This document shows positions 1 through 64,000 of a DNA stretch of 64,000 nucleotides, one piece after another. This DNA comes from Acidobacteriota bacterium (GTDB taxonomy: Bacteria; Acidobacteriota; Vicinamibacteria; Vicinamibacterales; UBA8438), in contig WTFV01000011.1 in NCBI GenBank assembly GCA_011523845.1, forward strand, positions 68,871 through 132,870, read 5' to 3'. Position 1 is the stretch's first letter, and every line of letters begins with the position of its first letter. Both the position numbers and the translations under genes were made by a program. The notes under the pieces were generated by a model, which made no database searches, was not told the DNA's origin, and worked only from the letters and a program-made list of their open reading frames with translations.

Positions 1-1125
1 GCCCGCCGGCCTGAACTTCTGCACGCGGCGGCCGTTCAACGTCTCGCCGACGTACACGTTGCCGTGCGAGTCGACCGCCACCGAGTGCGTCGCCTCGAAC
101 TGGCCCGCCATCCGCCCGCGGCGCCCGGTGGTGCCGAGCGTCTCCAGCGAGTGGTGCCGCACCGTCCAGAGCAGGTGGTTGCCGCCGTCGGCGTTGTAGA
201 TGTACGTCTGGTCCGGGTCGGTCGAGAAGGCGATGTCCCACGTCGAGGCGCCGGCCGTCTCCTTGCCGATGAACCCCTCGCGGACGAACGTGCCGTCCTT
301 CTCGAATATCTGCAGGCGGTGGTTCATCCGGTCGCAGACGTAGACGAGCCCCTCGCTGGAGAGCTGCACGCAGTGGACGGTGTCGCCGAAGATGGGCGAC
401 GGGTCCGCGTCCTGGTCGTACGGCGCGAGCTCGCCGTCCACCGGGGACCGGCCGTAGGCGCCCCAGTGGCGCTTGTACTCGCCGCTGTCGGCGTCGAAGA
501 CGATGACCCGGCGGTTGCCGTAGCCGTCGGCCACGTAGACCTCGTTGGCCTCGGGGTCGACGCCGATGTCGGCCGCGCGGCCCAGCCGGGTGGTGTCGTG
601 GCTGCCGCTGAGCGGGCCGGCGCTGCCGATCTGCAGCAGGAACGTGCCGTCGCGGGAGAACTTCAGGACCTGCCCGTCGCCGTCGCCGTTGCCGCCGATC
701 CAGACGTTGTCCATGTGGTCGACGAAGATCCCGTGCTCCTCGTTGGGCCACTCGTAGCCGTCGCCGGGACCGCCCCAGGCCTGGACGACGCTGCCCTCCT
801 GGTCGAACTCGATGACCGCAGGCGCGGGGACGCAGCACTCCGAGGTGGGCGGATCGGCCGCGGCGCCGCGCTCGCTGTCGGTCAACGACCGGGGCCGGTG
901 CAGCACCCAGATGTGGTCGCGCGAGTCGACCGCCACGCCGATCACGTGGCCGAGCAGCCACTTGTCGGGCAGCTCCTGCGGCCAGAACGGGTCCACCTGG
1001 AGGGTGGCTCCCGGCACTTCGTCCTGCGCCGTCGCGGCGCCGTCCAGCGCACTGTGTCCCAGGCCGAACGCGATGCCGCACGCGATGAGGGACGCCGCCA
1101 TCCACGCCTGGTGTTTCCTCTGCAT
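1..1125 (-). CDS. Secreted NHL-repeat beta-propeller protein (C-terminus lies beyond the left edge)
   Basis: Absent from the ORF track because it is open to base 1. Hand translation starts at ATG 1125-1123, with a GAGGGAGG-type SD just upstream. MQRKHQAWMAASLIACGIAFG is a signal peptide. Repeated blade motifs follow (HVIGVAVDSRDHIWV, IGVDPEANEVYVADGYGNRRVIVF, VQLSSEGLVYVCDRMNHRLQIF, HSVAVDSHGNVYVGE). 1125 nt = 375 codons, in frame to base 1. Confidence 0.7.
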   Translation of the reverse strand, partial: MQRKHQAWMAASLIACGIAFGLGHSALDGAATAQDEVPGATLQVDPFWPQELPDKWLLGHVIGVAVDSRDHIWVLHRPRSLTDSERGAAADPPTSECCVPAPAVIEFDQEGSVVQAWGGPGDGYEWPNEEHGIFVDHMDNVWIGGNGDGDGQVLKFSRDGTFLLQIGSAGPLSGSHDTTRLGRAADIGVDPEANEVYVADGYGNRRVIVFDADSGEYKRHWGAYGRSPVDGELAPYDQDADPSPIFGDTVHCVQLSSEGLVYVCDRMNHRLQIFEKDGTFVREGFIGKETAGASTWDIAFSTDPDQTYIYNADGGNHLLWTVRHHSLETLGTTGRRGRMAGQFEATHSVAVDSHGNVYVGETLNGRRVQKFRPAG

Positions 1126-1349
1126 CGGTACCTCCCTCGCCCAGGAACCCACTGTCGTCCGCGCCGGCAATCTCCGCCGGGCACGGACTCCCGGCTCGAA
1201 TCCGAAACGCCGGCCGGCCGGCACGCTCGCGCCGCGCGTCCACTCCAGCACATGAGGTCTTTCGATGCAACCGATTCCGGTCCCTGGGTCCTCGCGATGC
1301 GAGGCCGGATCCGGTACGGCCAAGGGTGGGTTGGGCCGCGCGCCGGCAA

Positions 1350-1919
1350 TCAGCCCTGCGGCTCGCCCAGGCAGGCCGCGCACTCCTCCTCGGGCATTTC
1401 CGCGGTGCAGAGCACGCGCAACGACTCGAGCGGCACGCCCGGGCGGCGGCCGAGAAAGTGCTCGCAGGCCGGGCTCGGCGCCGCGGCCGGCGCCTGCGCC
1501 GGCGCGTAGGCCGCCAGCGGGTACTGGCAGCTCAGCTCCACGGCCTGGACCGCCGCCGCCAGCGCGCGGAAGACGTTGCCGGCCTGATCCACCTCCGACG
1601 CCAACCGTCTCTCGGTCGTCCGGTACGTCTGCACCTGCTGGTTGCACTCGTCCCGGATGACGGCGGCGCGGAGCGGGCTCGTATCGCGGTCTATCCGGAA
1701 GACGTCGAGATCCTGCCGGCAGCGCGTGTAGGCGTCCCGGGTCTCGAGCAGCGATGCCTCCAGCGACGCAACGGTGCCGCTCGCTTCGTGCGCCTGCTCG
1801 GCGGCCGCGCGCAACGCGTCGAGATCGGCGGCGCATTGCGGCCACTGCGCCTCCGCCGACTGGGCCGGGAGCCCGAGCAGTGCGGCGGCAGCGGCGACGG
1901 TGCGCAAGCGGAACGCCAT
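1350..1919 (-). CDS. Secreted hypothetical protein (Cys-containing, alpha-helical)
   Basis: 189-aa ORF. The N-terminus MAFRLRTVAAAAALLGLPAQSAEA looks like a signal peptide, and the composition is non-shadow. No family recognised. Confidence 0.5.
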   Translation of the reverse strand: MAFRLRTVAAAAALLGLPAQSAEAQWPQCAADLDALRAAAEQAHEASGTVASLEASLLETRDAYTRCRQDLDVFRIDRDTSPLRAAVIRDECNQQVQTYRTTERRLASEVDQAGNVFRALAAAVQAVELSCQYPLAAYAPAQAPAAAPSPACEHFLGRRPGVPLESLRVLCTAEMPEEECAACLGEPQG

Positions 1920-2003
1920 GGGCTTCCCCCCTCAATCCTCCGTCGTCGGGCTTGCGGTACGGTCAGGTACACCCGAATCGCGGTCGCATGTCAAGGGCGA
2001 CCG

Positions 2004-4811
2004 TCAGAAGTCGACATGCATCGACAGGCGCACGGTCCGGCCACGCAGAAAACCGGTCGGCTGACCGAACAGCGGCGACGACAGCACCCCGCTGTAGCCG
2101 CGCACGTTCGTGATGTTGAACACGTTGTAGAACCGCGCCTGGAAGCGGACCAGCCGCTCCGCGCCCCCGGCGCCGCCCGCCTGGGCGAGATCCGTCGCCC
2201 GCGGCCGGAACTCCTTCGTGAACGTCATGTCGAGATAGATGCGCGCGGGACCGGTCTCGGTGTTGCGTGCGACCCCCGGCGGCCGGTCCCGAGTCGACTG
2301 ATCGCCGTTCAGGTCGCGTCCGCTGCGGATGCTGTACGGCCGGCCCGACCAGGCGCGCAGATTGAAGTTGAAGGCCGTCCCCTCGTAGGTGGCGCGGGCG
2401 AGGGCCTGCAGCAACGGGTGCCGCAGTCCGGCATCGCGCGGGAGTCGGACCCGGAGCTGCGACTGCACCCGGTGCTGCAGCCGGGCGAGCCCCCAGGCCG
2501 GGAGGTACGGATTGTTGAAGTCGTCGTCGTCCTCGCCGCCGCGAAAGCTGTAGTTCAGGCTCCCGGACAGGCCGATCCCCGCCACCTGAATCGCTCGGCG
2601 GCGCTCTAGCCGGACCCGGAGCCTCCGGCCCACCGACCTGCCCGTCGATTCGATCTGGTAGATGTTGCCGACGTTGGGGTAGAACGGCCGCATCCTATCC
2701 ACCGTGTCCCGCCGCACGTCGCGCGGCAGCGCGAGGATTTCCGGCGGCAGGGGCGTGCCGGGAAACGGCGCGTTGACGTTCCGGATGCGCTGCTGGCGAT
2801 GCCCGTAGCTCATCCGATACGACACCGACAGCCGCAGCCCGCCCGCGAGTTGCTGCGTCACGTTGAACTGCGGATTGACGCTGTAGGGGGACCGGTAGTC
2901 GGGATCGAGCCGGTACAGGGACGTGCGCCGTTCGTCGATGAAGGCCCGGCCGCCCTGAAAGGGATCGGGGAACGACGGCGACGAGATGGAGAGCTGCTTC
3001 TGATACGTCGACCCGTCGTTGCGGATCAGCCGCACGTGGTCCCGGAAGTCCCGAAACCGCACCCGCGACCCGACGCTGACGATGGTGTCGTCGAACAGCC
3101 GGTACTGGAGATTGACGGTGGGATCGAAGCGCAGATAGTCGACCGAGTAGTTGGTCGCTTCGTAGCGCAGCCCCAGGCGCAGGCTCGCCCGCTCGCTGAA
3201 CTCCCGGTCCGCCTGGAAGTAGCTCTCGACGCCCAGCTCCGCGATGTCCAGCTCGCCGTTGCCCGACGTCAGCGTGAAGGTGGTCGGCAGCCCGGTGATC
3301 TCGACCGTCTCGCCGCGGCCGTTCAGATAGGTGGGGACGACGCCGCGGCCGAACGCCTCCTCGACGAGGCGCCGGGTCGGCGCGCAGTTGATGCCGGCGA
3401 ACCCGGTCGCGCCGCAGTAGTCGTGCAGGCTGGCGAAGTCGAACGTGCCGTTGTAGTTGTCCTCCGACAGGCTGTAGTCGCGGGCGTAGTACCCCTCGAA
3501 CCCGGCCTGGAAGCTCCAGCCCCGCCGTTGCCAGCGCAGCCGGTCCTCCACCTGGATGCGGGTCTCCTCGTCCCGGTTCCGCCGGGTCCCTCCGCCGCGG
3601 TTGAAGGCGTCCGCGACGTCGATCGCCACCCCTTCGGCCACCGGCGTCGCGCTCGATCCCCGCCGCCGCATCCGGACCCGCAGGTCGTTGACGAACGCTT
3701 CTCCGAGCCTTCGCTCGCTGACCTGGAACGACCAGTCGCGCCGCGCGTCGTTCGTGGCCCGCTCGGCCAGGGTGAAGCCGCCCACGCCGCTGTTCTCCGT
3801 GTGGCGGGTCTCGTAATCGAACCGGACTCCCATGCTGCGATTCGAGGCGACCTCGATATCCGCATTGAGTTCCAGCTCGTGCTCGCGCCGCGGTCGGACG
3901 ACGCCGTCGAACACGTTGCCGGCCGGCGTTATGGCCCGCAGCGAGTCGGCCGCGCGCTGCTGCCGGTCGGTCGACGCCTCGACGTCCACGGCGAGGCGGT
4001 CGGGGAGGACCGGGCCCCGCAGGTCGAGGGCGACGTTCCGCGTCTGCCGCGCCGGCTTCGTCCGCTCGCCCGGCGTCGTCGCGTCGAGCGCCTCGTCGGA
4101 GAAGTCGAAGCGCGCCGATCGCTGCCAGCGGCCCGTTCCCGGGCGCGTGATGATCTCGATGCGCGGCCCCTCGCCGCCGCCGTCGGCTCGGAGCGGCGTC
4201 GGATCGATGATGATCTGCGCGATCTCCTCCGGCCGCGGCAGCCGGCCCTCGTCGAAGCCGTCGATGATGAAGCCGGCCACGTCATCCTCGAAATCGTCGC
4301 TGGAATCCGCGCCGGCCAGCAGCATCAGGTAGAGCGCCAGGTCCTCCTCGTCGTCCGGCAATCCCAGCAGTTCGTCGCCCGACAGCGTGGTGGCCGTCAG
4401 GCTCGACAGCGCGTCCACGGCGAACTCCCCTACCCTGTCGACGACGTCGACGCGCTCCTCGAGCGCCTCCAGGGCCAGGGTCACCGCCAGCGGCTGCAGG
4501 TCGGGGACGGCGTCTACCGCGAGGTCGACGGTCCGAAACGCCGGCGCAGACACCTGGAGCCGATACGAGCCGGCGGGCACTTCCACGCTGAAGCGGCCGT
4601 TGCGATCCGTCGTGGTCTCCCGGACCGGCTCCGCGGATGCATCTCCGAAGACGCGCACGGTGGCGGCCCACATCACGCCGCCGATCTCGTCGGAAACCGT
4701 GCCGGATATGCGGGCAGCCGGCTCCCTGGGGCCCAGCGCGGTCTGGAGGGCGGCCGCGGGCTGGCTGCTCGCGAGCAGCAGGACGAGCGCCGTCGCCGGT
4801 CGAGCAGTCAT
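2004..4811 (-). CDS. TonB-dependent-receptor-like outer-membrane beta-barrel with N-terminal carboxypeptidase-regulatory-like domain
   Basis: 935 aa. Has a signal peptide and an ISGTV...TDRNGRFSVEVPAGSYRLQVSAPAF CarboxypepD_reg-like module. The long body is rich in beta-strand Y/R/F/D/N patterns and ends in ...RLSMHVDF (terminal Phe). Confidence 0.75.
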   Translation of the reverse strand: MTARPATALVLLLASSQPAAALQTALGPREPAARISGTVSDEIGGVMWAATVRVFGDASAEPVRETTTDRNGRFSVEVPAGSYRLQVSAPAFRTVDLAVDAVPDLQPLAVTLALEALEERVDVVDRVGEFAVDALSSLTATTLSGDELLGLPDDEEDLALYLMLLAGADSSDDFEDDVAGFIIDGFDEGRLPRPEEIAQIIIDPTPLRADGGGEGPRIEIITRPGTGRWQRSARFDFSDEALDATTPGERTKPARQTRNVALDLRGPVLPDRLAVDVEASTDRQQRAADSLRAITPAGNVFDGVVRPRREHELELNADIEVASNRSMGVRFDYETRHTENSGVGGFTLAERATNDARRDWSFQVSERRLGEAFVNDLRVRMRRRGSSATPVAEGVAIDVADAFNRGGGTRRNRDEETRIQVEDRLRWQRRGWSFQAGFEGYYARDYSLSEDNYNGTFDFASLHDYCGATGFAGINCAPTRRLVEEAFGRGVVPTYLNGRGETVEITGLPTTFTLTSGNGELDIAELGVESYFQADREFSERASLRLGLRYEATNYSVDYLRFDPTVNLQYRLFDDTIVSVGSRVRFRDFRDHVRLIRNDGSTYQKQLSISSPSFPDPFQGGRAFIDERRTSLYRLDPDYRSPYSVNPQFNVTQQLAGGLRLSVSYRMSYGHRQQRIRNVNAPFPGTPLPPEILALPRDVRRDTVDRMRPFYPNVGNIYQIESTGRSVGRRLRVRLERRRAIQVAGIGLSGSLNYSFRGGEDDDDFNNPYLPAWGLARLQHRVQSQLRVRLPRDAGLRHPLLQALARATYEGTAFNFNLRAWSGRPYSIRSGRDLNGDQSTRDRPPGVARNTETGPARIYLDMTFTKEFRPRATDLAQAGGAGGAERLVRFQARFYNVFNITNVRGYSGVLSSPLFGQPTGFLRGRTVRLSMHVDF

Positions 4812-4849
4812 CGGTACCGCTTATTGACGACGCGGACGACCGGGTCGCT

Positions 4850-6502
4850 TCACGGAGCTCCCTCGCCGTCCTCCCACAGCATCCGTTCGGCTCGGGCCAG
4901 CAGCCTTCGCAGGCCGGTGCGGCGGAGCGCGGACACCGGGACGCCGCCGTGCCGGCGCGCCAGCGCGTCGCCCTCGCCGTCCTCCATGCGGTCGATCTGG
5001 TTGAAGACGAGCAGCTCCGGCGCCTGCATGCCGATGTCGTTGAGCACGCGGCGGACGGCCTCGATGCGCCGCTCGCAGTCGGGCGTCGCCGCGTCGACGA
5101 CGTGCAGGAGCAGCGACGCGTCGGTCAGCTCCTCGAGGGTGGCGCGAAAGGCGGTGACCAGATCCGCGGGCAGGTCGCGGATGAACCCCACCGTGTCGGT
5201 GACGATGACCTCGCGCTCGCGGGGAAACCGCAGCCGCCGCGACGTGGGATCGAGGGTCGCGAACATCTGGTCGGCGACGTGCACCTCGGTGCGGGTCAGG
5301 GCCCGCAGCAGCGTGCTCTTGCCCGCGTTCGTGTAGCCGACGATGGACAGGACCGGCACCGCGCGGCGCCCCCGCCGCTGCCGCCGGTTCTCGCGTTGCG
5401 CGGCCAGCTTCTTCAATTCGCGTTCGAGCCGGGTCACGCGGTCCCGGGTGCGCCGGCGGTCGACCTCGAGCTGCGTCTCGCCCGGTCCCCGCCCGCCGAT
5501 GCCGCCGGCGAGCCGCGACAGCGAGACCTCGGCGCGCTGCGCGAGCCGCGGCAGCAGGTACTTGAGCTGCGCCAGCTCCACCTGCAGCTTGCCGTCGCGC
5601 GTGGTCGCATGTTGCGCGAAGATGTCCAGGATGAGCTGCGTGCGGTCGATCACCCGCAGCTCCATGCGCTCGCCCAGGTTGCGCGCCTGCGTCGGCGTCA
5701 GGTCCTGGTCGACGATCACCAGATCGACGTCGCTCTGGAAGGCGCGGATGACGAGATCGTCCAGCTTGCCGGAGCCCAGCACGGTCTTGGGGTCGACCCG
5801 CGGCCGGTTCTGCGTCACGACGTCGACGATGTCGACCCCCGCCGAGTGGGCCAGCTCGCGCAGCTCGGCGATGTGGATCTCGAGGTCCCCGGGGCTGCGG
5901 CCGGCGGTGACCGAAACGAGGATCGCGCCCTCGCGGTCTCCGATGCGCTGTGCGCCGGTGCGGCGCGCGAGCGCGGCCTCGCGGTCGCGGATCCACTCCT
6001 GGAAGTCGAAGGCGATCCGCGCCGGCGGCTGCGGGTCGAGGCATTCGATGCCCGCGTTGCGGTCGTCCGCGGTGCGCTCGCCGGTGGGCGCGAGCGCCGC
6101 GGTATGGGCGAGCGCGGGCAGGCCTTCGTCGTCCATGCCCACCGTCACCATGGCGTCGAGACGCAGGAGCAGCAGGTCGGTCCGGTCGTCCCGCGTCAGT
6201 CCCTCGTTCCCCAGATGGGTGTGGAGGCAGCGCAGGCCGCGCAGGCGCCCCCGGCCGGCCCGCAGGCGGCCCCAGTCGGGCAGGGTGATCGAGTGGGCAT
6301 CGCCCACCATCACGTGCTGGACCAGCCCGCGGCGGTCGAGCAGCACGCCGACCTGGCGGCGAATCTCGCGGCTGATCTCGGTCAGGTGCCGGGCGAGCTC
6401 CTGGGTGATCAGCCGGTCGGCCGGCACCCGGCGCCGGAACAGGCGCTCGAGCCGGCGGGTCTGATTGGCCTTGAGGCCGTGCGTATCGCCGAAGACCTCG
6501 AT
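4850..6502 (-). CDS. hflX: GTPase HflX (long N-terminal form); start codon uncertain
   Basis: This is the C-terminal part of track ORF 4850..8551. Motifs: G1 GYTNAGKSTL, DTVGF, NQID, and an HflX N-domain (LDIFAQHATTRDGKLQVELAQLKYLLPRL). The conserved N-terminus IEVFGDTHGLKANQ begins at 6502. No in-frame ATG/GTG/TTG lies between the upstream repeat and codon 26. Confidence 0.85.
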   Translation of the reverse strand: MEVFGDTHGLKANQTRRLERLFRRRVPADRLITQELARHLTEISREIRRQVGVLLDRRGLVQHVMVGDAHSITLPDWGRLRAGRGRLRGLRCLHTHLGNEGLTRDDRTDLLLLRLDAMVTVGMDDEGLPALAHTAALAPTGERTADDRNAGIECLDPQPPARIAFDFQEWIRDREAALARRTGAQRIGDREGAILVSVTAGRSPGDLEIHIAELRELAHSAGVDIVDVVTQNRPRVDPKTVLGSGKLDDLVIRAFQSDVDLVIVDQDLTPTQARNLGERMELRVIDRTQLILDIFAQHATTRDGKLQVELAQLKYLLPRLAQRAEVSLSRLAGGIGGRGPGETQLEVDRRRTRDRVTRLERELKKLAAQRENRRQRRGRRAVPVLSIVGYTNAGKSTLLRALTRTEVHVADQMFATLDPTSRRLRFPREREVIVTDTVGFIRDLPADLVTAFRATLEELTDASLLLHVVDAATPDCERRIEAVRRVLNDIGMQAPELLVFNQIDRMEDGEGDALARRHGGVPVSALRRTGLRRLLARAERMLWEDGEGAP

Positions 6503-6520
6503 GGGAGGTGCCTCCAGTCC

Positions 6521-6712
6521 TGGCGCCCCGAAACGCCTCGCAAGCTCGGCGTTCGGCCCATCCCCTCCGCTCCATGACCCTGCGTCGCAGAGCTTCGCTT
6601 CGCGGCGTTCTGCGGCGCAAGCTCCTGGCCCGACAATCGTCGCTACGGCTCCGCTTGCCGCCCGACCGGGCCTGCCCAGGAGTCTACGCCGTTCTACGGC
6701 GCAGACTCCCGG
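6521..6712. repeat. Composite REP-like intergenic element (modules B 6521-6629, C 6630-6668, hairpin A 6679-6709)
   Basis: Module B is about 85 % identical, inverted, to 62245-62354. Module C recurs inverted at 44641-44686 and 54053-54100. Hairpin GGAGTCTaCGCCGTTCTACGGCGcAGACTCC recurs at 44593, 54008 and 51157. Confidence 0.75.
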
Positions 6713-8595
6713 CGCAGCCGGCCGACCCCCTCTGGCACGCAGACCGCGCCCGAGTCCTCCCACTTGTTGTCGGTGAGCTGGCGGACGTCGGTGCCGTCGG
6801 CGCGCATCGCGAAGATCTCGCCGTAGGGCTGCGGCACCGAGTCGTAGAGGGCCATCTCGTCCTTGAAACCCGTGCGCGAGCTGCTGAAGACGACCCACTC
6901 GCCGCCCGCGCACCAGGCCGAGTGCGCGTCGTTGCCGGGCGCGTGGGTCAGTTGGCGGAGATCGGCGCCGTCGGGCCGGACGGTGTACAGATCGAAGTCG
7001 CCCCCGAGGTTCGACGTGAACATGATGCGCTCGCCGTCGGGCGACCACTGGGGGAAGTTGCTGTAGTAGTCGGGTCCGGTCAATGCCACGCGGGGGCCGC
7101 CGGCCGCGGGGACGACGTACAGACGTCGCCCGCCCTTGAACACCAGCCGCTCGCCGTCCGGCGACCAGCTCGGGAACCCGTTGTTCACCTCGTCGTCCAC
7201 CACCAGCCGCAGGTCCGACCCGTCCGGGTCGATGATCCCGATCGGCGCCGACGGCAGGCCGGCGGGCCGGAAGTAGCGCCCGAACGACAGCGCGATCGCA
7301 TCGCCGCCCGGCGACCAGACGGCGGAGAAGGCGCTGGCCCCCTCGCGGTGGAAGATGGTCCGCTGTCCGGTGCCGTCGAGCGACATGCTCTCGAGGCTGG
7401 CGTCCATCGGGTTCGACGACGCGAGCCCCGTGACGTTCGAGACCCGCTCGCCGTACTGGCTGAAGATCATCCGCGTGCCGTCCGGCGAGAACGACACGAA
7501 CGGCTCGTGCAGGAAGAGCTCGAACTCGGGGTCGGGGCTGAAGGTGGGGACCACGTGCTGCGTGGAGCCCAGCCGCTCGATACGCTCGTAAGCCACCTGC
7601 CGGCCGTCCGGCGACCAGCTCGGGCCGCGCACCGCGCCCGCGATCACCGTCTCGACCCGCCGGTCGGGATGCCGGATTCTGAGGCCGCCCTGGTCTCCGC
7701 CGGAGCGGCCGACGTAGCCGATGCGCCCCTCCGACAGCCACGCCGGCGAGAGCTTCGTCTCCTGCGACGCGGTGTACTGGACGCGTTCGCCGGTGGCGAC
7801 GTCGATGGAGACGAGCTCGGTGCGGGACCGGCCGCTCTTCGCCAGGTAGGCACCGACGGGGTCGGTCTCGTAGAACAGCACGCGCCGCCCGTCCGCCGAC
7901 CACGCCGGGCTCCCCGCCGCCCCGTCCGGCCCCGTCAGGCGCCGCAGCCCGGTGCCGTCGGGCCGGACGAGATAGACGCCCGTGGACTGCAGATGCTCCC
8001 ACATGCCGGGCTGGTCCCCGGGCTCGGCGTCCCGGTCCGACGTGAACGCGATCCACGCCCCGTCGGGCGACCAGCGGGGCCGGAAGTTGCCCGACGGGTG
8101 GTCGGTGAGATTCGAGGCGGACTGCGACGCGAGGTCGAGCAGCCAGACGTCCGCGGTGCCCCGCGCGCGCGTGGAGACGAAGGCCAGGGTCCGCCCGTCC
8201 GGCGACAGGGCGCCCTGGTCGTCGAACGCGGGGTGATCGGTGAGCTGCTCGCTCCCGGTGCCGTCCGGGCGGATCCGATAGATGTCCGCCTGCCCGTCCG
8301 GCTCGGCGGTGAAGACCACCCACTCCCCGTCGGGAGAGAAGGACGGGGAGTACTCCAGCCCCCAATCCGGAACCAGGGCCCGCGCATCGGCGCCGTCGGC
8401 GTCGGCGATGAACACGGTCATCACCGGGGTCTGATACCGGTTGAACAGCACCTGGTGCCGGGCCGGCGCCGCATCGGCGGCCGGCTCGGGCTGTGCGCCG
8501 CCGACGGCACCTGTCTCGGGAAGGGGCTGTGCGCTCGCCAGCGGAGCGCAACCCAGGATCATCGTCACGCCGATCGCCAATGTCTTGGTCATCAT
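6694..8595 (-). CDS. TolB-like periplasmic WD40/beta-propeller protein
   Basis: Part of track ORF 6694..9585. Start MMTKTLAIGVTMILGCAPLASA (signal peptide) at 8595. Many SPDG-type repeats are present (SFSPDGEWVVF, ALSPDGRTLAFVS, RWSPDGAWIAFTS, PSWSPDGRQVAY, PQWSPDGERIMFTS). The stop codon lies inside REP hairpin A. Confidence 0.8.
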   Translation of the reverse strand: MMTKTLAIGVTMILGCAPLASAQPLPETGAVGGAQPEPAADAAPARHQVLFNRYQTPVMTVFIADADGADARALVPDWGLEYSPSFSPDGEWVVFTAEPDGQADIYRIRPDGTGSEQLTDHPAFDDQGALSPDGRTLAFVSTRARGTADVWLLDLASQSASNLTDHPSGNFRPRWSPDGAWIAFTSDRDAEPGDQPGMWEHLQSTGVYLVRPDGTGLRRLTGPDGAAGSPAWSADGRRVLFYETDPVGAYLAKSGRSRTELVSIDVATGERVQYTASQETKLSPAWLSEGRIGYVGRSGGDQGGLRIRHPDRRVETVIAGAVRGPSWSPDGRQVAYERIERLGSTQHVVPTFSPDPEFELFLHEPFVSFSPDGTRMIFSQYGERVSNVTGLASSNPMDASLESMSLDGTGQRTIFHREGASAFSAVWSPGGDAIALSFGRYFRPAGLPSAPIGIIDPDGSDLRLVVDDEVNNGFPSWSPDGERLVFKGGRRLYVVPAAGGPRVALTGPDYYSNFPQWSPDGERIMFTSNLGGDFDLYTVRPDGADLRQLTHAPGNDAHSAWCAGGEWVVFSSSRTGFKDEMALYDSVPQPYGEIFAMRADGTDVRQLTDNKWEDSGAVCVPEGVGRLRRESAP

Positions 8596-8606
8596 TGCCG
8601 CACCCG

Positions 8607-9596
8607 TCAGAAGATCGCGATCGGATTGACCGGCGATCCCGTGCCGCCCGGGACTCGCAGCGGCGCGATCACCAGCATGAACTCCCAGCGATTGAGCCGG
8701 GCGGCGACCTCGGCCGCCGCGTCGAGGTCGATGTTGTCCAGCAGGTTCATCCCGCGGGCGACGATCGCGAACCGATGGATCGGGTTCACGCGCAGCCCCG
8801 GCACGCTGTTCGGCGCTTCGTGCACCGAGTCCGCCCCCAGCAGCGCGATGTCGCGCTCGGCCAGGAACGGAATCACCGACGCGTCCCAGCCCGCCATCTC
8901 GCGGGTCGGTCCCACCGCGTCGCGGTACGCCCAGCGACCGGTGCGCAGCAGCAGCGCGTCGCCCGGCCCCAGCCGGACCCCGGCGTACTCCTCCCACGCC
9001 TCGATATCCTCCCGGTACAGCCTGGTGCCCGGCTCCAGGTAGGGCACGCCCTTCAGCCGGGGCATGTCGACCAGGACGCCGCGCGTCACGAGGCCGTCCT
9101 TCATCTGCGTGGTATCCATCAGCGAGCAGCCGTTCTCGGTGACCACGTCCCGGTAATCGTGGCCGTTGTACAGCTTGTCCTTGTAGAAGACGTGGCACAG
9201 CCCGTCGAGGTGGGAGTAGGTCACCCCGTGGAAGTACACCTCCACCCGGTCGCCGGAGTTCTGTCCCTCGGGATTCACCCGCATCTGCAGCACGTAGGGC
9301 TCGGCGGCATCGACCGCCTCCTCGGTAAGGAAGTCGTGCGACAGCGACACGGTGGTGCCGGTCCGCACCAGCGCGGCGGCCTCCAGGCGCTTGGCCTCCG
9401 TCATCAGGTTGGCGGCACCGATCTGATCGGCGTCGCCCCACCGGCCCCAGTTCGACAGCTCCTCCATCCACCGGTCGAACTGTGCGATGCTGACCGGCTC
9501 GCGCGCACCCGACTGGGCCGACAGGTTCCCCGTCCACGCGGCCAGACCGACCCCCACGATGCTCGCCGCCGCCAGCCGCGTCCACGCGTTGCCCAT
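8607..9596 (-). CDS. Putative cyclase / kynurenine-formamidase-like family protein, exported
   Basis: 329 aa with a signal peptide. The HGVTYSHLDGLCH pattern resembles the HxGTHxDxPxH cyclase-family metal motif. Overall layout is typical of PF04199-like proteins (from memory). Confidence 0.7.
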   Translation of the reverse strand: MGNAWTRLAAASIVGVGLAAWTGNLSAQSGAREPVSIAQFDRWMEELSNWGRWGDADQIGAANLMTEAKRLEAAALVRTGTTVSLSHDFLTEEAVDAAEPYVLQMRVNPEGQNSGDRVEVYFHGVTYSHLDGLCHVFYKDKLYNGHDYRDVVTENGCSLMDTTQMKDGLVTRGVLVDMPRLKGVPYLEPGTRLYREDIEAWEEYAGVRLGPGDALLLRTGRWAYRDAVGPTREMAGWDASVIPFLAERDIALLGADSVHEAPNSVPGLRVNPIHRFAIVARGMNLLDNIDLDAAAEVAARLNRWEFMLVIAPLRVPGGTGSPVNPIAIF

Positions 9597-9666
9597 CGGT
9601 CTCCTCCCTGCTGCCGGCCGGCCGCCCCGCCGGCGACCGTCAACGCGAGTCTACTCCCGCACGCCG

Positions 9667-10323
9667 TCAGGGCGACGGGAACGCGTCTGCGACCCGGCGC
9701 GCATCGATCTGCTCCAGCCCGATCCCATCCGCCCGGCCCTTCCTGTACCAGTCGGCCGCGAACCGGGCCTTCGCGTAGGCGTCCCGTTTCTGCGGTCCGT
9801 TGATGTGTTTGAAGCCGATGAAGGCGCGGGCCCGCTCCCGATTCGCGACGAGATAGGCAGAAACCTCGTTGAGCGTCTGCCGGACCTCGTCGTCGAGCTT
9901 CGGAACGGTGATGCGGGTGCTCTCGGCGGCTGCGATCCTGCTCACCAGGGCCGGTTCCCGCAGCAGACGCAGCGTGGCGAGCCGCCGGTTGCCTTCCAGG
10001 ACGATGAGTCCGTCATCGTCGCCGTCGCTGTCGCGCATCACGACCAGCGGCTCGATGTCTAGGTACCCGTTGGCGGAGATCGACTGCAACAGCTCGTCGA
10101 GCTCGGCCCCGCGGTAGAGGCGCGCAATGATCCACTCGTCGGACGCATCGGCCGCCTCGCCGACGAGCCGCGGGTTTCCCCGGTCCAGCCGCAGCCGCTC
10201 GACCGGCACCTTCGTGGTCGCCTCGAGCTCCATCGTCATCCCGCTGCGCATCCTCTCCTCGGCAGCGAGCTTGTCGCGTATCGCACCCACCCCGGCCACG
10301 ATGGGATCGTCACGCATAGCCAT
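9667..10323 (-). CDS. ParB/Srx N-terminal-domain protein, probably C-terminally truncated
   Basis: Tail of track ORF 9667..11535. Start MAMRDDP at 10323. LDIEPLVV...LIVLEGNRRLATLRLL is the ParB-like GxxRxxA box. It ends only about 70 aa after FIGFKHINGPQKRDAYAKARF, whereas I remember homologues as longer. Confidence 0.55.
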   Translation of the reverse strand: MAMRDDPIVAGVGAIRDKLAAEERMRSGMTMELEATTKVPVERLRLDRGNPRLVGEAADASDEWIIARLYRGAELDELLQSISANGYLDIEPLVVMRDSDGDDDGLIVLEGNRRLATLRLLREPALVSRIAAAESTRITVPKLDDEVRQTLNEVSAYLVANRERARAFIGFKHINGPQKRDAYAKARFAADWYRKGRADGIGLEQIDARRVADAFPSP

Positions 10324-10361
10324 GTCACAAAGATAGCCGATGCCGTTCGCCGTGCACGGTT

Positions 10362-12467
10362 TCAGCGTGCACCGGAGCGCCGGAACCGTTCCAGCAGCTC
10401 CCGGTACCGCCGGTCGGCCTCCGCCACGCGGGGCTCGAGGCGGGGCCGCTGCTCTTGCCACCGCTCGACCAGCGTCGTGGCCGTTTCCCAGGTCTCCAGG
10501 TCCTGTTGCGGATCGATCGGGGCGGAGAGCAGCGCCTGCAACTGCGCGCGGTGGTGGGCCACCAGCTCCGGCACCGCCTCCCGCTTCCAGGTCGGCTCGT
10601 CGCCGACCACCACGTAGATCGGAGCGCTGTGGGCCACCGTCGTGTCGCGGGATGCCTGTCGCCCGCCCCAGGCGCGAACGGCGATCCACAGGCTGCCCTC
10701 CGCCGCCATCCGACGGCTCAGCGACACCGTGTCGGTCCCGTCGGCCGTTGCTGTCGCCGCAACGTCGCCGAGGGTGACCAGCTCCAGGCGGTCGAGCCGG
10801 TCGAATTCCGGGTTCAGGCGGGCCGACGCCTCGATGTCGAGCGGGGCCCCGCGCGCGACGCGCACCTCGTCCCCCATCGGCCGGCCGTTGACCGACAGCT
10901 CCAGGAAGGGACCGTTGGTGACGTAGGCGCGGCCCGCCCGGAACGCATCGAACCACGCGTCCGCCGAGAACGGTCCGTCCAGCCGGACGTAGGTGCGCTC
11001 GACGCCGGGCAGCGTGGGTCCGAAGTACGGGAAGTCGGCGCCGGCGACCGGCAGCACCCGGTAGCCGAGGTTGAGGAAGGTGTACCAGATCTCGGTGTTC
11101 AGCCGTCCGCCCTGCAGCACCTCGATGAAGTCGATCAAGCCGAACGGCACGTCGAGCGCGAGGCCGCGGCGCCCGTTGAACAGCTCGCCCAGATGCGCGT
11201 ATCCGGTAATCCCGCCCTGCCGGCGCGTGTTCTCGAAGATCTCGTGGTACTCGAAGAAGGAACCGGGCTCGTGCACGGGCCGCTCGATGTTCCAGTGCAT
11301 GGTGTGGCCCCGCTGCCCGGTCCGCGGGTCTTCCTGCCCCGACACCAGCACCCGGCCATCGCGCGCGTAGCGCCCCGCCCGGCCCCAGGCCGGCTGCCTG
11401 AAATGCGTGCCCGCGACGTTGCCCATCTCCAGGAGGTTGGCGACATACAGGTCCTCGGCGGCGATCTGGCCCCAGACGGCATCGTCGGCCGGCCGGTCGC
11501 GCATCAGGTGCACGTGCGAGTCGCCCGAGTACCACCCGGCGGCGGGCAGGTCGGCGTAGCGTTGCAGCGGGACGGTGACCGCGGTCGTCTCGTCGGGTCG
11601 AATCTCGATCGCGCCGCGGTGCGATCGGTACTCCGGCCCGCGCGTGACCACCAGCTCGTAGGCGCCGGCGGGAAGGCGGCTCTCGTAGCTGCTGTCGACA
11701 TAGAAGGCCAGGCGGTTGCTCGATGGCCAGGCCGTGCGCGCGTTGACGCGCAGCAGGCGGATCTCGTCGGTGAACCGGTGGATGCTGAGCGCCCGATCGG
11801 ACGGGAGGGGTGCGCGGCCGGTGGCGTCGTACAGGCCGACCCGCGCCGGGACCGCCGGTCCGCCGTCGCCGTCGCGCACGTCGAGGACGAGGCGCCCGGA
11901 CCGGGTTGGCGGCCGCGTCTCGCCGCTGCGCTCGACGGACACGTCACACAGGGCGATGCCTTCCCGCGCGCTCACGGCGAGGTCGGTGCCCCGGACGCCG
12001 CGGCCGGCGAAGCGGGCCCGGTCGAGGGTCAGCGTGGTGCTCGCGAAGGCGCCGCCCCGCGCCGGGGCGATCGCGTCGGTGACGCCGACCCCTTCGCCGC
12101 CGTTGCGATCCCACCCCACGACAAAGGGCGTCGTCGATTCGGTGGCGTAGGTCAACGTCAGCGTGACCGGCTCGTCGATGTCGAAGGCGTAGTCGTCGTC
12201 GACGTCGAGGGCGAAGAGCGCGCCGACGAGGCACGAGCGCCCTTCGACGTCCCGCACCTCCATCGTGCGCCGGGTGCCCGGGGTGCCCAGCTCGGATCGG
12301 CTCACCGCGAGCACGCGGGGAACGCGGTCCCGCTGCCACGGCGCCACCTCGACGTAGCGCGCCTCGCTGCCGTGCGCCACCACCGTCGTGTCGCCGGCGG
12401 CGAGCCAGACCGTCGCGGCCAGCAACAGCAGCGCCGCCACCGTCCGCCGGAAGTCATCGCGTGTCAT
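10362..12467 (-). CDS. CehA/McbA-like PHP-domain metallohydrolase, exported
   Basis: Real start MTRDDFRRTVAALLLLAATVWLAAG at 12467, with SD GGAAAGGAA upstream. Contains WYSGDSHVHL and later His/Asp-rich PHP-like blocks. 701 aa. Confidence 0.65.
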   Translation of the reverse strand: MTRDDFRRTVAALLLLAATVWLAAGDTTVVAHGSEARYVEVAPWQRDRVPRVLAVSRSELGTPGTRRTMEVRDVEGRSCLVGALFALDVDDDYAFDIDEPVTLTLTYATESTTPFVVGWDRNGGEGVGVTDAIAPARGGAFASTTLTLDRARFAGRGVRGTDLAVSAREGIALCDVSVERSGETRPPTRSGRLVLDVRDGDGGPAVPARVGLYDATGRAPLPSDRALSIHRFTDEIRLLRVNARTAWPSSNRLAFYVDSSYESRLPAGAYELVVTRGPEYRSHRGAIEIRPDETTAVTVPLQRYADLPAAGWYSGDSHVHLMRDRPADDAVWGQIAAEDLYVANLLEMGNVAGTHFRQPAWGRAGRYARDGRVLVSGQEDPRTGQRGHTMHWNIERPVHEPGSFFEYHEIFENTRRQGGITGYAHLGELFNGRRGLALDVPFGLIDFIEVLQGGRLNTEIWYTFLNLGYRVLPVAGADFPYFGPTLPGVERTYVRLDGPFSADAWFDAFRAGRAYVTNGPFLELSVNGRPMGDEVRVARGAPLDIEASARLNPEFDRLDRLELVTLGDVAATATADGTDTVSLSRRMAAEGSLWIAVRAWGGRQASRDTTVAHSAPIYVVVGDEPTWKREAVPELVAHHRAQLQALLSAPIDPQQDLETWETATTLVERWQEQRPRLEPRVAEADRRYRELLERFRRSGAR

Positions 12468-12499
12468 GTCGGCGTTCCTTTCCGTTGTGCGGTACCGGT

Positions 12500-12650
12500 T
12501 CGTCGTGCGTCCCATCGAGCCAGTTCTCGACGACCAGCGCGGGGAACCCGCCGGGATTCGTCGACCATTCGCCGTTACCACGGTCAGGTCCGCTGCCAGC
12601 GGCTGCGCGGCAATCAGCATGTCGTTCGGTCCGATCGGCGTAGCGCGACG
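12500..12650 (-). pseudogene. vapC (PIN) C-terminal remnant, frameshifted
   Basis: The 5' extension of track ORF 10362..12698 reads RATPIGPNDMLIAAQPLAADLTVVTANG. A shifted frame then reads EWSTNPGGFPALVVENWLD. Together they resemble the VapC C-terminus (G.piG.nDllIAA.A...ltLVT.N..eF..vpgL.veNW). No N-terminal half is present. Confidence 0.35.
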
Positions 12651-12822
12651 TTCACTTGCACACCCGCGACTCGCCGACTTCGGCAATGCTATTCGCAACC
12701 GCCCCAGGATGCCGTCACTTCAACGCCGGCGGACGCGGATGGCAGACGCGCATCGACAGGGCGCTTCGGAATGGATCGCGAAACACGAGGTCGCCGGCGC
12801 GCTCGACCGCGCGGACGATCAG

Positions 12823-12960
12823 CTACGGGCCAGCGTCCGTCCCCTCGCAACGATGCCGCGCGAGCACGTAGAACGCGGTACCGTGCTCGCCGTCATCCGT
12901 GGTTCGCGCGAGCGAGAAGCCGAGGCGCCGGAGCACGGCGCCGGAGGCCGCGTTCGGAAT
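12823..12960 (-). pseudogene. GNAT (RimJ/RimL-type) N-acetyltransferase, 3' fragment displaced by the transposon
   Basis: Hand translation: IPNAASGAVLRRLGFSLARTTDDGEHGTAFYVLARHRCEGTDAGP*. This is the missing C-terminus of the GNAT fragment at 20789-21186 and is in the same phase relative to the 8-bp duplication. Confidence 0.75.
12953..12960. repeat. Target-site duplication, left copy (TTCGGAAT)
   Basis: Identical 8-mer at 20789-20796. Each copy directly abuts a transposon end. Confidence 0.85.
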
Positions 12961-12990
12961 GGGGATTACATACATACATGATCACGCGCC
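12961..12990. repeat. Transposon left inverted repeat
   Basis: GGGGATTACATACATACATGATCACGCGCC. Contains a (CATA)3 microrepeat. Compare with the reverse complement of 20759-20788. Confidence 0.8.
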
Positions 12991-13454
12991 GGGATGCGGG
13001 CGCCGAAACGTCAATGTTTGCAGGAGTTTTCGGCGACTGACCGGCCTCGCGGAATGTTGACAACAAGCGGTCGATGACGGCAGGCACCGGCGCAGGATCA
13101 GAACAGCATCCCGGCCTCCGGATCTCCAGCCGCAGCCGACAAGACCGATCGGATCCCGGATCCGGTACGGCACTGGGTTCCGAGCCGTTCTGGCCTCTCG
13201 ATCGCTTGACCGCGGCGGCCGGTAGCAGCTACCCTGACCATCGTGCATGCGATCTTGCCTTCTGCGATCCTGAGCAGCGCGGCGTCGACCGTGGCAGGCT
13301 CCCGTCTGCCAGATTCTGACTGATCACCCCTGTACAGCCAGATGAACTGGACCGGCTCCATGCCTGGGCCAGGCACCAGTTTGTACGCCGCCTTGCACGG
13401 TCATGCGGCAGGAAGTAAATCTGCGTAAGTCCTGTATTTTCTAGAGTTTACGGC

Positions 13455-14519
13455 TTGTCATATGAAGTGCCTCTCGTTCAGGCTACTTCTATGCCCCAAC
13501 CGGGACCGGGCCGTTCTCACCGTCAAGGGATCACCTTGAAGAAACTGTTCAAACGGTTCCCGGACAACGCCGCAGCCGAGAAGTGGTTCCTCGAGAAACG
13601 CTGGCCGAACGGTATCGCCTGCCCTCGTTGCGGCTCGTTGAACGTCCTAACCAAGACCAAGCACAAGAACATGCCGTACCAGTGCCGAGACTGCCGAAAG
13701 TTCTTCTCGGTGCGGACCGGCATGCCGATGCAGTCCAGCAAGCTCGGGCTCCAGACCTGGCTGATCGCGATGTACCTCCACTCGACCTCGCTGAAGGGCG
13801 TGTCGAGCATGAAGCTGCACCGCGACCTGGGGATCACGCAGAAGAGCGCCTGGTTCCTAGCACATCGGGTCCGGGAGATGTGGCGCCGTGACGAGACGAA
13901 GGACGAAGTATTCGTCGGCCCGATCGAGGCCGACGAGGCGTTCATCGGCGGCAAGGTCAAGTCCATGAGTGCCAGCCGCCGCAAGCAGTTCAAGGGGCGG
14001 GGGCCGTTCGCGAACAAGGCCGCCGTGGCCGGCGTCAAGGATCGTTCGTCCAATCAGGTCAGGATCCGTGTCATCGGAACGGTGACCAGCGAGGCGCTTC
14101 GCGAGTTCGTCGAACGGTACCGAAACGAGCGCACACGCCTCTTCACCGACGAAGCTGCCGCCTACGAAGACCTCAAAAGGCACGATGCCGTAAAGCACAG
14201 CGCCAAGGAGTACGTCCGCGACGAGATCCACACAAATGGAATTGAGTCTTTCTGGTCCATGCTCAAGCGTGGTTACATCGGCACGTACCACCGAATGTCG
14301 TTCGAGCATCTGTTCAGGTACGCGACTGAGTTCGAAGCCCGGCATAACTGCCGCGACTTCGATACCGAGCAGCAGTTGATTCTGATGGTCAGAGGCGCCG
14401 AAGGCCAGGTGCTGCCCTACGCCAAACTCGTCGAGTACGGCGAACGCGCCGTCAAGATCGCCCTGGGCTGGAAGCCGCCGGTCCACTGGCGCCACCGGAA
14501 GACCGCCAAGTCCGATTGA
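13455..14519 (+). CDS. IS1595-family (ISXO2-like) DDE transposase with N-terminal zinc ribbon
   Basis: 354-aa ORF. Zinc ribbon CPRCGS...CRDCRKFFS. DDE-type blocks VFVGPIEADEAFIGG, RLFTDEAAAYEDL, IHTNGIESFWSMLKRG. Start ambiguous (TTG 13455, GTG 13467, ATG 13491). Confidence 0.9.
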   Translation: MSYEVPLVQATSMPQPGPGRSHRQGITLKKLFKRFPDNAAAEKWFLEKRWPNGIACPRCGSLNVLTKTKHKNMPYQCRDCRKFFSVRTGMPMQSSKLGLQTWLIAMYLHSTSLKGVSSMKLHRDLGITQKSAWFLAHRVREMWRRDETKDEVFVGPIEADEAFIGGKVKSMSASRRKQFKGRGPFANKAAVAGVKDRSSNQVRIRVIGTVTSEALREFVERYRNERTRLFTDEAAAYEDLKRHDAVKHSAKEYVRDEIHTNGIESFWSMLKRGYIGTYHRMSFEHLFRYATEFEARHNCRDFDTEQQLILMVRGAEGQVLPYAKLVEYGERAVKIALGWKPPVHWRHRKTAKSD

Positions 14520-14588
14520 CGTTTACACGAGGGGCGGAGCCCAAGGCGGAGCCCCGGCCCCTGGGCACCCGAGCTGTGTTGGTTGTCG

Positions 14589-14768
14589 CTACGCCTCGCA
14601 CTCCTTCGGCCGCGGCGATTGGTGACCGAAGCCGTCGCCGTGCGGCCTGATCGGCTCGCCGCAGCTTCCGCACCGGAACAGCTTGTTGGTATCGCCGCCG
14701 GCCTGCTTGACCAGCTTGGCGATGAGGATCGCAACCTCTCGATCGACGATGACCTGCCGCATCTCCAT
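14589..14768 (-). CDS. Small hypothetical protein with CxxC motif
   Basis: MEMRQVIVDREVAILIAKLVKQAGGDTNKLFRCGSCGEPIRPHGDGFGH... Its ATG overlaps the stop of the upstream gene (ATGA at 14766-14770). Confidence 0.4.
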   Translation of the reverse strand: MEMRQVIVDREVAILIAKLVKQAGGDTNKLFRCGSCGEPIRPHGDGFGHQSPRPKECEA

Positions 14769-15184
14769 CAGCCGATCTCCAGGCTGGTGACCCGGTAGCC
14801 GGCTAGGTCGGATCCCGAGCCGTTCACGACGCACCGGTAGTTGAGCCGCACGGCCGCACCGAAGGCGTTGGTCGTGTCGACGTACGACTCGAGGACGTGC
14901 TCCTGCGTCCCGATGTGCCGAACCTGAGACGCCATCGAGAACAGCGGAAAGTCGCCGCCCGCCGGGTCAGCGAGCCTCTGCCGGACCGCCGCCACGCACG
15001 CCCTGGCGGTGTTGGTCGCCGCGGCGCGGGTTGCGCGCTCGGTCGCGCGCTCCGCGGCAACGGTGGGGCTGACAGTCTCGTCGTTCCCGCCGTCGGGAAG
15101 GATCCAGACCAGCCCCAGGACAAGAAGAGATCCGACGATGACCTTGAACCAGACGGGCGGTTCCGACGACTTGTCGACCTGCAT
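14768..15184 (-). CDS. Membrane-anchored hypothetical protein
   Basis: Start MQVDKSSEPPVWFKVIVGSLLVLGLVWILP (one TM helix) at 15184, followed by a soluble domain of about 100 aa. No family recognised. Confidence 0.5.
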   Translation of the reverse strand: MQVDKSSEPPVWFKVIVGSLLVLGLVWILPDGGNDETVSPTVAAERATERATRAAATNTARACVAAVRQRLADPAGGDFPLFSMASQVRHIGTQEHVLESYVDTTNAFGAAVRLNYRCVVNGSGSDLAGYRVTSLEIG

Positions 15185-15652
15185 GGCTGTCCTCTTTCGG
15201 CCCCGACCTGAAGTGGTCACCGGGCCGGTTGCCAGACAGACCAGTACGCGATGCGGACAGGCTCCCGCGTGTTCCCTGCTGGCGCAGGTCTCGTATTCCG
15301 CGGGCGGCCCGGTGTCGGGCCGCGCCCCGGTCTGTCTGGCAAGAGGCAGCCTACGGGACGGCCGCCGCAGAATCAAGCGGTTGGGTACGGAAAAGTGCTA
15401 TGCTGGCGGTCATGGAGAACGAAGAACCGCACCGTCGGCCCTGCGGTTGACCGCCCGGCCTGAGCCGCAACTCGCAGATGTCGAAGGACGACTCCCGGTA
15501 CCAGCCGACCAGGACCGACATCGAGGAGGACATGCGGGTCGACGCCTCGTTCGAGGAGTTGGTCGACGCCATGTTTGGCCGACGCCGGCCGCGGCACGTG
15601 ATCCACTGACGGCGGAACCGTAGCCTTTGGTTGGTAAGAGGAGGACCGAATA

Positions 15653-15979
15653 ATGGTCGACATAGAAGAACTCAGCGAGAACGAAACTAAGGTGATGGCT
15701 ACGATCTTGGGGTCACGACGAAAGGATGATGGTCTAGGTGAAGCAGAGTTTTGTGCACTCACTGGTTTGTCTAACGTGGATTTCAATCTTGCGATTATAG
15801 ATTTAGAAAAACGCAAGATTCCAATCAAGGACCTTGGTGAGTTTCCTATGGTCTTCCGGTCTCAGGGCAAGATAAAGGCGAACTCGCACGCGTGGGAGTT
15901 TGTCAGTAAGCACAGGGAGCGGTTGGCCTCCGTCTGGTCGGAAATAGAAGCGACCAGAGACACATCCTTTGTGCCTTGA
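15653..15979 (+). CDS. Hypothetical protein, possible winged-helix DNA-binding fold
   Basis: 108 aa in a 35-50 % GC patch. LSENETKVMATILG...GEAEFCALTGLSNVDFNLAIIDLEKRK is MarR/wHTH-like in spacing only. Confidence 0.45.
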   Translation: MVDIEELSENETKVMATILGSRRKDDGLGEAEFCALTGLSNVDFNLAIIDLEKRKIPIKDLGEFPMVFRSQGKIKANSHAWEFVSKHRERLASVWSEIEATRDTSFVP

Positions 15980-16404
15980 CCGTGCTACCTTTCCGGGAAA
16001 AGGTAGTTGGCCACGTCGCCGTATGGAGAACGAAGTTGGATAAACTCATGTGGGGCACGTGTGGGCAAGAACCGCAGTGGTGCAGCTTTCAGCATCTCAA
16101 TTTGCAGAACCTCGAGTACGAGGGCGTCTATATCATCTGGCACGATGGAACAGCTCAAAACAACGTCGCCGAGACTGTCCGCATTGGACAAGGCATCATC
16201 AGCCAGCGGATCGCCACGCATCGAAACGACGACGTGATCACAGCGTACGCCGTTCGAGGGAGCCTTCGGGTTACCTGGGCGGCTGTTGCGGGACGGGCTC
16301 GACGACTCGGAATCGAGAGGTATCTCGCCGACGAACTGGACCCTCTCGTCGGGGAGTACCCTGACGTGCGTCCGATCCCAGTAAACCTTCCCTGGGCTCG
16401 TTGA
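15976..16404 (+). CDS. GIY-YIG-like domain protein
   Basis: 142 aa. YEGVYIIWHDG-x11-VRIGQG-x4-RIATH ... GIERYLADE matches the order GIY...YIG...R...E. The start (TTG 15976 or GTG 15982) overlaps the upstream stop. Confidence 0.45.
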   Translation: MTVLPFREKVVGHVAVWRTKLDKLMWGTCGQEPQWCSFQHLNLQNLEYEGVYIIWHDGTAQNNVAETVRIGQGIISQRIATHRNDDVITAYAVRGSLRVTWAAVAGRARRLGIERYLADELDPLVGEYPDVRPIPVNLPWAR

Positions 16405-16994
16405 GCAGGGCGTTGACAGCCTCGATCAGCTTCATCATCTGGTACTGCTGCCACGGCGGATCGCCGGCACCGCTTCGCTGGCGATCCTTGGCCCACGATC
16501 GCGCTGCGAGCAGTGCCGGCCGAATCTGCTCAACCCCAGCCATCGGGAGGTTCACCACAGTACCCATGCCGAAGTATACACGGGCGGGATCGAGCACCCG
16601 CCACTGCTACGTCCCGGAACCTGCACGCTGCAACCGAATGGAACCAGAAAGGCGTGCAGCACGGCGAGCACCTGCTGCTCGACTTCGGGCCGGGAAACGG
16701 CGGGCAGGTCTGGCTCGCCTGGACGGACGTGGCCGATTTCACCGACGTGCTTGCTCAGTAATCAGACTGAGATGCTACCCGAACAGCGGCCGACTGACGA
16801 CTCGTCTGTGCTTGTGATATGATCAAGTCGGCCGGTGGCCGGGTCGTGATTCATGTTCCGCACGGCCGCTGAGCGGAAAACGACCATGCATGACTCAACA
16901 CCAGCGCAACGGGACAGAGCGACAGTAGAGAACGCTGAATCGCGCTTGGCAGCCCCGGAGTTCGAGGTCGTCAGCCATGACCTGTCCCGACCCG

Positions 16995-17309
16995 TCATTC
17001 TCGATTCGTTGACCGTGTCAAGGCTTGAACGGCTCCTATCTCTTGTCCGAGTTCATGCACCACGTCCCGCAAGACCATCTCCCCTCGCTGGCCGTTTCTA
17101 TGCCGTAGCTTCACCGCCCCGTCGTCTGGATCGATAATCGCCTGCATCACTGTAGACAGCAAGCCGAGTCGACCCTCAAGTCGCCGGATCGCCTCTGTCA
17201 GATTCGCTTCGTCCACATCACCCTCCGTACCCGGCGCCGGACCCGCGCCGTGCGATGAATGGCGGATCGGATCGTAGCGCATTGGGTAAAATGAGTCCAT
17301 GCTGATCAC
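16995..17309 (-). CDS. Hypothetical protein (weak call)
   Basis: 104-aa ORF with plausible composition (EANLTEAIRRLEGRLGLLSTVMQAIIDPDDG) and no convincing SD. The competing plus-strand ORF 16853..17137 overlaps it. Confidence 0.3.
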   Translation of the reverse strand: MISMDSFYPMRYDPIRHSSHGAGPAPGTEGDVDEANLTEAIRRLEGRLGLLSTVMQAIIDPDDGAVKLRHRNGQRGEMVLRDVVHELGQEIGAVQALTRSTNRE

Positions 17310-17564
17310 GCGCGCTGGCTGCCCGCTCCCCGTTGCTGCTGCTGTCCTCCTCTCTCTGCTCGGATGTCAGTTCCAAGCTCACCATAATGCTGTCCTGCTC
17401 CTGTTCATCGGTGAAGAAAGTTGTTGGTCAGGAAATTGAACGTCTTGCCCGTGGACTCATCTGCCTGCGCGCACAGCGACAGAAGCTCTATCACCTGGGC
17501 ATTCGCAGCCCGGTGTCGCGGATTAGACGGCCCCGCTTCATGCCGGGCGTCTTCCGCGTACATT

Positions 17565-17957
17565 CTACTTCTGTTCACCTTGAGGCGTAGCGTCAGAACA
17601 TTCTCGGAGAGCAGCACATAGCTGCTTCGGAGATTCGGCAACCACCAGGATCTGGTGGGGATCTGCGGGTGAGTTGCGACGCAGTTCGATAGTGCCTTTG
17701 GTAGGGCGGACTCCACGAAGAGTCGCCACACGCTGGATCTCGCAGATTCTCAGGAAGGTTGGGCCTTCGAAGAAGGCATCCTCTCCCCGGAGAAACACCC
17801 ATTCATCTGCTGTTCTACCGCTCCAGAGTCGTTGCTCCAAAACTGTCACCAGCACCCACCGGGGGACACTGGAACACTCCTCCTGAGCTTTAGCAGTAGT
17901 GGAAATGACGGCGACGACGGCGACGACCGCGGCGACGACGCGAGGCAATGCGCGCAT
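17565..17957 (-). CDS. Secreted hypothetical protein
   Basis: 130 aa. SD GAGAGGAGA lies upstream of the ATG. Signal peptide MRALPRVVAAVVAVVAVISTTAKAQ. Confidence 0.55.
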   Translation of the reverse strand: MRALPRVVAAVVAVVAVISTTAKAQEECSSVPRWVLVTVLEQRLWSGRTADEWVFLRGEDAFFEGPTFLRICEIQRVATLRGVRPTKGTIELRRNSPADPHQILVVAESPKQLCAALRECSDATPQGEQK

Positions 17958-18180
17958 GGTGGTCTCCTCTCAGAGCGCAGGTTCCCCATCCGTGTCCCGA
18001 CACAGGAACGCCCCAGTTCGCACATGCGAACCGGAGCGGAAAGCCATCACCCAAGCGTGAGATCGAACGCCTTGGGATCGAGGACAAGGCTGACGATCCA
18101 TCGTCAAGTACGTGACGGCAAGTCCGGGCTGTCCACTCGTCGGGGGGAAGGGCCGACCAAGGCCGGCCCTTCGCCGTTGT

Positions 18181-18372
18181 CTATCGACGGCCGCCAGCCT
18201 TGTTGTCGCTGCGATCGACGAGAACGTAGGTGCGGTTCGATTCCGTCGTTGGCGGCAGGGTTTCACCCTGCTCGCTGGTGACTTCGCGACCGCCAACGTC
18301 GCCGCCGCGGGGGCCTCGCTCCTGGTACTGGCCAGAGAAAGGCGCCCTAGAGCCTGGACGTAGTCGCTCCAT
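18181..18372 (-). CDS. YjzC-like small protein
   Basis: 63 aa with a strong SD (GAAGGAGGGGGAC then ATG). PGSRAPFSGQYQERGPRGGDVGGREVTSEQGETLPPT resembles the YjzC-type small-protein pattern as I remember it. Confidence 0.45.
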   Translation of the reverse strand: MERLRPGSRAPFSGQYQERGPRGGDVGGREVTSEQGETLPPTTESNRTYVLVDRSDNKAGGRR

Positions 18373-18516
18373 GTCCCCCTCCTTCGGGGATCAGGCCACA
18401 CACCTTCCGGGGGTTGACTCGGCGACTCGATCCGAGCAAGACTGCGACAGCTATACCTCAGTGGTCACTCGGGCCGCTCGGTCAACGTGGGCCGGGTGGC
18501 CCGTTTGACCCAACGC

Positions 18517-18714
18517 CTACGCGCGTTCCCTTGGATCTTCTGTCGGCGTAGCTTGATTCCTCCTCTCCAGTTGGTCGAGTCTGTCCAGGATCGCCAGCCG
18601 AAGCACGGCCGACGGCGAGAGCCCGATTGCCGGCGGCAGTGCGTTCAGACGTTTTCTTGACCCCTCGGGGAGCCTGACGACCACCGTTTCCGGAAATCGT
18701 GTGTTTTGACTCAC
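18517..18714 (-). CDS. Ribbon-helix-helix (CopG/Arc-type) DNA-binding protein
   Basis: GTG at 18714 has GGAGG 9 nt upstream. TVVVRLPEGSRKRLNALPPAIGLSPSAVLRLAILDRLDQLERR is a beta-strand followed by two helices. The track ORF (18517..18771) probably over-extends the 5' end. Confidence 0.55.
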   Translation of the reverse strand: MSQNTRFPETVVVRLPEGSRKRLNALPPAIGLSPSAVLRLAILDRLDQLERRNQATPTEDPRERA

Positions 18715-18789
18715 TTCCCTGAACCTCCATTGCTGACCTGAAATACTCACATAAGCAGTCTGAATTGTCAACGAAATGGATACAGGTCA

Positions 18790-19179
18790 TCATGCGTTTC
18801 TCGATTTCTGCGACCCTGGCGGCATTCTGAGCTCCTTGGGTGTCGAGCGCGATGAAGGCGACGAGCAGGACTGGCGGGGCGGGGAACGACGAGAGGGCGA
18901 CGAGCGGTCGACGCCTGTCCAGGACGGTTGCAGGTGCTCGATCTGTTCTTCGATCTGGAGGTCGAGACGCTTATCGCGCGCGGCACCGTTCTTCCCGCAT
19001 CCCGATCGAGAAGTTGCCGCTGCCGGAGCCGGCTCCGGAGCACCCGAGCAAGACGGACCGACGAACCGGACACAGTCGACCGGATCATCGACGACGCGCG
19101 CCGGCCCCTCGCCGCAGCCATCGGCGTGCCTGCGGACCGGGTCAAGGTCGTCTTCCGGATCGAGGACCGGTAGGATCAT
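18790..19179 (-). CDS. Hypothetical acidic protein (weak call)
   Basis: Frame chosen by a hand third-position GC count (about 75 %). MILPVLDPEDDLDPV...RDKRLDLQIEEQIEHLQ. Stops 18 nt before the RHH gene region. Confidence 0.3.
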   Translation of the reverse strand: MILPVLDPEDDLDPVRRHADGCGEGPARVVDDPVDCVRFVGPSCSGAPEPAPAAATSRSGCGKNGAARDKRLDLQIEEQIEHLQPSWTGVDRSSPSRRSPPRQSCSSPSSRSTPKELRMPPGSQKSRNA

Positions 19180-19298
19180 CGATCCGGTCGCCAGGACGGT
19201 GCCCTGCGGCTGGCGTTGTGGAGCGGGGAATCGAGTCGGACATCGACAACACGTCTGATACATGATCAGTTCATGGTCAACATGATAGCATCTGCCAC

Positions 19299-20420
19299 AT
19301 GATTCAGTCGCTTGAGGGGATGGACCTGGCCGATCGGCTGCGCGAGATGTCGAGTCGGATCAGGCAGCGGGTCGACAGCGTGAAGACCGAGGAGGCCACC
19401 AAGACCGCCCTCGTGATGCCGTTCATCAACCATGTGCTCGGGTACAACGTCTTCGACCCGGACGAGGTCGTGCCCGAGTTCATCGCCGACGTGGGCACGA
19501 AGAAGGGCGAGAAGGTCGACTACGCGATCTTCCGGGACGGCCAGCCGATCATGCTGTTCGAGTGCAAGCACTACGGCGTCGACCTCGGCAAGGAGCCCGC
19601 AGCGCAGTTGTACCGGTACTTCAGCGTCGCCGAGGCCCGGTTCGGCGTCCTGACCGACGGCGTCGTCTACCGCTTCTACTCGGACATCGACGAACAGAAC
19701 AAGATGGACGCGCGGCCGTTCCTCGAGATCAACATGCTCGACGTGGACGCGATCGACGTGGACGAGTTGAAGCGCTTCACGAAGACCTCGTTCGACCTCG
19801 ACCAGATCCTGAGCACCGCCAAGGACCTGAAGTACACGCGCGAAGTCCTCCGGCTGTTGACGAACGAGTGGAACGATCCGTCCGAGGCGTTCGTCCGGCA
19901 CTTCGCTGCCCAGGTCTACGACGGCGTCAAGACGAAGGCGGTGATCGAGCAGTTCACGCGGGCGACGAAGAAAGCGCTGCACCAGTTCGTTGCACGCCGC
20001 ATCAGCGACCGCCTGAAGTCGGCGCTCGAGAGCACCCGAGACGAGGCGCCGAGCGCGGCGGACGACCCGGCCGACACGGGTGCCGAGACGGCCGGCGCGC
20101 CGGAAATCGTCACGACCGAAGACGAGTACCAGGCGTTCTATGCGGTCACCGCGATCCTGAGCCCGGAGATCCAGCCCGACCGGATCGTGCTCCGTAACGG
20201 GAAGAGCCAGTGCGCGGTCCTGCTCGACAACACGAACAGGCAGCCGATCTGTCGGCTGTACTTCAAGTCGCGCCAGAAGAAGCTCGGGATCCTGGGGATC
20301 CTGGGTGAACAGAAGACCGAGGAGCGAGTAACGATCGAGTCGATCGGCGACATCTTCGGTCACGCCGACCGGATCCGGGAAACCGTGCGTCGCTACGACG
20401 CCGAACGCAACAACGGATAG
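19299..20420 (+). CDS. Stand-alone HsdR_N-like PD-(D/E)xK nuclease-fold protein with C-terminal extension
   Basis: 373 aa. EEATKTALVMPFINHVLGYNVFDPDEVVPEF...KVDYAIFRDGQPIMLFECK (D-x13-ExK) is the pattern of type I restriction HsdR N-terminal / Mrr-cat-like domains. No helicase or methylase partner is nearby. Confidence 0.65.
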   Translation: MIQSLEGMDLADRLREMSSRIRQRVDSVKTEEATKTALVMPFINHVLGYNVFDPDEVVPEFIADVGTKKGEKVDYAIFRDGQPIMLFECKHYGVDLGKEPAAQLYRYFSVAEARFGVLTDGVVYRFYSDIDEQNKMDARPFLEINMLDVDAIDVDELKRFTKTSFDLDQILSTAKDLKYTREVLRLLTNEWNDPSEAFVRHFAAQVYDGVKTKAVIEQFTRATKKALHQFVARRISDRLKSALESTRDEAPSAADDPADTGAETAGAPEIVTTEDEYQAFYAVTAILSPEIQPDRIVLRNGKSQCAVLLDNTNRQPICRLYFKSRQKKLGILGILGEQKTEERVTIESIGDIFGHADRIRETVRRYDAERNNG

Positions 20421-20758
20421 TGCCTCACAGTCGGAGAGCCGGTCGCCAGATGGCTGCATGTGCCTGATCGTCAACCGGCGTCGCCCTAAGCGCCTGTTGC
20501 CTGGCGGCGATCGCATACACGCGACCGCATGAGCATGCAGATATGCACGTGCGAGGGCGCATCCGATCCACGCCGTAGACCCCCGGATCGCGCTGTGGCG
20601 AATCCTCGTCCGTCCTGAGCGATTTCGGCCCGGAGCCGGAATCCGGACTGCATATGCAGAAGTCGCCCGGCACCCGTTTTCTTTTGACGCCAAGCGCTTG
20701 AATACGTCATTGGACGTGCTCCGAAAAGTCCAATAAATACGGGCGTTTTCGGTCCGGC

Positions 20759-20788
20759 GCGGCGTGATCACCCACCGATATAATCCCC
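20759..20788. repeat. Transposon right inverted repeat
   Basis: The reverse complement reads GGGGATTATATCGGTGGGTGATCACGCCGC. It shares GGGGATTA.AT and TGATCACGC with the left end. Further CCGAAA and TTTTCGG blocks are shared within about 75 bp. Confidence 0.8.
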
Positions 20789-20796
20789 TTCGGAAT
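20789..20796. repeat. Target-site duplication, right copy (TTCGGAAT)
   Basis: Identical to 12953-12960. Confidence 0.85.
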
Positions 20797-21186
20797 ATCC
20801 GTCGCCGCCCGGATCTCGGCGCACCCGAGCGTCTCGAACGCGAACCCGCACGCCGTGGCCGCGGCCTCGGTGGCGAAGCCCCGGCCCCAGTATGTCGGCA
20901 GCAGTCCGTACAGCAGTTGCAGCTCGGGCGGGTCGAAGAACTCGCGGAAGCCGACGAACCCGATCACCAACGGGTCGTCACGCCGCCTGACGGCCCACAG
21001 GCCGACGGAGCCGGTTCGGAACCGCCGCTCGCTGGCCAGAATCTCCGCCTCGACCCACTCCGCGGATACCGCTTGGCCGTCGAGCAGATAGCGCCGCACA
21101 TCGGCGTCGCAAAAGAAGTGACGCAGCGACGCGGCGTCGGACATCGCGACCGGCGTCAGATCGAGACGTGCCGTGCGCCGTGTCAT
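20789..21186 (-). pseudogene. GNAT (RimJ/RimL-type) N-acetyltransferase, 5' fragment interrupted by the transposon
   Basis: MTRRTARLDLTPVAMSDAASLRHFF...LWAVRRRDDPLVIGFVGF...LLPTYWGRGFATEAAATACGFAFETLGCAEIRAATDIP. Track ORF 20707..21186 then reads into transposon-end sequence. Confidence 0.8.
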
Positions 21187-21191
21187 ACGCG

Positions 21192-21386
21192 AGCCGTCGT
21201 CGCCATGGCCGGTCGAAGTCTAGCGCACGCGGCAGGAATCGCCGGCGACGGCGTGACGATTCACGCTGTTGGACAGTTATGCTTGACGTAACGTGGATAC
21301 GTGCCGCTACGGCGGGCACGGTCCGATGGCAGCGGGAACCGAAGCGTCGTGATCGTCGACTACCACCGGTGAGGAGCACAGGCCCA
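21192..21386. repeat. Copy 1 of duplicated res-5'-end / higB-tail junction segment
   Basis: 21192-21240 is near-identical to 35428-35476, including res codons 1-5 on the minus strand. GGGAACCGAAGCGTCGTGATC...CTACCACC...ACAGGCCCA recurs at 35501-35566 and partly at 36520-36557. Confidence 0.8.
21292..21372 (+). pseudogene. higB (RelE/ParE-family) 3' remnant
   Basis: A short frame opens after a TAA and ends ...SGNRSVVIVDYHR*, 13 nt before higA. VEIVDYH is the usual HigB C-terminus as I remember it. No N-terminal part is present. Confidence 0.45.
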
Positions 21387-21724
21387 TGCGTGAGCCCATC
21401 CACCCAGGCGAGACGCTGCGCGAGGATCTCGACGCCCTCGGCATGAGCGCGTCGGAGCTTGCGCGGCGCATCGAGGTACCGGTGCACCGCATCACTCAGA
21501 TTCTCAACGGCCGGCGCGCGGTCACCGGCGACACGGCGCTGCGCCTCGGGCGCTTCTTCGGAACCTCGGGCGAGTTCTGGCTCAACCTCCAGAAGCTCTA
21601 CGAGCTGCGGCTTGCGGAGCGCGAGAACGGCGCGGCGATCGCCCGGCTGCCCACCCTGGACGACGCCAGGGACCTGCACGCGGCTGCCCCGCCCGGCGCT
21701 TCCTCGGCTCCGGGATCGGCGTGA
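21386..21724 (+). CDS. higA: HigA-family antitoxin (XRE-type HTH)
   Basis: MREPIHPGETLREDLDALGMSASELARRIEVPVHRITQILNGRRAVTGDTALRLGRFFGTSGEFWLNLQ is the classic HigA/VapI pattern. Confidence 0.85.
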   Translation: MREPIHPGETLREDLDALGMSASELARRIEVPVHRITQILNGRRAVTGDTALRLGRFFGTSGEFWLNLQKLYELRLAERENGAAIARLPTLDDARDLHAAAPPGASSAPGSA

Positions 21725-21764
21725 TGAACGCGGCCCTTCCGGGCCTCGGAGACCGACGCATGGC

Positions 21765-22010
21765 CTACGCTCGTGCCGCCGGCCCGACCCGGAAGTCACG
21801 TGCGTGCGTGATGTCCGCATCGGTCACTGCACGTACCTGTGACGACGACACGGTAACCAACGCCGCCGTGTAACCATCCAGGGTCAGAAACTCCACCTCG
21901 AGAGCTTCACCGTCCCGATGGACGTGAACAATCGTTCCAACATCTCCGGCCTTCAGGCCCGGCTCGGCAAGGTCGTCCGTGAGCACGATGCGATCATGTT
22001 CTTCCAGCAT
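21765..22010 (-). CDS. DUF4926-like small protein (paralogue 1)
   Basis: MLEEHDRIVLTDDLAEPGLKAGDVGTIVHVHRDGEALEVEFLTLDG. About 85 % DNA identity to 23022-23249. Confidence 0.65.
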   Translation of the reverse strand: MLEEHDRIVLTDDLAEPGLKAGDVGTIVHVHRDGEALEVEFLTLDGYTAALVTVSSSQVRAVTDADITHARDFRVGPAARA

Positions 22011-22121
22011 TCCGACTCCCCAGCCGTCGGACTCCGCCAGCGCTACAAGGACTCTACGAGCGCCGGTTCAATGCGTCGATCCGGCCTGCTTGCGGTTGGT
22101 CATCTCTATGCGCCGTCCTCG

Positions 22122-22412
22122 TCAGACATCTATCGCCTCGCGCTCGACGTAGGGGCGTATCTCCGCCCGCAACTCCCGGGTCGTCGTCATGTCCACGTGT
22201 CGGCCCAGCAGGTCCTCCAGATAAGCCTGCGCTCCGAAATAGCGCCTCCAGTCGTGCGGCGCGTCGAACCGGACCAGGATGTCCACGTCGCTGTCGTCAG
22301 AGCCTCGATCGCGGGCAAAGGACCCGTAGAGGGCCAACTCGATCACCCCGAAGCGCCGGGCGAGCGTCGCCTTGTGCCGTCGAAGCAGACGGAGCACGTC
22401 GTTCCTCGTCAT
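22122..22412 (-). CDS. MNT-type nucleotidyltransferase (HEPN/MNT antitoxin-like), no HEPN partner
   Basis: 96 aa. LYGSFARDRGSDDSDVDILV is the GS-x10-DxD minimal nucleotidyltransferase motif. Downstream there is only an 11-codon ORF. Confidence 0.8.
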   Translation of the reverse strand: MTRNDVLRLLRRHKATLARRFGVIELALYGSFARDRGSDDSDVDILVRFDAPHDWRRYFGAQAYLEDLLGRHVDMTTTRELRAEIRPYVEREAIDV

Positions 22413-22520
22413 GGCGTCCTCGGTCGGATCGAGCCCGACGGTCGGGCGTGTCCGGAGATCGATGTCGCGGCCGAGTCACGAGAGGGATCGAAATCGGGCT
22501 CGTGTCCATCTGTGCGCGCC

Positions 22521-22736
22521 TCATGACTCATTCGCACCGCGTCCCTCGCCCGGTGCACTCTCCGTCGCGGCATTCATTGCGGCGATGCTGCTCTGCGGAG
22601 GCTGCACGCAGGTGCGGCCCGATGCGGCTTCCATGCTCCGGATGTGCCGGACAATGGCGTCGATGTCATAGTTGAAACGCGCTGCGAGCCTGTCGCGCAC
22701 GGCGCGCACCTCGGCCACAATCGGATCAGGTTTCAT
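22521..22736 (-). CDS. Small antitoxin-like protein
   Basis: MKPDPIVAEVRAVRDRLAARFNYDIDAIVRHIRSME. Its start overlaps the end of the upstream PIN-like ORF. Confidence 0.45.
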   Translation of the reverse strand: MKPDPIVAEVRAVRDRLAARFNYDIDAIVRHIRSMEAASGRTCVQPPQSSIAAMNAATESAPGEGRGANES

Positions 22737-23031
22737 CGTCGTCCTCCGCTACGACAAGCTGCTCCGGCGTGCACAGGAGCGGCGGGTCGATACCGGCGTC
22801 TCGACACACGGCCTCGATCCGTGGCCGCGCCGCGGCGGCATCGCGATCTCCCACCGCCGCTTCTTCCCGAACCAGTTCCGAAATCACCAACTCGAACCGC
22901 TCCTTCGTACCCGCCCACCAGTCTCGCGTGCTCTGCTGCCGCCCAGCAATCACTATGTCACGCGCGGGCCGGGCCGTCAGATAGCTGACGACGCTGGTTT
23001 CGACGTAGACACGCGGCTTCATCATGACCAA
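22726..23031 (-). CDS. PIN-like toxin homologue, apparently lacking the central catalytic portion
   Basis: The N-terminus VYVETSVVSYLTARP...FELVISELVREEA and C-terminus IEAVCRDAGIDPPLLCTPEQL resemble the two ends of 150-170-aa PIN-type toxins I recall. This protein is only 101 aa. Confidence 0.4.
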   Translation of the reverse strand: MVMMKPRVYVETSVVSYLTARPARDIVIAGRQQSTRDWWAGTKERFELVISELVREEAAVGDRDAAAARPRIEAVCRDAGIDPPLLCTPEQLVVAEDDDET

Positions 23032-23249
23032 CCGTCACGTGCGTGCGTGATGTCCGCAGCGGTCACTGGACGCACCTGGGACGACGACACCGTGACCAGC
23101 GCCGCCGTGTGGCCATCCAGGGACAGGAACTCCACCTCGAAGGCTTCACCGTCCCGATGGACGTGAACAATCGTTCCGACATCTCCGGCCTTCGGGCCCG
23201 GATCGGCAGCGTCGTCCGTGAGCACCACGCGATCATGTTCTTCCAGCAT
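23022..23249 (-). CDS. DUF4926-like small protein (paralogue 2)
   Basis: MLEEHDRVVLTDDAADPGPKAGDVGTIVHVHRDGEAFEVEFLSLDG. Direct repeat of 21765-22010. Confidence 0.65.
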   Translation of the reverse strand: MLEEHDRVVLTDDAADPGPKAGDVGTIVHVHRDGEAFEVEFLSLDGHTAALVTVSSSQVRPVTAADITHARDGWS

Positions 23250-23440
23250 CCCGCCTCCTCAGCGGATGCGCGCGATGAGGCGCGGCTCCCCCGTACTCGT
23301 CAATGAGCCAGACGGTTCGCCCCGACGGTTGCGTGCGTCCGGAATCTCCAGGACGCCTCCACACTGTACCGCGTCGGTGTCCATCTCGGCCTTCAGCGTC
23401 TTGAGCGCGCTGCAGGGATCGCGACCATCTTGCGCGTCGC
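23250..23440 (-). pseudogene. Possible DUF6883-like remnant, frameshifted
   Basis: Two minus-strand frames read ...GRTVWLIDEYGG and ...GEPRLIARIR*, directly upstream of the DUF4926 gene. The pairing of these families and the C-terminal pattern are recalled from memory only. Confidence 0.25.
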
Positions 23441-23442
23441 GC

Positions 23443-23581
23443 GTCGAAGGGATTGACCACGGGGACGCCGAGACCTTCGATGTCCGGGCGTGTTGCGGGG
23501 GACGACGGTCATGTCGTGCACACGGGCGGTCGCGGCCAGGCGTTCCGTTGCGGTCCTGGAAACACCGGTCAGCTTGTTCAA
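23443..23581 (-). pseudogene. vapC (PIN) C-terminal remnant, frameshifted
   Basis: ...ERLAATARVHDMTVV in one frame continues as RPDIEGLGVPVVNPFDA in another. This resembles a VapC C-terminus (IAATA..H.ltlvTrN..Df....v.v.NPF). Confidence 0.4.
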
Positions 23582-23606
23582 CCGCGGCTTGGATGCGTGT
23601 GCACGG

Positions 23607-25719
23607 TCACTGCCCCGCCCGCAGGTCGTCGAGGAACTCCGAGCCGGGGTCCACGCCCGTCACCAGCAGCCGGTCGCGGGCGCGGGTGCAGGCGACGTAG
23701 AGCAAGTGCCGCTCGGTGCCGTAGACCTCCTCCAGATCGGCGTCATCGCCCACGCGTTCGATCCGGGTCTGCAGAGGAATGACCTCGTCGTCGCACGCTG
23801 CCACCGCGACCGCCCGGAACTCCAGCCCCTTGGCGAGGTGCATGGTGCCGACCGCGACCGACCCGGACACGCCGCCGGACCCGTCGTCGAGCTGCACGGC
23901 GCGCATGCCCGCGGCCCGTACAGCCGAAAGCGCCCGGTCGATCTGCTCCAGTGACCTGACGAACACGCCGATTGCCTGCGGCGCGCAGCCCTCGCGCTGT
24001 CGCGCGCGAAGCCAGTCCGCGATGGCCTTGGTCTCGTCCTCCGGCGAATCGAAGGTCCTGACCTCGGGTGCGGGTCCGTTGAACACCGAGACCGTTGCAC
24101 CTCGCTGCTCCGGGTTGCCGTCGACGTCGGCCAGCTCGGGCGGCAAGAGCCGGTCCGCCTGTCGCCGGATCTGATGCGACGTGCGGTAGTTGATGCGCAG
24201 CGTATGGGATCGCCCCCGCACGTCGACGCCGAGGGCCCGCCAGGAGAATGGTGTCTGGAAGATCCGCTGTCCAAGATCCCCGGCGAAGAACAGGCCGTTC
24301 GGCCGGCTCCCGCCCAGGCCCGCCAGAAACCGCAGTTCCGCGACGCCGATGTCCTGGGCTTCGTCGAGGACGCAGAAATCGAACGGTGGATGCGCAGCCC
24401 CCGCCATCGTCGCCGCCACCCGTCCGAACATGCCGGGCTCCGTCAACCTCCCCCGCTCGGCGAGCGCCGATTGGACCCGCGAGAAGATCGACCACAGCAA
24501 CTCCCGCTGCTTCTCGGCCAACCGGGTCTTGCGGCCGAGCCGCTGCACGTCGCGGTCGTCCTCCCAGCTCGCAAGTTGCCAGGCGTCGACCACCGTGCTC
24601 CATTCCGTCCGAAGGAAGTGCGCACCGAAACGATGACCTTCGACATCGGCAGCCGCCTGCCGGAGCAGCTCCCGGATGTCTTCGTCCGTCGCCAGCTTGA
24701 GGCGGCCGACGTTCGCCGTGTAGAGGCGACGCCCAATGGCGCTCATCGAAATGCACCTCGAGACGCTCGGCGATCTGCGGCTCGTTCCCGATGAGGCGTC
24801 TGAGACGCGTTCGCAGCGCGGTGGCCAGCGCATCGGAGAAGGTGGCCAGCAGCACGCGGCTCTCTGGATGTGCGCGCGCCAGATGCACCGCCCTGTGAAG
24901 CGCCACGATGGTCTTGCCGGTGCCGGCCGAGCCCGAGACACGCGCCGGACCGGTGTACTCGCGTTCGACGAGCTGCCGTTGGGCCGGGTGCAGGAAGACC
25001 GTCCACTTCTCCCAGGGGTAGTCCAGCGCCCGCTCCAGCGCCTCCACGTCCGCCATCACCCGGAAGCGGCGCTGCGCGTCCGGATGCGCGAACGGATCGG
25101 CGCCCGCCACGGCAGGCGCCGGGCGGTCAGGGGCACCGCCGGTCGCAAGCTGCAGCAGTGCCTCGGCGGCCTCGCCCGGCAGGTGGTCGGCGAGGTCGAG
25201 CAGCGTGTCCTCCGTCGCGGCCCGCACGTCGTTCAGCCACTCGACGGGCACGCCGTAGCCCAGCAGATCGTCGTCCGACGCGTGGGCGAAGAACGCCGTC
25301 CGCGACGCCGCCGGTCTGCCAGCCGCGGCCCCTTCGGTGGACGCGGGGACGTCCACCTCCACATACCGCGGCACCCGAATCTCGCGAACCGTCTCGCGGA
25401 TCTCGACGAGTTGCGCAGCGCCCGTCGTCGGATGCCGTTCCAGTCGCCGTCGTTCGGCCCACTGGTACGCCGCGTCGTGATGATCGACGTAGCAGAGCAG
25501 GAAGCTGGAAGCGGTCCGGTGGACGATCAGCCGGATGTCGCGACTGACCCGAACGGACCAGAAGTCCTTGTCCTTCGCCCGGTCGACCTGGTGCAGCTTC
25601 AGGCCCGGATGCGCCGGGTTCATCTGCAGGTCGAACGCCGCGGTCTTGACCGCCTTCTGCTCGTCGCCGGTCAGCTTCGCGAGGCTATCGGTGAAGGTGT
25701 CGGCGATTCGGAACTGCAT
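23607..25719 (-). pseudogene. UvrD/Rep-family helicase with N-terminal RelE/ParE-like domain, split by a +1 frameshift near 24749-24751
   Basis: The upstream frame starts at 25719 (MQFRIADTF...KLHQVDRAKDKDFWSVRVSRDIRLIVHR...VDHHDAAYQWA) and carries Walker A GSAGTGKT. The downstream frame (track ORF 23607..24941) carries VLDEAQD, INYRTS, TMHLAKGLEF and YVACTRARD. 2113 nt = 3n+1. Confidence 0.75.
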
Positions 25720-28223
25720 CAGGTCTCTATCTCGACCGGCACACCGATCTGGTTCGCGACTTCCGTCCGGAGATCCACGTCGACGTCCGGCGCCTTGATG
25801 CTGACGACGAGCGCGTATCGCGCGGTTTGGTCGTATCTCTCGAGGGCTTGGCGGGTCTTCCACCAACCTACCGCAGGGTAGACGGCGAGGCTCCCCCGGC
25901 TCGCGAGATCCGCCGCGCTGCCGCGCCAGATGTCCGCATGCAGTGAACCTCTGTGGCGAGTCTGCTTCCCAATCAACCACTCGGGATCGCTGCCCTGCGC
26001 GCGATGCGTTCCTTCTTCCTCGTCTCGCGCCGCTACGTTGATCCTGCTGCGAAACTCGTCGACCGACTCGAGGGGTCGCTTCACGTCGAAGCGGAGACCG
26101 TGGGACTCGTATCGGTACCGGGAACGGACCCCGCGCCGCGACGGGTTCGGCTCGATGAAGTAGGACAGCGTGACCCGCATCTCGACCTGCGTATCGCCCA
26201 GGCCCTCCAACTCATCGCGTGGCCAGGGCAGGTTGTAGAGATGCATGTCCCGAAGCGTGGGCGACTTCGATCCCTCGCGCTGGAATGGATGCAGACGCTC
26301 CTCGATCACCATCGTCAACGAGTTGTCGACACTCCAGAGCGCGCGATCGAGATCCGGCACGCCGAACCCGCAACGCTGGACCAGACGTCGGTAGTCCGTC
26401 TTCGTGGCCGCGCGGGTTGTGGGCAACGAGGCACGTCGCATGGCCTCGGTCCACTCCGCCGAATGCACGATGAGGGCACGGACAGTCTCCGGCCACAACG
26501 TCGGATAGACGACCATGATTCGAGCCGCGAGCCGCGCAGCCAGCGCCATCGCAGCACTCGTTGCGGTAGCAGTAGTGAAGATCCGTTCGTTGGGTCGATG
26601 ATGCGCTGTCAAGAGGCTGAGGCTGTCGGCCGTAACCGCGGAGAGCCCGTCCTTCGCCGCATTGCCGCCCTCAAGCACGATGTCCGGCTTCAGGCGCCAG
26701 TACTTCTCCCATGACAGTGAGGTCGTGCTGAACGGACTCAGACCGCCCCGCGGAGCAACGGGCGTGTAGTCGTCGGTGTCAGACTCCGTAATTCGCACCA
26801 GCTCCGTACAAGCACCCACCGCCAGCGCGTTCCATGCCTGCGCTGGATCGTGCACGCCATCGGTGTCGTTGGAATACGGGTAGTTGAACCACGCGTTGGG
26901 ATCCTGGATGTTCCCGGCCGACAGTACCAGCAGACGCGGGTGCTCACCAGCTCCGTCGACATCGGCCGCAAGTGCGTCCACGGCTGCCGACCACGCGGAC
27001 GGGCGGCCCCGGTCGCGGTCGTCGGGAGTCGTGACGGCCATGCCGAACACTCGAGGCCTCCTCGGAGCCGCGATTTCCGGACGGGCCACCGCCTCTCCCG
27101 TCACGTAACCATGGTGCCGCGAGTCTCCGTCGCCGCCGGGCCCGGGCAGCAGCTTCACCGATTCCAAACGGTGATCGAGCGCCACCGGGTCGGTGCCTTC
27201 AACAAGCGGCGTCAGATCGCCGGCGAGCGCCACGCCGGCCATCTGGGTCCCGTGGCCGTGCGCATCGTCGGGGCCCCAGCCGGGCTCGACGGTGTGCTGA
27301 TCGGCCGGCTCGAGTGCCGGGCTCAAGAACGGATGTCCCCGGTTGACGCCCGTGTCAAGGAGACAGACGCGCGGAACCTCATCCGTGTCGGCTGGGAATT
27401 GAGTCCGTGCAAGCAACTCGTCAAGCCATTCCTGCTGCTCTTCCGGCGGTAGGGAGCCAAAGAAATCAGCGGTCTCCTTGGCTCGCCGAAGCTCCGCGAT
27501 GCTGTTGAGCGTCAGCATCGAGTGCTCCATCTGTTCCAGTGAAGCCGACACCAACACCACCGTCCGCTCAGGAAACACCAACTCGCCAGGCGCAAGCCGC
27601 ATCCCCTGCGCTTCGGCTCGCTTCCGAAAGGACGCGATGATTGTCCGTCGATCCCTCCGGACCGGGAGCCAAACTTCCCACCAGAGTGCGCCTTCATCCC
27701 CCGTCGGGAACTCCGTCGCCGTGTCGGTCCAGAGGGCACGCAGGCTCGCCGCGCGAATCTCGCGAATCGCATCGACGAGTTTCCTGTTGTCGCGTACGCG
27801 TCCGATGCGATCCCGCCTCTCCTCCAGGTAGTCCCGGATGAGCCGCTCGAAGTGATCGAGCCTTCCGTCGGGCACGAAGACTGTCGCGAGCGTTCGATCA
27901 CGCTCCTGCCGGACGTTCAGCAGCTCCATTCCGGACCGCTCGCGCGCCAGGCTCTCGAAGGCCAACTCGATGTCAGGAAAGCTCTCGAACTCGATCCGCA
28001 ACCCCAACTCGTCCAGGCCGGCAGCCTGCTGAGCGTCTCGGGCGGCGTCAGCCTGCGGCCGCAACGCTTCGAACTGTCGCTGCAGTGCTCGGGCGTGGCG
28101 GGCGCGGTGGCGCTCAGGTACGACAGCGGAAGCTCCGAACTGCTGTGGCGACCTATACGGCTGCGTTTCTGCGAAGCCTTCGATGATGAAGTGTCGACTT
28201 CTTCGGTCCGTCCCGTTCGCCAT
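25719..28223 (-). CDS. ietS: S8 subtilase-family serine peptidase (IetS-like)
   Basis: 834 aa. Catalytic-type motifs CLLDTGV (Asp), HGHGTQMAG (His), LSAGN (Asn), ATATSAAMA (Ser). There is a long N-terminal non-protease region. The stop overlaps the helicase ATG (ATGA at 25717-25721). Confidence 0.8.
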   Translation of the reverse strand: MANGTDRRSRHFIIEGFAETQPYRSPQQFGASAVVPERHRARHARALQRQFEALRPQADAARDAQQAAGLDELGLRIEFESFPDIELAFESLARERSGMELLNVRQERDRTLATVFVPDGRLDHFERLIRDYLEERRDRIGRVRDNRKLVDAIREIRAASLRALWTDTATEFPTGDEGALWWEVWLPVRRDRRTIIASFRKRAEAQGMRLAPGELVFPERTVVLVSASLEQMEHSMLTLNSIAELRRAKETADFFGSLPPEEQQEWLDELLARTQFPADTDEVPRVCLLDTGVNRGHPFLSPALEPADQHTVEPGWGPDDAHGHGTQMAGVALAGDLTPLVEGTDPVALDHRLESVKLLPGPGGDGDSRHHGYVTGEAVARPEIAAPRRPRVFGMAVTTPDDRDRGRPSAWSAAVDALAADVDGAGEHPRLLVLSAGNIQDPNAWFNYPYSNDTDGVHDPAQAWNALAVGACTELVRITESDTDDYTPVAPRGGLSPFSTTSLSWEKYWRLKPDIVLEGGNAAKDGLSAVTADSLSLLTAHHRPNERIFTTATATSAAMALAARLAARIMVVYPTLWPETVRALIVHSAEWTEAMRRASLPTTRAATKTDYRRLVQRCGFGVPDLDRALWSVDNSLTMVIEERLHPFQREGSKSPTLRDMHLYNLPWPRDELEGLGDTQVEMRVTLSYFIEPNPSRRGVRSRYRYESHGLRFDVKRPLESVDEFRSRINVAARDEEEGTHRAQGSDPEWLIGKQTRHRGSLHADIWRGSAADLASRGSLAVYPAVGWWKTRQALERYDQTARYALVVSIKAPDVDVDLRTEVANQIGVPVEIET

Positions 28224-28237
28224 GCTGCGCCTTGCCG

Positions 28238-29227
28238 CTACACTCCTCTCGCAGCCAGCTTATCGGCGATGGTCTGGCGCTCCTTCAGCATCGTCCGGAT
28301 ATCCGCTTCGCGAACCAGAGACCGATCGTGAATCAACGCATCCTTCAGCACCTCGTCGGCGGCGCGAACGACCTCCGCGTAGCTCAGGCCCGCCGCGAGG
28401 TTGGCGAGGCTGCGCCAGCGGATCCGCTTCACGGCCTGTGAGGCGAGCCGTGCCCTCAGAACCTGCACAATCTGCGTCCTGTCGGGCAACTCGTAGTGCA
28501 GGATGTCGTCGAAGCGACGGAAGAGCGCGGGATCGAGAATGCCTGGATGGTTGGTCGCGGCAATGACGAGGCTGTGGGAGCGATCCTGCTCGATCATCTG
28601 GAGAAAACTGTTGAGGACACGTCGGATCTCGCCGACGTCGTTCGCGAGCCCACGCTGCGAGCCAATCGCGTCGAACTCGTCGAAGAAGTACACCCCCCGC
28701 GTGCGTCCCGTCGCCTCGAAGATCTGCCGCAGCTTGGCCGCCGTCTCTCCCATGTACTTGGTGATCAACCCATCGAGGCGGACCTGAAGAAGCGGAAGCC
28801 CCAGCTCTCCAGCCAGTACCGACGCGGTCAGCGTCTTGCCGGTTCCGGGTGGCCCCGTCAACAACAACTTGCGCCGCGGCGCGAGACCTCGCTCCAGGAT
28901 GCGCCCGGCGTGGCGCTGCTCCCGAATCACGCGCCGAATCTGGTCCCGGAGCTCCTCTCCCAGCACCATCTGTCCCAGTCGTGCGCCCGGATAGGACGCT
29001 TCCAGCAGATTCGCCAGCTCGCCGCGCGGCCGCCCGATCGGAACCGGCGCTCCGGCCCCCGTTTGGCTCTTGGCGCGATCGATCAGCGTGCGCAGCTCCT
29101 CGGCTAGTCTGCCATGCCCGAGCCTCGCCTCGTGGGCGGCCACCTGCATGGCGACGGAGAAGAAGCGGTCGTCATCGCCCTCCGCGTGCGACTTCAGCAG
29201 CGCCTTGAGCTGTTCACCGCTGGCCAT
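28238..29227 (-). CDS. ietA: AAA+ ATPase (IetA-like)
   Basis: Walker A GPPGTGKT, Walker B VYFFDEFD, sensor VIAATN, PALFRRFD. The ATG at 29227 has GGGAGA 7 nt upstream, so the track start at 29242 is less likely. 14-nt gap to the peptidase gene. Confidence 0.8.
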   Translation of the reverse strand: MASGEQLKALLKSHAEGDDDRFFSVAMQVAAHEARLGHGRLAEELRTLIDRAKSQTGAGAPVPIGRPRGELANLLEASYPGARLGQMVLGEELRDQIRRVIREQRHAGRILERGLAPRRKLLLTGPPGTGKTLTASVLAGELGLPLLQVRLDGLITKYMGETAAKLRQIFEATGRTRGVYFFDEFDAIGSQRGLANDVGEIRRVLNSFLQMIEQDRSHSLVIAATNHPGILDPALFRRFDDILHYELPDRTQIVQVLRARLASQAVKRIRWRSLANLAAGLSYAEVVRAADEVLKDALIHDRSLVREADIRTMLKERQTIADKLAARGV

Positions 29228-29258
29228 CAAGCATTCTCCCACGTGGGTTCGCGGCGAT

Positions 29259-32078
29259 TCACACCCGGAACACCTTCATCACCTCGTCGCCGAGGTGGTT
29301 GATGACCTTGACGGCGATGCGGCCCGACGCGGGGCGGTCGAACGGGCGCGAGAGGTCGCTGTGGAGCGACGCCCACGCGTCGGCGTCGATCTCGGCCTTC
29401 AGCGTCGTCTTCAGCGCCTTGTAGGGGTCGTTCGCGCCGAGGAAGTAGGCCTGCCGGACGAAGAAGCTCTCCTCGTTGTAGTCGGTGTCGACGAACCAGC
29501 AGGCGATGCCGTCGGCGCCGTCGCTGCGGACCTCGCCGGTGGTCGGGTGGAAGACGTCCACGCCGTTGATCCGCACCTGGATCCGCGTGCCGCCGTCGCC
29601 TTCGCCGCCAACCGGAAGGATGTCGATGTCCGGCTCGCCGAAGATGACGAACAGGTTGCCCTTGCCGGTGTTCTTCAGCTCGTCCGCCATGTGGAGGTCG
29701 GCGTTCATGCGCGCCTTCAGGACCGGGATGCGGCCGAGGCGGTTGAACTCCGACGCGTGCGCTTCGTAGTTGAACGCGCAGGCGATCAGGACGTCGAAGC
29801 CGGCGTCGCCCGCCTCGCGCGCGGCCGCCACCAGGTCCGGACGGGCCACGGTGCCGAACTCGGGGCCGACGAAGATCCCGGCGCGCTTGTCCGGGCCGGC
29901 ATCCCCATCGCCTTCGCGGTAGCGTCCCTCCGCGCAGATGTACTCGCCCGGCCAGGGCGTAACGGCGGCGAAGGCGATGCGATCCTCCTTGTGCACCTGC
30001 TGCACGCCGGCAGTCGCGAGCTGCTCCAGGATCATGGTCGCGAAGTCCTGTTGCGGCCCGTAGTCGGCCCTCGGCTCGGCGGCGCGGTCGATGAGCTCGT
30101 CGTCCTCGTCGACCGCCAGCACGCGATGCGGCGACAGGCTCTCCACCGTGAACGGTCCCGCCACCCGGACCTTCCGGTTGTCCTCGTAGGGCTTGTCGTA
30201 GAGGTACTCGTAGTCGGCCCGGGCCGCGATGGAAGCGTCGATCTCCTGTTGCCGGGCGATGCGCGCCTCCCACCACAGTCGATGCGTCTCGGCCGCCTCC
30301 GCCGGCCAGTCCTCGGACGCCTCGCGGGGAACCTGCCACTCCTCCCAGTCGGCATCGAGCCGGGCGTTCAGGTCGTCGCGCAACGGCTCCAGCGTCTCCT
30401 GCCAGCGCTCCCAGATGCCGTCGATCTCCGCGTTGTTGGCGATCGACTTGAGCGTGATGTGCGGGACACACTCGTAGACGAACCCCTGCCGGACGTCGCC
30501 GCGCGTCGGAGCGTCCGATGGCGCCTTTCGCGTGATCTCGGCCTCCTTGCGCTGCCCTTCCGGACTGTCAGCGAGAAGGTAGTACGGGTAGCGCGCGCCC
30601 ATGATGCGGGCACGGGCGAGGGCCAGCGCTACTCGGGAGGTGTCGATGGTGATCCAGCGGCGACCCCATTGCTCGGCGACGTATGCTGTGGTCCCGGACC
30701 CACAGGTCGGATCAAGTACCAGATCCCCGGGGTCGGTTGTCATGAGGATGCAGCGTTCAGCAACCGAACGGTTAGTCTGAACAACATACACCTTGGGGTC
30801 ATCAAATCCGGACGTAGTTGTGTCAGTCCACAAATTGGAGTAAGGAAAAATGCGGAAATCATCCAAGAACCTAACATAACGAAGTGTGTTTCCAATGAAG
30901 ATCATGCGCTTTGCGCAGGCGAGCCTCTGCAGTCCAGCCGCATCAGTCTTGAAAGTACCCTTATTGACGCCGAATGACTTTCCTTCGTAAGTGAACTCCC
31001 GAACATCCCCGCCCTGCGCCGGCCTCTGACTGGTAATGTTGTCGTGCGAGAAAATCCTGAGAGCCTTTGGATCTACGCCAGACCCTATCCATTCTGATGT
31101 GGTGCGCCTTTCACCACTTGCGTTCTCTCCGAACGAATACTGACTCGCACCAGCGGTACCAGGTTCTTTGAGCTGAAAAATCGGCCGGTACTTAGGAGCT
31201 TCAGACTTACTAAACCACAATAGAAGATCAAAAACACCTGATAGAGAGTCTGATGAGGTCGACGATGTCTTCTGGAACGCAATCTCGGCAATGAACCGCC
31301 CATCCCCGAACACCTCATCCATCAACGCCCGCACGCGGTGCACATTCTCATCCCCGATCTGCACGAAGATCGAACCGCTCTCCGCCAGCAGCTCGCGTGC
31401 CACAACCAACCGGTCCCGCAGATACGTCAGATACGAGTGAATCCCGTCGCGCCAGGTATCCCGGAACGCCCGGACCTGTTCCGGCTCCCGGCTGATGTGC
31501 TCCGCCTTGCCGTCCTTCACGTCGCGACTGGTCGTCGACCACTGGAAGTTCGAGTTGAACTTGATGCCGTAGGGCGGGTCCAGGTAGATACACTGCACCT
31601 TGCCGCGCAACCCTTCGCGCTCGGCGAGGGACGCCATCACCTGCAGGCTGTCGCCGAGGATCATCCGGTTCGACCAGTTGGCGTCGTGCTGGTAGAACTC
31701 GGTCCGGGCGTTATCGCTCGGCAGCCCGTTGAAGTCGGCGAACAGATCCGGCTGGGCCTCCGCGCCGTCACCGCCCTGCCCGGCCCGTCCGTTCCTGCGC
31801 TGCCGGCGGAGGTCGTCGACGAGCACCTTCGGGTGGACCTTCTCCTGGATGAACAGAGGCGGCGCCTGCACGACGAGGTCGGACCAGTCCTGCGCGTCCT
31901 TGCCGCGCCAGACGAGCTGTGGATCAAGGTCGCGGTTGCGGCGCTCATAGGCGACCTGGACGGGGCTCTGCTCGGCGCGTTCCATCACGGACCGGAATTC
32001 GGCCGTGGGGATGTTCTTGCGCGACGCCTCCTGGTGCCTGAACGTCTCGACGGCCTTCCTGGATCGGTTCTTCGGCAT
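29259..32078 (-). CDS. mod: Type III-like DNA methyltransferase (Mod), beta-class N6A/N4C
   Basis: Start MPKNRSRK at 32078. Motif IV IYLDPPYG lies upstream of motif I DPTCGSGTT (beta-class order), with a low-GC presumed target-recognition region between them. Long C-terminal domain. Confidence 0.85.
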   Translation of the reverse strand: MPKNRSRKAVETFRHQEASRKNIPTAEFRSVMERAEQSPVQVAYERRNRDLDPQLVWRGKDAQDWSDLVVQAPPLFIQEKVHPKVLVDDLRRQRRNGRAGQGGDGAEAQPDLFADFNGLPSDNARTEFYQHDANWSNRMILGDSLQVMASLAEREGLRGKVQCIYLDPPYGIKFNSNFQWSTTSRDVKDGKAEHISREPEQVRAFRDTWRDGIHSYLTYLRDRLVVARELLAESGSIFVQIGDENVHRVRALMDEVFGDGRFIAEIAFQKTSSTSSDSLSGVFDLLLWFSKSEAPKYRPIFQLKEPGTAGASQYSFGENASGERRTTSEWIGSGVDPKALRIFSHDNITSQRPAQGGDVREFTYEGKSFGVNKGTFKTDAAGLQRLACAKRMIFIGNTLRYVRFLDDFRIFPYSNLWTDTTTSGFDDPKVYVVQTNRSVAERCILMTTDPGDLVLDPTCGSGTTAYVAEQWGRRWITIDTSRVALALARARIMGARYPYYLLADSPEGQRKEAEITRKAPSDAPTRGDVRQGFVYECVPHITLKSIANNAEIDGIWERWQETLEPLRDDLNARLDADWEEWQVPREASEDWPAEAAETHRLWWEARIARQQEIDASIAARADYEYLYDKPYEDNRKVRVAGPFTVESLSPHRVLAVDEDDELIDRAAEPRADYGPQQDFATMILEQLATAGVQQVHKEDRIAFAAVTPWPGEYICAEGRYREGDGDAGPDKRAGIFVGPEFGTVARPDLVAAAREAGDAGFDVLIACAFNYEAHASEFNRLGRIPVLKARMNADLHMADELKNTGKGNLFVIFGEPDIDILPVGGEGDGGTRIQVRINGVDVFHPTTGEVRSDGADGIACWFVDTDYNEESFFVRQAYFLGANDPYKALKTTLKAEIDADAWASLHSDLSRPFDRPASGRIAVKVINHLGDEVMKVFRV

Positions 32079-32098
32079 GGGACACACCCGCGGTCGGC

Positions 32099-32314
32099 TC
32101 ACCCGGCCTTGTACGACGCCACTGGCAAGGCTCGGGTCTCGAGCGTAGCCAGATCGAGCTTCCTCGAAGCGTGGTCTATATCGAAACCGACCGGATTGCC
32201 GTCGGCGTCGAGGTCGACGTTGAGTCCGGTCACAACCTCGCGGGCTTCCACGCCTGGGCCGGCTCTCAGTTCCACGTACAGGCTGTCGGTGTCCGGGTAG
32301 TAGTGGAGCTTCAT
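32099..32314 (-). CDS. DUF2283-like small protein
   Basis: MKLHYYPDTDSLYVELRAGPG...VGFDIDHAS. An alternative upstream ATG at 32389 overlaps the res stop (ATGA) and would add 25 aa. Confidence 0.6.
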   Translation of the reverse strand: MKLHYYPDTDSLYVELRAGPGVEAREVVTGLNVDLDADGNPVGFDIDHASRKLDLATLETRALPVASYKAG

Positions 32315-32385
32315 GACGAGTCCCTTCCAAAACCCGCAGTCGAAGAAGGCATCGTGGATTGTCTCACCGTCGGCCAGCGTCACGG

Positions 32386-35300
32386 TCATCGTGTCACCCG
32401 CTCGACCAACGCCTGGAACTGCGCCCTCAGCGCGCCCTCGAAGTCCTCCTCCATCGTGTAGACGTCGGTCAGCTCGGCGAAGGCCCAACGGCCGTAGGCG
32501 CCGAGGTTGTTGACGCCGGGGACCCAGTAGGTGTCCATCGTCGTCTTCTTGTCCTTGGCGTCCTCGCCCCGGTAGCCCTTCACCTCGACCACGAGGCGGA
32601 GCAGGTCCTCGTCGCCGCGGCCGTCGTCGACGAGCACGACGAAATCGGGGAGGTAGCGGCGCGTCCGGGAACCGTAGCGGTAGGGCACCTCGAGGCCGAG
32701 GGCGTGGTTCTTGACGTAGGCGCGCACCCGCGGATGCGATTCGACCACGAGGCAGAACTGGGCCTCCCAGTCGCTGTCGCACACGACCCAGTTGACGTGG
32801 CAGCGGCCGGGGTCGGTCTCCCAGCGGAGCTTCTTCGAGGTCGTGAAGCGCACGTGGAGCGTCGAGCCGACGGGGTTGTAGGGGTCCAGCATGGCCTTGA
32901 TCGGACGCTCGCCCAGCAGATTGGAGACGATCCCGGCCGTGATACGTTCGCACGCCATGTCGGCCAGCTCCTGGTACATGAGCTGGGCCGGATACGTCCC
33001 GCCCTTGCAGTCGAGATGACCGTCGAGCCACTGGCGCGTGATCCGCTTGAGCTGGCCGAACAGGTGCAGCTTCGGCTCCTCGCCGGGATCCCGCCACCTG
33101 GTCTCCAGCAGCCGCTTCGTCAGATGAAAGAGCAGGGTCGACTTCCGCAGGTCGCGGGTGTGAATCAGGTTCAGATCGACCCCTTCACCGATGATGCCCT
33201 CGACGCGCGTGATGGACGGCCCGACCAGCGCGGGGGTGAGCTCCAGCGTCGAGTCGTCGTTGAAGCGGGCGGTCAGGCGCTCTTCGGGGAGCTCGACGCG
33301 GTAGCCCGCCACCCGCGGGAAACGGATCTCGCAGGCGTCGCGTTCCGGCGTGATCGCCCGCACCAGCACCGTCTCCCGCGGCGGCGGCGGCTTGACCGGC
33401 ACCGGCTTGGCGGTGAAGTCGAACGGGATGCCGAGCACGTCGGCGTACTCGACGTCGAAGAGGCCGTCCTCGTTCGGGTCGTAGGACTGGCGGCGCAGCG
33501 CGCGCCCGACGACCTGCTCGCAGAGGAGCTGCGTCCCGAAGGCGCGGACGCCCAGGATGTGGGTGACGGTGCGGGCGTCCCAGCCCTCGGTCAGCATCGA
33601 GACGGAGACGACGCAGCGGACCGATCCGCCGAGGGTGTCCGGCTTGCCGACCGTGTTCATCACCTCGCGGAGCAGATCCTGGTCCGACAGGTGCTCGGCC
33701 TGCTTGCGGTCACCCGTCCGGGCGACGATCTCCCGCCGGAAGCGCTCGATCTCGTCGCCGGCCGCGGCGCGGAAGTTCTTGTCGAGCGCCTCGCCCGAGT
33801 CGAGCTGCTCGCTGTCGATGAGCAGCGTGCGGGGACGGGGGTGCGGGTTGCCGTGCTCGTCGAAGTTGCGAAACAGCTTCAGGCGTCCGTTGACCAGCGT
33901 CGTGGCGCCGTACTCGTTCTCGCGGAAGAAGCCGGAGACGAAGTCGTAGACGAGCTTCGAGGTCGAGGTGTTGTTGCAGACGATGATGAAGCAGGGCGGC
34001 ACGGCGATGCCGGCCTTCTCCCACAGCTCGAACGTCTGCTCGTAGTGGCCGTAGAGCGCCTGGAGCGCGGTCTGCAACTCCACCGGCAGGCTGAGCGGGT
34101 CGAGTCCGCCCGCCTTGCCGCGGCCCCGCTTCGGCATCTTCGGGCGGATGTGCTCCCACAGGTTCCGGAACTTCGGCATCTCGCCGCCGGGGATGTTGTC
34201 GGCCACCGGCACGCGCGGCAGCTTCACGATGCCGCACTCGATGGCGTCCATCAGCGAGAAGTCGCTCGCCGTCCAGGGGAACAGCGTCCCCTCCGCGTAG
34301 CCGGAGCCGCGCAGGAAGAAGGGCGTGGCCGAGAGATCGATCACGCGCTGCAGGCCAAGCTTCCGCTGCACCGCCTCGAGCCCGGAGATCCAGACCCGCG
34401 CCGCCTCGCGGTTCCGCTCGGCCTCCTTGCGGTCGTCGCCCTTGAGCGGGCCTTCTTCGTCCTCCCCGGCCGGCTTCTCGCGGTAGCAGTGGTGCGCCTC
34501 GTCGTTCAGGGCCAGGATGCGCTTCATGCCCATCAGGCCCGGCATGACGCGCTGCAGCATCTGCCCTTCGGTCTCCTTCGTCCGCAGCTCGGGCCCGGGC
34601 CCCTGCAGCAGGGCGCGACCGCCCTTCGACAGTTCCAGCGTCTCGCGCCGCAGGAACGCGTGGTAGTTGGTGACGACGATCTTCGCCCGCTCCAGGTCGC
34701 GGAGCATGTCGTTCGGCACCAGCTCGCGGCTCGCGTAGTAGCTGTCCGGATCGTTGGGCTGGAGCACCCGCAACCGGTCGCGGATCGTCACGCCGGGGGT
34801 CACCACCAGGAAGCCGCGCGTGAACCGCCGGCTGCCCGGCCGGCGCACCGCGTTGATCGTCTGCCAGGCGATGATCATCGCCATGACGGTGGTCTTGCCG
34901 GCGCCGGTGGCGAGCTTCAGCGCCAGCCGCGCGAGGCCGGGATTGGCCCCTTCGCTGGCGGCGTCGATCTGATCGAGAAACCGGCGGCCCTCCTTGCCGA
35001 GGCTCGGCGCCACCTCGGTCAGCCAGATCGCGGTCTCCACCGCCTCGACCTGGCAGAAGAACGGCCGGATGTCGCCGAACCGATGGCTGCGCCAGTGGGT
35101 CAGGAGCCGTGCGGTCTCCGGCGTCACGCTCCAGGCGTTCGGATCCGGCAGCTCGCGCCAGCGATCCACATGGTGGCGGACGCCGCCGATGAACGCCGTC
35201 AGGTCGTACTGCTGCGCCTCGGTCCCGAGCGCCTGCGCGGCCGCGTCGAAGAGGATCTCCTCCTGCTGGATGCCCTTCTGCTTCTTCGGCTTCGGGATCG

Positions 35301-35442
35301 GCGTGATGAAGGCGACCTTGCGGCGCTCGGAGAGGATCCGGTTCGTCGGCTGGCCGCTCGGGTCGAGCTCCCAGTGGCGGGACGGGTACTCGTACGGCGA
35401 GTTCAGGATCGGTTGCTCGAAGAATGCAGCCGTCGTCGCCAT
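32386..35442 (-). CDS. res: Type III restriction enzyme Res subunit (SF2 helicase-nuclease)
   Basis: 1018 aa. MATTAAFFEQPILNSPYEYP. Motif I KLATGAGKT, motif II ALNDEAHHC, SVSMLTEGWD, QVVGRALRR. The C-terminal region has endonuclease-like EVKG. Confidence 0.85.
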   Translation of the reverse strand: MATTAAFFEQPILNSPYEYPSRHWELDPSGQPTNRILSERRKVAFITPIPKPKKQKGIQQEEILFDAAAQALGTEAQQYDLTAFIGGVRHHVDRWRELPDPNAWSVTPETARLLTHWRSHRFGDIRPFFCQVEAVETAIWLTEVAPSLGKEGRRFLDQIDAASEGANPGLARLALKLATGAGKTTVMAMIIAWQTINAVRRPGSRRFTRGFLVVTPGVTIRDRLRVLQPNDPDSYYASRELVPNDMLRDLERAKIVVTNYHAFLRRETLELSKGGRALLQGPGPELRTKETEGQMLQRVMPGLMGMKRILALNDEAHHCYREKPAGEDEEGPLKGDDRKEAERNREAARVWISGLEAVQRKLGLQRVIDLSATPFFLRGSGYAEGTLFPWTASDFSLMDAIECGIVKLPRVPVADNIPGGEMPKFRNLWEHIRPKMPKRGRGKAGGLDPLSLPVELQTALQALYGHYEQTFELWEKAGIAVPPCFIIVCNNTSTSKLVYDFVSGFFRENEYGATTLVNGRLKLFRNFDEHGNPHPRPRTLLIDSEQLDSGEALDKNFRAAAGDEIERFRREIVARTGDRKQAEHLSDQDLLREVMNTVGKPDTLGGSVRCVVSVSMLTEGWDARTVTHILGVRAFGTQLLCEQVVGRALRRQSYDPNEDGLFDVEYADVLGIPFDFTAKPVPVKPPPPRETVLVRAITPERDACEIRFPRVAGYRVELPEERLTARFNDDSTLELTPALVGPSITRVEGIIGEGVDLNLIHTRDLRKSTLLFHLTKRLLETRWRDPGEEPKLHLFGQLKRITRQWLDGHLDCKGGTYPAQLMYQELADMACERITAGIVSNLLGERPIKAMLDPYNPVGSTLHVRFTTSKKLRWETDPGRCHVNWVVCDSDWEAQFCLVVESHPRVRAYVKNHALGLEVPYRYGSRTRRYLPDFVVLVDDGRGDEDLLRLVVEVKGYRGEDAKDKKTTMDTYWVPGVNNLGAYGRWAFAELTDVYTMEEDFEGALRAQFQALVERVTR

Positions 35443-35566
35443 GGCCGGTCGAAGTCTAGCGCACGCGCCAGGAATCCCGTGCGACGGTGGACACGGTGGG
35501 GCTTGCCGCGGGAACCGAAGCGTCGTGATCCGTCGGAGCTACCACCAATGAAGAGGTACAGGCCCA
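35428..35566. repeat. Copy 2 of res-5'-end / higB-tail junction segment
   Basis: Aligns with 21192-21386 but has an internal deletion. Ends at ACAGGCCCA, exactly where higA would start. Confidence 0.8.
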
Positions 35567-35570
35567 CCCT

Positions 35571-35706
35571 GGGATCGGCATCATCGCCAATGCGTTCGAT
35601 CCGGATCTGCAGTGGAATGACCTCATCGTAGCAGGCGGCCACCGCGACCGCCGGAACTCCAGCCCCTTCGCGAGGTGCATGGTGCCGACCGCGACCGATC
35701 CGGACC
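35571..35706 (-). pseudogene. Fragment of a paralogous UvrD-like helicase (C-terminal region)
   Basis: About 85 % identical to 23733-23868 in direct orientation. Encodes ...VAVGTMHLAKGLEF... and ...CYDEVIPLQIRIERIGDDAD. Confidence 0.75.
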
Positions 35707-35868
35707 CGCTCGAAGCGCTGAGGGACCGGCGCCGGGGGCAGTGGAGCATCCGATCAACGACCAGTGGCGGATCTGCGTATGGCCCGAGGGGGCTCGGGCT
35801 CATTGAGCCAAGCGTCAAGGTATATAATGCCCGATATCCGTCCGCTGGCCTTTGGGACAGCGGGGCGC

Positions 35869-36033
35869 ATGGCGGATGAACAGCTTGGAGCCCGATTCGA
35901 CGAGACTCTCGACGCGCTCCGTAACACCAACGGACGAATCGGCCGGCTCGAAGACACGGTGGACCTGCTCAAGGCCACGGGCTTGAGAACAGGGCACGCG
36001 TCCGGTGGCGACTCCGACGCGCGCGTGACATGA
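35869..36033 (+). CDS. Small hypothetical coiled-coil protein
   Basis: MADEQLGARFDETLDALRNTNGRIGRLEDTVDLLKATG. GTATATAAT lies at 35819-35828 upstream. The stop overlaps the next ATG (ATGA). Confidence 0.35.
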   Translation: MADEQLGARFDETLDALRNTNGRIGRLEDTVDLLKATGLRTGHASGGDSDARVT

Positions 36034-36542
36034 GGCCCAAGATGGAGAACAAGGAGTACGTTCTTCGAGGATTCATCAGGCTCCGTCCAAGTGGGCGCTT
36101 TGTCGGAGTCTGTCTGAGGCCCAACCTCGTTGTCGAAGCCGACTCGAGAGAGGAAGCGCTCGAAAAGTTGAAGGACCTTATCGGTGCGTATCGTGCAGAT
36201 GCGGTCAGGGATGGCGAGCTCGATCACTTCATGAAGCAACGTGCGCCGCTTGCGTTCTATCTGGAATGGTTCAGCCTGCGGATCGCGCAATTCGGCCACG
36301 AGAACTGGCGTAACATTCGGGACGTCGTTCGCAGGCTCCTGCACGAGCAGCCGAACAGTTCGGGACCCGTCCCGGACGCGGTCGGGCGGCCGTTCCGGAC
36401 GTTTACCGAAAGTCGAAACGCATCTCGCAGCATGCTTGATGCCCTTCTGTTTTTTCGGCTTCGGGATCGGCGTGATGAACGCGACTGGCCCGCGGCGAGC
36501 TCCGGCCCGGCCGGGGTGGAGATCGGCGACCACCACCGATGA
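36030..36542 (+). CDS. Hypothetical protein with HicB/UPF0150-like N-terminus; 3' end runs into gene fragments
   Basis: EYVLRGFIRLRPSGRFVGVCLRPNLVVEADSREEALEKLKDLIGAYRADAV is HicB-like by pattern only. After about 36435 the frame is antisense to a res fragment, so the native C-terminus is unknown. Confidence 0.35.
   Translation: MRPKMENKEYVLRGFIRLRPSGRFVGVCLRPNLVVEADSREEALEKLKDLIGAYRADAVRDGELDHFMKQRAPLAFYLEWFSLRIAQFGHENWRNIRDVVRRLLHEQPNSSGPVPDAVGRPFRTFTESRNASRSMLDALLFFRLRDRRDERDWPAASSGPAGVEIGDHHR
36436..36485 (-). pseudogene. Fragment of a paralogous res gene (codons about 45-60)
   Basis: Near-identical to 35268-35317. Encodes VAFITPIPKPKKQKGI. Confidence 0.7.
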
Positions 36543-36556
36543 GGAGGCACAGGCCC

Positions 36557-36705
36557 ATGCGCGAACCTATCCACCCCGGCGAGACGCTGCGCGAGGACCT
36601 CGACGCGCTCGGCATGAGCGCGGCGGAGCTTGCGCGGCGCATCGAGATACCTGTGAACCGCATTTCCCGGATTCTCAACGGCCAGCGAGCGGTTACCGGC
36701 GACCG
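36557..36705 (+). pseudogene. Truncated higA paralogue (first about 50 codons), preceded by a higB tail ...VEIGDHHR*
   Basis: MREPIHPGETLREDLDALGMSAAELARRIEIPVNRISRILNGQRAVTGD. Similarity then switches abruptly to mod. Confidence 0.75.
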
Positions 36706-36712
36706 AACTCCG

Positions 36713-36955
36713 GGCCAAAGAAGATCCCGGCGCACTTCCTCCGGGGCCGGCATCCCCCTCGCCTCCGCGGTAGCGTCCCTCCGCGCAGGTGTACTCCCCC
36801 GGCCACTGCGTGACGCCCACGAAGGCAATGCGACTCTCCTTGTGCGCCTGCTGCACGCCGGCGGTCGCCGGCTGCTCCACGACCACCGCCGCGAAGTACT
36901 GCTGCGGCCCGTAGTTGGCCCGCTCGCGGCGCGCTCGATGAGGACGCCTCGCCAT
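36713..36955 (-). pseudogene. Fragment of a paralogous mod gene
   Basis: About 80 % identical to 29862-30110 in direct orientation. Encodes ANYGPQQYFAAVVVEQPATAGVQQAHKESRIAFVGVTQWPGEYTCAEGRY, compared with ADYGPQQDFATMILEQLATAGVQQVHKEDRIAFAAVTPWPGEYICAEGRY in mod. Confidence 0.75.
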
Positions 36956-37071
36956 GTACACCCTCGCTCCGCTCGCCCTCTCCAAAGGAGCTCCGCCACC
37001 GCACCCTCGACGCCTGATGTCTGCTAGGCTGTACAGGTTCGCTCAAAACACGCCTTGATGGTAGTGCTACA

Positions 37072-38895
37072 ATGAGGATACGCCGACTTAAGCTCGCAAA
37101 CTTTCGCGCCGTCGTCGACGGTGAAGTTGTCTTTCCGGGCCACACAGTCATTATTGGCGGAAACAGTGTCGGCAAGTCGACCCTCTGCGACGCCTTGGAC
37201 CTCGTGCTCGGGCCGGACCGTCTATCCCGAACCACCGCGATAGACGAACATGACTTCCTCGAGCGCCGCTATCTCGACGCCGACGGAACTCCCATTCGCA
37301 TCGAGTTGGAAGTCGTGATAACCGATCTAACGGAGGACGTCTTCACCAAGTTTCGGACCCACCTCGAGTACTGGAACACCTCGACAAACCAACTCTTGGA
37401 CGAAATGGCCTCGCCGGAAGATGTCGACAGCGACAACGTCGTGCCCAGCCTTCGCATTAAGTTCGAAGGCGCATACGACATTGAGGAGGACGAATTCAGC
37501 GCGGAGACCTACTTCGCCAGCCCTCCGGTAGAAGACGGAGAACGCCGGGAACGGGTCTCGCGCGCGGCCAAGCGACAATTCGGGTTCATTTATCTCCGGG
37601 CGCTGCGGACCGGCGCCCGGGCGCTTAGCTTGGAACGCGGCTCCCTGCTTGATGTCATCTTGAAGCTCAAGGAAGATGATCGATCCGCTATGTGGGAACA
37701 GACGCTTGCTTCGATGGAGGACCTGGATCCCGCGATTGATGCCATTCCGCAGCTCAGAGCGATACTTGATCAAATCGACCGCCGCGTTCGACGCTTCGTT
37801 GGTTTGTCCGCTGACGACCGCACATTTCGTCTCTATCCGTCGGCGCTGACGCGAGAAAGCCTCCGCCGGTCAATTACCCTCTTTGGCTCTTCCGAGCGCT
37901 CGAATACACCGGTGCCGTATTGGCGGCTCGGGTCAGGCGTTATCAATTCCATGGTGTTCTCCTTGCTGACCTTCATTGCCGAACTCAAGTCGAACGTGAT
38001 CTTCGCCATGGAAGAACCCGAGATCGCGATTCCGCCACACACCCAGCGCCGCATCGTTCAGTTCCTTCAGGGAAGAATGGACCAGTCGATCCTCACGACG
38101 CACTCCCCGTTTGTTCTGGAGCAGTACGCTCCGGCCGACGTCGTCCTTCTCGAAAGGGCAGATGACGGCGTCGTCTCCGGTCGCCGGATTGAGGTAACTG
38201 GAATTAAGGCCAAGACCTACAAAGGTAATCTTCGTCGAGTGTTAGCGGAGGCCATGCTCGGTAATGCTGTGATCTGCGTTGAAGGGATCTCCGATGCCGA
38301 AGTGGTCCACACCGCGTCGGCCGTTCTCGAGAAAAGTACGCAGGAAGGAACCTACACGCCGCTCGACCTATCCGGCGTTACGGTTGTGCACTGTGAGGGA
38401 GACGGTGCGTTGTTGCCCTACGGCCAGTTTTTTTCGGGCATCGGTCTCAAAACCTATGCTTTCTATGATAGACAGAAAAACGCTGCCATCCGCGACCAGA
38501 TCGAAGACGCTTTCGATTCAGTGTGGGGCCTCGAACAGACGGGGATCGAGTATCTGCTTGCGGAAGAAGTTTCTATCGATGTCATCCGCAACTTCCTGTC
38601 AACGGCATCCGGATGGGACAACTATCCGCATAATGCAATGACGCCCGGATTGTACACGTACGAGCCGGACGCTGACGACGACGCGGTTCGTGAGCTTTGT
38701 AAACGCGTTCTCAAGAGGAGGAAAGGGTCCGGCTACGCGCAGGCCTTGGTCGAGCTTTGTTCCAATGACGACCTGCCGGGAATTGTTGTGGAGGGTTTGG
38801 AGCGCATCAGCGAGGACATGCCGAGCGAACTCTCGACCGTCGTTGAGGACGGCAGTCACGAGGTCGACGACGAGCTGACCGCTCCCGTGAGTTGA
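37072..38895 (+). CDS. gajA: OLD-family ATPase/Toprim nuclease (GajA-like)
   Basis: 607 aa. MRIRRLKLANFRA, Walker A GGNSVGKST, FAMEEPEIAIPPHTQR, and a C-terminal Toprim-like AVICVEGISDAEV ... VVHCEGDG. Confidence 0.85.
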   Translation: MRIRRLKLANFRAVVDGEVVFPGHTVIIGGNSVGKSTLCDALDLVLGPDRLSRTTAIDEHDFLERRYLDADGTPIRIELEVVITDLTEDVFTKFRTHLEYWNTSTNQLLDEMASPEDVDSDNVVPSLRIKFEGAYDIEEDEFSAETYFASPPVEDGERRERVSRAAKRQFGFIYLRALRTGARALSLERGSLLDVILKLKEDDRSAMWEQTLASMEDLDPAIDAIPQLRAILDQIDRRVRRFVGLSADDRTFRLYPSALTRESLRRSITLFGSSERSNTPVPYWRLGSGVINSMVFSLLTFIAELKSNVIFAMEEPEIAIPPHTQRRIVQFLQGRMDQSILTTHSPFVLEQYAPADVVLLERADDGVVSGRRIEVTGIKAKTYKGNLRRVLAEAMLGNAVICVEGISDAEVVHTASAVLEKSTQEGTYTPLDLSGVTVVHCEGDGALLPYGQFFSGIGLKTYAFYDRQKNAAIRDQIEDAFDSVWGLEQTGIEYLLAEEVSIDVIRNFLSTASGWDNYPHNAMTPGLYTYEPDADDDAVRELCKRVLKRRKGSGYAQALVELCSNDDLPGIVVEGLERISEDMPSELSTVVEDGSHEVDDELTAPVS

Positions 38896-38897
38896 AC

Positions 38898-40637
38898 ATG
38901 CCCAGCCCAGAGGACCACTTCGAAATCTGCGAACAACGGCGTGCCATTCTGGAAGGCGCCGGCCATATGCTGATACTCGGCGGCCCGGGGTCGGGAAAGA
39001 CCACAATTGCGCTTCTGAAGGCCCGCCGTGCCGTTCTTGCAAGCCTTCAGCCGGAGCAGTCCGTGCTCTTTCTCAGCTTCTCCAATTCCGCGATTAGGCG
39101 GATCCTGGAGAGCACCGGAGATATTCTGACCACGAGAATCGCGCGCAATGTGGAAATCAAGACCTACCATTCTTTTGCCTGGGGCATTCTAAGGTCTCAT
39201 GGCTACCTCCTGTCATCACAACGACAACTAGCGATTGTCGCGGCGCAAGATGCGGCGGTTATCCGTGCTGGATTGAAGGACGAAGAATGGGCTACAGAAG
39301 AAGATCGTCTTTTTTTGGCAGACGGACGCTTGACATATGACCAGTTTGCGCCCCGCGCAGCGGACCTTCTTGAACGATCCGGCGTGATTCGTAGACGCTT
39401 CGGTCATGCTTATCCTTTGATCCTCGTGGACGAATTTCAGGACACGGACGAGGATCAGTGGCGCCTAATTCGGACGCTATCGCACGACTCTGACGTCATT
39501 GCTCTAGGAGATACCGAGCAGCGCATCTACGCGTGGCGTAAGGGAGTGAGCACAACTCGGCTTCAGGACTTCGCTGAGACTTTGGGCGCAACGGTATTTG
39601 ATTTTCGAAATGAGAACAATCGAAGCCCGGCCACCGGCATTGCCGGATACGCGCGCAGCCTATTGTCGCCAGATGTGCAGCTAGAGCCTCCCGACGACAT
39701 CGAGTTTCGGCACTTTCGGGCCGGGATGTTCGCAGTTGGATTGCGCTTTGCCTTGAACAATACATGGAAGCAAGCGGTCAAGCGGACCAGCCGCAGCGAC
39801 CCGTCGGTTGTCGTGGCGGCGCGAAGTCGCACAATGGTCCGCTTGATTTCGGATACGTTGGCGCGGAAGCTGACAGTGAACGGAAAGGAGCATCGCCCGA
39901 TCAGGCACGACGTCATGTTTGACCAGATGCAGATAACCCTTGCGGCGAGGGTCATTGCGTTCGTCATGGCATCACAAACTGCTCCACCGCACGAAAGGCT
40001 CGCAAACGCCTTGGACAGGATCAGTGCGGTGTACCGATGTTCAGGAACAAAGACCGGGATCAAGACATCGGATCGATTGTTGCGCTGGGCCGAAGGTTGC
40101 CGCAACGAGAAGGTGCCAAACACAAAGTGCGTGAGGGCCCTGACTGCGGTATTCGAGAAGGTGAATGCAAGCGGTTTCGTTGGCTCGCCGACAGCGGATT
40201 GGCTCACCGTTCGGCGAGCTCTTGAAGGCGCCGATGCGGAGGAGCTCCAACGCGCCGGTGACCATGCCCGATATCTGCGCCTGCTACGCCGTGGCTCGGC
40301 CATTGAGGCACAACTTGGTGACCTGTGGAAACAATGGGGCAATTACGGGGGTGCCGAGGCCGCTTTGAACCGGGCGATCGTTCAGGATCAACTTATGGAC
40401 AATCACCGGGAGGCATTCAGCATCAGCGTCATGACCATGCATCAGCTCAAGGCGCGAGAATATGACGCTGTTCTTCTCGTCGAAGACCAGCATCGGACCT
40501 TTCGCGGGAGAGACAACGAGGCACCCTTCATGGAAACGCGACGCCTATTGCAGGTTTCCCTGACGCGGGCGCGTCACTTTGCGTGCATTCTAGCGGAACG
40601 GAGAAGCGCCACATTGAATGTCATTTTCCAAAGTTGA
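38898..40637 (+). CDS. gajB: UvrD-like helicase (GajB-like)
   Basis: Walker A GGPGSGKTT, LILVDEFQDT, VMTMHQLKAREYD, VSLTRAR. The ATG at 38898 is 3 nt after the gajA stop (the track uses TTG 38892). Confidence 0.85.
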   Translation: MPSPEDHFEICEQRRAILEGAGHMLILGGPGSGKTTIALLKARRAVLASLQPEQSVLFLSFSNSAIRRILESTGDILTTRIARNVEIKTYHSFAWGILRSHGYLLSSQRQLAIVAAQDAAVIRAGLKDEEWATEEDRLFLADGRLTYDQFAPRAADLLERSGVIRRRFGHAYPLILVDEFQDTDEDQWRLIRTLSHDSDVIALGDTEQRIYAWRKGVSTTRLQDFAETLGATVFDFRNENNRSPATGIAGYARSLLSPDVQLEPPDDIEFRHFRAGMFAVGLRFALNNTWKQAVKRTSRSDPSVVVAARSRTMVRLISDTLARKLTVNGKEHRPIRHDVMFDQMQITLAARVIAFVMASQTAPPHERLANALDRISAVYRCSGTKTGIKTSDRLLRWAEGCRNEKVPNTKCVRALTAVFEKVNASGFVGSPTADWLTVRRALEGADAEELQRAGDHARYLRLLRRGSAIEAQLGDLWKQWGNYGGAEAALNRAIVQDQLMDNHREAFSISVMTMHQLKAREYDAVLLVEDQHRTFRGRDNEAPFMETRRLLQVSLTRARHFACILAERRSATLNVIFQS

Positions 40638-40855
40638 GACTGTGTCTCAGCCTAATAGACGAGACTAACCTGCACTATTCTTGGGGCCTCGAGAATCGGC
40701 GACATGAAGCGTGCAGGGTTCCTCCAGAGAGCGCATTCCGAGGCGGCCTGATTGGCGATAGTACTGCTCTTCGCACTCGGTCGGAGGGACGTACCGATCC
40801 AGGGTGAGGAGTCGCCCGTTTTGAACGAAAGGAATCACTTTGCCGGCTCCATTTG

Positions 40856-41167
40856 CTAGCGCCAAGCGTTTCGCAGCGGCTCGTAGAGTTCCGGAAACGC
40901 CGCCTCGCAGCGGATGGCGTCGAGCAACGGCTGCCATGCCCAGGGGCCGCCGTCGTAGTGCCTGCGCCACCACTCGGCGGCGTAGACGGCGAAGACCCGA
41001 CCGCCCGCGCCGGGGTCACGCTGGGGTCTCCACCCGGTGAGCGCGTTACGCGCCTCCTCGAAGCGCTCGGTGGAACACCGGTACGCATAAAGGGGCCGCC
41101 CGTCGGGAACGGAGAGTCCCGCAGACCCCAACAGACTGGACAACCACGCAGTGGACGTGACAGGCAT
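40856..41167 (-). pseudogene. N-terminal fragment (103 aa) of a probably much larger defence-island protein
   Basis: Good SD (GGGGAGGAGC then ATG). MPVTSTAWLSSLLGSAGL...GRPLYAYRCSTERFEEA...FAVYAAEWWRRHYDGGPWAWQPLLDAI recalls the N-terminus of STY4851/ECs_5259-type large proteins (memory only). It ends at a stop with protein-like sequence continuing in another frame. Confidence 0.35.
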
Positions 41168-41494
41168 GCTCCTCCCCAGAACCGCAGGCCGGGCCGCGGC
41201 CAATCATCCGGTCCGACGTGCTATTCGGACCTCGCTACGGGTACTACGCTGGACCCGCCTGGACGCCAGAGATGTCGCTGTAGAGGCTCCAAGTTTCGCT
41301 CTCGGCGCGGAGCATATCAGGTACGGCATGTTCCCCGGGGCTCGGGGGCTCCTCTGTCGAATCACGTGGAACCTGACCGTTCTCCGTGGCAAGCCGATCA
41401 CGAAAAACGCCGGCACGCCGTCCAGCATCAGCGCCCCGGACGCCGCATCTGGTCGGGGGGTCTGGAGGTCCGGTATAGTACAGTGATGGGATAA

Positions 41495-41740
41495 CCTCTA
41501 TCAGGGAGGGTACAGACGCCGCGCAAGAGTCAACATGTCGTTCCCAGAGACGGCAAGTGGGCTGTGCGTAGAACTGGCGCTGTTCGCGTCTCGCGGAAGT
41601 TCGACACGCAGCGTGAGGCCATCGAGGCTGCGCGTGACATCGCTCGAAGGCAGGGAACCGATTTGTACATCTACGGGCAGGATGGTCGAATTCGCGAACG
41701 CAACTCTTATGGCAAGGATTCGTTTCCACCGAAGGGATAG
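41495..41740 (+). pseudogene. DUF2188-like small protein lacking a canonical start codon
   Basis: Hand translation: ...RKSQHVVPRDGKWAVRRTGAVRVSRKFDTQREAIEAARDIARRQGTDLYIYGQDGRIRERNSYGKDSFPPKG*. The frame opens after a TAA at 41492. The first in-frame start-type codon is GTG at 41564, inside the conserved core. Confidence 0.5.
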
Positions 41741-42008
41741 ACGTCGAGTTGATGAGCTCCGAATTCGACAGAAACGTATTCCTGAATTGCCCGCTCGACA
41801 AGGAAATACGAACCTATCCTTCAGGCCGTTCTGTTCGATCTCATCAAGTCGTCTCGGTACTCAATCCATGACCTCAGCAGATGTCAAGCCCGCAAGGCTG
41901 GGAAATGTTATAGACTCAACATGCCCTGTCGCTACCAGGCGGCGATCTCGGACTTGGCGGGAAGTGACATAGAAGCACATCGCGGCAATTGTTGCGACGA
42001 GGATTCGA

Positions 42009-42749
42009 ATGGCCTACAGCGACTACGTGATCTTCGTCGACGAGAGCGGTGACCATAGTCTCACATCGATAGACCATGACTACCCGATCTTCGTCCTGGA
42101 GTTCTGCATACTGCGCACTGATCACTACATACAAGGCATCCTCCCCAAGGTTCATGCATTCAAGTTCGAGCATTTCGGACACGATCTCGTCGTGCTGCAC
42201 GAACATGAGATCCGAAAGCAGAAGAGACCTTTCGGTTTTCTCAAGAACCAGCAACGACGTCAAGGCTTCTTTGACGGGCTGAATCGACTAATCCAGGACG
42301 CGGATTTCACGATAATAGCGACTGTGATTCAAAAGCACAGGCTGGCGCAGGCCTACCGATACCCCGCTAATCCGTACGAGTTGGCGCTCCAATTCTGCAT
42401 GGAGCGGGCCTACGGTCTGCTGGAGGCAGAGGAGCAGCATATGGCCAAGACTCATCTCATTGTAGAGAAGCGTGGCAAACGGGAGGACGACCAGCTTGAA
42501 CTCGCTTTTCGGCGAATTCGTGACGGCGAGAACTACCGGGAACTGGCGATGCCAGGCTTTGAGATCTTCTTCGCTGACAAGCGGTCGAACTCGGCTGGAT
42601 TGCAGTTGGCAGACTTGACCGTGCGGCCGATAGGTGCACACGTCTTGAACCGGACACAACCGAATCGGGCTTGGGACATCATCCAAACGAAGCTATACAG
42701 CCGAAACGGACGTACTGACGGATGGGGACTGAATGTCTTCCCGCGCTGA
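42009..42749 (+). CDS. DUF3800 domain protein
   Basis: 246 aa at about 50 % GC. YVIFVDESGDHS at the N-terminus and ...SAGLQLADL... later, typical of DUF3800 as I remember it. Confidence 0.75.
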   Translation: MAYSDYVIFVDESGDHSLTSIDHDYPIFVLEFCILRTDHYIQGILPKVHAFKFEHFGHDLVVLHEHEIRKQKRPFGFLKNQQRRQGFFDGLNRLIQDADFTIIATVIQKHRLAQAYRYPANPYELALQFCMERAYGLLEAEEQHMAKTHLIVEKRGKREDDQLELAFRRIRDGENYRELAMPGFEIFFADKRSNSAGLQLADLTVRPIGAHVLNRTQPNRAWDIIQTKLYSRNGRTDGWGLNVFPR

Positions 42750-42956
42750 GAAACGAAAGGCCCCGGGAAAAACCGAGGCCAATCGCCGACCGGGTACAAC
42801 CCCCAATCCAGCTATCAATACAGCACATGTGCCGATTCGCTGTCAAGTGTTGCGTCAGTGCAAACTGCCACAACACGGACTTGGCCACACAATCCACGTC
42901 GCGGATGGGAGTCCGGCGGGGGGACCTGCTGCCGGCGCGCGCACGACTCCCGGTCA

Positions 42957-44549
42957 TCACTTGAGGGAGCGGCAAGCGTCCAACCATCCCTGGCGACAGG
43001 CCCGAGCGTCCAGCGCCGCCGGCTCTCGGTGCGTGATCTCCCCCTTGCTGCCGCGGAGCACTATCGGATAGTCCTCGACAGTCGGCGGCGCACGCTCGAA
43101 CGAACCGATCCCGCCTCCGTCGAACATCGCCCGATAGTTCCCGCACGCCACCTCGAAGCCGAGCTCACACCCACGCTGAAACGCGAACAACGCCTCGATC
43201 TGCCCATCACCTTCGCGATCCTCCCCAACCCCTCCAGTCCCTGAGAGCGTCGCCTGCAGCACCCCCGCCTCGTTGCACGCCCAGCCCGAACCCATATTGC
43301 AGAGCCCGGACTGCTTCGCGACGAGGAAGCTGCACGCGTGGGGTCGCCCTTCCTCGCACGCCTGCTGCCAGAACGGCACCCACTGCCCGGGATGCCGGTC
43401 GCCGACGCCTCCGGCCGCGCTGATCGCCGTAAACACGACGGCCCACACCCCGATGTACGCCAAGTACCGCCGCCGCGGCGCCAGCGCGCGTCCGAGAGCC
43501 GCCGGATCGAACCGCTGCAGCACATCCGACCGCGCCGCCCGGTCGATCACGATCACCGACAGGTTGAGCAACGGCACCTGCAGCAGCTTGTCGTAGAACG
43601 TCGGCGCCCCGACCCGGCCCAGCACCACGTACAGCACGACCGTGCTCAACCCGTAGAGCACCCCGAACGCAATGCGCCCCAGCTCCGTGCGCGGCGAGGT
43701 CGACGGATCCGTGAACAGCAGGTGCATCCCCAAGAAGACGGCGATCGGGATGTACGAGTCGTAGAAGAAGTAGACGCCGGTCACCGCGAAGTAGAGCAGG
43801 CCGAAGAGATACGTCGAGACCACCGCGGCCATGGTCATCGTCGTCACGCCGAAGAGGTACTGGCCGGGCAGCGCGATCAGGAAGATCCACAGGTACATCT
43901 GCGGCGGATAGAACTGCGAGATGGCGATGTCCTGCGCCCGCGTGACGTCGCTCATCCCGGTGACGATGAGCGCCAGCGCGAAGACGGCGAGCGGGAACGA
44001 CGCGGGGTTGAAGATGTGGACGAGGCGGCCGTCCCGCTCCCAGCGGATCAGCTCCTTGGCCGCGAAGCCGATCGCCACCAGCAGGAACTGGAAGTGGAAC
44101 CAGTCGTCGGTGAACCAGAGGAACAGGTTGATGCTGAAGATGACGGGGACGGGGCCGAAGCCGAGCCGGTGCGCGTCGCGCCGCGACCAGCCGAGCAGCA
44201 GGTCGAACCCGTAGGCGAAGACGAGCTGGCCGGCGATGAGCGGGACGGCGTCGTAGACGGGGGCCCAGTGCCAGCCCCAGTAGAGGAGGACCGACGCCTG
44301 CGCGCAGGCCTGTACGTAGTGCTGCGCGCGCGGGGCGATCTCCAGCGTCCGGCGGCGGCCGCCGCGCTGCGACGTAACGAGCAGGACGACGTTCCAGGCG
44401 CCGAGCGCGAGCGCGGCGCCGAGGAACGCGCGGAAGAGCGTGGGGTTGTCGTGGACGCGGTCGACGAGAAGGAACGTCGCCAGGGCGAGCGCGGGAACCA
44501 GCGCCGCCGCGAAGGCGCCGGCCGGCGAGAGGGCGATTGCGCGTCCCAC
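42957..44549 (-). CDS. Polytopic membrane protein with Cys-rich C-terminal domain
   Basis: 530 aa with at least 10 hydrophobic segments. LLFTDPSTSPRT is an NqrB/RnfD-like motif. The C-terminal roughly 130 aa have paired Cys (ACEEGRPHAC, GLCNMGSGWAC, GCELGFEVAC). Confidence 0.7.
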   Translation of the reverse strand: MGRAIALSPAGAFAAALVPALALATFLLVDRVHDNPTLFRAFLGAALALGAWNVVLLVTSQRGGRRRTLEIAPRAQHYVQACAQASVLLYWGWHWAPVYDAVPLIAGQLVFAYGFDLLLGWSRRDAHRLGFGPVPVIFSINLFLWFTDDWFHFQFLLVAIGFAAKELIRWERDGRLVHIFNPASFPLAVFALALIVTGMSDVTRAQDIAISQFYPPQMYLWIFLIALPGQYLFGVTTMTMAAVVSTYLFGLLYFAVTGVYFFYDSYIPIAVFLGMHLLFTDPSTSPRTELGRIAFGVLYGLSTVVLYVVLGRVGAPTFYDKLLQVPLLNLSVIVIDRAARSDVLQRFDPAALGRALAPRRRYLAYIGVWAVVFTAISAAGGVGDRHPGQWVPFWQQACEEGRPHACSFLVAKQSGLCNMGSGWACNEAGVLQATLSGTGGVGEDREGDGQIEALFAFQRGCELGFEVACGNYRAMFDGGGIGSFERAPPTVEDYPIVLRGSKGEITHREPAALDARACRQGWLDACRSLK

Positions 44550-44592
44550 GACGAACAGTCTCCCCTCCCGTCAGCCGTTGCCGCAACCCGCG

Positions 44593-44686
44593 CTATGCGT
44601 CTGCGCCGTAGAACGGCACAGACGCATAGTCAGGCCCGGTTGGGGCGCCAAGCGGAGCCGCAGGCGACGATTGTCGGGCTACCGGC
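44593..44686. repeat. REP-like element (hairpin A + module C)
   Basis: CTATGCGTCTGCGCCGTAGAACGGCACAGACGCATAG, then GGGGCGCCAAGCGGAGCCGCAGGCGACGATTGTCGGGCTAC. This is the inverse orientation of 6630-6709. Confidence 0.75.
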
Positions 44687-44755
44687 CGGGCTGGTCCGGC
44701 CGCGCACCGCCCGCGGGTCGACCGGCGCCGGCCGGCACGCCGCCCTGACCGCGGC

Positions 44756-45733
44756 TCACTTGCGATACCAGTCGTAGAACGCGTCCCCCTCCGGCACCTT
44801 GCGCCGGATGTCGACGATGATCGTCTCCCCCTCCCAGGTGGTGACGAGCTGCTCCTTGCGCACGTGCCCGTAGAGGAACTCCTCGACGAACTCGATGCAG
44901 CGGTACTCCAGGAGCTGCATGTTGTCCTCCAGCCGGCGGTAGAGCGGCATGGAGATCGTCCAGGGCTCGGTGAAGGTGTTCGGATCCGTAATCGTCACCT
45001 CGTAGTGGATGGCGTCGGGCGAGATCGGCGTGAAGCGCTCCTCCAGCCGCAGCGCCTCGCTGTGGAAGTTGCCGGCCCGGTCGAACCAGTTCTTGCCGTT
45101 GAACTCGGTGACCTCGACCACCAGCGTGTCGCCCTCCCAGCGGCCCACCGAATGCCCCATGTAGGTCCAGTCGGGCGGCAGCTCCACGTCGTCCAGGTGG
45201 ATGGTCCGCGCCGTGCTGGTGAACGCGAACGCCATCTGGATCTTGTTCGTGCTCTGCACGATCTGGAACGGGTAGGGCATGTACATCGCCCGCGGGATCC
45301 CCGGCAGATAGCACTTGAGCTCGGGGTCGCGGTCGATCCAGTTGGCCGCGTTCTCGTCCTTGATGGCCCGCGCCTCCGGCGTGTACGGGATCCCGCCGTC
45401 GCCCTCGACGACGCCGAGCGAGCCGGGGACGCCGCCGGCCGCGCCCAGCGCGAGCACCGGCGCCGCCGGGACCTCGACGAAGTCGAACGGATACGCACCC
45501 TGCTGCGTGACCATGCCGGGACGCGCGGCGTGGGCCTCCAGGTCCCAGTGGGCCTCGTTGTTCGCCTGCCAGATGCCGCTGAAGTCCGGCCGGCCATCGA
45601 CGGTCCGCACCGCGTCGGCCGCCTCGTCCTGACCGGCCGCGCCGGTCATCGACGCGGTGATGACGGCGGTCACGGCCGCCGTCACGAGCACCGCGGTGAC
45701 TATCGAGCCTCCGTATATCACTCGGTTTCGCAC
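44756..45733 (-). CDS. Exported protein of an uncharacterised family (WEGDTLVV motif), paralogue A
   Basis: 325 aa. N-terminal TM/signal segment, CYLPGIPRAM, HLDD..., GHSVGRWEGDTLVVEVTEFN, EYRCIEF. Confidence 0.7.
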   Translation of the reverse strand: MRNRVIYGGSIVTAVLVTAAVTAVITASMTGAAGQDEAADAVRTVDGRPDFSGIWQANNEAHWDLEAHAARPGMVTQQGAYPFDFVEVPAAPVLALGAAGGVPGSLGVVEGDGGIPYTPEARAIKDENAANWIDRDPELKCYLPGIPRAMYMPYPFQIVQSTNKIQMAFAFTSTARTIHLDDVELPPDWTYMGHSVGRWEGDTLVVEVTEFNGKNWFDRAGNFHSEALRLEERFTPISPDAIHYEVTITDPNTFTEPWTISMPLYRRLEDNMQLLEYRCIEFVEEFLYGHVRKEQLVTTWEGETIIVDIRRKVPEGDAFYDWYRK

Positions 45734-45883
45734 GTTGAACCCCCTGCGTCATTCGTCGCCCGCGGCGCCGCTCGCCGCCCAACCAATCCTCGCCGGCGGT
45801 TCGCACCGTTAGACGGCACAGCCCCCTGGCCGCCGCCTTCCCGGTACGCCGCCGGCTCCCGGCAAGGCCCGGTCACCCGCCGG

Positions 45884-47137
45884 TCACCGCTGCAGCGGAT
45901 TGACCTCGTCGCCCGAGTCGGCGAAGCCCGCGGCGAACCCGCCGCACCCGGCGCTGCACAGCGTGGCCGGATCCGGACCGGTGCCCTCGGCGAACGCCTG
46001 CTCCTCGGCGCGCGAGCCCCTCAGCAGGGCGGGCATGCCGTAGTTGCCCTCGTGGCAGCGGGGCTCCTTGTAGATGCGGTTGAGCTGGTCGCTCTGCCGG
46101 CTCAGCTCCAGCGCGACGGTCCAGGGCGCCGTCCACGTCGTCGGGTCGTTCATCGTGACGACGTACTCCAGCGTGTCGGCGTCGACGCGGCGCCAGCGCT
46201 CCACCAGGTGCAGGTTCTCGCGCGAGCCCTGGTAGTCGGTCTTCGGGCTGAAGTTGGTGACGTCGACCACCAGCGTGTCGCCCTCCCAGCGGCCGCGCGA
46301 ATCGCCCCACCACTGGCGGATGTGCGGCGGCAGGTGCGGTCGGTCGGTCACGGGGATGACCCGCTGCCAGCCCTGGCCCTGCCCGGTGTCGTAGAAGATC
46401 GAGACGGTCTCGGGCGACTGCACGATCTGCAGGAAGTAGCCGGCCGCACCCCCGAAGTCGGGCAGCCTGGCCGACATGCACCGCTCGCCGAGGCCGCGAT
46501 CCTCCGGGCCGTCGGAACGGTTGAACGACCCGCCCGCCGCGGCGCCCGTCGCCGGATAGAACGGCGGCGGCTCGTTCCGGCGCGGCGACGGCGGCCCGTA
46601 GGTGCCGCCTGCGCAGGACGGCAGGTTGTCGCGGCAGACCGCGGTGGCCTGCAGCAGCGCGAGCTGGTACTCGCGGATGGCGTCGCGCCGCGCCTGCGCC
46701 TCCGGCGTCAGCGGCGGAATCCGGCCGTCGGGCGGATCGATGATCAGCGACGTCCGCCGGCCCATGTACTTGTGCGACAGGTAGATCGCGGCGCTGTAGG
46801 CGCCGCCCACGTCCTGCTCGCTGCCGCGCTCGGCGTACCGGGTGTCCTGGTAGATGATGCGCGCCCGCTCCTCGTCCAGCTCGGCCCGCTGCTCGTCGGT
46901 CAGGAACTCCTGGTCGGCGAAGCGGGCGGGCCGCTCCAGCGGGATCAGGTAGTCGGTGGTCCAGATGCCCTGCAGGTCCGGCTCGCCCCACGGGGTGGGG
47001 GTGGCTGGCTCCGCGTCCGACTGGTCGGGCGGCTGCTGCGCCTGCCCTTCCACGGGCACCGGGGCCAACTGGAGAAGCACGATGACGCCGGCGACCGCCG
47101 CCGCCACGCCGAACAGCTCGAGTACGCGTCGTCTCAT
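45884..47137 (-). CDS. Exported protein of the same family, paralogue B
   Basis: 417 aa. Signal peptide, ERCMSARLP, GDSRGRWEGDTLVVDVTNFS, EPRCHEGNYG. Confidence 0.7.
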   Translation of the reverse strand: MRRRVLELFGVAAAVAGVIVLLQLAPVPVEGQAQQPPDQSDAEPATPTPWGEPDLQGIWTTDYLIPLERPARFADQEFLTDEQRAELDEERARIIYQDTRYAERGSEQDVGGAYSAAIYLSHKYMGRRTSLIIDPPDGRIPPLTPEAQARRDAIREYQLALLQATAVCRDNLPSCAGGTYGPPSPRRNEPPPFYPATGAAAGGSFNRSDGPEDRGLGERCMSARLPDFGGAAGYFLQIVQSPETVSIFYDTGQGQGWQRVIPVTDRPHLPPHIRQWWGDSRGRWEGDTLVVDVTNFSPKTDYQGSRENLHLVERWRRVDADTLEYVVTMNDPTTWTAPWTVALELSRQSDQLNRIYKEPRCHEGNYGMPALLRGSRAEEQAFAEGTGPDPATLCSAGCGGFAAGFADSGDEVNPLQR

Positions 47138-47223
47138 GTCGAACCTCCCGTCCCGATACGGGAGCCCGCCCCGGGGACTCCCTTCCGCCGCCGTCCGGTC
47201 ACGCCGCTACGAACAGCGGCGCA

Positions 47224-49077
47224 TCACTTCGCCCAGGCCACCCCCTCCGTCCGGGGGTCGACGCCGGCCGCCAGCACGCCGTGCTCGTGGTCCACGACGA
47301 TGGCGGCGTTCGAGCCCATCGACCACTCCGGCCGGACCCGCAGCGCGTGCCCCTTCGCCTCCAGCACCGCGCGCACCTCGGCCGAGACGCCCCGCTCCAC
47401 CGACAGGTCGCCCGGATACATGGTGTGCGGGAACGGCGAGGCGGGGAAGCTGCGCGTCGACCAGCGCGGCGCCTCTATCGCCTGCTGCACGTTCATGTCG
47501 AACTCCACCATGTTCAGCAGGGTCTGCATGGTCCGCATGATCTGGTCGTCGCCGCCGGGGCTGCCCAGGATGCCCCACGGCGCGCCGTCCTTCATGACCA
47601 GGGTGCTCTGCAGGGTGCTGCGCGGGCGCTTGCCGGGCGCCAGGGCGTTGGCCTCGCCGGGAACCAGCGAGTAGTAGTCGCCCCGGCACGTGAAGCTGAA
47701 CCCGAGGTCGCCGACGACCACCCCGGTCCCGAAGCCGCTGTGGAGGCTCGGCTCGAAGCTCACCATGTTGCGGTCGCCGTCGACCACCGCGATGTAGCTG
47801 GTGTCGCCCTCGTGATCGGCCTCCCCCGCGAAGGTGACGCGCGGGTGGGCCGGGGTCGGAGGCGGGTTCTCCATGAACCGCTCGGGGCTGCCCGGCCGGA
47901 ACTCCAGCGACGCCTCGTCCGGGTCGACCAGCGCGCGGCGCTCCGCGGCGTAGTCCTTCGACAGCAGCCCCTCGTAGGGAATGGGGACGACGTCCTGGTC
48001 GCCGAGATACTTCTCGCGGTCGGCGAAGGCCAGCTTCAGCGCCTCGGCGCTCGTATGGATGTAGTCGGCGCTGTTGTGGCGCATGGCCGCGAGGTCGAAG
48101 CCCTCCAGGATGTTCAGGGTGAACAGCTCGGCCGGCCCCTGGCTGGCCGACGGGTTCTTGTAGACGTCGTAGCCGCGGTAGTTGGTCGAGACCGGCGTCT
48201 CCACCTGGGCGGTGAAGGCGGCGAAGTCCTCGTAGCGATACAGGCCGCCGTTCTCCTCGAAGAACCTGGCCATGTCGCGGGCGATGTCGCCCTTGTAGAA
48301 GCGGTCGCGCCCCGCCTTCAGCGCGGCCGACCGGCCCAGGTGGGCGTTCTCTCGCTCGGCCTCGACGATCTTCTCCAGCACGCGGGCGGCGTCGGGATTG
48401 CGGAAGATCTCGCCCGGCGCGGGCGCGCGGCCGTCCGGGAAGTAGACGTCCATGGTCGTGGGGTACTGCCGGATCTTCTGCGAGCGGGAGATGCTCCGGC
48501 TCAGGGCCTCGCTGACCGGGAATCCCTCGGCCGCGACGGCGATGGCCCGCCGCAGCGTCTGCTCGAAGGTCATCGTCCCCCAGCGGTCCAGCAGGATGTA
48601 CCAGGCGTCGACCACGCCCGGGGTGGACGCGGCCAGCAGCCCGTCGCTGCGCGGCAGCTCGCCGTTGTTGTTCTCTTCGTACCACTCGATGGTGGCGAGC
48701 GCCGGCGCCATCCCCTCCGCGTTGATCGAGTAGACCTGTTCGGCCTCGGCGTCGTAGACCAGCAGCACGGCGTCGGCGCCGATGCCGTTGTTCCCCGGAT
48801 CGACCAGGGCCAGCACCGCCTGTCCCGCCACCGCGGCGTCGAAGGCGTTGCCGCCCGCGTCGAGAATCTCGACCGCGGCGGCCGTCGCCTGCGCCTTCAT
48901 CGAGCTGACCGCGTAGTCCTGCCCGCGGATGACCGGGCGGACCGTGCGGAAGTCCGGCGCCGCACGCATCGTCCCCGAGCCGGCGCCCCCCTGCTGCGCG
49001 GCCAAGTCGAGCGGGAAGCCGAACGCCATGAGAGCCATCAGGAACGTCACGCCGAGCACGAGGCGGCTTGCAGCCAT
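47224..49077 (-). CDS. ggt: Gamma-glutamyltransferase
   Basis: Start MAASRLVLGVTFLMAL at 49077 with AGGAGG upstream. GGNAFDAAVA, and the autoprocessing and nucleophile region HEGDTSYIAVVD, LGSPGGDDQI. Confidence 0.9.
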   Translation of the reverse strand: MAASRLVLGVTFLMALMAFGFPLDLAAQQGGAGSGTMRAAPDFRTVRPVIRGQDYAVSSMKAQATAAAVEILDAGGNAFDAAVAGQAVLALVDPGNNGIGADAVLLVYDAEAEQVYSINAEGMAPALATIEWYEENNNGELPRSDGLLAASTPGVVDAWYILLDRWGTMTFEQTLRRAIAVAAEGFPVSEALSRSISRSQKIRQYPTTMDVYFPDGRAPAPGEIFRNPDAARVLEKIVEAERENAHLGRSAALKAGRDRFYKGDIARDMARFFEENGGLYRYEDFAAFTAQVETPVSTNYRGYDVYKNPSASQGPAELFTLNILEGFDLAAMRHNSADYIHTSAEALKLAFADREKYLGDQDVVPIPYEGLLSKDYAAERRALVDPDEASLEFRPGSPERFMENPPPTPAHPRVTFAGEADHEGDTSYIAVVDGDRNMVSFEPSLHSGFGTGVVVGDLGFSFTCRGDYYSLVPGEANALAPGKRPRSTLQSTLVMKDGAPWGILGSPGGDDQIMRTMQTLLNMVEFDMNVQQAIEAPRWSTRSFPASPFPHTMYPGDLSVERGVSAEVRAVLEAKGHALRVRPEWSMGSNAAIVVDHEHGVLAAGVDPRTEGVAWAK

Positions 49078-49137
49078 GGCTGCCTCCTTCAGATGCAGGT
49101 ACCGACAGAGCCGGCTACCGAAAACCGGGAGCCCGCG

Positions 49138-49191
49138 GTGCGAACCCCTCTGCATTCGAACGGCGATGCATCCCGCGCCGGCGGTTCGCAC
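49138..49191. repeat. Nested palindrome upstream of ggt
   Basis: Outer stem GTGCGAACC / GGTTCGCAC encloses TGCAT-N10-ATGCA (49151-49170). The inner core is related to the TGCATTCGAGCGGCG repeats at 52312-52489. Confidence 0.6.
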
Positions 49192-49294
49192 GTCGAAGAC
49201 GCCAGCGCCGCGCAACCAGCCCAGTCTACTCCCGCGCCGCCCCGATGTCGTGCGTCAATCGGCCGCGTCGCCGACTTGGCTCCCCCCGGGGCTG

Positions 49295-49441
49295 CTACCG
49301 GACCGGCGCCGCGGACAACACGCCGACAGGCGTGCTCGTTGAAGCCACATTCGACGGCGTCCCCGACTCGGAGATCTTCCAGGACGGCTGCCGGACCGAC
49401 GCCGCGGACAAGGCGCCGGCCGGCGTGGTCGATGAAGCCAC
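49295..49441. repeat. Two direct copies (period 93 bp) of a 54-bp GC-rich palindrome-containing unit
   Basis: CTaCCGGACCgGCGCCGCGGACAAcacGCCGacaGGCGTGcTCGtTGAAGCCAC at 49295 and CTgCCGGACCgaCGCCGCGGACAAggcGCCGgccGGCGTGgTCGaTGAAGCCAC at 49388. Confidence 0.7.
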
Positions 49442-49561
49442 GCGCGAACAGCCGACTTGGTGCGCCTGCCTGGCGTCGTCTGCGCGGTTTCTGCGGCGCA
49501 GACACCCAGGATGCGACAATACGGGTTGCGACGGGATGCGACCACGATCCGTGTGCGTGCC

Positions 49562-51109
49562 ATGACGCGACGCAAGCTGCCCATCGGCGTGCAGACCTTC
49601 CGAGAGATCCGGGAAGACCACTGCTACTACGTGGACAAGACCGCCTACATCCGGCGGTTGCTCGACGAGGCCAAGCACTACTTCCTGTCGCGTCCGCGGC
49701 GGTTCGGCAAGAGCCTGTTCCTCGACACCTGCAAGGATCTGTTCGAGGGCCACGAGCCGCTGTTCGAGGGGCTCGCCATCCACAGCCGGTGGGACTGGTC
49801 GGTGCGCCATCCGGTGCTGCGCCTCAGCTTCGGCAGCGGCAACTTCAAGGAACCGGGCTACCTGCACATCAACCTGATGGCCCAGCTCGATGTCCTGGAG
49901 GAACAGCTCGGCGTCGCTTCCCGCTACGACACGGCCGCGGAGCGCTTCGGGCATCTGATCCGGATGTCGAGCGCGCAGGCCGGGCGGCGGGCCGTCGTCC
50001 TGGTCGACGAGTACGACAAGCCGATTCTGGACGCGCTGGACGCGCCGGAGCTCGCCCGCGCCAACCGCGACTTCCTGCGCGGCCTCTACGCGGTCATCAA
50101 GGACAGCGACGCTGACATCCGCTTCAGCTTCATCACCGGGGTGAGCAAGTTCTCCAAGGTCAGCCTGTTTTCCGGCCTCAACAACCTCAAGGACATCACT
50201 CTGCACCCGCGCTACTCGGCCCTCTGCGGCTACACCGAGGCCGATCTCGACACCGTGTTCGCGCCGGAGCTCGGCGGCCTGGACCGTGATCAGATCCGCG
50301 ACTGGTACAACGGCTACAGTTGGCGCGGCGACGAGAAGGTCTACAACCCGTTCGACATCCTGCTGCTGTTCGACACGCGCGAGTTCGCCGCCCACTGGTT
50401 CGAGACCGGCACGCCGACGTTTCTCGTGGACACGCTGTTCGCCCGGCGCGTGAGCTCGCTGGCGCTGGACGGGATGGTGGGCAGCGCCGAGCTGCTGTCG
50501 ACCTTCGACGTCGGCGACATGCCGACCGAGGCGCTGCTGTTCCAGACCGGCTACCTGACCATCGAGCGCCCCGAGCCGCGGGGCGGAGAGATGTTCTACC
50601 GGCTGGGGTATCCGAACCGGGAGGTGCGGCAGAGCCTGAACCGGAGCCTGCTGAACCGGATGACGGGCGACGCGTCCCGGCGGGCCGCGCACAGCGCACG
50701 GCTCTACGACCTGCTGCTGGTCAACGACTTTGCGGGTCTGGCGGCGCTGTTCGAGGCGTTCTTCGCGAGCATTCCCCACCAGTGGTACACGAACAACGAC
50801 ATCGCGCACTACGAGGGCTTCTACGCCAGCGTGTGCTACTCGTACTTCGCGGGGCTGGGTCTGGACGTCACGGTGGAGGACAGCAGCAGCCACGGCCGGC
50901 TGGACATGGCGGTGCGCTTCAACGGCCAGGTGTACCTGTTCGAGTTCAAGGTGGTGGAGCTGGCGCCCGAGGGCGCCGCGATGGCGCAGTTGAAGGCGAA
51001 GGGCTACGCGGACAAGTACCGCGGCCGGGGCGAGCCGATCCACCTGATCGCGGTGGAGTTCAGCAAGGAGGCCCGCAACCTGGCGGCGTTCGACGTAGAG
51101 CAGGCCTGA
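49562..51109 (+). CDS. AAA-ATPase-like domain protein with C-terminal PD-(D/E)xK nuclease-like domain
   Basis: Start MTRRKLPIGVQTFREIREDHCYYVDKTAYIRRLL...FLSRPRRFGKSLFLDT (PF09820-type N-terminus as remembered). C-terminal GRLDMAVRFNGQVYLFEFK (PDDEXK_9-like). Confidence 0.75.
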   Translation: MTRRKLPIGVQTFREIREDHCYYVDKTAYIRRLLDEAKHYFLSRPRRFGKSLFLDTCKDLFEGHEPLFEGLAIHSRWDWSVRHPVLRLSFGSGNFKEPGYLHINLMAQLDVLEEQLGVASRYDTAAERFGHLIRMSSAQAGRRAVVLVDEYDKPILDALDAPELARANRDFLRGLYAVIKDSDADIRFSFITGVSKFSKVSLFSGLNNLKDITLHPRYSALCGYTEADLDTVFAPELGGLDRDQIRDWYNGYSWRGDEKVYNPFDILLLFDTREFAAHWFETGTPTFLVDTLFARRVSSLALDGMVGSAELLSTFDVGDMPTEALLFQTGYLTIERPEPRGGEMFYRLGYPNREVRQSLNRSLLNRMTGDASRRAAHSARLYDLLLVNDFAGLAALFEAFFASIPHQWYTNNDIAHYEGFYASVCYSYFAGLGLDVTVEDSSSHGRLDMAVRFNGQVYLFEFKVVELAPEGAAMAQLKAKGYADKYRGRGEPIHLIAVEFSKEARNLAAFDVEQA

Positions 51110-51156
51110 TCGGCATCGATGCCTTGCCAAGGGTCCGGCCGGAGGGTCGCCGGGGA

Positions 51157-51181
51157 GTCCGTACCGCAGAACGCTGCAGAC
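51157..51181. repeat. REP hairpin variant
   Basis: GTCCGTACCGCAGAACGCTGCAGAC, related to GTCTGCGCCGTAGAACGGCGCAGAC. Confidence 0.55.
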
Positions 51182-51302
51182 AAGGCCCCCAGCGAACCCG
51201 CACGGCGTGCGACGGCGGAAGTCCAGCCGGCGCACCCTTTGCCGCAAGGCCCGGGAGGCGGCCATCGACGCACCTCACCCTGAGCCGGCGGCAGCGCCCG
51301 TC

Positions 51303-52265
51303 CTACTGCTCCGTGGCGCGGGCGCCCACCAGTATGTTCTCCAAGCCGTAGTTCCCCTCGTGACACGCGTACTCGTAGAGCAATCCGTCGAGGCTCGTCA
51401 TGGGGATCGACGCGGTCCACGGTCTCGTGTACTCGATGGGATCGCTGACGGTGAACTCGTAGTCGATCGTGTCGTCGTCGACCCGCGTGAAGCGCTCGAC
51501 GAGCAGCGTGGTCGCGTTGGCGCCGAAGACGGTCAGCGCGCGCCCGTTCACGGGGATGAAGTTGGTGGTCTCGACGACCAGCGTGTCGCCTTCCCACCGG
51601 CCGCGCGAGTCGCCCAGCCACTGGCGAATCCCCTCGTCCACATGGGAGCGTCCATCGAGGGGGATGATGCGGGCGTCGTGGATCATCTCGACCAGGATCA
51701 CGACGTATCCCGGCGCCTGGAAGATCTGGTAGTTGTGGTTGTAGAAGCCGGGCATCATCGTGCCGGGCATCCCGCGCGAGATGCACCGCTCGTAGAGGTT
51801 GCGATCCTCCGGTCCGGCCGGGACGCGGGTCCGATAGCTCTCGCGCGCCGGCCGGCGCGCGGCTTCGAAGGGCGTGAACGGCGGCAGCCGGCCGTCCGGC
51901 GGGTCGACGATGAGCGACGTGCGCGCCATCCGGACGCCGCGCTCGACCCAGAAGTTGTTGTACGAGCCGGTCTCGCCGGTTCCCGCGGTGACGCCGCGCT
52001 GCTCCCGGGCCACATCTCCCGCCTCGTCGAGCCCCGCCCGCTCTTCTTCCGTCAGAAGCTCCCGTCCCGCCAGGTCCGCGGGCCGCTCCAGCGGGGTGGT
52101 CGTGGTGTTGGTCCAGCGTCCCTGCAGGTCGGGGTCGCCCCACGCGGTGCGGGGTGAGGTCCAAGCGCTGCTCTCGCCCGCCTGCGTCTGGCCGCCCGCG
52201 CCGGCCGGGGCCAGCGCCGCGACCGCCATCAGCGTAATCGCCGCCGCGAGATATCGATGGGTCAT
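51303..52265 (-). CDS. Exported protein of the WEGDTLVV family, paralogue C
   Basis: Start MTHRYLAAAITLMAVAALAPAGA at 52265 with GGGAGGAAG upstream. ERCISRGMPG, GDSRGRWEGDTLVVETTNF, EYACHEGNYG. Confidence 0.7.
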   Translation of the reverse strand: MTHRYLAAAITLMAVAALAPAGAGGQTQAGESSAWTSPRTAWGDPDLQGRWTNTTTTPLERPADLAGRELLTEEERAGLDEAGDVAREQRGVTAGTGETGSYNNFWVERGVRMARTSLIVDPPDGRLPPFTPFEAARRPARESYRTRVPAGPEDRNLYERCISRGMPGTMMPGFYNHNYQIFQAPGYVVILVEMIHDARIIPLDGRSHVDEGIRQWLGDSRGRWEGDTLVVETTNFIPVNGRALTVFGANATTLLVERFTRVDDDTIDYEFTVSDPIEYTRPWTASIPMTSLDGLLYEYACHEGNYGLENILVGARATEQ

Positions 52266-52311
52266 CTCTTCCTCCCTGCTTCCCGCTCGCCAGGCTGCGT
52301 CGTGGGAGCCC

Positions 52312-52489
52312 GTGGCAAGGCCCCGCTGCATTCGAGCGGCGTTGCTCCACTGCGCCGCGTCGACGAGCTGCCGTACAGCGTGGCAAACGGCGCCGCATTC
52401 GAGCGGCGTCTTCTCCCGGCCGGCCTGCCGCAGCCCGGACAGCGGACGGGCGGTGGCAAGCTCGCTGCATTCGAGCGGCGTTGCTCCAC
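52312..52489. repeat. Three spaced copies of GTGGCAA-N-GC(T/C)GCATTCGAGCGGCGT motif in a divergent intergenic region
   Basis: Copies at 52312-52350, 52380-52416 and 52453-52489 (period 68-73 bp). They lie between the paralogue C start (52265, minus) and the padR start (52598, plus). Confidence 0.7.
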
Positions 52490-52597
52490 CGGCTCCTGGG
52501 ATCCGCATGATGAATCAGGAGCCGACCGCGCGCAACAGAACTCTTGGACGGACGGGCTCTTGATCCGCACCCGCATTTCTGCGTATATTGTGAATAA

Positions 52598-52930
52598 ATG
52601 CCTCGTGACCTGCTGACCGACTTCGAGTTGATGATCCTGCTCGCGATCCTCAGGGTCGGGGACGATGCGTACGGCGTGCGCATCGCTCGCGAGATCGAGC
52701 GCACCGGCGGGCGACGCGCCGTGCTGGGGGCGGTGTACGCCGCACTCGATCGGCTGGAGCGGAACGGGTTCGTTTCCTCGTCGATCGGCGATCCCACGCC
52801 GACGCGCGGAGGCCGCGCCAAACGCTTCTTCCAAGTGACTCCCGCCGGCGTCGACGCCGTCAAGAGCACGCAGTCCGCCCTCGTCTCGTTGTGGACCGGC
52901 ATTCCCGAACTGGAAGGAGCAGCGCCATGA
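52598..52930 (+). CDS. PadR-family transcriptional regulator
   Basis: DFELMILLAILRVGDDAYGVRIAREIE...LGAVYAALDRLERNGFVSS. Confidence 0.85.
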   Translation: MPRDLLTDFELMILLAILRVGDDAYGVRIAREIERTGGRRAVLGAVYAALDRLERNGFVSSSIGDPTPTRGGRAKRFFQVTPAGVDAVKSTQSALVSLWTGIPELEGAAP

Positions 52931-53415
52931 CCGGCCCCCGTCCGCCACGGCTCGCCCTGTATGTCCTGCGCGCGTTTCGCGTGGACGACGAATCGCTGGT
53001 CGGCGACCTCGTCGAGGAATTCGGCGCTCGACGGTCGCGCCTGTGGTTGTGGCGCCAGGTCCTGGGCGCGGTGCTCGCCGGACCGGAAGCGCGTCGCCGC
53101 ACGGGTCCGCTGGGCCTCTGCGACGCCCGCTTCGCGCAGTCCGTCCTCCGCCCGACCCCGCGCAGGGAACCCCGGATCAACCTGAGCGGCGGACCCGTTG
53201 CCGGCATCGGGGGGCTGAGCATCGTCGCTCTGGTATTCCACGTCGCACTGGTGAGTCCGCAGGTCATGTGGCTGCCGGTGCTCGGCCTGGCGGCGGGGAC
53301 TCTCGCAGGCGTAGCGCTCGTCGTGCGGCGTCGACGCCATCCTTACGGGATGACGATACGCGGACTAAGGCGATCGATTCCGGCAGACCTGCCTGGCGCG
53401 GCGCTGCGTGGTTGA
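52927..53415 (+). CDS. PadR-linked membrane protein
   Basis: ATG at 52927 overlaps the padR stop (ATGA). MTGPRPPRLALYVLRAFRVDDESLVGDLVEEF, then two hydrophobic segments. Confidence 0.5.
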   Translation: MTGPRPPRLALYVLRAFRVDDESLVGDLVEEFGARRSRLWLWRQVLGAVLAGPEARRRTGPLGLCDARFAQSVLRPTPRREPRINLSGGPVAGIGGLSIVALVFHVALVSPQVMWLPVLGLAAGTLAGVALVVRRRRHPYGMTIRGLRRSIPADLPGAALRG

Positions 53416-53433
53416 CGACGCGACCGGACTGCT

Positions 53434-53904
53434 TCACGTCCCGACAATCTGGACCGGTATCCCCTCCGGGTCCCGGACGTAGAAGCCGTAGTCCAGGTTC
53501 CGGTCCGGGGTCAGTCCGCGCTGCTCGAGGGCGCGGGTGACCGCCTCCCGGTCGAACCCTTCGATGGCGATCGCGTAGTGGTCGACGATGCCCGTGGGCG
53601 GCTTGCGGTGGAGCGACACCAGGATGCTGTCCGTGCCCATGCGCACGATCTCGTTCTCGCGATCCTCGTTCAGGATTGACAGCCCGAAGACTTCCCGGTA
53701 GAAGGCGATCGAGCGCGGCAGGTCCGTCACCTGAATGCTGATGTGATCGATCCGTGTCGAGGTGAACGGCGTCTGCTGCCGTGCCGACGCGGCGGCCGCG
53801 CCGCCCCCGGCCGTGGCCAGCATCGTCAGGCTCTTCACGAGTTCCCGCCGGGAGACCCGGCCCTGTTCGAAGCGGCTCACGAGATCGGAAATGACGCCTT
53901 CCAT
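53434..53904 (-). CDS. VOC (glyoxalase/bleomycin-resistance/dioxygenase) family protein with Tat-like leader
   Basis: GRVSRRELVKSLTMLATAGGGAAAASA, then IDHISIQVTDLPRSIAFYREVFGL. Confidence 0.75.
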   Translation of the reverse strand: MEGVISDLVSRFEQGRVSRRELVKSLTMLATAGGGAAAASARQQTPFTSTRIDHISIQVTDLPRSIAFYREVFGLSILNEDRENEIVRMGTDSILVSLHRKPPTGIVDHYAIAIEGFDREAVTRALEQRGLTPDRNLDYGFYVRDPEGIPVQIVGT

Positions 53905-54007
53905 GGCAGCCTCCTTGTGGCTGGCGCAGGCTCACGGTCGTCTGCGCGATTCTCCGCACCGCAAGATGCTCGGCGCGACAACCGCGATTCTATTCGTCGG
54001 ACGTGCG

Positions 54008-54100
54008 CCATGAGTCTGTGCCGTAGAACGGTGCAGACTCATGGCGAGGCGTGGTTGGGCGGAGAGCAGAGCCGCAGGCGACGATTTCCGGGCTATAGTC
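54008..54100. repeat. REP-like element (hairpin A + module C)
   Basis: CCATGAGTCTGTGCCGTAGAACGGTGCAGACTCATGG, then GGTTGGGCGGAGAGCAGAGCCGCAGGCGACGATTTCCGGGCTAT. Confidence 0.7.
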
Positions 54101-54242
54101 CCCATCAACTTCGCGCCGCCAGGCGGGGGCAGCGGCCGGGTAGCGGCCCCCGCATGCCGCGCGGGGCGGGGGAGGGCGCAGCGGTTGTGAAACGCGCCCT
54201 CGCCACCGACAGTCTTCGGGACCGTAAAGGAGGGAAACCCCA

Positions 54243-54818
54243 ATGACGCACTGCTGTTCGACAGGACGCGGACGCACCATCGTGATCGCCGCCCTGGCCG
54301 CCCTGCTGCTGGCCGGCGCGCCGGCCGCCCAGGCGCAAGACCTGACCCCGGAGTCGGCCGCCGCGATGAAGGCCGCCTACCTCGCCGACATGGAGGTGAT
54401 GCGCGAGAAGTACCTCGGCCTCGCCGACGCGTTCCCGCAGGACCTCTACACGTGGCGCCCCATGGAAGGCGTGCGCTCGGTCTCGGAAGTGCTGATGCTG
54501 ATCGCCAGCGAGGGATACGGCTTCGCGCCGATGGCGCTCGGCGCCCCGACGGCGCTGAGCCGGGAAGAATCGCAGGGTCTGGCGGAGATCACCGACAAGG
54601 CCGCGGTCATCGACCACGTGACCAGGGGCTTCGCGTACGCGCAGGAGACGATCGAGGCCATCGACCCGGCAACGCTGACCGGCTCGCGCTCGCTGTTCGG
54701 GCGGGAGCGGACCTCGCCGGAGTTGATGCTGTTCGTGGCCGGCGACATGCACGAGCATCTCGGCCAGCTCATCGCCTACGCGCGCATGAACCGCATCGTC
54801 CCGCCGTGGAGCCGGTAG
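54243..54818 (+). CDS. DinB-family protein, exported
   Basis: Signal peptide, then SVSEVLMLIASEGY and FVAGDMHEHLGQLIAYARM, consistent with a DinB four-helix metal site. Confidence 0.75.
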   Translation: MTHCCSTGRGRTIVIAALAALLLAGAPAAQAQDLTPESAAAMKAAYLADMEVMREKYLGLADAFPQDLYTWRPMEGVRSVSEVLMLIASEGYGFAPMALGAPTALSREESQGLAEITDKAAVIDHVTRGFAYAQETIEAIDPATLTGSRSLFGRERTSPELMLFVAGDMHEHLGQLIAYARMNRIVPPWSR

Positions 54819-54896
54819 GCGCAACGCACGCCCCCGGGTCGTCAACGCAGTCGGACAACGGCTGGCGGGTGTCTCCTTCTCGGGGGCATCCGCCGG

Positions 54897-55142
54897 TTGT
54901 CTGATTGCTCTCTCGAATCCTGCGTTGTACTCGGGCGCGAGCTCCCGCAGATCAGCGTTCCCTGTCACCGTCAGGTCGATATCGAAGCTCAGCCGGTGCG
55001 CCCAGCGCAAGGCCAGTATCGTTCCGCCCCCGAAACGCCACTCGTGCGGCCCGTCCTGTAGTGCTTCCAACGCCTGCTCGATGGTGGGCCCGGCCATCCG
55101 CCAGAGGCTGGCCGCCGGTTCGACCAGCTTCAGGCGTTCCAT
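54897..55142 (-). pseudogene. AbiEii/nucleotidyltransferase toxin N-terminal fragment
   Basis: MERLKLVEPAASLWRMAG...WRFGGGTILALRWAHRLSFDIDLTV (GGTAL...HR.S.DIDl pattern). After about 82 aa the open frame (track ORF 54105..55397) runs antisense through dinB. Confidence 0.45.
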
Positions 55143-55546
55143 ATCTCCTGACCGTTGTAGCGCCCCACCTCCGCCCACTGGTTGATCTCCCGGATCCGGT
55201 CGGGGTAGTCGAAGCGCGCCAGGCGCATAGCGCGCACGAGTTGCCGGAACGTGTACGCGCGTTGCGCCCATGCCTCCAGGATCTCCCAGAGCGTGGCCTC
55301 GGTGGCCCACATCAGGACGATCGCCCTCTGGCGTCGGGTCGGATTGCCCGCGCGCACTGCTTCGTAGAACTCCTCTGTGGTCGGCCGCGTCTCCCAACCC
55401 GCGCAGCTACTGACGATGCGCCACCGGACAGCGTCGGCCCGAGGGCCCGTCAGCGCCGGATCCACGCCGTTGCACAAGCGCCGGAAGTCGCGGTCGGTTG
55501 CGAGCTGGTCACTGAAAGCTTCGGGTGGCCCCAGCTTGCAGAACAT
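55130..55546 (-). CDS. Hypothetical protein, possible partner of the truncated nucleotidyltransferase
   Basis: 138 aa from ATG 55546. Its stop overlaps the downstream ATG by 13 nt. No family recognised. Confidence 0.4.
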   Translation of the reverse strand: MFCKLGPPEAFSDQLATDRDFRRLCNGVDPALTGPRADAVRWRIVSSCAGWETRPTTEEFYEAVRAGNPTRRQRAIVLMWATEATLWEILEAWAQRAYTFRQLVRAMRLARFDYPDRIREINQWAEVGRYNGQEIWNA

Positions 55547-55611
55547 CGGCCGGTCTTCGAGCAGCCTGCGATGCTGCCTTACCGCGATGGCCGCTTCGAC
55601 CAGACTCGCGC

Positions 55612-55863
55612 TTACAGGGCATCTCTGGCGGCATCGTAGTCGTCGTAGCTCGCCATCTCCGGGCTGTTCCACTCGTCGGCGAAAGCCTTCAGTTGCATCC
55701 TGAGTCGTGCCGCCTGCTCCTCGTCGATACCCCGTGCGCGAAGGTCGACCTGCCCGCTATCGAGGAACGTGACGATGACCCGCGCGTCCTCGGCGACGTT
55801 CCCGGGAGTCTCGAACAACTCGATTTTCCCGTCACGATAAACGCCTTCGATCGTCTTGAGCAT
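55612..55863 (-). CDS. Antitoxin-like small protein (DUF104-type N-terminus)
   Basis: MLKTIEGVYRDGKIELFETPGNVAEDARVIVTFL. Confidence 0.45.
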   Translation of the reverse strand: MLKTIEGVYRDGKIELFETPGNVAEDARVIVTFLDSGQVDLRARGIDEEQAARLRMQLKAFADEWNSPEMASYDDYDAARDAL

Positions 55864-55966
55864 GGTCTTGCCAGCGTACCGCAACGGGGCGCCGGGAGTC
55901 GAAATGCACCGGCCACGCGACGGAGACCGTTGTGTCCGCATCCGATTCCGGCGCGTGTTCGGGCAC

Positions 55967-57427
55967 CTATTGCACACCCTCCGTGAACCTCGCCCGCAGG
56001 GCCTCCCGGTCCACCTCTTCGCCGCGCAGATAGACGCTGTCGATCCGCCGCGTATTGGTGATGTCGTCCAGCGGGTTCGCCTCCAGCACCACGAACGACG
56101 CGCTCTTGCCCTCGGCCACGGTGCCGAGATCGTCCAGGCTCAGGATCTCGGCGTTGATGCGCGTCGCCGACTCGATCGCCTCCATCGGCGTGAGCCCGCA
56201 GCCGGCCATGTCGCGGATCTCGGTGTGCGTGGTCCAGGCGACGCTGACGCCCGAGTCCGTGCCCATGCCGATGATCATCCCCGCCTCGCGGTTGCGGGCC
56301 AGGTTCCGGCACTGCAGCGCGAAGAACGCGCCGGGCCCCTCGGCCTCGAGGCGCTCGGCCTGCCGGCGCAGGTTGTCGATCTCGAACGGCGGCAGCGTCT
56401 CGCCGAGCCACGACAGGTCGTCGAGCCTCACCGGCGAGCCGGGCAGGTTCGGGATGGTCCACACGTCCGGATGCTCGCGGACGAGCGTCATGAACTCCTC
56501 GTCGATGTCGCGGTCGCGGACGGTGTGCGCGAAGCCGTCGACGCCCGCCCGGATCAGGTCCTTCGCATCGGCCAGCCCGCTGGTCGAGCCGAGATGCGAC
56601 GCCACCCGCATGCCCCGGGCGTGCGCCTCGTCGATGATCGCCCGGTAGACCTCCGGCTCCAGCTTCGGCACCGTGCCGCCCCGGTCGTCGACCCAGATCT
56701 TGATGATGTCGACCCCGTGACCGTCCAGCTCCGCGACCGCCGCGCGACCCTCCGCCTCGGTCCGCGCGCCGCGCGGGATGCCCAGCCGGTACTCCTGCTG
56801 CGGGCCGGCCGTCGGCGTGGCGGCGATCCCCCGGCCGGACGTCAGGAAGCGCGCCGCGTCGGGCAACACCTCGTTGCGCAGCTCGAAGGCGAGCGCCTCG
56901 TCGAACTCCAGCCCCAAGCTCATGGTGGCGGCGACGCCGTGGTAGGCGGAGCGCTCCAGGTGCTCGACCAGGTTGGACAGCGTGTAGTTGTCCTTGCTGT
57001 GCGTGCCGTCCTTAACGTTCGTCAACCCGATGTGCTGATGCGCGTCGATCAGCGCCGGGATGACCGTCTTGCCCGTCAGGTCCACCCGCGCGGCGCCGTC
57101 GGGGGCCTCCCTCTCGCCCTGGCGGCCGACCCAGGCGAACATGCCGTCCTCGACCAGGAACGCCGACGTCTCGATCGGTGCGCCGCCGTTGCCGTCGATG
57201 AGCCTGGCGCCCTCGAACCACGTGGCATCTTCCGCCGGCTCCCGCTCCTGCGCGGAGACGCACCCGACATCGATCAGCGAGGACGCGCAGACGTCGCAAT
57301 CCCGGCACGTCGTTGCGCAGCCCAGGCCGCTGACCGCGAGGACGCCGACGGCCAGCCAGCCCGGCAAGGTCATGCCCGACCGGGTCCTGGCGAGCGATTC
57401 GGAATCCGGCATCGGTGTTACCTCCAT
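55967..57427 (-). CDS. Amidohydrolase-family metallohydrolase, exported
   Basis: VIPALIDAHQHIG, IKIWVDD, ASHLGS, DGFAHT, GTDSG. The start may be an internal Met (MTLPGWLAVGVLAVSG). Confidence 0.85.
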   Translation of the reverse strand: MEVTPMPDSESLARTRSGMTLPGWLAVGVLAVSGLGCATTCRDCDVCASSLIDVGCVSAQEREPAEDATWFEGARLIDGNGGAPIETSAFLVEDGMFAWVGRQGEREAPDGAARVDLTGKTVIPALIDAHQHIGLTNVKDGTHSKDNYTLSNLVEHLERSAYHGVAATMSLGLEFDEALAFELRNEVLPDAARFLTSGRGIAATPTAGPQQEYRLGIPRGARTEAEGRAAVAELDGHGVDIIKIWVDDRGGTVPKLEPEVYRAIIDEAHARGMRVASHLGSTSGLADAKDLIRAGVDGFAHTVRDRDIDEEFMTLVREHPDVWTIPNLPGSPVRLDDLSWLGETLPPFEIDNLRRQAERLEAEGPGAFFALQCRNLARNREAGMIIGMGTDSGVSVAWTTHTEIRDMAGCGLTPMEAIESATRINAEILSLDDLGTVAEGKSASFVVLEANPLDDITNTRRIDSVYLRGEEVDREALRARFTEGVQ

Positions 57428-57734
57428 CCAGCGGATACCTGCAAGTTCAGCGTGCGGCCCCGATCGCCGGCCCGTGGGGTCTTGAACGTGGTCTCGCCAG
57501 CGTTACCGCAACGTAACGCCGGAAGTCGAAATGCATCGCGTCGGACGACCGAAACCGCCGCCGATATCGGCGAGCTTGCCGGCGAGGTGCGGATCATCCG
57601 GCGGATGCTCGCCTCGTTGCTGGGCGTGGTGCTTGCCGGATTCGGGCTGCTGGGCGCGGCCGTGATCCAGATCCCGGTGCGCCTACCCTAGAGTCTCCAG
57701 ATTCTCCAGCCGGACCTGCCCTCGTCTACCGCTC

Positions 57735-59921
57735 CTACAGCGCGTCGCGCGACATCAGGAAGGCATGCACCTGCCATATCTCGTCGCGCGACAGCAGCTC
57801 CTCGAACGCGGGCATGTTCGTGCCCGGCCGTCCCCGGTTCACCGCGTCCAGGAACCGGCCGAGCGGGAGATTGTTCCGGAACAGGCTCGGACCCGCGCCG
57901 CCGCCGGACCGGTGGCAGACGACGCACCGCGCGCGGTAGATGCGTTCGCCGGCGGCGATCGCCGCCTCGTCGTCCAGCAGGGGATTGGCCGCGTCGCTCG
58001 CGTCCGGTGCGGACGGTGGATCCCGCTCGGCAGGAGCGTCCGGCGGCGATGGGGCATCCGGCTCGCCAGGAGCACCGGACGCGATCGGCTCGCTCCCTTC
58101 GGTGGGCTCGAAGCCGTAGCCCGGCAGAACCCGGCCGCCCAGGGTGTGGCCCGGCTCGCCGACCCGCGGCAGGCCGCCCGGCAGCGGCGTCAGGTTCGAG
58201 CCCGCCTGCACCTCCCGGGGACCGCCGTCGAGCGCGAAGACCCAGAGGTTCCCCGCCTTCGGCTCCGTGTAGTAGAAGGTCATGTCCCCGCCGATGCCGC
58301 CGGACGGCACCGCGACGTACTGCGTCCCGTCGAGCTCGTAGGTGATGGGGCTGCCGATGATGCCCGAGCCGGTCTGGAACTGCCACAGCACGTCGCCGTT
58401 GCGGGCGTCGATGGCCATGAAGTAGCCGCGCATGTCGCCGGTGAAGACCAGCCCGCTGGAGGTGGCCACCGCACCGGCCCAGAAGGGCGCCGGGCTCACC
58501 ACCCGCCACAGGACCTCCTGCTCGACCACGTCGAAGCCGACGAAGTTGCCGGGGTTGTCGCTGATCAGGTACTGCTGGTAGTCCCCGCCGAGGTAGGCCT
58601 CGCCGTTGGTCGGCGGCTCGAACTGGTCCTCCGCCCAGAACCGGTAGCCCATGGCCCACTGGTTCGACATGAAGTAGAGCGCGCCCAGATCCGGGTTGAA
58701 GGCGAGCGGCTGCCAGTCGATGGCCCCCTCCAGGCTGGGGATGATCGGCCCCACCTCGGGGCCGCCGGACTGCGCGAGCATGTCGGGATTGACTTCAGGC
58801 CGACCCGTTACCGGATCGAGGCCGAAGGCCCAGTTGATGCCCGGCACGATCGGCTCGCCGTAGAGGAAGCGGCCGTCCGTGCGGTCGAGGGCGTAGAAGA
58901 AGCCGTTCTTGTCGTGGTGGAAAAGCGCCTTGACCGGCCCGTGATCGCGCAGGGTCACGTCGGCCAGCACCGGCGTGCTGACCGCGTCGTAGTCCCAGCA
59001 GTCCCACGGGGTGTACTGGAATCCCCAGCGGATGTCGCCCGTGTCGGCGTCGATGGCGACGGTGGCGGCCGACCACTGGTTGTCGCCCTTCCGCACGTGG
59101 CAGTTCCAGGGGGCGGCGTTGCCGGTGTTCCAGTAGACGAGGTTCAACTCGGGATCGAAGGCGCCCGTCGTCCACGTCGGGGCGCCGCCGTTCCTCCAGG
59201 TGTCGCCGGGCCAGGTCTCGTTGCCCGGCTCGCCCGGCCCGGGGATGGTGTAGGCGGTCCAGCGCGGCTCGCCGGTCAACGCGTCGTAGGCCTTCACGAA
59301 GCCGCGAATGCCGTACTCGCCGCCGGCCACCCCGGTCAGGACCATGCCGTTCACCACCAGCGGCGCGCCGGTGATGCTGTAGCCCTGCCGCCAGTCGACG
59401 ACCACGGTCTCCCACGCGACGGCGCCGGTGTCCTTGTGGAGCGCGATCAGCCGCGCGTCCATCGTCCCGACGTAGACCAGCTCGCCGAACAACGCCACGC
59501 CGCGGTTGTTCGACCCGCAGCAGTAGACCCGCTCGACCTCGTCCGACATCTCCGGCTCGAAGCCCCACTTCTTCGCGCCCGTCCGGGCGTCGATGGCGAA
59601 CACGCGCGACTCGTCCGCCGAGAGGTAGATGACGCCCTCGTGCACCAGCGGCGTCGCCTCCAGGCCGCGGTTCTCGCCGCCGGTGGCGAACACCCACGCC
59701 GGGTGCAGGCGGTCCACGTTGTCCGGCGTGATCTGGTCCAGCTCCACGAAGCGCTGGCCGTGGTAGTCGCGGCCGTACATCAGCCACGACGAGGTGTCCG
59801 ACGCGGCCTGCTCCAGGTCGGCCGTGGTGACCTCCTGCCCCTGCGCCGCCGGCCAGGAGAGGCCGGCAGTCACGAGGAGGATCGCTGCGAGCGCTGTCAG
59901 AAAACGCGAAGAGGGCATCAC
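57735..59921 (-). CDS. PQQ-dependent (quinohemoprotein-type) alcohol dehydrogenase with C-terminal cytochrome c domain
   Basis: Signal peptide. WLMYGRDYHGQRF, vicinal CC (VYCCGSNNRG), repeated W-motif propeller blades, and a C-terminal CVVCH heme-binding site. Confidence 0.85.
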   Translation of the reverse strand: MMPSSRFLTALAAILLVTAGLSWPAAQGQEVTTADLEQAASDTSSWLMYGRDYHGQRFVELDQITPDNVDRLHPAWVFATGGENRGLEATPLVHEGVIYLSADESRVFAIDARTGAKKWGFEPEMSDEVERVYCCGSNNRGVALFGELVYVGTMDARLIALHKDTGAVAWETVVVDWRQGYSITGAPLVVNGMVLTGVAGGEYGIRGFVKAYDALTGEPRWTAYTIPGPGEPGNETWPGDTWRNGGAPTWTTGAFDPELNLVYWNTGNAAPWNCHVRKGDNQWSAATVAIDADTGDIRWGFQYTPWDCWDYDAVSTPVLADVTLRDHGPVKALFHHDKNGFFYALDRTDGRFLYGEPIVPGINWAFGLDPVTGRPEVNPDMLAQSGGPEVGPIIPSLEGAIDWQPLAFNPDLGALYFMSNQWAMGYRFWAEDQFEPPTNGEAYLGGDYQQYLISDNPGNFVGFDVVEQEVLWRVVSPAPFWAGAVATSSGLVFTGDMRGYFMAIDARNGDVLWQFQTGSGIIGSPITYELDGTQYVAVPSGGIGGDMTFYYTEPKAGNLWVFALDGGPREVQAGSNLTPLPGGLPRVGEPGHTLGGRVLPGYGFEPTEGSEPIASGAPGEPDAPSPPDAPAERDPPSAPDASDAANPLLDDEAAIAAGERIYRARCVVCHRSGGGAGPSLFRNNLPLGRFLDAVNRGRPGTNMPAFEELLSRDEIWQVHAFLMSRDAL

Positions 59922-59939
59922 TGGTTTCTGCCTCGAGGA

Positions 59940-60152
59940 TCACAGCAGCTTGCGAAACTGCTGCTCGTTCAGGCCGGCGTCGCGAACGATACCGCCCATG
60001 GTGTATGCGTTGACGGGATTGTGCCTGGGAATCGTCAGGATTCTGCTGCCGTCCGTCATGACGACGTGCTTGCCCTGGCGAACTACGCGAAACCCTGCCT
60101 TCTCGAGTGCGCGAACCGCGTCCTGGTGGTTTACGCCAGGAATCTTCGGCAT
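59940..60152 (-). CDS. hicA: HicA toxin
   Basis: 70 aa. AVRALEKAGFRVVRQGKHVVMT...LTIPRHNPVNAYTMGGIVRDAGL. Confidence 0.85.
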   Translation of the reverse strand: MPKIPGVNHQDAVRALEKAGFRVVRQGKHVVMTDGSRILTIPRHNPVNAYTMGGIVRDAGLNEQQFRKLL

Positions 60153-60155
60153 TTC

Positions 60156-60353
60156 TCAGACGGCAACTTCTATCTCCCGGCTGGTCGTTCCCCGGAGCAT
60201 TTCATCACGGGCCGCGAGGTACTCCCGGATCGCTGCCCGGATGTTCTCGACGGCCTCCTGTTCCGTCGTTCCCTGGGACCAGCAGCCAGGAAGACCGGGA
60301 ACCGACACGCTGTAGCCCTCTTCGCTTTGCAGAATTGCGACCCGGTACTTCAT
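60156..60353 (-). CDS. hicB: HicB antitoxin (short form)
   Basis: Tail of track ORF 60156..62237. MKYRVAILQSEEGYSVSVPGLPGCWSQGTTEQEAVENIRAAIREYL. 3-nt gap to hicA. Confidence 0.8.
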   Translation of the reverse strand: MKYRVAILQSEEGYSVSVPGLPGCWSQGTTEQEAVENIRAAIREYLAARDEMLRGTTSREIEVAV

Positions 60354-60391
60354 TGCCCTCGAGTGCCTCCGAAGCGCTGCTGCCCGCCAGC

Positions 60392-62119
60392 CTACTCCGG
60401 CAACGCGAACACCCAGATCACCCCGCTGCCCTGCGGCAGCGTGATGCCGGTCAGCCGCGCGTAGGAGGTGGTCTGGCCGATGCGGCCGCCGGCGCCGACC
60501 GCGAGGTACTGGCGGCCGTCGACCTCGAAGGTGACCGGGGCGCCCGAGATGTCGCCGTTCAGGCGCGTCTCCCAGAGCATCTCGCCGTTCTCGGCGTCGA
60601 GCGCGAAGAGCCGCCGGTCCGCCGTGCCGCCGAAGACGAGGCCGCCCGCGGTGGAGAGCGCCGCGGCGGTCATCGGGGCGCCGCTCTCGGGGCGGTACTC
60701 CCACGCCCGCTCGCCGGTGACCGGGTTGAACGCCACGAACTCCCCGATGTAGTCGTAGCCGGGGACCATCTTCACGCGGCTGCCCATGCCCCGGAAGACG
60801 CGTCCCGGGACGTACTCCTCGGAGACGAACGTGACGTCCATGCAGGCGTTGTTGATGCCGACGTAGTAGAGGCCGGTCTCGGGGCTGTAGCTGGCCGAGT
60901 TCAGGTTGCGCGCGCCGTGCAGGTGGGGGCAGACCTCGAAGATCCTGTCCGAGTCGACGTCGTCCAGCGTGGGGATCTGGTCGGGGTTGTAGATGGGGCT
61001 GCCGGTGTCGGTCCAGCCGGTGATGATGTTGTCGTAGCCGGTCCGGAACGCGTCGATGAACCGCCCGGTCTCGCGGTCGAGCACCACGCCCCAGCCGATC
61101 TTGCTCGTCTCGATGAGCGCCTTGTGCTCGACGCCGCCGATCTCCAGGTCCACCAGCATGCTCTCGGCGGTGGCGTCGAGGTCCCAGTTGTCGGCCGGCA
61201 CGACCTGGAAGTACCACTCGATCTCGCCGGTGTCGATGTCCAGGGCCAGGATGCAGTTGGTGTAGAGTGCGTCGCCCGGACCCCGCAGGGTGGACGCCCA
61301 CGGCGTCGGCTGCCCGGTGCCCATGTAGATGAGGCCCAGTTCCGGATCGTAGCTGATGGTGCTCCAGGCCAGGCCGCCCAGCGGCGGGATCTCGCGCTCG
61401 GTCCAGGTGTCGTAGCCCGGCTCGCCGGGCATCGGCACCGTGTAGGTGGTCCAGATGTGCTCGCCGGTCTCGGCGTCGTGCGCCACGATGGTGCCGCGGC
61501 CGCTGCGGTCGCCGCCGGCGAACCCGAGCACGACCTTCCCGTCGGCAATGAGCGGCGGGTGGCTGTGGCCCAGGCCGGTGGTGTAGTCGCCGGTGCTCAC
61601 CTCCCAGCGTTGCTCGCCGGTCTGCGCGTCGAGGGCGACCAGCACGGCGTCGGCCGCGCCGAAGTAGACCGTGTCGCCGAGCACCGAGACGCCCCGGTGC
61701 CGGCCGAGCGCCTGCGACTTCTGGATGTCCTCGGGGTAGCTGCGCGTGTACACCCAGGCGACGTCGCCCGACAGCACGTCGAAGGCGGTGACGCGGCCGC
61801 TCCCCTCCGAGACGTACATCAGCCCGTTGGCGACGATCGGCGTCGGCACCCAGCGGCTGTTGTCGCGCATCGACCAGGACCAGACGAGGCGCAGGTCGGA
61901 GACGTTGTCGCGGTCGATCTGGTCGAGCGGGCTGAACCCGGTCACGTCGTAGGTCCGCCGGTAGCTCATCCAGTCGCCGTCCTGCGGGTCGAGCAGACGC
62001 TCCTCGGTGATCGGCTCCCACTCGGCGTCGCCGGACTGCCCGCGCGCGGCGCCGGCCGAGAGCATCAGGAAGGTGGTCAGGCACACCAGCACGAATCGTC
62101 CGCGTCCCATCTCTCGCAT
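60392..62119 (-). CDS. PQQ-dependent dehydrogenase family protein (no vicinal Cys, no heme domain)
   Basis: Start MREMGRGRFVLVCLTTFLMLSAGAARG at 62119 with GGAGA upstream. WMSYRRTYDVTGFSPL and eight-blade-like repeats (LVALDAQTGEQRWE, ILALDIDTGEIEWY, LFALDAENGEMLWE). Confidence 0.8.
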   Translation of the reverse strand: MREMGRGRFVLVCLTTFLMLSAGAARGQSGDAEWEPITEERLLDPQDGDWMSYRRTYDVTGFSPLDQIDRDNVSDLRLVWSWSMRDNSRWVPTPIVANGLMYVSEGSGRVTAFDVLSGDVAWVYTRSYPEDIQKSQALGRHRGVSVLGDTVYFGAADAVLVALDAQTGEQRWEVSTGDYTTGLGHSHPPLIADGKVVLGFAGGDRSGRGTIVAHDAETGEHIWTTYTVPMPGEPGYDTWTEREIPPLGGLAWSTISYDPELGLIYMGTGQPTPWASTLRGPGDALYTNCILALDIDTGEIEWYFQVVPADNWDLDATAESMLVDLEIGGVEHKALIETSKIGWGVVLDRETGRFIDAFRTGYDNIITGWTDTGSPIYNPDQIPTLDDVDSDRIFEVCPHLHGARNLNSASYSPETGLYYVGINNACMDVTFVSEEYVPGRVFRGMGSRVKMVPGYDYIGEFVAFNPVTGERAWEYRPESGAPMTAAALSTAGGLVFGGTADRRLFALDAENGEMLWETRLNGDISGAPVTFEVDGRQYLAVGAGGRIGQTTSYARLTGITLPQGSGVIWVFALPE

Positions 62120-62244
62120 CGTCTGTCTCCTTCCGTGCCCCGTGCCGCAGCGTCGGGGCGCCGGCGTCGCAATCCGTGAACCCTCGCGCATCATCGCCCA
62201 TGCGGGCGACCGGCGCAACAGCCGGATGCGGCTCCACACGCCCT

Positions 62245-62354
62245 CTGCCAGGAGCCTGCGGCGCAGAACGCAGCGAAGCGAAGTGCCGCGACGCAGGGTC
62301 ATGGAGCGGGGGGATGGGCCGAAACGCCGAGCCGGCGAGGCGTCTCGGGGCGCT
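62245..62354. repeat. REP-like element (module B, inverted relative to 6521-6629)
   Basis: CTGCCAGGAGCCTGCGGCGCAGAACGCAGCGAAGCGAAG...GACGCAGGGTCATGGAGCGGGGGGATGGGCCGAAACGCCGAGC...GGGGCGCT aligns over about 110 bp with the reverse complement of 6521-6629. Confidence 0.75.
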
Positions 62355-62361
62355 AGCGACG

Positions 62362-64000
62362 CTAGCGCGAGCCCGCGACCTTCACGGTGACGATCTCGAT
62401 GCCGTGGTACTGGCGGTGCCGCACGGACGAGGCGTAGTGCCGCAGCAGGCGGAACGACAGCTCGCTCTCCTCCGGGGTGTCCGCGCGCTCGCTCAGATAC
62501 GTCAGGTGGTCCTCGATGTTCTCCTTCTCGAAGACGACCAGGAACTCCAGCTCCACGACCGCGCGGCCTGGGCGCCCGATGAGGATGAGGCGCGGCGCCC
62601 GGTCGGCGGCAGGGTCCTCGCGGAGCTGCAGGAGGCATTCGAGCGCCTCGTGACCGGCGGCGCGCAACCGTTCACGGGAAGTCTCGTTCCAGCCGACGCG
62701 ACCCGCGAGCCCGCGCAGGAAGGCATCGATCCCCGCCGCCGCGGAGGCGTCCAGCTCCACGTCCAGCCGCCGGCGCCGCGGGCTCGTCAGCTCCAGGAAC
62801 GCGGTCAGCAGAACCGTGGCCAGCACCCCGATCGTCATGCCGTTGCCGATCGATGCGCTCCACGTCGCGCCCAGCACGCCCTCGAAGACGCTCCCGCTCT
62901 CCAACCCGACGCCCAGGGCCAGGGCGACGCCCACCACGAGCCCCTTCTGCGGATCGAGGCCGTCCTGGAACACGGTCCGGATGCCCTCCACGAAGAGCAG
63001 TCCCATGATGATCAGCAGAAAGGCCCCCATGACGGGGCTCGGCACCGAGAGCAGGACGGCCGTCAGCCTGGGCAGGAACGCCAGCGCGAACAGGATGCCT
63101 CCGATGGCGTACCCGACGCGGCGCGCCGCCACGCCGGTGAGGTTGATGAGCGACACGCTCGACGGCAGATAGATGATGACGGGCGGCGTCACGGCGAGGC
63201 CGGACAGGAGGATGCCGACCCCGCTCGCGTTGAGCGCGCCCTGCACCAGGCGGAAGTCGGTCGCGCGCGGCTTGCGCGCCGAGGCCTGCTGGATGACCGC
63301 GCCGTCGCTGCTGGTCTTGATGGCGGCCACCACGGACACGATCACGAACACCGGCAGCAGCGCCCAGAACCGCGCGTCCGGCGCGAGGTCCACGCCGGGC
63401 CAGGCCGCGATGTCCGGCAGGTCGAACCAGGATGCCTCGGCCATCGGCCGCAGGTCGTACAGCCCGAAGAACAGGGCCGCGGCGCAGCCGGCCAGGATGC
63501 CGCCGAGCGGCGCCCACAGCCGCCAGACGCCCGTGGCGCGCAGCACCATGCCGGTGGTGACGGCAAGCGTCACGCCGGCGGCGATCAGCCCGCCGCCTTC
63601 CGGCGCGCCCGCGGGCACGTCCGTCAGCCGGCCGACCGCTATCGGCATCACCGCGACGGCAATGAGCATGAGTGCCGTGCCGGCCACGATCGGAGTGACT
63701 ATCCGGCGCAGGAACGGAAGCCACGCCGCCATGGCGAATTGGAACAGCGACGACACGACGATGAGGCTCGCCAGCGTCGCGAGATCCGCTTCCGTCAGGG
63801 CGACGACCGAGATCGCGATGAAGTGGGGGCCGGCCCCCGTCATCAGGATGTGCCCGGCGCCGACCCGCCCCACGTGCGCCGCCTGCAGGGCCGTGGTGAC
63901 CCCGGCGATGACGAGCGCCGCGAAGACCGCCCACGCCAGGTACGCCTCGCCCTCCCCGGCCGCCCGGACGATGATGGTCACCATCAGGACGGTGTTCGCG
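62362..64000 (-). CDS. NCS2 (xanthine/uracil/vitamin C permease)-like transporter with about 150-aa soluble C-terminal domain (N-terminus beyond right edge)
   Basis: Multiple TM segments with NCS2-like blocks (ILMTGAGPHFIAISV, VVAAIKTSSDGAVIQQ, SLINLTGVAARRVGY). The frame stays open past the track start at 63984 to the window end. Confidence 0.6.
   Translation of the reverse strand, partial: ANTVLMVTIIVRAAGEGEAYLAWAVFAALVIAGVTTALQAAHVGRVGAGHILMTGAGPHFIAISVVALTEADLATLASLIVVSSLFQFAMAAWLPFLRRIVTPIVAGTALMLIAVAVMPIAVGRLTDVPAGAPEGGGLIAAGVTLAVTTGMVLRATGVWRLWAPLGGILAGCAAALFFGLYDLRPMAEASWFDLPDIAAWPGVDLAPDARFWALLPVFVIVSVVAAIKTSSDGAVIQQASARKPRATDFRLVQGALNASGVGILLSGLAVTPPVIIYLPSSVSLINLTGVAARRVGYAIGGILFALAFLPRLTAVLLSVPSPVMGAFLLIIMGLLFVEGIRTVFQDGLDPQKGLVVGVALALGVGLESGSVFEGVLGATWSASIGNGMTIGVLATVLLTAFLELTSPRRRRLDVELDASAAAGIDAFLRGLAGRVGWNETSRERLRAAGHEALECLLQLREDPAADRAPRLILIGRPGRAVVELEFLVVFEKENIEDHLTYLSERADTPEESELSFRLLRHYASSVRHRQYHGIEIVTVKVAGSR

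Follow-up and report, generated by a model that had tools for sequence, protein, structure and literature searches.

A probable 7.8-kb IS1595-family transporter IS with passenger genes inserted in a GNAT gene of an Acidobacteriota bacterium

We conclude that positions 12961-20788 of the window, the whole 64-kb stretch of Acidobacteriota (Vicinamibacterales) DNA that was analysed, very probably represent a single-transposase IS1595-family transporter IS (tIS), whose ends, target duplication, empty site, transposase family and recurrent architecture are directly observed. A tIS is defined as an IS-like structure enclosing passenger genes unrelated to transposition (TnCentral preprint 10.1101/2021.05.26.445724), and the segment comprises one transposase, terminal inverted repeats (IRs), a duplication and enclosed passenger genes (a 373-aa endonuclease, a YjzC-like gene and other ORFs). 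It is flanked by the two duplication copies and by the parts of an interrupted gene:

12823..12952, minus strand, C-terminal remainder of the GNAT gene, 45 codons plus stop including the duplication (ORF, homologues, empty site)
12953..12960, unstranded, left target-site duplication copy, 8 bp, TTCGGAAT (sequence; single copy at the empty site)
20789..20796, unstranded, right target-site duplication copy, TTCGGAAT (sequence)
20797..21186, minus strand, N-terminal part, 130 codons, of the GNAT (Acetyltransf_3) gene that the element interrupts (ORF, Pfam, homologues)

A first-pass annotation of this DNA had proposed that the 8-bp duplication abuts both element ends and that removal of 12961-20796 restores a 175-aa GNAT protein, and both proposals hold. 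Deleting this interval in silico yields one in-frame 175-aa ORF, residues 7-145 of which match positions 1-137 of the 138-position Pfam Acetyltransf_3 profile (E 1.1e-26) with the junction inside the match, a full-length domain of RimJ/RimL-like type; homologues carry the RimJ/RimL name in the JGI annotation. The two halves are contiguous in intact homologues of 86-91 % identity, which read continuously across ...AATDIP/NAASG..., and in four contigs of a sister organism (92-94 % nucleotide identity) the window flanks lie adjacent with a 9-nt overlap, the empty site being a single ATTCCGAA. The 8-mer TTCGGAAT occurs four times in the 64-kb window, and the duplication signal lies in its position against both tips and not in its rarity. 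Insertion at codon 131-133 has inactivated this RimJ/RimL-type gene.

The element ends were delimited by pattern search and by comparison of the two arms:

12961..12987, plus strand, left terminal inverted repeat (IRL), GGGGATTACATACATACATGATCACGC (pattern search; same type in L015, L016, L017, L027 and L108)
13003..13033, plus strand, left subterminal hairpin-like motif, CCGAAACG...(G)TTTTCGG (direct orientation relative to the right-end copy)
20514..20761, plus strand, subterminal block at the right end, conserved at 77-81 % identity in relatives, with a hairpin-like motif at 20721-20752 inside it (comparison with relatives)
20762..20788, minus strand, right terminal inverted repeat (IRR), GGGGATTATATCGGTGGGTGATCACGC on the minus strand (pattern search; arm comparison with IRL)

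The left tip reads GGGGATTAC... from 12961, and IRR is the reverse complement of 20762-20788. The arms, each 27 nt and abutting the duplication as expected of short IS1595 terminal IRs, match at 20 of 27 positions (74 % complementary) and differ consistently at positions 12-18, bearing out the earlier description of imperfect inverted repeats. The pattern GGGGATTAYAT-N7-TGATCACGC has exactly two sites in the window, both at the element ends and in inverted orientation (0 expected from 100 shuffles). The tips GGGGATTAC and GGGGATTAT fit GGnnATTAT, the end consensus of the ISNwi1 subgroup, and the assignment to this subgroup, drawn from the tips, is a putative one. The shared CCGAAA and TTTTCGG blocks previously reported near the ends are likewise real. 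As a separate observation, these blocks form the hairpin-like motif, whose two copies (13003-13033 and 20721-20752) point the same way; the left copy, at element positions 46-74, aligns plus/plus at 90 % with the right end of E15.

The element encodes a single transposase:

13491..14519, plus strand, IS1595-family DDE transposase with N-terminal zinc ribbon, 342 aa from ATG, or 354 aa from a TTG at 13455 (family models, GC3 0.81)

Its assignment as IS1595/ISXO2-like, already suggested at first reading, agrees with all three family models: NF033547 (161.4 bits against a cut-off of 75, profile 1-215/215), PF12762 (113.5 bits, cut-off 27) and the PF12760 zinc ribbon (38.5 bits, cut-off 25.4). Residues D148, D220 and E252 are invariant across 21 homologues and are candidate catalytic residues. 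Sequences in a plasmid collection are at most 43 % identical, and the relatives there are labelled simply 'IS1595 family transposase', with no subgroup names. That this full-length enzyme is the only transposase of the element also stands. The interval 14520-20513 showed neither another transposase or integrase nor any sign of internal IRs or duplications.

The same distinctive ends, each time with a perfect 8-bp duplication of the element's own, recur in seven related complete elements, which are 4.5-11.6 kb long and have transposases 72-86 % identical to the one described here:

L015, 6114 bp, duplication GATGTAGT
L016, 4526 bp, duplication TCCTGAAT
L017, 5666 bp, duplication TTCTGCTC
L024, 11572 bp, duplication AGCGAGAA
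L027, 7233 bp, duplication CGGGCGGA
L108, 7324 bp, duplication TTTAGAAT
L014, equal to the L015 element with an IS nested in it

The ends thus flank other, related IS1595-type transposases, so that the refuting condition named in the first-pass annotation, a failure to find them beside such transposases elsewhere, did not arise, and the 8-bp duplication of the family is seen in these elements and in the studied one, where the empty site has a single copy. Approximately 35 more distant relatives have GGGrATTATATA-type ends and 8-bp duplications; nearly all of them exceed a plain IS in length, just two measuring 1.3 kb or less. Block order is constant among relatives, running from the transposase through block B, a structured element and a small ORF to the right end, and variation in cargo is greatest in the stretch that separates the small ORF from the right end.

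The passenger genes outside the structured element and small ORF are:

14589..14768, minus strand, 59-aa CxxC small protein, 'block B' (93 % aa identity to the L017 copy)
14768..15184, minus strand, 138-aa protein with N-terminal membrane anchor, phrog_13160 (gene call, PHROG match)
15653-15979, plus strand, 108-aa passenger ORF, ~50 % GC (gene call)
16048-16404, plus strand, 118-aa passenger ORF, GIY-YIG-like by eye only (a 49 % homologue adjoins another IS1595 transposase, L040)
17565-17957, minus strand, 130-aa protein with signal-peptide-like N-terminus (gene call)
18181-18372, minus strand, 63-aa YjzC-like protein (homology)
18517-18714, minus strand, 65-aa RHH/RelB-like protein, weak match (homology)
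19299..20420, plus strand, 373-aa phage-type endonuclease with HSDR_N (PD-(D/E)xK) domain (full-length phrog_4225 match, GC3 0.92)

Where the first-pass annotation counted at least 10 cargo ORFs, public gene calls give 13 downstream of the transposase; only about eight are supported by homology, GC3 or conservation. The first-pass annotation had counted 35-55 % GC in several lines of the cargo; the element as a whole has 61.8 %, against 71.2 % in the left and 66.8 % in the right flank, and its lowest 300-nt windows reach 49 %. Block B is 91 % identical in nucleotides to the L017 element, which is present in the same sample, versus 81 % for the transposase; by this comparison it is the better conserved of the two. 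PADLOC models returned no defence-system match for 10 cargo proteins (one 13.9-bit match was at chance level), a PDB sequence search with the 373-aa endonuclease gave no match, and a tRNA scan of the window found none. The 13-nt sequence ATGGAGAACGAAG, which recurs at 15412 and 16023, was dropped because such a repeat is at chance level for 8 kb.

Part of the cargo is conserved within one IS1595 subclade:

15192..15365, plus or minus strand, structured element conserved in a fold of several stems, ~170 nt, core 15262-15322 (covariation among relatives)
15478..15609, plus strand, conserved small ORF, 43 aa here and 49-69 aa in relatives (conservation)

The structured element is common to about 11 elements of the subclade and displays strong compensatory base-pair changes in a CM-guided alignment, so that pair counts are biased in favour of the model; this alignment was retained because MAFFT realignment dropped the variable outer stem, and covariance searches used the short core model R2 in place of the 11-hit full model. 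The small ORF, 43-65 aa in the subclade, follows it, and the two are co-inherited with the transposase across lineages only 45-86 % identical. An extended -10-like TGCTATGCT lies upstream of the ORF at 15396-15404, and the ORF of relatives is in frame with an upstream ATG that corresponds to 15412. Neither component has an Rfam or Pfam match, the Rfam search for the structured element (E <= 1) covering 12800-20900 of the window as well as L026, L049 and L056; blastn of the structured element against plasmids gave chance-level matches only, and a consensus promoter/terminator scan found nothing exceeding shuffled expectation. Small-ORF copies also occur in L115-L123, where the 5-16 kb of examined contig has no call of an IS1595 transposase gene and no IS1595-type ends were found around the copies. 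The structured element is present in L116-L118, and because the inspected copy, in L117, keeps its 3' half only, the L115-L123 copies look like remnants rather than cassettes. We tentatively propose, giving it somewhat less than an even chance, that structured element and small ORF are a dedicated accessory module of this subclade and not arbitrary passengers. Such a module could be a regulatory RNA or leader, a single-stranded DNA structure controlling transposition, or a host-stabilisation device for the element.

From what is known of the family, the zinc-ribbon DDE transposase would recognise the two 27-nt IRs, with their shared core GGGGATTAYAT-N7-TGATCA, and would move everything between them as one unit. 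The ends would be joined to target DNA cut with an 8-bp stagger, repair of which would generate the TTCGGAAT duplication. Approximately 6 kb of passenger DNA would ride along, namely the HSDR_N endonuclease, small or secreted proteins, and a subclade-conserved module of the 59-aa CxxC protein, the ~170-nt structured element and the small ORF. We infer that all of this cargo was already present when the studied copy inserted, as we would any role of the conserved module.

The exact element was found in one copy at one insertion site, so that transposition of the complete 7.8-kb unit is deduced from one event, and a shorter IS1595 element could instead have hit the GNAT gene and acquired part or most of its present cargo later, by nested insertion or by recombination with co-resident sisters, the 7.8-kb unit never having moved. 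Relatives differ in cargo and carry nested ISs (IS630-like in L014, a 1280-bp IS in L027, IS4-like in L108), so some cargo could postdate insertion; the closer match of block B than of the transposase to the same-sample L017 element indicates module exchange between elements, and the variability of the cargo that follows the small ORF would fit late additions. We nevertheless consider this history improbable, given that 14520-20513 showed none of the signatures of a second mobile element described above and that every complete close relative has 3-10 kb of cargo inside its own duplication.

The 7 of 27 positions at which IRL and IRR differ might suggest that the two ends derive from different elements, in a composite or recombinant structure, but the same pairing of IRL-type and IRR-type ends recurs in L015, L016, L017, L027 and L108, the 8-bp duplications at both ends are identical and there is a single transposase, making such an origin scarcely credible. 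The first-pass annotation had raised the possibility that the junctions are assembly artefacts, and several assemblies do show recurrent contig breaks at 14657-14680, 16058-16077 and 18410. Both junctions are, however, crossed by contigs from at least five samples at 99.7-100 % identity, from four assembly sources with different assemblers (ENA k141 and scaffold-named contigs, JGI, Logan), and the 14657-14680 break falls inside block B, shared at 91 % with the same-sample L017 element; a chimera is therefore extremely improbable. A single-transposase tIS remains the reading that we favour.

The ISfinder groups of passenger-carrying IS1595 elements are ISNwi1+, ISPna2+ and ISNha5. Like these, the studied element combines a single DDE transposase (PF12762 and PF12760), short IRs, an 8-bp duplication and passenger genes. 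It differs in its size, which at 7.8 kb, and up to 11.6 kb in relatives, is at or beyond the upper sizes known for the groups, in the consistent difference between IRL and IRR within the subclade, and in the subclade conservation of part of its cargo (structured element, small ORF and 59-aa protein). The first-pass verdict that the element goes well beyond a plain IS is apt for 7.8 kb with some 6 kb of cargo, but the category is not new: passenger-carrying IS1595 elements, the textbook case of a tIS, were described in 2009 (Siguier et al. 2009, as cited in PMC3129680; TnCentral preprint 10.1101/2021.05.26.445724). Tn3-family unit transposons similarly move passengers as a unit with one transposase and terminal IRs, but their transposase belongs to another family and their duplication is 5 bp versus 8 bp, and the studied element has no resolvase or res site. 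A covarying structured element inherited with the transposase gene recalls IS200/IS605 and IS607 (omega RNA) and IS110/IS1111 (bridge/seek RNA); here, in contrast, IRs are recognised by a classical DDE transposase, and the motif sits in the middle of the element and not at an end, gives no sign of guide function and may be RNA or DNA. The L115-L123 small-ORF copies, some with a shortened motif, resemble mobile insertion cassettes (MICs) and MITEs in having no IS1595 transposase gene called nearby, but differ from them in lacking IS1595-type ends.

As a tIS, the element is a well-delimited case in Acidobacteriota (Vicinamibacterales), for which the ends, the duplication and the empty site have all been defined, and it belongs to a clade of which nearly every member bears passenger DNA, up to 11.6 kb. 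The structured element and its tiny ORF offer a concrete, testable lead; our literature search found no paper linking IS1595 to structured RNA, and the accessory module, if real, would give the family its first structured nucleic-acid component. More broadly, the prevalence of passenger DNA in the clade bears on the way in which small IS-like elements carry genes such as phage-type nucleases between genomes.

Direct reading of the sequence placed the target duplication TTCGGAAT at 12953-12960 and 20789-20796, both copies abutting the element tips, as the first-pass annotation had claimed for an 8-bp duplication. The left tip reads GGGGATTAC... from 12961 and the right tip, as the reverse complement of 20762-20788, reads GGGGATTATATCGGTGGGTGATCACGC; the terminal repeats (IRL and IRR) are identical at 20 of 27 positions, in agreement with the imperfect inverted repeats proposed there. 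The degenerate pattern GGGGATTAYAT-N7-TGATCACGC occurred only twice in the 64-kb window, at the two tips and in mutually inverted orientation (0 expected from shuffles), and the end sequence fits possible membership of the ISNwi1 subgroup. Removal of 12961-20796 fused the minus-strand frames into the predicted GNAT product, a 175-aa protein whose Pfam Acetyltransf_3 match covers the whole profile and spans the junction. On this reconstruction, insertion at codons 131-133 inactivated the gene for the GNAT protein.

Features of the element (window coordinates, strand, description)
12961-12987, +, IRL
~12988-13425, left region, unique and non-coding-looking, containing a hairpin-like motif (13003-13033)
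13491-14519, +, transposase
14589-14768, -, 59-aa CxxC protein
14768-15184, -, 138-aa membrane-anchored protein
15192-15365, structured element
15396-15404, +, extended -10-like TGCTATGCT
15478-15609, +, conserved small ORF
15610-20513, element-specific cargo, ~4.9 kb
Cargo, 108-aa ORF in a region of ~50 % GC
Cargo, 16048-16404, +, 118-aa ORF, GIY-YIG-like N-terminus by eye only
Cargo, signal-peptide protein
Cargo, YjzC-like protein (PF14168, 30.9 bits)
Cargo, RHH/RelB-like protein (weak match)
Cargo, 373-aa HSDR_N endonuclease (full-length phrog_4225 match, E 7e-115)
20514-20761, +, conserved right subterminal block, containing a hairpin-like motif (20721-20752)
20762-20788, -, IRR

The restored GNAT retrieved uninterrupted homologues (86-91 % identity) that are continuous through the joined ...AATDIP and NAASG... 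segments. For one of them, P0121, the encoding DNA (L111-L114, which come from other samples) matches the window flanks at 92-94 % identity; on it, window segments 20789-21194 and 12831-12961 fall side by side with a 9-nt overlap, and its empty site holds one copy of ATTCCGAA. Adjacent flanks with this overlap and a single ATTCCGAA are the pattern expected when insertion has duplicated 8 bp of target. The comparison with related sequences that had been suggested thus returned both contiguously aligned intact homologues and a single-copy site. The GNAT homologues are named Acidobacteria, and the host probably belongs to the Vicinamibacterales.

An identical transposase or endonuclease was present on 13 public contigs, all representing the same single insertion, from at least five samples and four assembly sources (ENA k141, ENA scaffold-named, JGI and Logan). 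Public contigs repeatedly crossed both element junctions at 99.7-100 % identity, and this recurrence across samples and sources rules out an assembly artefact. Contigs break repeatedly at 14657-14680, within a block that a sister element from the same sample shares at 91 % identity. To the right of GNAT, window ~21300-30400 (genes as called on the public contigs L007/L008) looks like a variable island, only parts of which are common to the sister organism. It encodes an HTH_3 regulator, NTP_transf_2, UvrD_C, a Peptidase_S8 and AAA pair, an N6_N4 methyltransferase and two DUF4926 paralogues, the latter being 230-bp repeats (21795-22024 and 23034-23263) ~90 % identical to each other.

The sole transposase gene (GC3 0.81) is apparently intact, and its product scores above the curated cut-offs for NF033547, PF12762 and PF12760, each over the full length. 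We retrieved the closest relatives (transposase 72-86 % identity) with their flanks and compared ends and duplications; all complete elements share the window element's end types, and each is bounded by a perfect 8-bp duplication of its own.

Close-relative elements (locus, size, duplication, remarks)
L015, 6114 bp, GATGTAGT
L014, the L015 element with a nested IS630-like insertion
L016, 4526 bp, TCCTGAAT
L017, 5666 bp, TTCTGCTC, from the window element's own sample
L024, 11572 bp, AGCGAGAA, Vicinamibacterales MAG
L027, 7233 bp, CGGGCGGA, Vicinamibacterales MAG, transposase start broken by a nested 1280-bp IS
L108, 7324 bp, TTTAGAAT
L109, >6.9 kb, and L110, >11 kb, both running off contig ends

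A script demanding an identical 8-mer on either side and matching tips delimited ~35 more remote relatives at 36-56 % identity, every one of them with ends of the GGGrATTATATA type; only two measure at most 1.3 kb, most 1.9-4.7 kb and some up to 10 kb. Family models, ends, duplication and recurring architecture together uphold the proposed IS1595-family cargo transposon with a single transposase. Among the 8-bp targets of the window element, L015, L016, L017, L024, L027, L108 and L109, four of eight end in GAAT (TTCGGAAT, TCCTGAAT, TTTAGAAT and GATTGAAT), and AT-rich or partly palindromic targets (e.g. TTCGCGAA, TTTGCAAA) are common among distant relatives, hinting at a possible target preference. 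The 1280-bp IS occurs on L027 in two 100 % identical copies (8724-10003 and 17126-18405), and the copy that has inserted right at the 5' end of the IS1595 transposase gene probably inactivates it.

By analogy with the IS1595 family, the zinc-ribbon DDE transposase would bind both terminal repeats, mobilise the entire intervening segment as one and insert it at an 8-bp staggered cut. We infer that the whole 7.8 kb was already present at insertion. That a shorter element inserted first and accreted its cargo in situ is improbable: three relatives carry nested ISs and modules appear to be exchanged, but no nested-element signature was seen inside the window copy, and all complete close relatives hold 3-10 kb of cargo within their own duplication. 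The exchange is suggested by the 59-aa CxxC block, which at window 14589-14836 versus L017 11795-12042 shows 91 % nucleotide and 93 % amino acid identity, against 81 % nucleotide identity for the transposase, and may have moved recently between co-resident elements.

Temperate phages from several phyla encode homologues of the cargo endonuclease (38-46 % identical) that carry the annotation 'endonuclease', and PADLOC defence models matched none of the cargo proteins. An 82 % identical homologue of the endonuclease lies at L027 15496-16605, ~210 bp beyond that element's right end (15274), with homology limited to the gene itself, whereas the window copy sits inside the element; this placement may be coincidence or a hint at capture of flanking genes. 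The 118-aa protein had no Pfam match and may be a recurrent passenger, as a 49 % identical homologue stands beside a different IS1595 transposase (L040 1598-1945, -) on a 2.4-kb metagenome contig. The subterminal hairpin-like motif (CCGAAA(A)CG...loop...CGTTTTCGG) is in direct, not inverted, orientation at the two ends, and its right-end copy is kept in relatives.

Element alignment revealed a conserved portion within the 'cargo'. Six close relatives can be aligned to window 15192-15365, which forms a long outer stem with obvious compensatory changes (window GCCAGACAGACC/GGTCTGTCTGGC corresponds to L108 GCCAGTCGTGACG/CGTCAACGACTGGC). A covariance model built on the seven sequences also located the motif in the more distant elements L025, L026, L049 and L056 (transposases 45-52 % identical), and L032 was picked up by a shorter core model; every carrier has the motif 3' of the transposase in the same orientation.

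Motif copies
Window 15192-15365 (core 15262-15322)
L017 12075-12247
L024 14355-14528
L027 13850-14021
L108 7166-7337
L109 2936-3115
L049 12175-12374
L025 13888-14075
L026 12223-12405
L056 11512-11694
L032 12030-12117

In the model-guided alignment of the hits, which somewhat inflates these figures, 92 % of cells pair versus 30-38 % with partners slid, double changes occur at 27 of 42 pairs and the outer helix covaries at 10/10 pairs. Rfam contained no match, and searches of the most distant relatives (36-44 % identity) did not recover the motif. G-U versus A-C counts (24:14) favour the transposase strand and consensus and single-sequence folding energies the opposite one; the motif may act on either strand, or as a DNA-level structure.

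Of five elements checked, four have a 43-65-aa ORF beginning 23-45 nt 3' of the motif; in L026 a different ORF lies in between. Homologues of the window small ORF, whose N-terminally extended frame from the ATG at 15412 is interrupted by TGA, occur in L015, L017, L024, L025, L026, L027, L108 and L109, and the core YxPTKAELEE..R(I/V)DA(T/S)(P/F)E(E/Q)L is common to the window type, L025 and L026; L049 and L056 have ORFs of different sequence at this position. Profile searching gathered 233 family proteins, all unannotated and free of Pfam domains, many sharing contigs with transposase homologues. For a few copies, no IS1595 transposase gene was called within the 5-16 kb of contig examined and no IS1595-type ends were found around them; the motif accompanies such copies in L116-L118, with the inspected L117 retaining its 3' half only, and they look like remnants. 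On its other flank, the motif adjoins in several elements the start of a minus-strand secreted/membrane-protein gene of variable sequence. Candidate roles for motif and small ORF are a leader or regulatory RNA acting on one of the two flanking genes, a single-stranded-DNA structure, or a device for maintaining the element.

IS1595-type elements enclosing passenger genes are termed transporter IS (tIS) (10.1101/2021.05.26.445724), first described for this family (Siguier et al. 2009, cited in PMC3129680). Our data support the reading that a tIS of the IS1595 family interrupts a GNAT gene. As tIS are already defined in the literature, the element belongs to a known category, and the structured motif and small ORF add modestly to its value.

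What the first reader, a model, noticed from the sequence alone, without database searches (positions are those of the whole stretch)
23607..35442. Single minus-strand chain res - DUF2283 - mod - AAA ATPase - S8 subtilase - RelE-like/UvrD helicase: type III R-M physically fused to an IetAS-like module
Six genes sit on one strand with minimal spacing:
- The res stop overlaps a possible DUF2283 start (ATGA at 32386-32389).
- 20 nt from DUF2283 to mod.
- 31 nt from mod to the ATPase.
- 14 nt from the ATPase to the subtilase.
- The subtilase stop overlaps the helicase ATG (ATGA at 25717-25721).

AAA ATPase plus S8 subtilase is the domain content of the IetAS anti-phage system (Gao et al. 2020). 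Here it is embedded between a type III-like Mod/Res pair and a helicase. This suggests a co-transcribed composite in which restriction, a protease/ATPase effector and a helicase are expressed together. I do not know of this six-gene arrangement being described.
Basis: partly seen in the sequence, partly recalled or inferred. Interest (0 to 1): 0.75.

Follow-up and report, generated by a model that had tools for sequence, protein, structure and literature searches.

The report
IetAS defence cassette embedded in restriction operon
The six-gene chain is a three-gene restriction-modification-plus-helicase operon with an IetAS anti-phage module sitting in a slot between two of its genes; in other bacteria the same slot holds many different defence systems, so this is a new example of the known habit of nesting defence systems inside one another.

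Summary

- **Profile matches.** The ATPase and peptidase pass PADLOC IetA and IetS profiles (4e-71, 8e-38), with catalytic motifs intact. Res is a BPTD_3080-family restriction endonuclease. Mod is a beta-class type III methylase.
- **Conservation.** Res-Mod-IetA-IetS-helicase recurs with the same junctions in 16 complete loci and 9 partial contigs, from nine phyla.
- **The helicase belongs to the R-M.** Plasmids and 53 of 62 informative Mod-anchored metagenome loci show Res-Mod-helicase without IetAS. Mod and helicase often overlap directly.
- **Cargo slots.** The Mod|helicase gap holds at least 61 unrelated cargo clusters, including Gabija, DRT UG5, Ppl, GmrSD, PDC-S06 and AbiL-like genes. 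The Res|Mod gap is a second slot, holding DUF2283 here.
- **Helicase N-terminus.** It has a RelE/YoeB fold.
- **Mobility.** The same IetAS clade also occurs alone and inside a type I R-M operon.

Embedding (Payne 2024) and RM III-IetAS co-localisation (Wu 2024) are published; I found no description of this host operon. I rate it a new variant of a known kind.

The parts
32386..35442 (-). Res: restriction subunit of the host operon (SF2 helicase plus C-terminal PD-(D/E)xK nuclease), 1018 aa
   Evidence: NCBIfam NF046055 'BPTD_3080 family restriction endonuclease', 1325 bits against a cut-off of 800. Pfam ResIII, and RE_endonuc just below cut-off. Motifs GAGKT, DEAH, SAT, QVVGRALR and PD...EVK are present.
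32099..32389 (-). DUF2283 small gene in cargo slot 1 (Res|Mod). The likely true start is the ATG at 32314 (71 aa).
   Evidence: Pfam PF10049, E = 6.6e-13, covering residues 27-75 of the 96-aa reading. AAGGGA Shine-Dalgarno before 32314. Apart from the window's own contig, seen only in L008 (same position) and L017 (upstream of Res).
29259..32078 (-). Mod: beta-class N6/N4 DNA methyltransferase with a central variable target-recognition region, 939 aa
   Evidence: PADLOC MTase_III PDLC03632, 1384 bits. Pfam N6_N4_Mtase, 1e-34. DPPY at 167 precedes VLDPTCGSG at 454. Residues 261-440 are only ~33% identical among homologues, against 81-89% for the flanking segments.
28238..29227 (-). IetA-like AAA+ ATPase, first gene of the slot-2 cargo
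   Evidence: PADLOC IetA, 4e-71. Pfam AAA, 7e-31. Walker A GPPGTGKT and Walker B VYFFDE are present. NCBIfam IteA equivalog cut-off not reached: 198 against 510.
25719..28223 (-). IetS-like S8 subtilase with Y4kK_N N-terminal domain, second gene of the slot-2 cargo
   Evidence: PADLOC IetS, 8e-38. Pfam Peptidase_S8, 2e-55. PF27160 Y4kK_N. Triad D290/H324/S556 plus N438 is present. NCBIfam IteS equivalog cut-off not reached: 63 against 900.
23607..25719 (-). RelE-fold/UvrD-like SF1 helicase, third gene of the host operon, frameshifted here by a 1-nt insertion at ~24751
   Evidence: Pfam UvrD-helicase (N-terminal part) and UvrD_C (C-terminal part) fall in two frames. Alignment to the intact L008 gene: 2113 versus 2112 nt, with a single gap. 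Homologues abut Mod directly in plasmids and metagenomes.
25441..25719 (-). N-terminal RelE/YoeB-fold domain of the helicase (residues ~1-93)
   Evidence: [quoted passage not shown] Foldseek against PDB: YoeB 2a6r E = 7e-5, RelE 3bpq, YafQ; TM to target 0.70-0.77. Pfam HigB-like_toxin E = 0.014, below threshold. JGI names fragments 'RelE'.
35573..35709 (-). Debris: fragment of a second helicase gene (aa ~616-661), immediately upstream of the Res leader
   Evidence: 91% identical to 23735-23872.
36433..36942 (-). Debris of another host-operon copy: Res N-terminal fragment (36433-36485), HigA fragment (36563-36703, + strand) and Mod fragment aa 661-741 (36703-36942)
   Evidence: Self-blastn: 92%, 88.5% and 85% identity to 35264-35316, 21351-21532 and 29854-30095. 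HigA fragment.
23370..23421 (-). Debris: stub of a Mod 3' end (aa 883-901) downstream of the helicase
   Evidence: 82% identical to 29376-29430. Similar Mod-3' and helicase-5' stubs flank cargo in L006, L052, L105, L106, L119, L137, L148 and L156.
21192..21386 (-). Second copy of the Res leader and start codon region, now in front of a GNAT acetyltransferase ORF
   Evidence: 93% and 79% identical to 35428-35487 and 35481-35566.

Best explanation
The chain is a three-gene, type III-like restriction-modification operon: Res of the BPTD_3080 family, a large beta-class Mod, and a UvrD-like helicase with a RelE-fold N-terminal domain. It has two positions where foreign genes are nested.

- Slot 1 (between Res and Mod) holds a DUF2283 gene here.
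- Slot 2 (between Mod and the helicase) holds an IetA-IetS cassette.

The cargo has no room for its own promoter (31, 14 and -1 nt junctions). It is therefore most likely transcribed with the host operon from the promoter upstream of Res. The highly conserved Mod 3' end and helicase 5' end next to slot 2 probably serve as homology arms, through which whole cassettes are swapped between related host operons.

Functionally I read this as layered defence inherited and expressed as one unit. The R-M cuts unmodified incoming DNA. IetAS is a toxin-antitoxin-like protease/ATPase module that acts on its own elsewhere, and here it would give a second, probably abortive, line of defence.

Shown: gene identities, the host operon without IetAS, the diversity of cargo, the conserved junctions, and the stubs.

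Inferred: co-transcription, recombination through the arms, and functional independence of R-M and IetAS.

In this particular genome the helicase is frameshifted and the flanks hold debris of earlier copies, so the operon may be partly decayed.
For: **Gene identities:**

**Same five-gene order and spacing elsewhere.**
- 16 complete loci and 9 partial contigs, from Acidobacteriota, Pseudomonadota, Verrucomicrobiota, Myxococcota, Desulfobacterota, Chloroflexota, Spirochaetota, Gemmatimonadota and Latescibacterota.
- Mod->IetA is 21-31 nt in most of these loci, and IetS/helicase overlap.

**Host operon without IetAS.**
- The P. avellanae plasmid has Res-Mod-helicase with overlapping genes.
- The R. 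leguminosarum and Gemmobacter plasmids have small unknown genes in both slots.
- In 80 Mod-anchored metagenome loci, 53 have the helicase downstream, none has the close IetAS, and one has a distant AAA+S8 pair.

**Slot sizes.**
- Slot 2: 18 loci <=22 nt, 12 loci 0.3-0.8 kb, 36 loci 1.2-8.9 kb.
- Slot 1: about 50 loci <=65 nt and about 30 loci 0.2-3.3 kb.

**Cargo.**
- 61 clusters in slot 2, nearly all on the same strand.
- Slot 2 includes Gabija, DRT UG5, Ppl, PDC-S06, GmrSD, AbiL-like, Fic and ABC-3C genes.
- Slot 1 holds AlbA_2/HATPase_c_4, ORF6N, YhcG, Bro-N, HepT, NYN and RT genes.

**Signs of cassette exchange.**
- Stubs of the Mod 3' end or helicase 5' end lie beside cargo.
- The Mod C-terminal 69 aa are ~86% identical across all host operons.

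**IetAS as an independent unit.**
- IetA and IetS co-vary (rho 0.85), but IetAS against host-operon genes gives only rho 0.3-0.6.
- The same IetAS clade sits between hsdS and hsdM of a type I system in Marinobacter, and alone in 44 of 80 loci.
- Literature: IetAS defends alone and behaves as a protease-toxin/ATPase-antitoxin pair (PMC13069673). Embedded genes share the orientation of their host system in 96.7% of cases (10.1101/2024.01.29.577857).
Against: - No transcript data. The promoter and terminator scan found nothing on either side and is uninformative in a 68% GC acidobacterial-type sequence.
- The host-operon phylogeny is nearly star-like: all pairs are ~65-70% identical. The scatter of IetAS-bearing operons in the trees (9-12 Fitch steps for 13-16 tips against 12-15 in shuffles) therefore cannot separate many insertions from one old insertion followed by many replacements. 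No extra similarity of the arms among IetAS-bearing operons was seen.
- The uniform Mod->IetA and IetS/helicase junctions across phyla could also mean selection for a specific coupling.
- The helicase frameshift and the flanking debris mean the unit may not work as described in this organism.
Confidence: 0.65

Rival explanations
1. Obligate functional coupling. The embedded IetAS is a guardian of the R-M, like PrrC in the EcoprrI type I locus. It would be held inactive by Res/Mod or by the RelE-fold helicase, and released when a phage inhibits restriction. Alternatively, the helicase acts as an essential IetH-like third component of IetAS.
For: - The junctions are nearly identical in nine phyla.
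- The same IetAS clade is also nested inside a type I R-M operon, between hsdS and hsdM, where PrrC-type genes sit.
- A second, distant AAA+S8 pair follows Mod of the same host operon in L125.
- RM III and IetAS co-localise non-randomly in E. coli (10.1101/2022.08.21.504612).
- A helicase (SNF2 IetH) is essential and antitoxin-like in the IetHAS variant (PMC13069673).
- PrrC is the published precedent (PMC12707154).
Against: - The helicase occurs with Res-Mod in 53 of 62 informative loci that lack IetAS.
- Four loci have Res-Mod-IetAS with no helicase, or only a stub of it.
- 44 of 80 IetAS loci have no host-operon gene nearby.
- The same slot holds autonomous systems such as Gabija and DRT.
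- IetAS cloned alone protects E. coli (cited in PMC13069673).
- The helicase here is SF1/UvrD-like, not SNF2, and lies downstream rather than upstream.
Confidence: 0.2
2. A decaying locus. The chain is a relic of repeated recombination in a defence island and no longer works as a unit. The R-M/helicase part is inactivated, and only IetAS (and perhaps Mod) is functional.
For: - A 1-nt insertion splits the helicase, and it is seen in two assemblies.
- Fragments of further Res, Mod, helicase and HigA genes lie on both flanks at 82-93% identity.
- GC3 differs along the chain: Res 0.94 against Mod 0.80 and IetS 0.77.
Against: - Res, Mod, IetA and IetS are full-length with all catalytic motifs.
- IetS is 100% identical in contigs from five samples.
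- The near-identical six-gene locus in L008 has an intact helicase.
- A single indel could be an assembly error, since the two assemblies come from one study.
Confidence: 0.12
3. Chance adjacency of independent systems in a defence island, each with its own promoter.
For: - The window is a defence island. A complete Gabija lies 1.6 kb upstream, and toxin-antitoxin-like genes lie downstream.
- IetAS and the R-M each occur without the other.
Against: - The gaps of 31 nt, 14 nt and -1 nt leave no room for promoters.
- The identical arrangement recurs in at least 25 loci of nine phyla.
- The cargo lies between two genes that overlap each other when the slot is empty.
Confidence: 0.03

Closest known systems
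Embedding of defence systems within multi-gene defence systems ('guilt by embedding': Hma, BREX, DISARM, type I R-M; Payne et al., bioRxiv 10.1101/2024.01.29.577857)
   Same: - Extra genes are nested between the genes of a host defence operon, in the same orientation.
- The cargo is highly diverse among homologous hosts.
- The cargo is rich in ABC/OLD-type ATPases, GmrSD, Gabija and toxin domains.
- PDC-S06, a PADLOC phage-defence-candidate family, is one of the cargoes here.
   Different: - The host here is a type III-like Res-Mod plus RelE-fold UvrD-like helicase operon, which that study does not list among its hosts.
- Res, Mod and the helicase gave no Hma match among the PADLOC hits returned.
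- PADLOC's REase_III models barely see this Res (E = 1.6e-4), so such loci would be missed by that pipeline.
IetAS (Gao et al. 2020; originally the pTi-SAKURA ietA/ietS plasmid-stability pair) and IetHAS (PMC13069673)
   Same: - An adjacent AAA+ ATPase and S8 subtilase, with the ATPase first.
- Strong PADLOC IetA and IetS matches and intact catalytic motifs.
- A helicase gene next to it, as in IetHAS.
   Different: - Only 49-58% identical to plasmid IetS, and below NCBIfam's IteA/IteS equivalog cut-offs.
- Nested in an R-M operon without its own promoter space.
- The neighbouring helicase is SF1/UvrD-like with a RelE domain and belongs to the R-M, not SNF2 IetH.
RM III-IetAS co-localisation in E. 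coli (Wu et al., bioRxiv 10.1101/2022.08.21.504612)
   Same: A type III R-M and IetAS are found next to each other more often than chance.
   Different: - That report is a statistical listing without architecture.
- This host operon has no detectable DNA relative in 5,426 E. coli genomes.
- The E. coli IetAS loci I retrieved were stand-alone.
PrrC/RloC in type I R-M loci (EcoprrI; review PMC12707154)
   Same: A latent toxic effector gene is embedded between the genes of an R-M operon. The same IetAS clade sits between hsdS and hsdM in L045.
   Different: - PrrC is an ABC-ATPase anticodon nuclease with demonstrated masking by EcoprrI.
- No interaction or trigger is known for IetAS.
Classical type III R-M (EcoP1I, EcoP15I)
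   Same: - A beta-class Mod with a central target-recognition region.
- A Res with an SF2 helicase and a C-terminal PD-(D/E)xK nuclease.
   Different: - Gene order is res-mod rather than mod-res.
- Mod is ~300 aa longer, with a conserved C-terminal extension.
- There is a third conserved gene (the helicase) and two cargo slots.

Membership tests
IetAS | AAA+ ATPase matching IetA profiles, with Walker A and Walker B motifs | tested here: met
   PADLOC IetA PDLC02196 E = 4e-71, nearly full length. GPPGTGKT and VYFFDE present.
IetAS | S8 subtilase matching IetS profiles, with a catalytic Asp/His/Ser triad | tested here: met
   PADLOC IetS PDLC02198 E = 8e-38, covering residues 58-810. Pfam S8 2e-55. 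D290, H324 and S556 present.
IetAS | The two genes adjacent on one strand, ATPase first | tested here: met
   14-nt gap. Median gap 14 nt in 84 loci.
IetAS | Equivalog-level similarity to the experimentally tested pair (NCBIfam IteA and IteS cut-offs) | tested here: not met
   198 bits against a 510 cut-off, and 63 bits against a 900 cut-off. This is a divergent clade of the family.
IetAS | Protection against phage that depends on the protease | not testable with these tools
   Needs cloning and phage assays.
Type III restriction-modification | Mod is a beta-class N6/N4 methyltransferase (motif IV before motif I) with the target-recognition region between the motifs | tested here: met
   DPPY at 167 and VLDPTCGSG at 454. 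Variable block 261-440. PADLOC MTase_III 1384 bits.
Type III restriction-modification | Res has an SF2 helicase motor plus a C-terminal PD-(D/E)xK nuclease | tested here: met
   Pfam ResIII. GAGKT, DEAH, SAT and QVVGRALR motifs, and PD...EVK at 932-955. NCBIfam NF046055 1325 bits. Pfam RE_endonuc is just under its cut-off (21.2 against 23.4).
Type III restriction-modification | Recognised by curated type III Res models (PADLOC REase_III) | tested here: inconclusive
   Only partial hits, E = 1.6e-4 to 0.019, over ~45 residues.
Type III restriction-modification | Operon order mod then res; two-gene system | tested here: not met
   The order is res-mod, with a conserved third gene.
Type III restriction-modification | Hemimethylation of an asymmetric site; cleavage requires two inversely oriented sites and ATP | not testable with these tools
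   Needs methylome and enzymology.
Embedded defence cargo (Payne et al. 2024) | Genes nested between genes of a multi-gene defence system, in the same orientation, and variable among homologous hosts | tested here: met
   Slot 2 is empty in 18 loci and filled in 48, with 61 cargo clusters. Strand and annotation.
Hma (helicase-methylase-ATPase) system | Proteins matching the PADLOC Hma models | tested here: not met
   No Hma model appears among the hits for Res (all 4 shown), or among the 25 best hits for Mod and for the helicase.
IetHAS | SNF2-family helicase IetH encoded with IetAS | tested here: not met
   The helicase is UvrD/SF1 (Pfam UvrD-helicase and UvrD_C) and accompanies Res-Mod in loci without IetAS.
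RelE/ParE (BECR) fold | [quoted passage not shown] | tested here: met
   Model residues 1-90 have pLDDT 66-84. Foldseek: YoeB 2a6r E = 7e-5, TM to target 0.75, followed by many RelE and YafQ chains.
RelE/ParE (BECR) fold | Sequence membership of a Pfam RelE-superfamily model; RNase activity | tested here: inconclusive
   HigB-like_toxin E = 0.014, 16 bits against a 27 cut-off. No PDB sequence hit. Activity was not tested.

The most novel reading that the evidence does not exclude
The Res-Mod-(RelE-fold) helicase operon is a widespread, recombinase-free cassette platform. Its conserved Mod 3' end and helicase 5' end act as fixed homology arms, through which whole defence systems (IetAS, Gabija, DRT, GmrSD, Ppl and several proteins of unknown function) are exchanged across phyla and expressed from the R-M promoter. 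On this reading, the embedded IetAS works as a PrrC-like guardian that fires when the R-M or its RelE-helicase is disabled by phage. This would give the first clue to the unknown trigger of IetAS.
Probability: 0.2. Interest if true: 0.8.

Novelty: new variant of a known kind. Interest (0 to 1): 0.55.

Why it matters
- **A new host for defence discovery.** Embedded defence genes have proved a productive way to discover new immune systems. This adds a common host, a type III-like R-M with a RelE-fold helicase, that current detectors barely recognise. Its slots already contain several large proteins with no family match: 1049 aa in L106, 859 aa in L116, a recurrent 204-aa gene and a three-gene cassette. 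These are ready candidates.
- **A testable lead on IetAS.** The IetAS mechanism and trigger are unknown. Its repeated nesting inside both type III-like and type I R-M operons gives a concrete hypothesis: activation on loss of restriction.
- **An annotation correction.** The "3'-5' exonuclease" gene next to these methylases is part of the R-M operon.

Tried and rejected
1. **Helicase as an IetAS partner.** Rejected, because it accompanies Res-Mod without IetAS.
2. **Host operon = Hma.** Rejected, because no Hma model appeared among the PADLOC hits returned.
3. **Actinobacterial origin**, guessed from 70% GC. The nearest relatives are Vicinamibacterales, phylum Acidobacteriota.
4. **Looking for the published E. 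coli RM III-IetAS arrangement.** Plasmid and chromosomal E. coli IetAS loci found through a Klebsiella-type IetAS query were all stand-alone. The host operon has no DNA match in E. coli. I could not inspect the pairs behind the published statistic.
5. **Phylogenetic test for single versus multiple insertion of IetAS.** Inconclusive, because the host-operon tree is star-like and the host genes themselves correlate poorly.
6. **Test for the arms travelling with the cargo.** No signal.
7. **Promoter and terminator scan.** Nothing usable.
8. **Profile search of the helicase N-domain against PDB sequences.** No hit. Only the fold comparison worked.
9. **First structure job with locus-derived sequences.** It was redone with database homologues.
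10. **Frameshift hot spot in the helicase.** This was suggested by the truncated database hits. The breakpoints are scattered and the list is probably biased towards short proteins.


Full report
**1. Observation**

The window is about 70% GC, with a lower-GC island from roughly 13 to 43 kb. Six reading frames lie head to tail on the minus strand between 35442 and 23607.
- The Res stop overlaps an ATG as ATGA at 32386-32389.
- 20 nt separate the DUF2283 stop from the Mod ATG.
- 31 nt separate the Mod stop from the IetA ATG, which is preceded by GGGAG.
- 14 nt separate the IetA stop from the IetS ATG.
- The IetS TGA shares one base with the helicase ATG (TGATG at 25717-25721).

Two corrections are needed:
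- The DUF2283 Pfam domain begins at residue 27 of the long reading. The internal ATG at 32314 has the better ribosome-binding site.
- The helicase is split. Against the 94%-identical intact gene in locus L008, the window has a single extra base at about 24751 (2113 versus 2112 nt). Only the first ~323 codons are read in frame. A second assembly from the same study carries the same shift.

**2. Gene identities**

- **Res** scores 1325 bits on NCBIfam NF046055, "BPTD_3080 family restriction endonuclease" (cut-off 800). It has SF2 motifs and a C-terminal PD...EVK nuclease motif.
- **Mod** matches PADLOC MTase_III PDLC03632 at 1384 bits. DPPY precedes the AdoMet motif, with a hypervariable block between them. 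This is the type III Mod layout.
- **The ATPase and the subtilase** match PADLOC IetA (4e-71) and IetS (8e-38) over nearly their full lengths. They keep Walker A/B and the Asp-His-Ser triad. They fall below NCBIfam's strict equivalog cut-offs, so they are a divergent IetAS clade.
- **The helicase** is UvrD-like. [quoted passage not shown] The best PDB matches are YoeB, RelE and YafQ (E = 7e-5, TM to target 0.70-0.77). Pfam HigB-like_toxin is a sub-threshold hit.

**3. Is the order conserved?**

The window's IetS is identical in contigs from five samples. The nearest genomes are Vicinamibacterales.

A scan of one genome per species with an IetS alignment returned 80 loci. I mapped the window's proteins onto them:
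- 16 loci carry Res-Mod-IetA-IetS-helicase in order. The script counted 15. I added L052, whose Res is cut by the contig end.
- 9 short contigs carry consistent parts of the chain.
- 4 loci carry Res-Mod-IetAS with the helicase absent or reduced to a stub.

These loci come from nine phyla. The Mod->IetA gap is 21-31 nt in most of them, and IetS and the helicase overlap. The helicase is in one frame in the other loci. DUF2283 was detected only in the window's own contig and two Vicinamibacterales relatives: L008 has it at the same position between Res and Mod, and L017 has it upstream of Res.

The remaining 44 loci, mostly with IetS below 62% identity, have IetAS with no Res, Mod or helicase nearby. 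Plasmid IetAS is also stand-alone.

**4. The helicase belongs to the R-M**

Searching annotated plasmids with the helicase and with Mod found the same replicons:
- In Pseudomonas avellanae p1NCPPB4222 the three genes Res, Mod and "3'-5' exonuclease" overlap one another with nothing between them.
- In Rhizobium leguminosarum and Gemmobacter plasmids, small unknown genes sit between Res and Mod and between Mod and the helicase.

A Mod-anchored scan of metagenomes gave 80 further loci:
- 53 have the helicase downstream of Mod.
- 9 have at least 6 kb of downstream sequence without it.
- 21 are too short to tell. This script count also includes the three plasmid loci L086-L088.
- None has the close IetAS. 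One (L125) has a distant AAA+S8 pair.

Over all loci where the distance could be measured:
- The Mod|helicase distance is <=22 nt in 18 loci, 0.3-0.8 kb in 12 and 1.2-8.9 kb in 36.
- The Res|Mod distance is <=65 nt in about 50 loci and 0.2-3.3 kb in about 30.

The conserved unit is therefore Res-Mod-helicase, with two variable slots.

**5. What fills the slots**

Slot 2 ORFs fall into 61 sequence clusters, almost all on the operon strand. Named cargo:
- Gabija GajA+GajB (L162)
- DRT UG5 reverse transcriptase-nitrilase (L119, L133)
- Ppl (L124, L142)
- PDC-S06 (L103, L127)
- GmrSD type IV enzymes (L121, L147, L157)
- AbiL-like/PDC-M38A with DUF3226 (L118)
- OLD/ABC ATPases
- Fic with a D12 methylase (L126)
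- ABC-3C components (L159, L052)
- a STAND NTPase (L106)

Several large proteins have no match at all.

Slot 1 holds genes typical of R-M-linked ORFs: AlbA_2/HATPase_c_4 (7 loci), ORF6N, YhcG nuclease, Bro-N, HepT, NYN, a reverse transcriptase and, here, DUF2283.

Some loci carry IetAS plus a second cargo in the same slot (L036, L049, L052).

**6. Mobility of the cassette**

- Short duplicate stubs of the Mod 3' end or the helicase 5' end lie beside cargo in many loci (L006, L052, L105, L106, L119, L137, L148, L156). They even lie beside IetAS that has left the host operon (L016, L029, L048, L027).
- The last 69 residues of Mod are ~86% identical across all host operons, against 33% in the recognition block. 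This makes good homology arms.
- IetA and IetS distances correlate tightly (rho 0.85), but IetAS against host-operon genes only weakly (0.3-0.6). IetAS-bearing operons are scattered in the Res, Mod and helicase trees.
- The trees are nearly star-like and the host-operon genes correlate poorly with each other. This test cannot count insertion events.
- In Marinobacter sp. EhC06 the same IetAS clade lies between hsdS and hsdM of a type I system.

**7. Local state of this window**

Besides the helicase frameshift, both flanks hold direct-repeat debris at 82-93% identity:
- a helicase 3' fragment just upstream of the Res leader (35573-35709)
- Res, HigA and Mod fragments (36433-36942)
- a Mod 3' stub after the helicase (23370-23421)
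- a second copy of the Res leader, now in front of a GNAT gene (21192-21386)

A complete Gabija lies at 37072-40637 on the other strand. This is a defence island that has been through repeated recombination between related host-operon copies.

**8. Mechanism**

Shown: the architecture, the identities and the conserved junctions.

Inferred from established knowledge:
- Type III enzymes methylate one strand of an asymmetric site and cut unmodified DNA after ATP-dependent communication between sites.
- IetAS behaves as a protease-toxin/ATPase-antitoxin pair and protects on its own. Its trigger is unknown (PMC13069673).

I therefore favour layered, co-inherited and probably co-transcribed defence, with IetAS as exchangeable cargo (confidence 0.65).

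The main rival is a PrrC-like guardian role or dependence on the helicase (0.2). The uniform junctions, the type I embedding and the published RM III-IetAS co-localisation keep this rival alive. The many IetAS-free host operons and operon-free IetAS loci argue against it.

A decayed, partly dead locus (0.12) is compatible with either reading. Chance adjacency is excluded by the junctions.

**9. Comparison with the literature**

- Nesting of defence genes inside Hma, BREX, DISARM and type I R-M operons is published (10.1101/2024.01.29.577857). That paper does not list type III hosts, and no Hma model appeared among the PADLOC hits returned for the proteins here.
- Wu et al. list RM III-IetAS among co-localising pairs in E. 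coli. The host operon here has no E. coli relative at DNA level, and the E. coli IetAS loci I could retrieve were stand-alone.
- A helicase-containing IetAS variant exists, but with an SNF2 helicase.
- The literature searches I ran for "BPTD_3080" and for this gene combination found nothing. A review of RelE-superfamily multidomain proteins does not mention helicase fusions.

I therefore rate this as a new variant of a known kind, not a new category.

**10. Caveats**

- There are no expression or activity data.
- Cargo ORFs were called by a simple longest-ORF rule.
- Each scan kept only its best 80 loci, so frequencies are samples and not a census.
- The frameshift rests on two assemblies from one study.

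Noticed in passing
window 37072-40637 (+): A complete Gabija system (GajA 734 bits, GajB 613 bits in PADLOC) lies in a 56-60% GC patch. It is divergent from the chain and separated from it by debris of Res, Mod and helicase genes. Gabija is itself a slot-2 cargo of the same host operon in L162.
   Followed up: partly
window 21386-21724 (+) and 36563-36703; L007 5210-5503 and 14210-14536: A HigA-type HTH antitoxin gene, plus an 87%-identical fragment of it. In L007 the same gene sits divergently just upstream of both Res copies. Because the operon's helicase carries a HigB/RelE-fold domain, HigA could be its neutraliser or the operon's regulator. DUF2283 in slot 1 could play a similar role; from memory, and not checked here, it is a partner of DUF4258 RelE-superfamily toxins.
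   Followed up: partly
window 20707-21386 (-): A copy of the Res leader and first codons (93% identical to 35428-35487) now precedes a GNAT acetyltransferase ORF (20707-21186), out of frame with the Res ATG. It looks like promoter capture after recombination.
   Followed up: no
window 21765-23249 (-): Two DUF4926 genes (a 90%-identical 230-nt repeat at 21795-22024 and 23034-23263) flank small ORFs and an NTP_transf_2 (MNT-type) gene at 22122-22412. This is probably toxin-antitoxin-like cargo downstream of the helicase.
   Followed up: no
L045 4502-14195 (Marinobacter sp. EhC06): The same IetAS clade (61% IetS identity) is embedded in a type I R-M operon in the order hsdR-hsdS-IetA-IetS-hsdM.
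   Followed up: partly
L125 8764-12254: A distant AAA ATPase + S8 peptidase pair (33% and 24% identity to the window's IetA and IetS) directly follows Mod of the same host operon. This is a second, independent IetAS-like lineage in this position.
   Followed up: no
L106 12688-15837; L116 5095-7674; L126 13744-15183; L108 12790-13404 (and 3 more loci); L152/L163/L164 slot 2: Slot-2 cargo proteins with no Pfam or PADLOC match: 1049 aa, 859 aa, 479 aa, a recurrent 204-aa protein and a recurrent three-gene cassette. They are candidate new defence genes by 'guilt by embedding'.
   Followed up: no
helicase homologues P0121-P0240: All 120 best database matches to helicase residues 1-322 are truncated (313-562 aa instead of ~704). 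35 have non-homologous tails at scattered positions. This is either a bias of the word index towards short proteins or frequent decay of this gene. In the fetched loci most helicases are intact.
   Followed up: partly
window 23607-35442: Third-position GC differs along the chain: Res 0.94, Mod 0.80, IetA 0.81, IetS 0.77, helicase 0.84. Identity to L008 is also mosaic: Res 97%, Mod 82%, IetS 83%, helicase N-terminal part 98%. Both suggest recent recombination within the operon.
   Followed up: no

Follow-up and report, generated by a model that had tools for sequence, protein, structure and literature searches.

Organization of the locus

The window analysed here, a 64,000-nt stretch of DNA from an Acidobacteriota bacterium with positions counted from its first letter, carries on its minus strand a run of genes that begins with res (32386..35442), the first core gene of the module described below. 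It encodes a BPTD_3080-family restriction endonuclease with an SF2 ATPase and a C-terminal endonuclease (NCBIfam NF046055, 1325 bits against a cutoff of 800; Pfam ResIII and RE_endonuc). The second core gene, mod (29259..32330), encodes a type III-like methyltransferase (Pfam N6_N4_Mtase; PADLOC MTase_III PDLC03632, 1383 bits), whose true start probably lies downstream of the TTG that opens the ORF. There follow an ietA-like AAA ATPase gene of 334 aa (28238..29242; PADLOC IetA 4e-71, Pfam AAA) and an ietS-like S8 subtilase gene of 834 aa (25719..28223; Pfam Peptidase_S8 1.8e-55, PADLOC IetS 8e-38, NCBIfam IteS score under the equivalog cutoff), and finally a UvrD-like helicase gene of 703 codons plus stop (23607..25719). 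No tRNA gene was found in the window.

The helicase start codon occupies 25719..25717 and its stop codon 23609..23607, while the TGA of ietS lies at 25721..25719, so that the two genes share a single base (TGATG). A first-pass annotation of the window had rightly described a minus-strand gene directly after, and coupled to, the ietS-like gene, and the N-terminal peptide that it quoted agrees with the translation; its start at 25721 and its ATGA overlap, however, need amending to 25719 and to TGATG with one nucleotide in common. It had also taken the helicase as one uninterrupted ORF, missing a +1 frameshift after codon 323. Codons 1–323 (25719..24751) and 324–703 (24749..23610) are read in different frames, and tblastn with P0001 places the switch between 24751 and 24749, at a minus-strand TTT run (24749..24751; AAA on the plus strand) that holds one base more than the intact homologues. 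The window reads GTGCATTTCGATGAGC at this site, where nucleotide comparison gives GTGCATTCGATGAGC for the surveyed loci L002 and L003; the extra base is absent from all relatives compared (L001–L004 and L028), and those other than L002 and L003 differ by substitutions only. Since the homologues compared run uninterrupted through the site, a programmed frameshift was rejected. As sequenced, the helicase gene would thus be a pseudogene, unless the extra T in the 3-base run is a sequencing error, i.e., the gene appears either inactivated or mis-sequenced.

Downstream of the N-terminal domain, codons 107–323 (24751..25401, minus strand) comprise a low-confidence linker, then a small helical domain, and the opening part of SF1 domain 1A with its Walker A motif (GSAGTGKT, 24933..24910), and codons 324–703 (23607..24749, minus strand) supply, in the second frame, the Walker B motif (DEAQD, 24365..24351), the UvrD_C domain and the stop, both motifs being read in translation. 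Pfam matches above cutoff to PF00580 (E 6e-15) and PF13361 (E 1.5e-17) uphold the earlier description of a full SF1 UvrD/Rep core in this part of the protein. Among PADLOC models, the helicase matched GajB (partially, with E down to 2e-19) and NERD+UvrD. A profile search of 1.84 billion representatives counted 1762 proteins at E ≤ 1e-10, mainly N-terminal fragments from short contigs, and this number indicates family size only; the complete E. coli genomes searched gave no match.

The N-terminal domain of the helicase

Codons 1–106 (25402..25719, minus strand) encode a separate domain, which was assessed with AF2 and Foldseek, Pfam and hhalign. Its AF2 model (pLDDT 84.6, pTM 0.74) retrieved 13 PDB matches in Foldseek at E ≤ 1e-3, with probability 1.0 and target-normalised TM of 0.60–0.75, all of which were RelE, YoeB, YafQ, RelJK, ParE-type or related small toxins; they include 8phj, the structure of Cami1 (CARF-RelE). 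The full-length model of P0001 was poor (pLDDT 67.9, pTM 0.40) and was therefore left out of the fold search. At the sequence level, PF05015 (HigB-like_toxin) matched the domain at E=0.003 with 18.4 bits, under its cutoff of 27, and no Pfam profile matched it above a curated family threshold. PDB sequence searches with the domain, whether by single sequence or by profile, returned chance matches only, and a homologue search with it listed close fragments only. Several homologues of the helicase carry precomputed PF05015 matches or a JGI RelE name.

Alignment with P. vulgaris HigB by hhalign was weak (E 0.005) and pairs D79-H80-H81 of the helicase with D90-Y91-H92, residues that, together with H54, are catalytic in HigB. 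R63 and H81, which align with HigB R73 and H92, are invariant even in homologues of 32–44% identity, and H43 was paired with H54 by eye only. The AF2 model, on which the fold assignment rests, and the weak Pfam match besides bear out the earlier suggestion of a RelE/ParE-like N-terminus: residues ~1–106 are predicted to adopt the RelE/ParE fold and are nearest to HigB in sequence. As for a cognate antitoxin, no small gene is conserved beside the helicase in the surveyed loci and nothing is conserved downstream of it; where cargo is absent, mod abuts the helicase.

The helicase in a conserved Res-Mod module

Survey of 80 genome loci anchored on the helicase (63–94% identity) covered Acidobacteriota, Alpha-, Beta-, Gamma- and Deltaproteobacteria, Planctomycetota, Verrucomicrobiota, Spirochaetota, Chloroflexota, Nitrospirota, Clostridiales and others. 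The mod 3′ end lies upstream on the same strand in 66 of the 80, and res was found wherever the contig extends far enough. Among the 14 loci without mod, most are truncated at a contig end and 11 have less than 3 kb of upstream sequence, and another observation from this group is that L044 carries the same cargo as L057, where mod precedes that cargo; none of the 80 has enough upstream sequence and clearly lacks mod. Since all of these loci share at least 63% identity, the near-universal linkage of helicase and mod describes one clade. The IetAS pair, by comparison, occupies the interval between mod and the helicase in 12 of the 80 loci, leaving ~85% without it. With mod and res constant and IetAS seldom present, the helicase gene very probably closes a conserved Res-Mod-helicase module as its third core gene, with IetAS as embedded cargo. 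Sequence identities of Res, Mod and helicase correlate closely (r 0.90–0.93), although these values do not discriminate, because the IetS-helicase pair reaches 0.84 as well and all are confounded by phylogeny.

The gene-level features of type III restriction-modification (R-M) are present, with an ATPase and an endonuclease in Res, a methyltransferase and a variable region in Mod, and the two genes adjacent. Columns ~270–420 of Mod are hypervariable (pairwise identity 0.20–0.37 vs 0.69 overall), and this central region looks like a type III target-recognition domain. Annotated cargo-poor examples of the module occur on P. amygdali pPae2250X and Gemmobacter p6. Neither this res nor the helicase has a dedicated model in PADLOC 2.0; literature searches for BPTD_3080, for RelE/HigB with UvrD and for type III R-M with UvrD gave nothing relevant, and no description of the Res-Mod-helicase module was found in the literature searched.

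The window also holds decayed remnants of a second module. A minus-strand helicase 3′ fragment (35573..35709, codons ~616–661), situated 131 nt upstream of the res start, matches 23735–23872 with 90.6% identity over 138 nt (blastn, E 2e-49) and carries its own indel (two frames in tblastn). Alongside it lie a res 5′ fragment (36433–36485) and a mod fragment (36703–36942), likewise on the minus strand. A diverged second helicase fragment had already been reported, at 35571–35706, beside a res-5′/higB junction; the higB junction was not found, the scanned ORFs upstream of res yielding only an HTH_3 match and a sub-threshold DUF1381 match.

Proposed role of the helicase

We infer that the functional partner of the helicase is the restriction enzyme and not the cargo. 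Our preferred guess, which is tentative, is that the UvrD-like motor would detect DNA ends, or a restriction complex that has been disabled, and would then release the putative HigB-like RNase domain to act as a second, abortive line of defence, much as PrrC is kept latent by EcoprrI.

Alternatively, the helicase could be an autonomous single-gene defence or toxin, in which a HigB-like RNase is joined to a UvrD sensor; such an element would only share a hotspot with Res-Mod and would not depend on it functionally. Single-protein helicase-effector defences do exist, and the matches to the GajB and NERD+UvrD models of PADLOC fit such a role. Remoter BPTD_3080 Res-Mod pairs have no helicase (Rhodococcus p4, Sphingobium pSF1, Picosynechococcus pAQ5), so the restriction system evidently can exist without it, and remoter helicase homologues (30–38% identity) adjoin other giant SF2 helicases, namely DEAD/DEAH+MZB proteins in Thermus and on E. 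coli IncY plasmids. However, even these distant homologues are in every case preceded by a large SF2 gene of restriction-like helicase type, which itself suggests partnership. Within the clade, moreover, the genes keep one order and one strand throughout many phyla, the helicase ATG overlaps or abuts the mod stop in cargo-free loci, and every locus with enough upstream sequence is compatible with the presence of mod, all of which makes autonomy improbable in comparison with a helicase that partners the restriction enzyme.

The cargo slot and its junctions

The main cargo slot of the module is bounded exactly by the mod stop codon and the helicase ATG; another, between res and mod, is used less. 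In the 66 mod-helicase loci the gap is <150 nt in 11 and 0.5–9.9 kb in 55, the latter being those with cargo. Contents of the main slot vary by genome, from empty to 0.5–10 kb of co-directional genes (126 of 132 cargo ORFs, ~95%), many with matches to defence proteins, either known ones or candidates; PADLOC matches include HEC-01A/B, PD-Lambda-5, PDC-S05, AriA/PtuA/GajA-like ATPases, type IV REase and SIR2/pAgo-associated models. Similarity breaks off at the boundary, up to which both the end of Mod (..VMKVFRV*) and the beginning of the helicase (ME/QFRIAD..) are conserved. Whichever gene stands last before the helicase, mod included, shows stop/start coupling to its ATG, and the TGATG overlap is found repeatedly, be that gene mod, IetS or another cargo gene. 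In the window, the helicase ATG abuts the ietS stop because the IetAS-like pair occupies the slot.

Between stacked cassettes, short helicase 5′ stubs joined to mod 3′ stubs remain as junction scars. Loci L028 and L002 have the order Mod-IetA-IetS-Hel[1–43]-Mod[991–1023]-cargo-Hel, and helicase 5′ stubs also occur in L009, L023, L038 and L067. Judging by these scars, cargo would be swapped through recombination inside two conserved stretches, the 3′ end of mod and the 5′ end of the helicase gene.

No other single cargo is as common as IetAS, and the module houses ~21% of this IetAS subfamily. The first-pass annotation had instead made the helicase a required third component of IetAS, translationally coupled to ietS. 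This reading could draw on the 1-nt stop/start overlap in the window, on the same tight junction in other IetS-helicase loci, on a helicase directly downstream of IetS in 14 of 66 IetS-anchored loci, and on the published IetAS variant ietHAS, which needs a helicase (PMC13069673). It is nevertheless largely refuted by co-occurrence in both the helicase-anchored and the IetS-anchored loci, and we give it next to no credence: the helicase is absent from the other 52 IetS-anchored loci (79% of close IetAS relatives), just as IetAS is missing from most helicase loci; mod precedes IetA in 10 of the 11 evaluable IetS-helicase cases; metagenome loci evaluable on both sides of IetS (n=56) have neither neighbour in 45 cases, both in 10, the helicase only in 1 and mod only in 0; helicase-linked and free IetAS interleave on an NJ tree of IetS; the same coupling is seen where the gene upstream is mod or an unrelated cargo gene; and ietH is an SNF2 (SF2) helicase, whereas the gene here encodes an SF1 UvrD-like helicase downstream of ietS. 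Some functional synergy between IetAS and the helicase may still exist.

The tight stop/start coupling therefore marks a cargo slot and not a functional trio, which corrects a call made through guilt by adjacency. The module itself, a restriction-type system with a predicted HigB-fold/UvrD helicase, is widespread, occurring across many phyla and also on plasmids. Taken as a whole, Res-Mod-helicase could be an undescribed three-component defence with a putative HigB-like RNase-UvrD abortive effector, whose mod 3′ and helicase 5′ termini would serve as homology arms, so that it would carry defence cassettes, IetAS most commonly, across phyla, exchanging and stacking them; we put this composite forward as a possibility that we consider less likely than not. 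As the slot holds known defences and validated candidates, e.g., HEC-01 and PD-Lambda-5, its unannotated cargo offers a ready list of new defence candidates, and the exact boundaries and scars provide a tractable case for how defence cassettes swap.

Comparison with known systems

A precedent for a helicase beside IetAS is ietHAS, in which the pair adjoins the gene of a DrmD-like SNF2 helicase of SF2, ietH, that is required for defence (PMC13069673). Identity with ietHAS was ruled out on the SNF2 nature of ietH, and the helicase studied here is tied statistically to Res-Mod and not to IetAS. It resembles GajB of Gabija, the partner of the nuclease GajA, in being an SF1 UvrD-like helicase that is, in our reading, accessory to a DNA-cutting defence enzyme; its PADLOC matches to GajB are partial, however, no GajA accompanies it, and it bears a HigB-like N-terminal domain that GajB lacks. 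That domain shares its predicted fold with the HigB/RelE family of ribosome-dependent mRNases, its C-terminal D-H-H triplet aligns with D90-Y91-H92 of HigB, and its R63 and H81 are invariant. It departs from the family in its lack of an adjacent antitoxin, its position N-terminal to a 600-aa helicase and its sub-threshold Pfam score. Cami1 shows that a RelE domain joined to a sensor can act as a defence effector.

A model for an RNA-cleaving backup that is set off when restriction is lost or inhibited comes from EcoprrI-PrrC, in which a type Ic R-M locus encodes within it a latent anticodon nuclease of the ABC-ATPase/HEPN type. In the present module a candidate toxin domain of the RNase type is likewise linked genetically to a restriction enzyme, although it is a predicted HigB/RelE-fold domain fused to an SF1 helicase. 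Canonical type III R-M systems (EcoP15I/EcoPI) combine a Res SF2 ATPase and C-terminal endonuclease with an N6/N4 methyltransferase Mod that has a variable central region, and the present system agrees with them in its Res and Mod domains, its variable Mod centre and its adjacent, co-directional genes. It differs in the order res-mod, in a Mod of ~930–1020 aa, in the conserved third gene (the helicase, in this clade) and in the genes inserted between its subunits. Hma (HmaA helicase, HmaB m5C methyltransferase, HmaC ATPase) was rejected as an identity because its methylase is m5C and mod encodes an N6/N4 methyltransferase; no Hma model of PADLOC matched either.

Defence systems embedded within Hma, BREX, DISARM and type I R-M have been described by Payne et al. 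(bioRxiv 10.1101/2024.01.29.577857), and the arrangement here is of the same kind: variable genes, many matching defence families, are nested in the same orientation between restriction-like core genes, with ~95% of cargo co-directional vs 96.7% in that study, and the cargo again includes the HEC-01A/B families that it defined. The present host, in contrast to those described, is a type III-like Res-Mod with a predicted HigB-UvrD helicase, and it is further set apart by a slot with exact limits at the mod stop and the helicase ATG, as well as by its visible junction scars.

Gene order and the helicase reading frame

In the window, five minus-strand genes follow one another in the order res (35442..32386), mod (32330..29259), an ietA-like AAA ATPase (29242..28238), an ietS-like S8 subtilase (28223..25719) and the helicase, which lies directly after the ietS-like gene and ends with the stop codon 23609..23607. 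The stop codon of ietS (TGA, 25721..25719) and the start codon of the helicase (ATG, 25719..25717) share one base, giving the overlap TGATG instead of the ATGA of the first-pass annotation. Nor can the helicase be read as a single ORF, since 323 of its residues are encoded in the ATG frame and the other 380, up to the stop, in a second frame. With P0001, the intact homologue nearest to the window's protein (703 aa, 94% identity), as a tblastn query, we located the frame switch between 24751 and 24749. At this site the window reads GTGCATTTCGATGAGC, vs GTGCATTCGATGAGC (..VHSMS..) in the related loci L002 and L003; the extra base occurs in none of the other relatives compared, which differ there by substitutions alone. 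This one surplus T in a short run is either a genuine inactivating mutation or a sequencing error. Disrupted helicase genes were also seen at other related loci, namely a ~1.3 kb insertion after codon ~35 that comes with an opposite-strand 399-aa ORF (L010:8603-10001), an insertion after codon ~107 (L013:8406-10001) and an internal deletion (L011:10001-11863).

The helicase accompanies Res-Mod

A helicase-anchored genome scan yielded 80 loci (63-94% identity) spanning a very broad set of phyla, which were queried with the Res, Mod, IetA and IetS proteins of the window. In 66 of the 80, the helicase is preceded on the same strand by the 3' terminus of the same mod gene, and res lies further upstream in all cases where the contig extends that far. 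Eleven of the 14 loci without mod have <3 kb of upstream sequence, and another (L044) carries a seven-gene cargo shared with L057, where mod precedes the cargo. De novo ORF clustering of the helicase-anchored loci retrieved no gene conserved past the helicase or ahead of res. The mod stop and the helicase ATG lie <150 nt apart in 11 loci and 0.5-9.9 kb apart in 55, and IetA and IetS occupy the slot between them in 12 of the 80, mostly in Vicinamibacterales closely related to the window.

The reverse, IetS-anchored survey of metagenomes covered 80 loci (51-69% identity), and the helicase was absent from 52 of the 66 that were evaluable. Where both sides could be evaluated (56 loci), 45 had neither mod nor helicase, 10 had both, one had the helicase only and none had mod only. 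In a neighbour-joining tree of 84 IetS proteins, free and helicase-linked forms are interleaved. The co-occurrence counts and the tree together show that the helicase accompanies Res-Mod and that IetAS moves in and out; the earlier proposal of the helicase as a third IetAS component is therefore unsupported.

The window's own pair scores well under the NCBIfam equivalog cutoffs (IetA 198 vs 510 bits, IetS 63 vs 900 bits), and by these scores IetA (28238-29242) and IetS (25719-28223) represent a divergent IetAS-like subfamily rather than the characterised one. A conserved gene of ~105 aa was observed just upstream of ietA in 12 free-standing IetAS loci (L117, L123, L132, L134, L136, L138-L140, L147, L148, L153, L155), not in embedded ones. 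In addition, one set of conserved large genes (clusters c7, c26, c12, c6) borders the free-standing pairs of L088, L092 and L093, and these pairs may sit within a further multi-gene system.

Cargo slots and junction scars

Mod ends (GTGATGAAGGTGTTCCGGGTG-stop) and the helicase begins (ATGGAATTCCGCATCGCCGAC) with codons that can be recognised in every phylum, and similarity breaks off exactly at the mod stop codon and the helicase ATG. The TGATG overlap recurs with mod (L041, L046, L079), IetS or other cargo upstream, and therefore the coupling to ietS that had been noted in the window, although present, is a property of the helicase start and not of IetS. Nearly all cargo ORFs are co-directional (126/132), and their matches to known or candidate defence genes include HEC-01A/B, PD-Lambda-5 with a type II MTase, and PDC-S05, further matches being to AriA/PtuA/GajA-like ABC ATPases, a type IV REase and SIR2/pAgo-associated models. 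Res and mod enclose a second slot, which holds a distant, 39-46% identical IetAS pair in L075 (2851-6414), a UPF0175 and DUF3368 gene pair in L166 (plasmid pAQ5, 12097-12841) and a 1272-aa ORF in L066 (a Klebsiella MAG, 1700-5520). Just downstream of the window helicase, on the minus strand (21768-23249), are small ORFs including two DUF4926 proteins and an MNT-type nucleotidyltransferase (PF01909); homologues of these ORFs are found between mod and the helicase in L028 and L002, and in the res-mod interval of L021 and L046. One of the window's ORFs (c39-like, 22729-23031) looks disrupted.

Several loci carry scars at these junctions. In L028 (8571-9178) and L002 (8593-9186), ~43 first helicase codons followed by the 33 last mod codons separate two stacked cassettes, giving the order Mod-IetA-IetS-Hel[1-43]-Mod[991-1023]-cargo-Hel. 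The arrangement in L009 is IetS-Hel[1-71] ... IetS[716-834]-Hel, and helicase 5' stubs occur in L023, L038 and L067. The scars appear to be footprints of cassette stacking through recombination within the conserved termini. The cargo of L023 also contains, upstream of the full helicase, a free-standing 139-aa ORF (5777-6193) that consists of the HigB-like domain alone, with 63% identity to helicase residues 1-123.

A second, diverged helicase fragment had been reported in the window and taken to mean that the gene travelled with an IetAS-like island. The fragment exists, as a decayed 3' piece at 35573-35709, 131 nt upstream of res, and is accompanied by fragments of res (36433-36485) and mod (36703-36942). 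Their minus-strand order (mod fragment, res 5' fragment, helicase 3' fragment) does not keep the canonical one, and the pieces at 35573-36942 are the remains of an earlier or tandem module. Comparable remnants adjoin intact modules in L001, L002, L011 and L049. Such pieces are in keeping with repeated rebuilding of the locus, and less so with a helicase travelling with IetAS.

Domain structure of the helicase

The UvrD-helicase and UvrD_C domains of the reconstructed protein pass Pfam thresholds, and the Walker A (GSAGTGKT) and Walker B (DEAQD) motifs are present. We modelled residues 1-125 from an alignment of 77 sequences (pLDDT 84.6, pTM 0.74), which gave a beta-alpha-alpha-beta-beta-beta-beta topology with a helix and a beta hairpin after it. 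A Foldseek search of the PDB yielded 13 matches at E<=1e-3 (probability 1.0, target-normalised TM 0.60-0.75), every one of them RelE, YoeB, YafQ, RelJK, ParE-type or a related small toxin. The sequence evidence is weaker than that of the fold and points in the same direction: Pfam HigB-like_toxin matches the domain at E=0.003, under the family threshold, and several helicase homologues carry precomputed PF05015 matches or the JGI name 'RelE'. With hhalign, helicase residues 49-81 align to 59-92 of P. vulgaris HigB (sequence confirmed as PDB 4mct_B), placing D79-H80-H81 on D90-Y91-H92, and S55, R63, L75 and H81 are invariant in an alignment with 32-44% identical helicase homologues and HigB. 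The RelE/ParE-like fold called in the first-pass annotation is therefore borne out, with HigB as the nearest subfamily. The full-length model is poor (pLDDT 67.9) and places before the motor a low-confidence linker (110-139), a small helical domain (149-192) and nothing more.

The Res-Mod-Hel module and its remoter relatives

Res belongs to NCBIfam NF046055, 'BPTD_3080 family restriction endonuclease' (1325 bits vs a cutoff of 800), with ResIII and RE_endonuc domains. Mod matches PADLOC MTase_III at 1383 bits and has a hypervariable central region, the pattern expected for a recognition domain. The annotated plasmid pPae2250X of P. amygdali has a cargo-poor module (23540-30965) made up of Res, a hypothetical gene, Mod and a 'UvrD-helicase domain-containing protein', whose start overlaps the mod stop; that of Gemmobacter p6 is similar and likewise poor in cargo. 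Among Res-anchored plasmid matches, the helicase is present wherever Res is at least 54% identical to that of the window and the locus is undisrupted; two Methylibium plasmids (Res 65.6%) have a Tn3-family transposase after res and neither mod nor helicase annotated. It is absent from the remoter BPTD_3080 Res-Mod pairs of Rhodococcus p4, Sphingobium pSF1 and Picosynechococcus pAQ5, where the third gene of pAQ5 encodes a P-loop and deaminase protein. The restriction system can thus stand as two genes, to which the helicase is an accessory specific to one clade.

More distant helicase homologues (30-38% identity) that share the N-terminal domain come immediately after giant DEAD/DEAH proteins (1838 and 2113 aa) in Thermus pTthSNM3-3b (L163:3462-10995) and the E. 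coli IncY plasmid p2 (L164:2636-11088), the E. coli protein having an MrfA Zn-binding/DUF1998 domain (MZB). This hints that the HigB-UvrD protein may partner several kinds of large SF2 restriction-like or defence enzymes.

Possible role of the helicase

Architecture and fold are shown by the results above, and the role of the helicase is an inference: it probably acts with Res-Mod. The model that we prefer, tentatively and as one still on the unlikely side, is a guard or abortive layer on restriction, in which the SF1 motor would sense Res-made DNA ends, or a crippled Res-Mod complex, and thereby set free the HigB-like domain as a putative RNase. PrrC in EcoprrI and the RelE effector of Cami1 are offered as analogues. 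We count for this model that R63 and H81 are invariant and that no antitoxin for it was seen at the compared loci, so that any control would be in cis. Alternatively, the N-terminal domain may be a non-catalytic docking module, or the helicase an autonomous defence gene in a hotspot shared with the restriction system.

Comparison with known systems

[quoted passage not shown] A variant of IetAS with a required helicase, ietHAS, has also been described (PMC13069673), although that helicase is SNF2, unlike the UvrD-like one of the window. Since the literature searched gave no description of a HigB/RelE-UvrD fusion or a Res-Mod-helicase module, neither the res nor the helicase of the module has a dedicated model in PADLOC 2.0, and embedding is itself already published, we rate the module as a new host for defence-gene embedding, with a new accessory protein.
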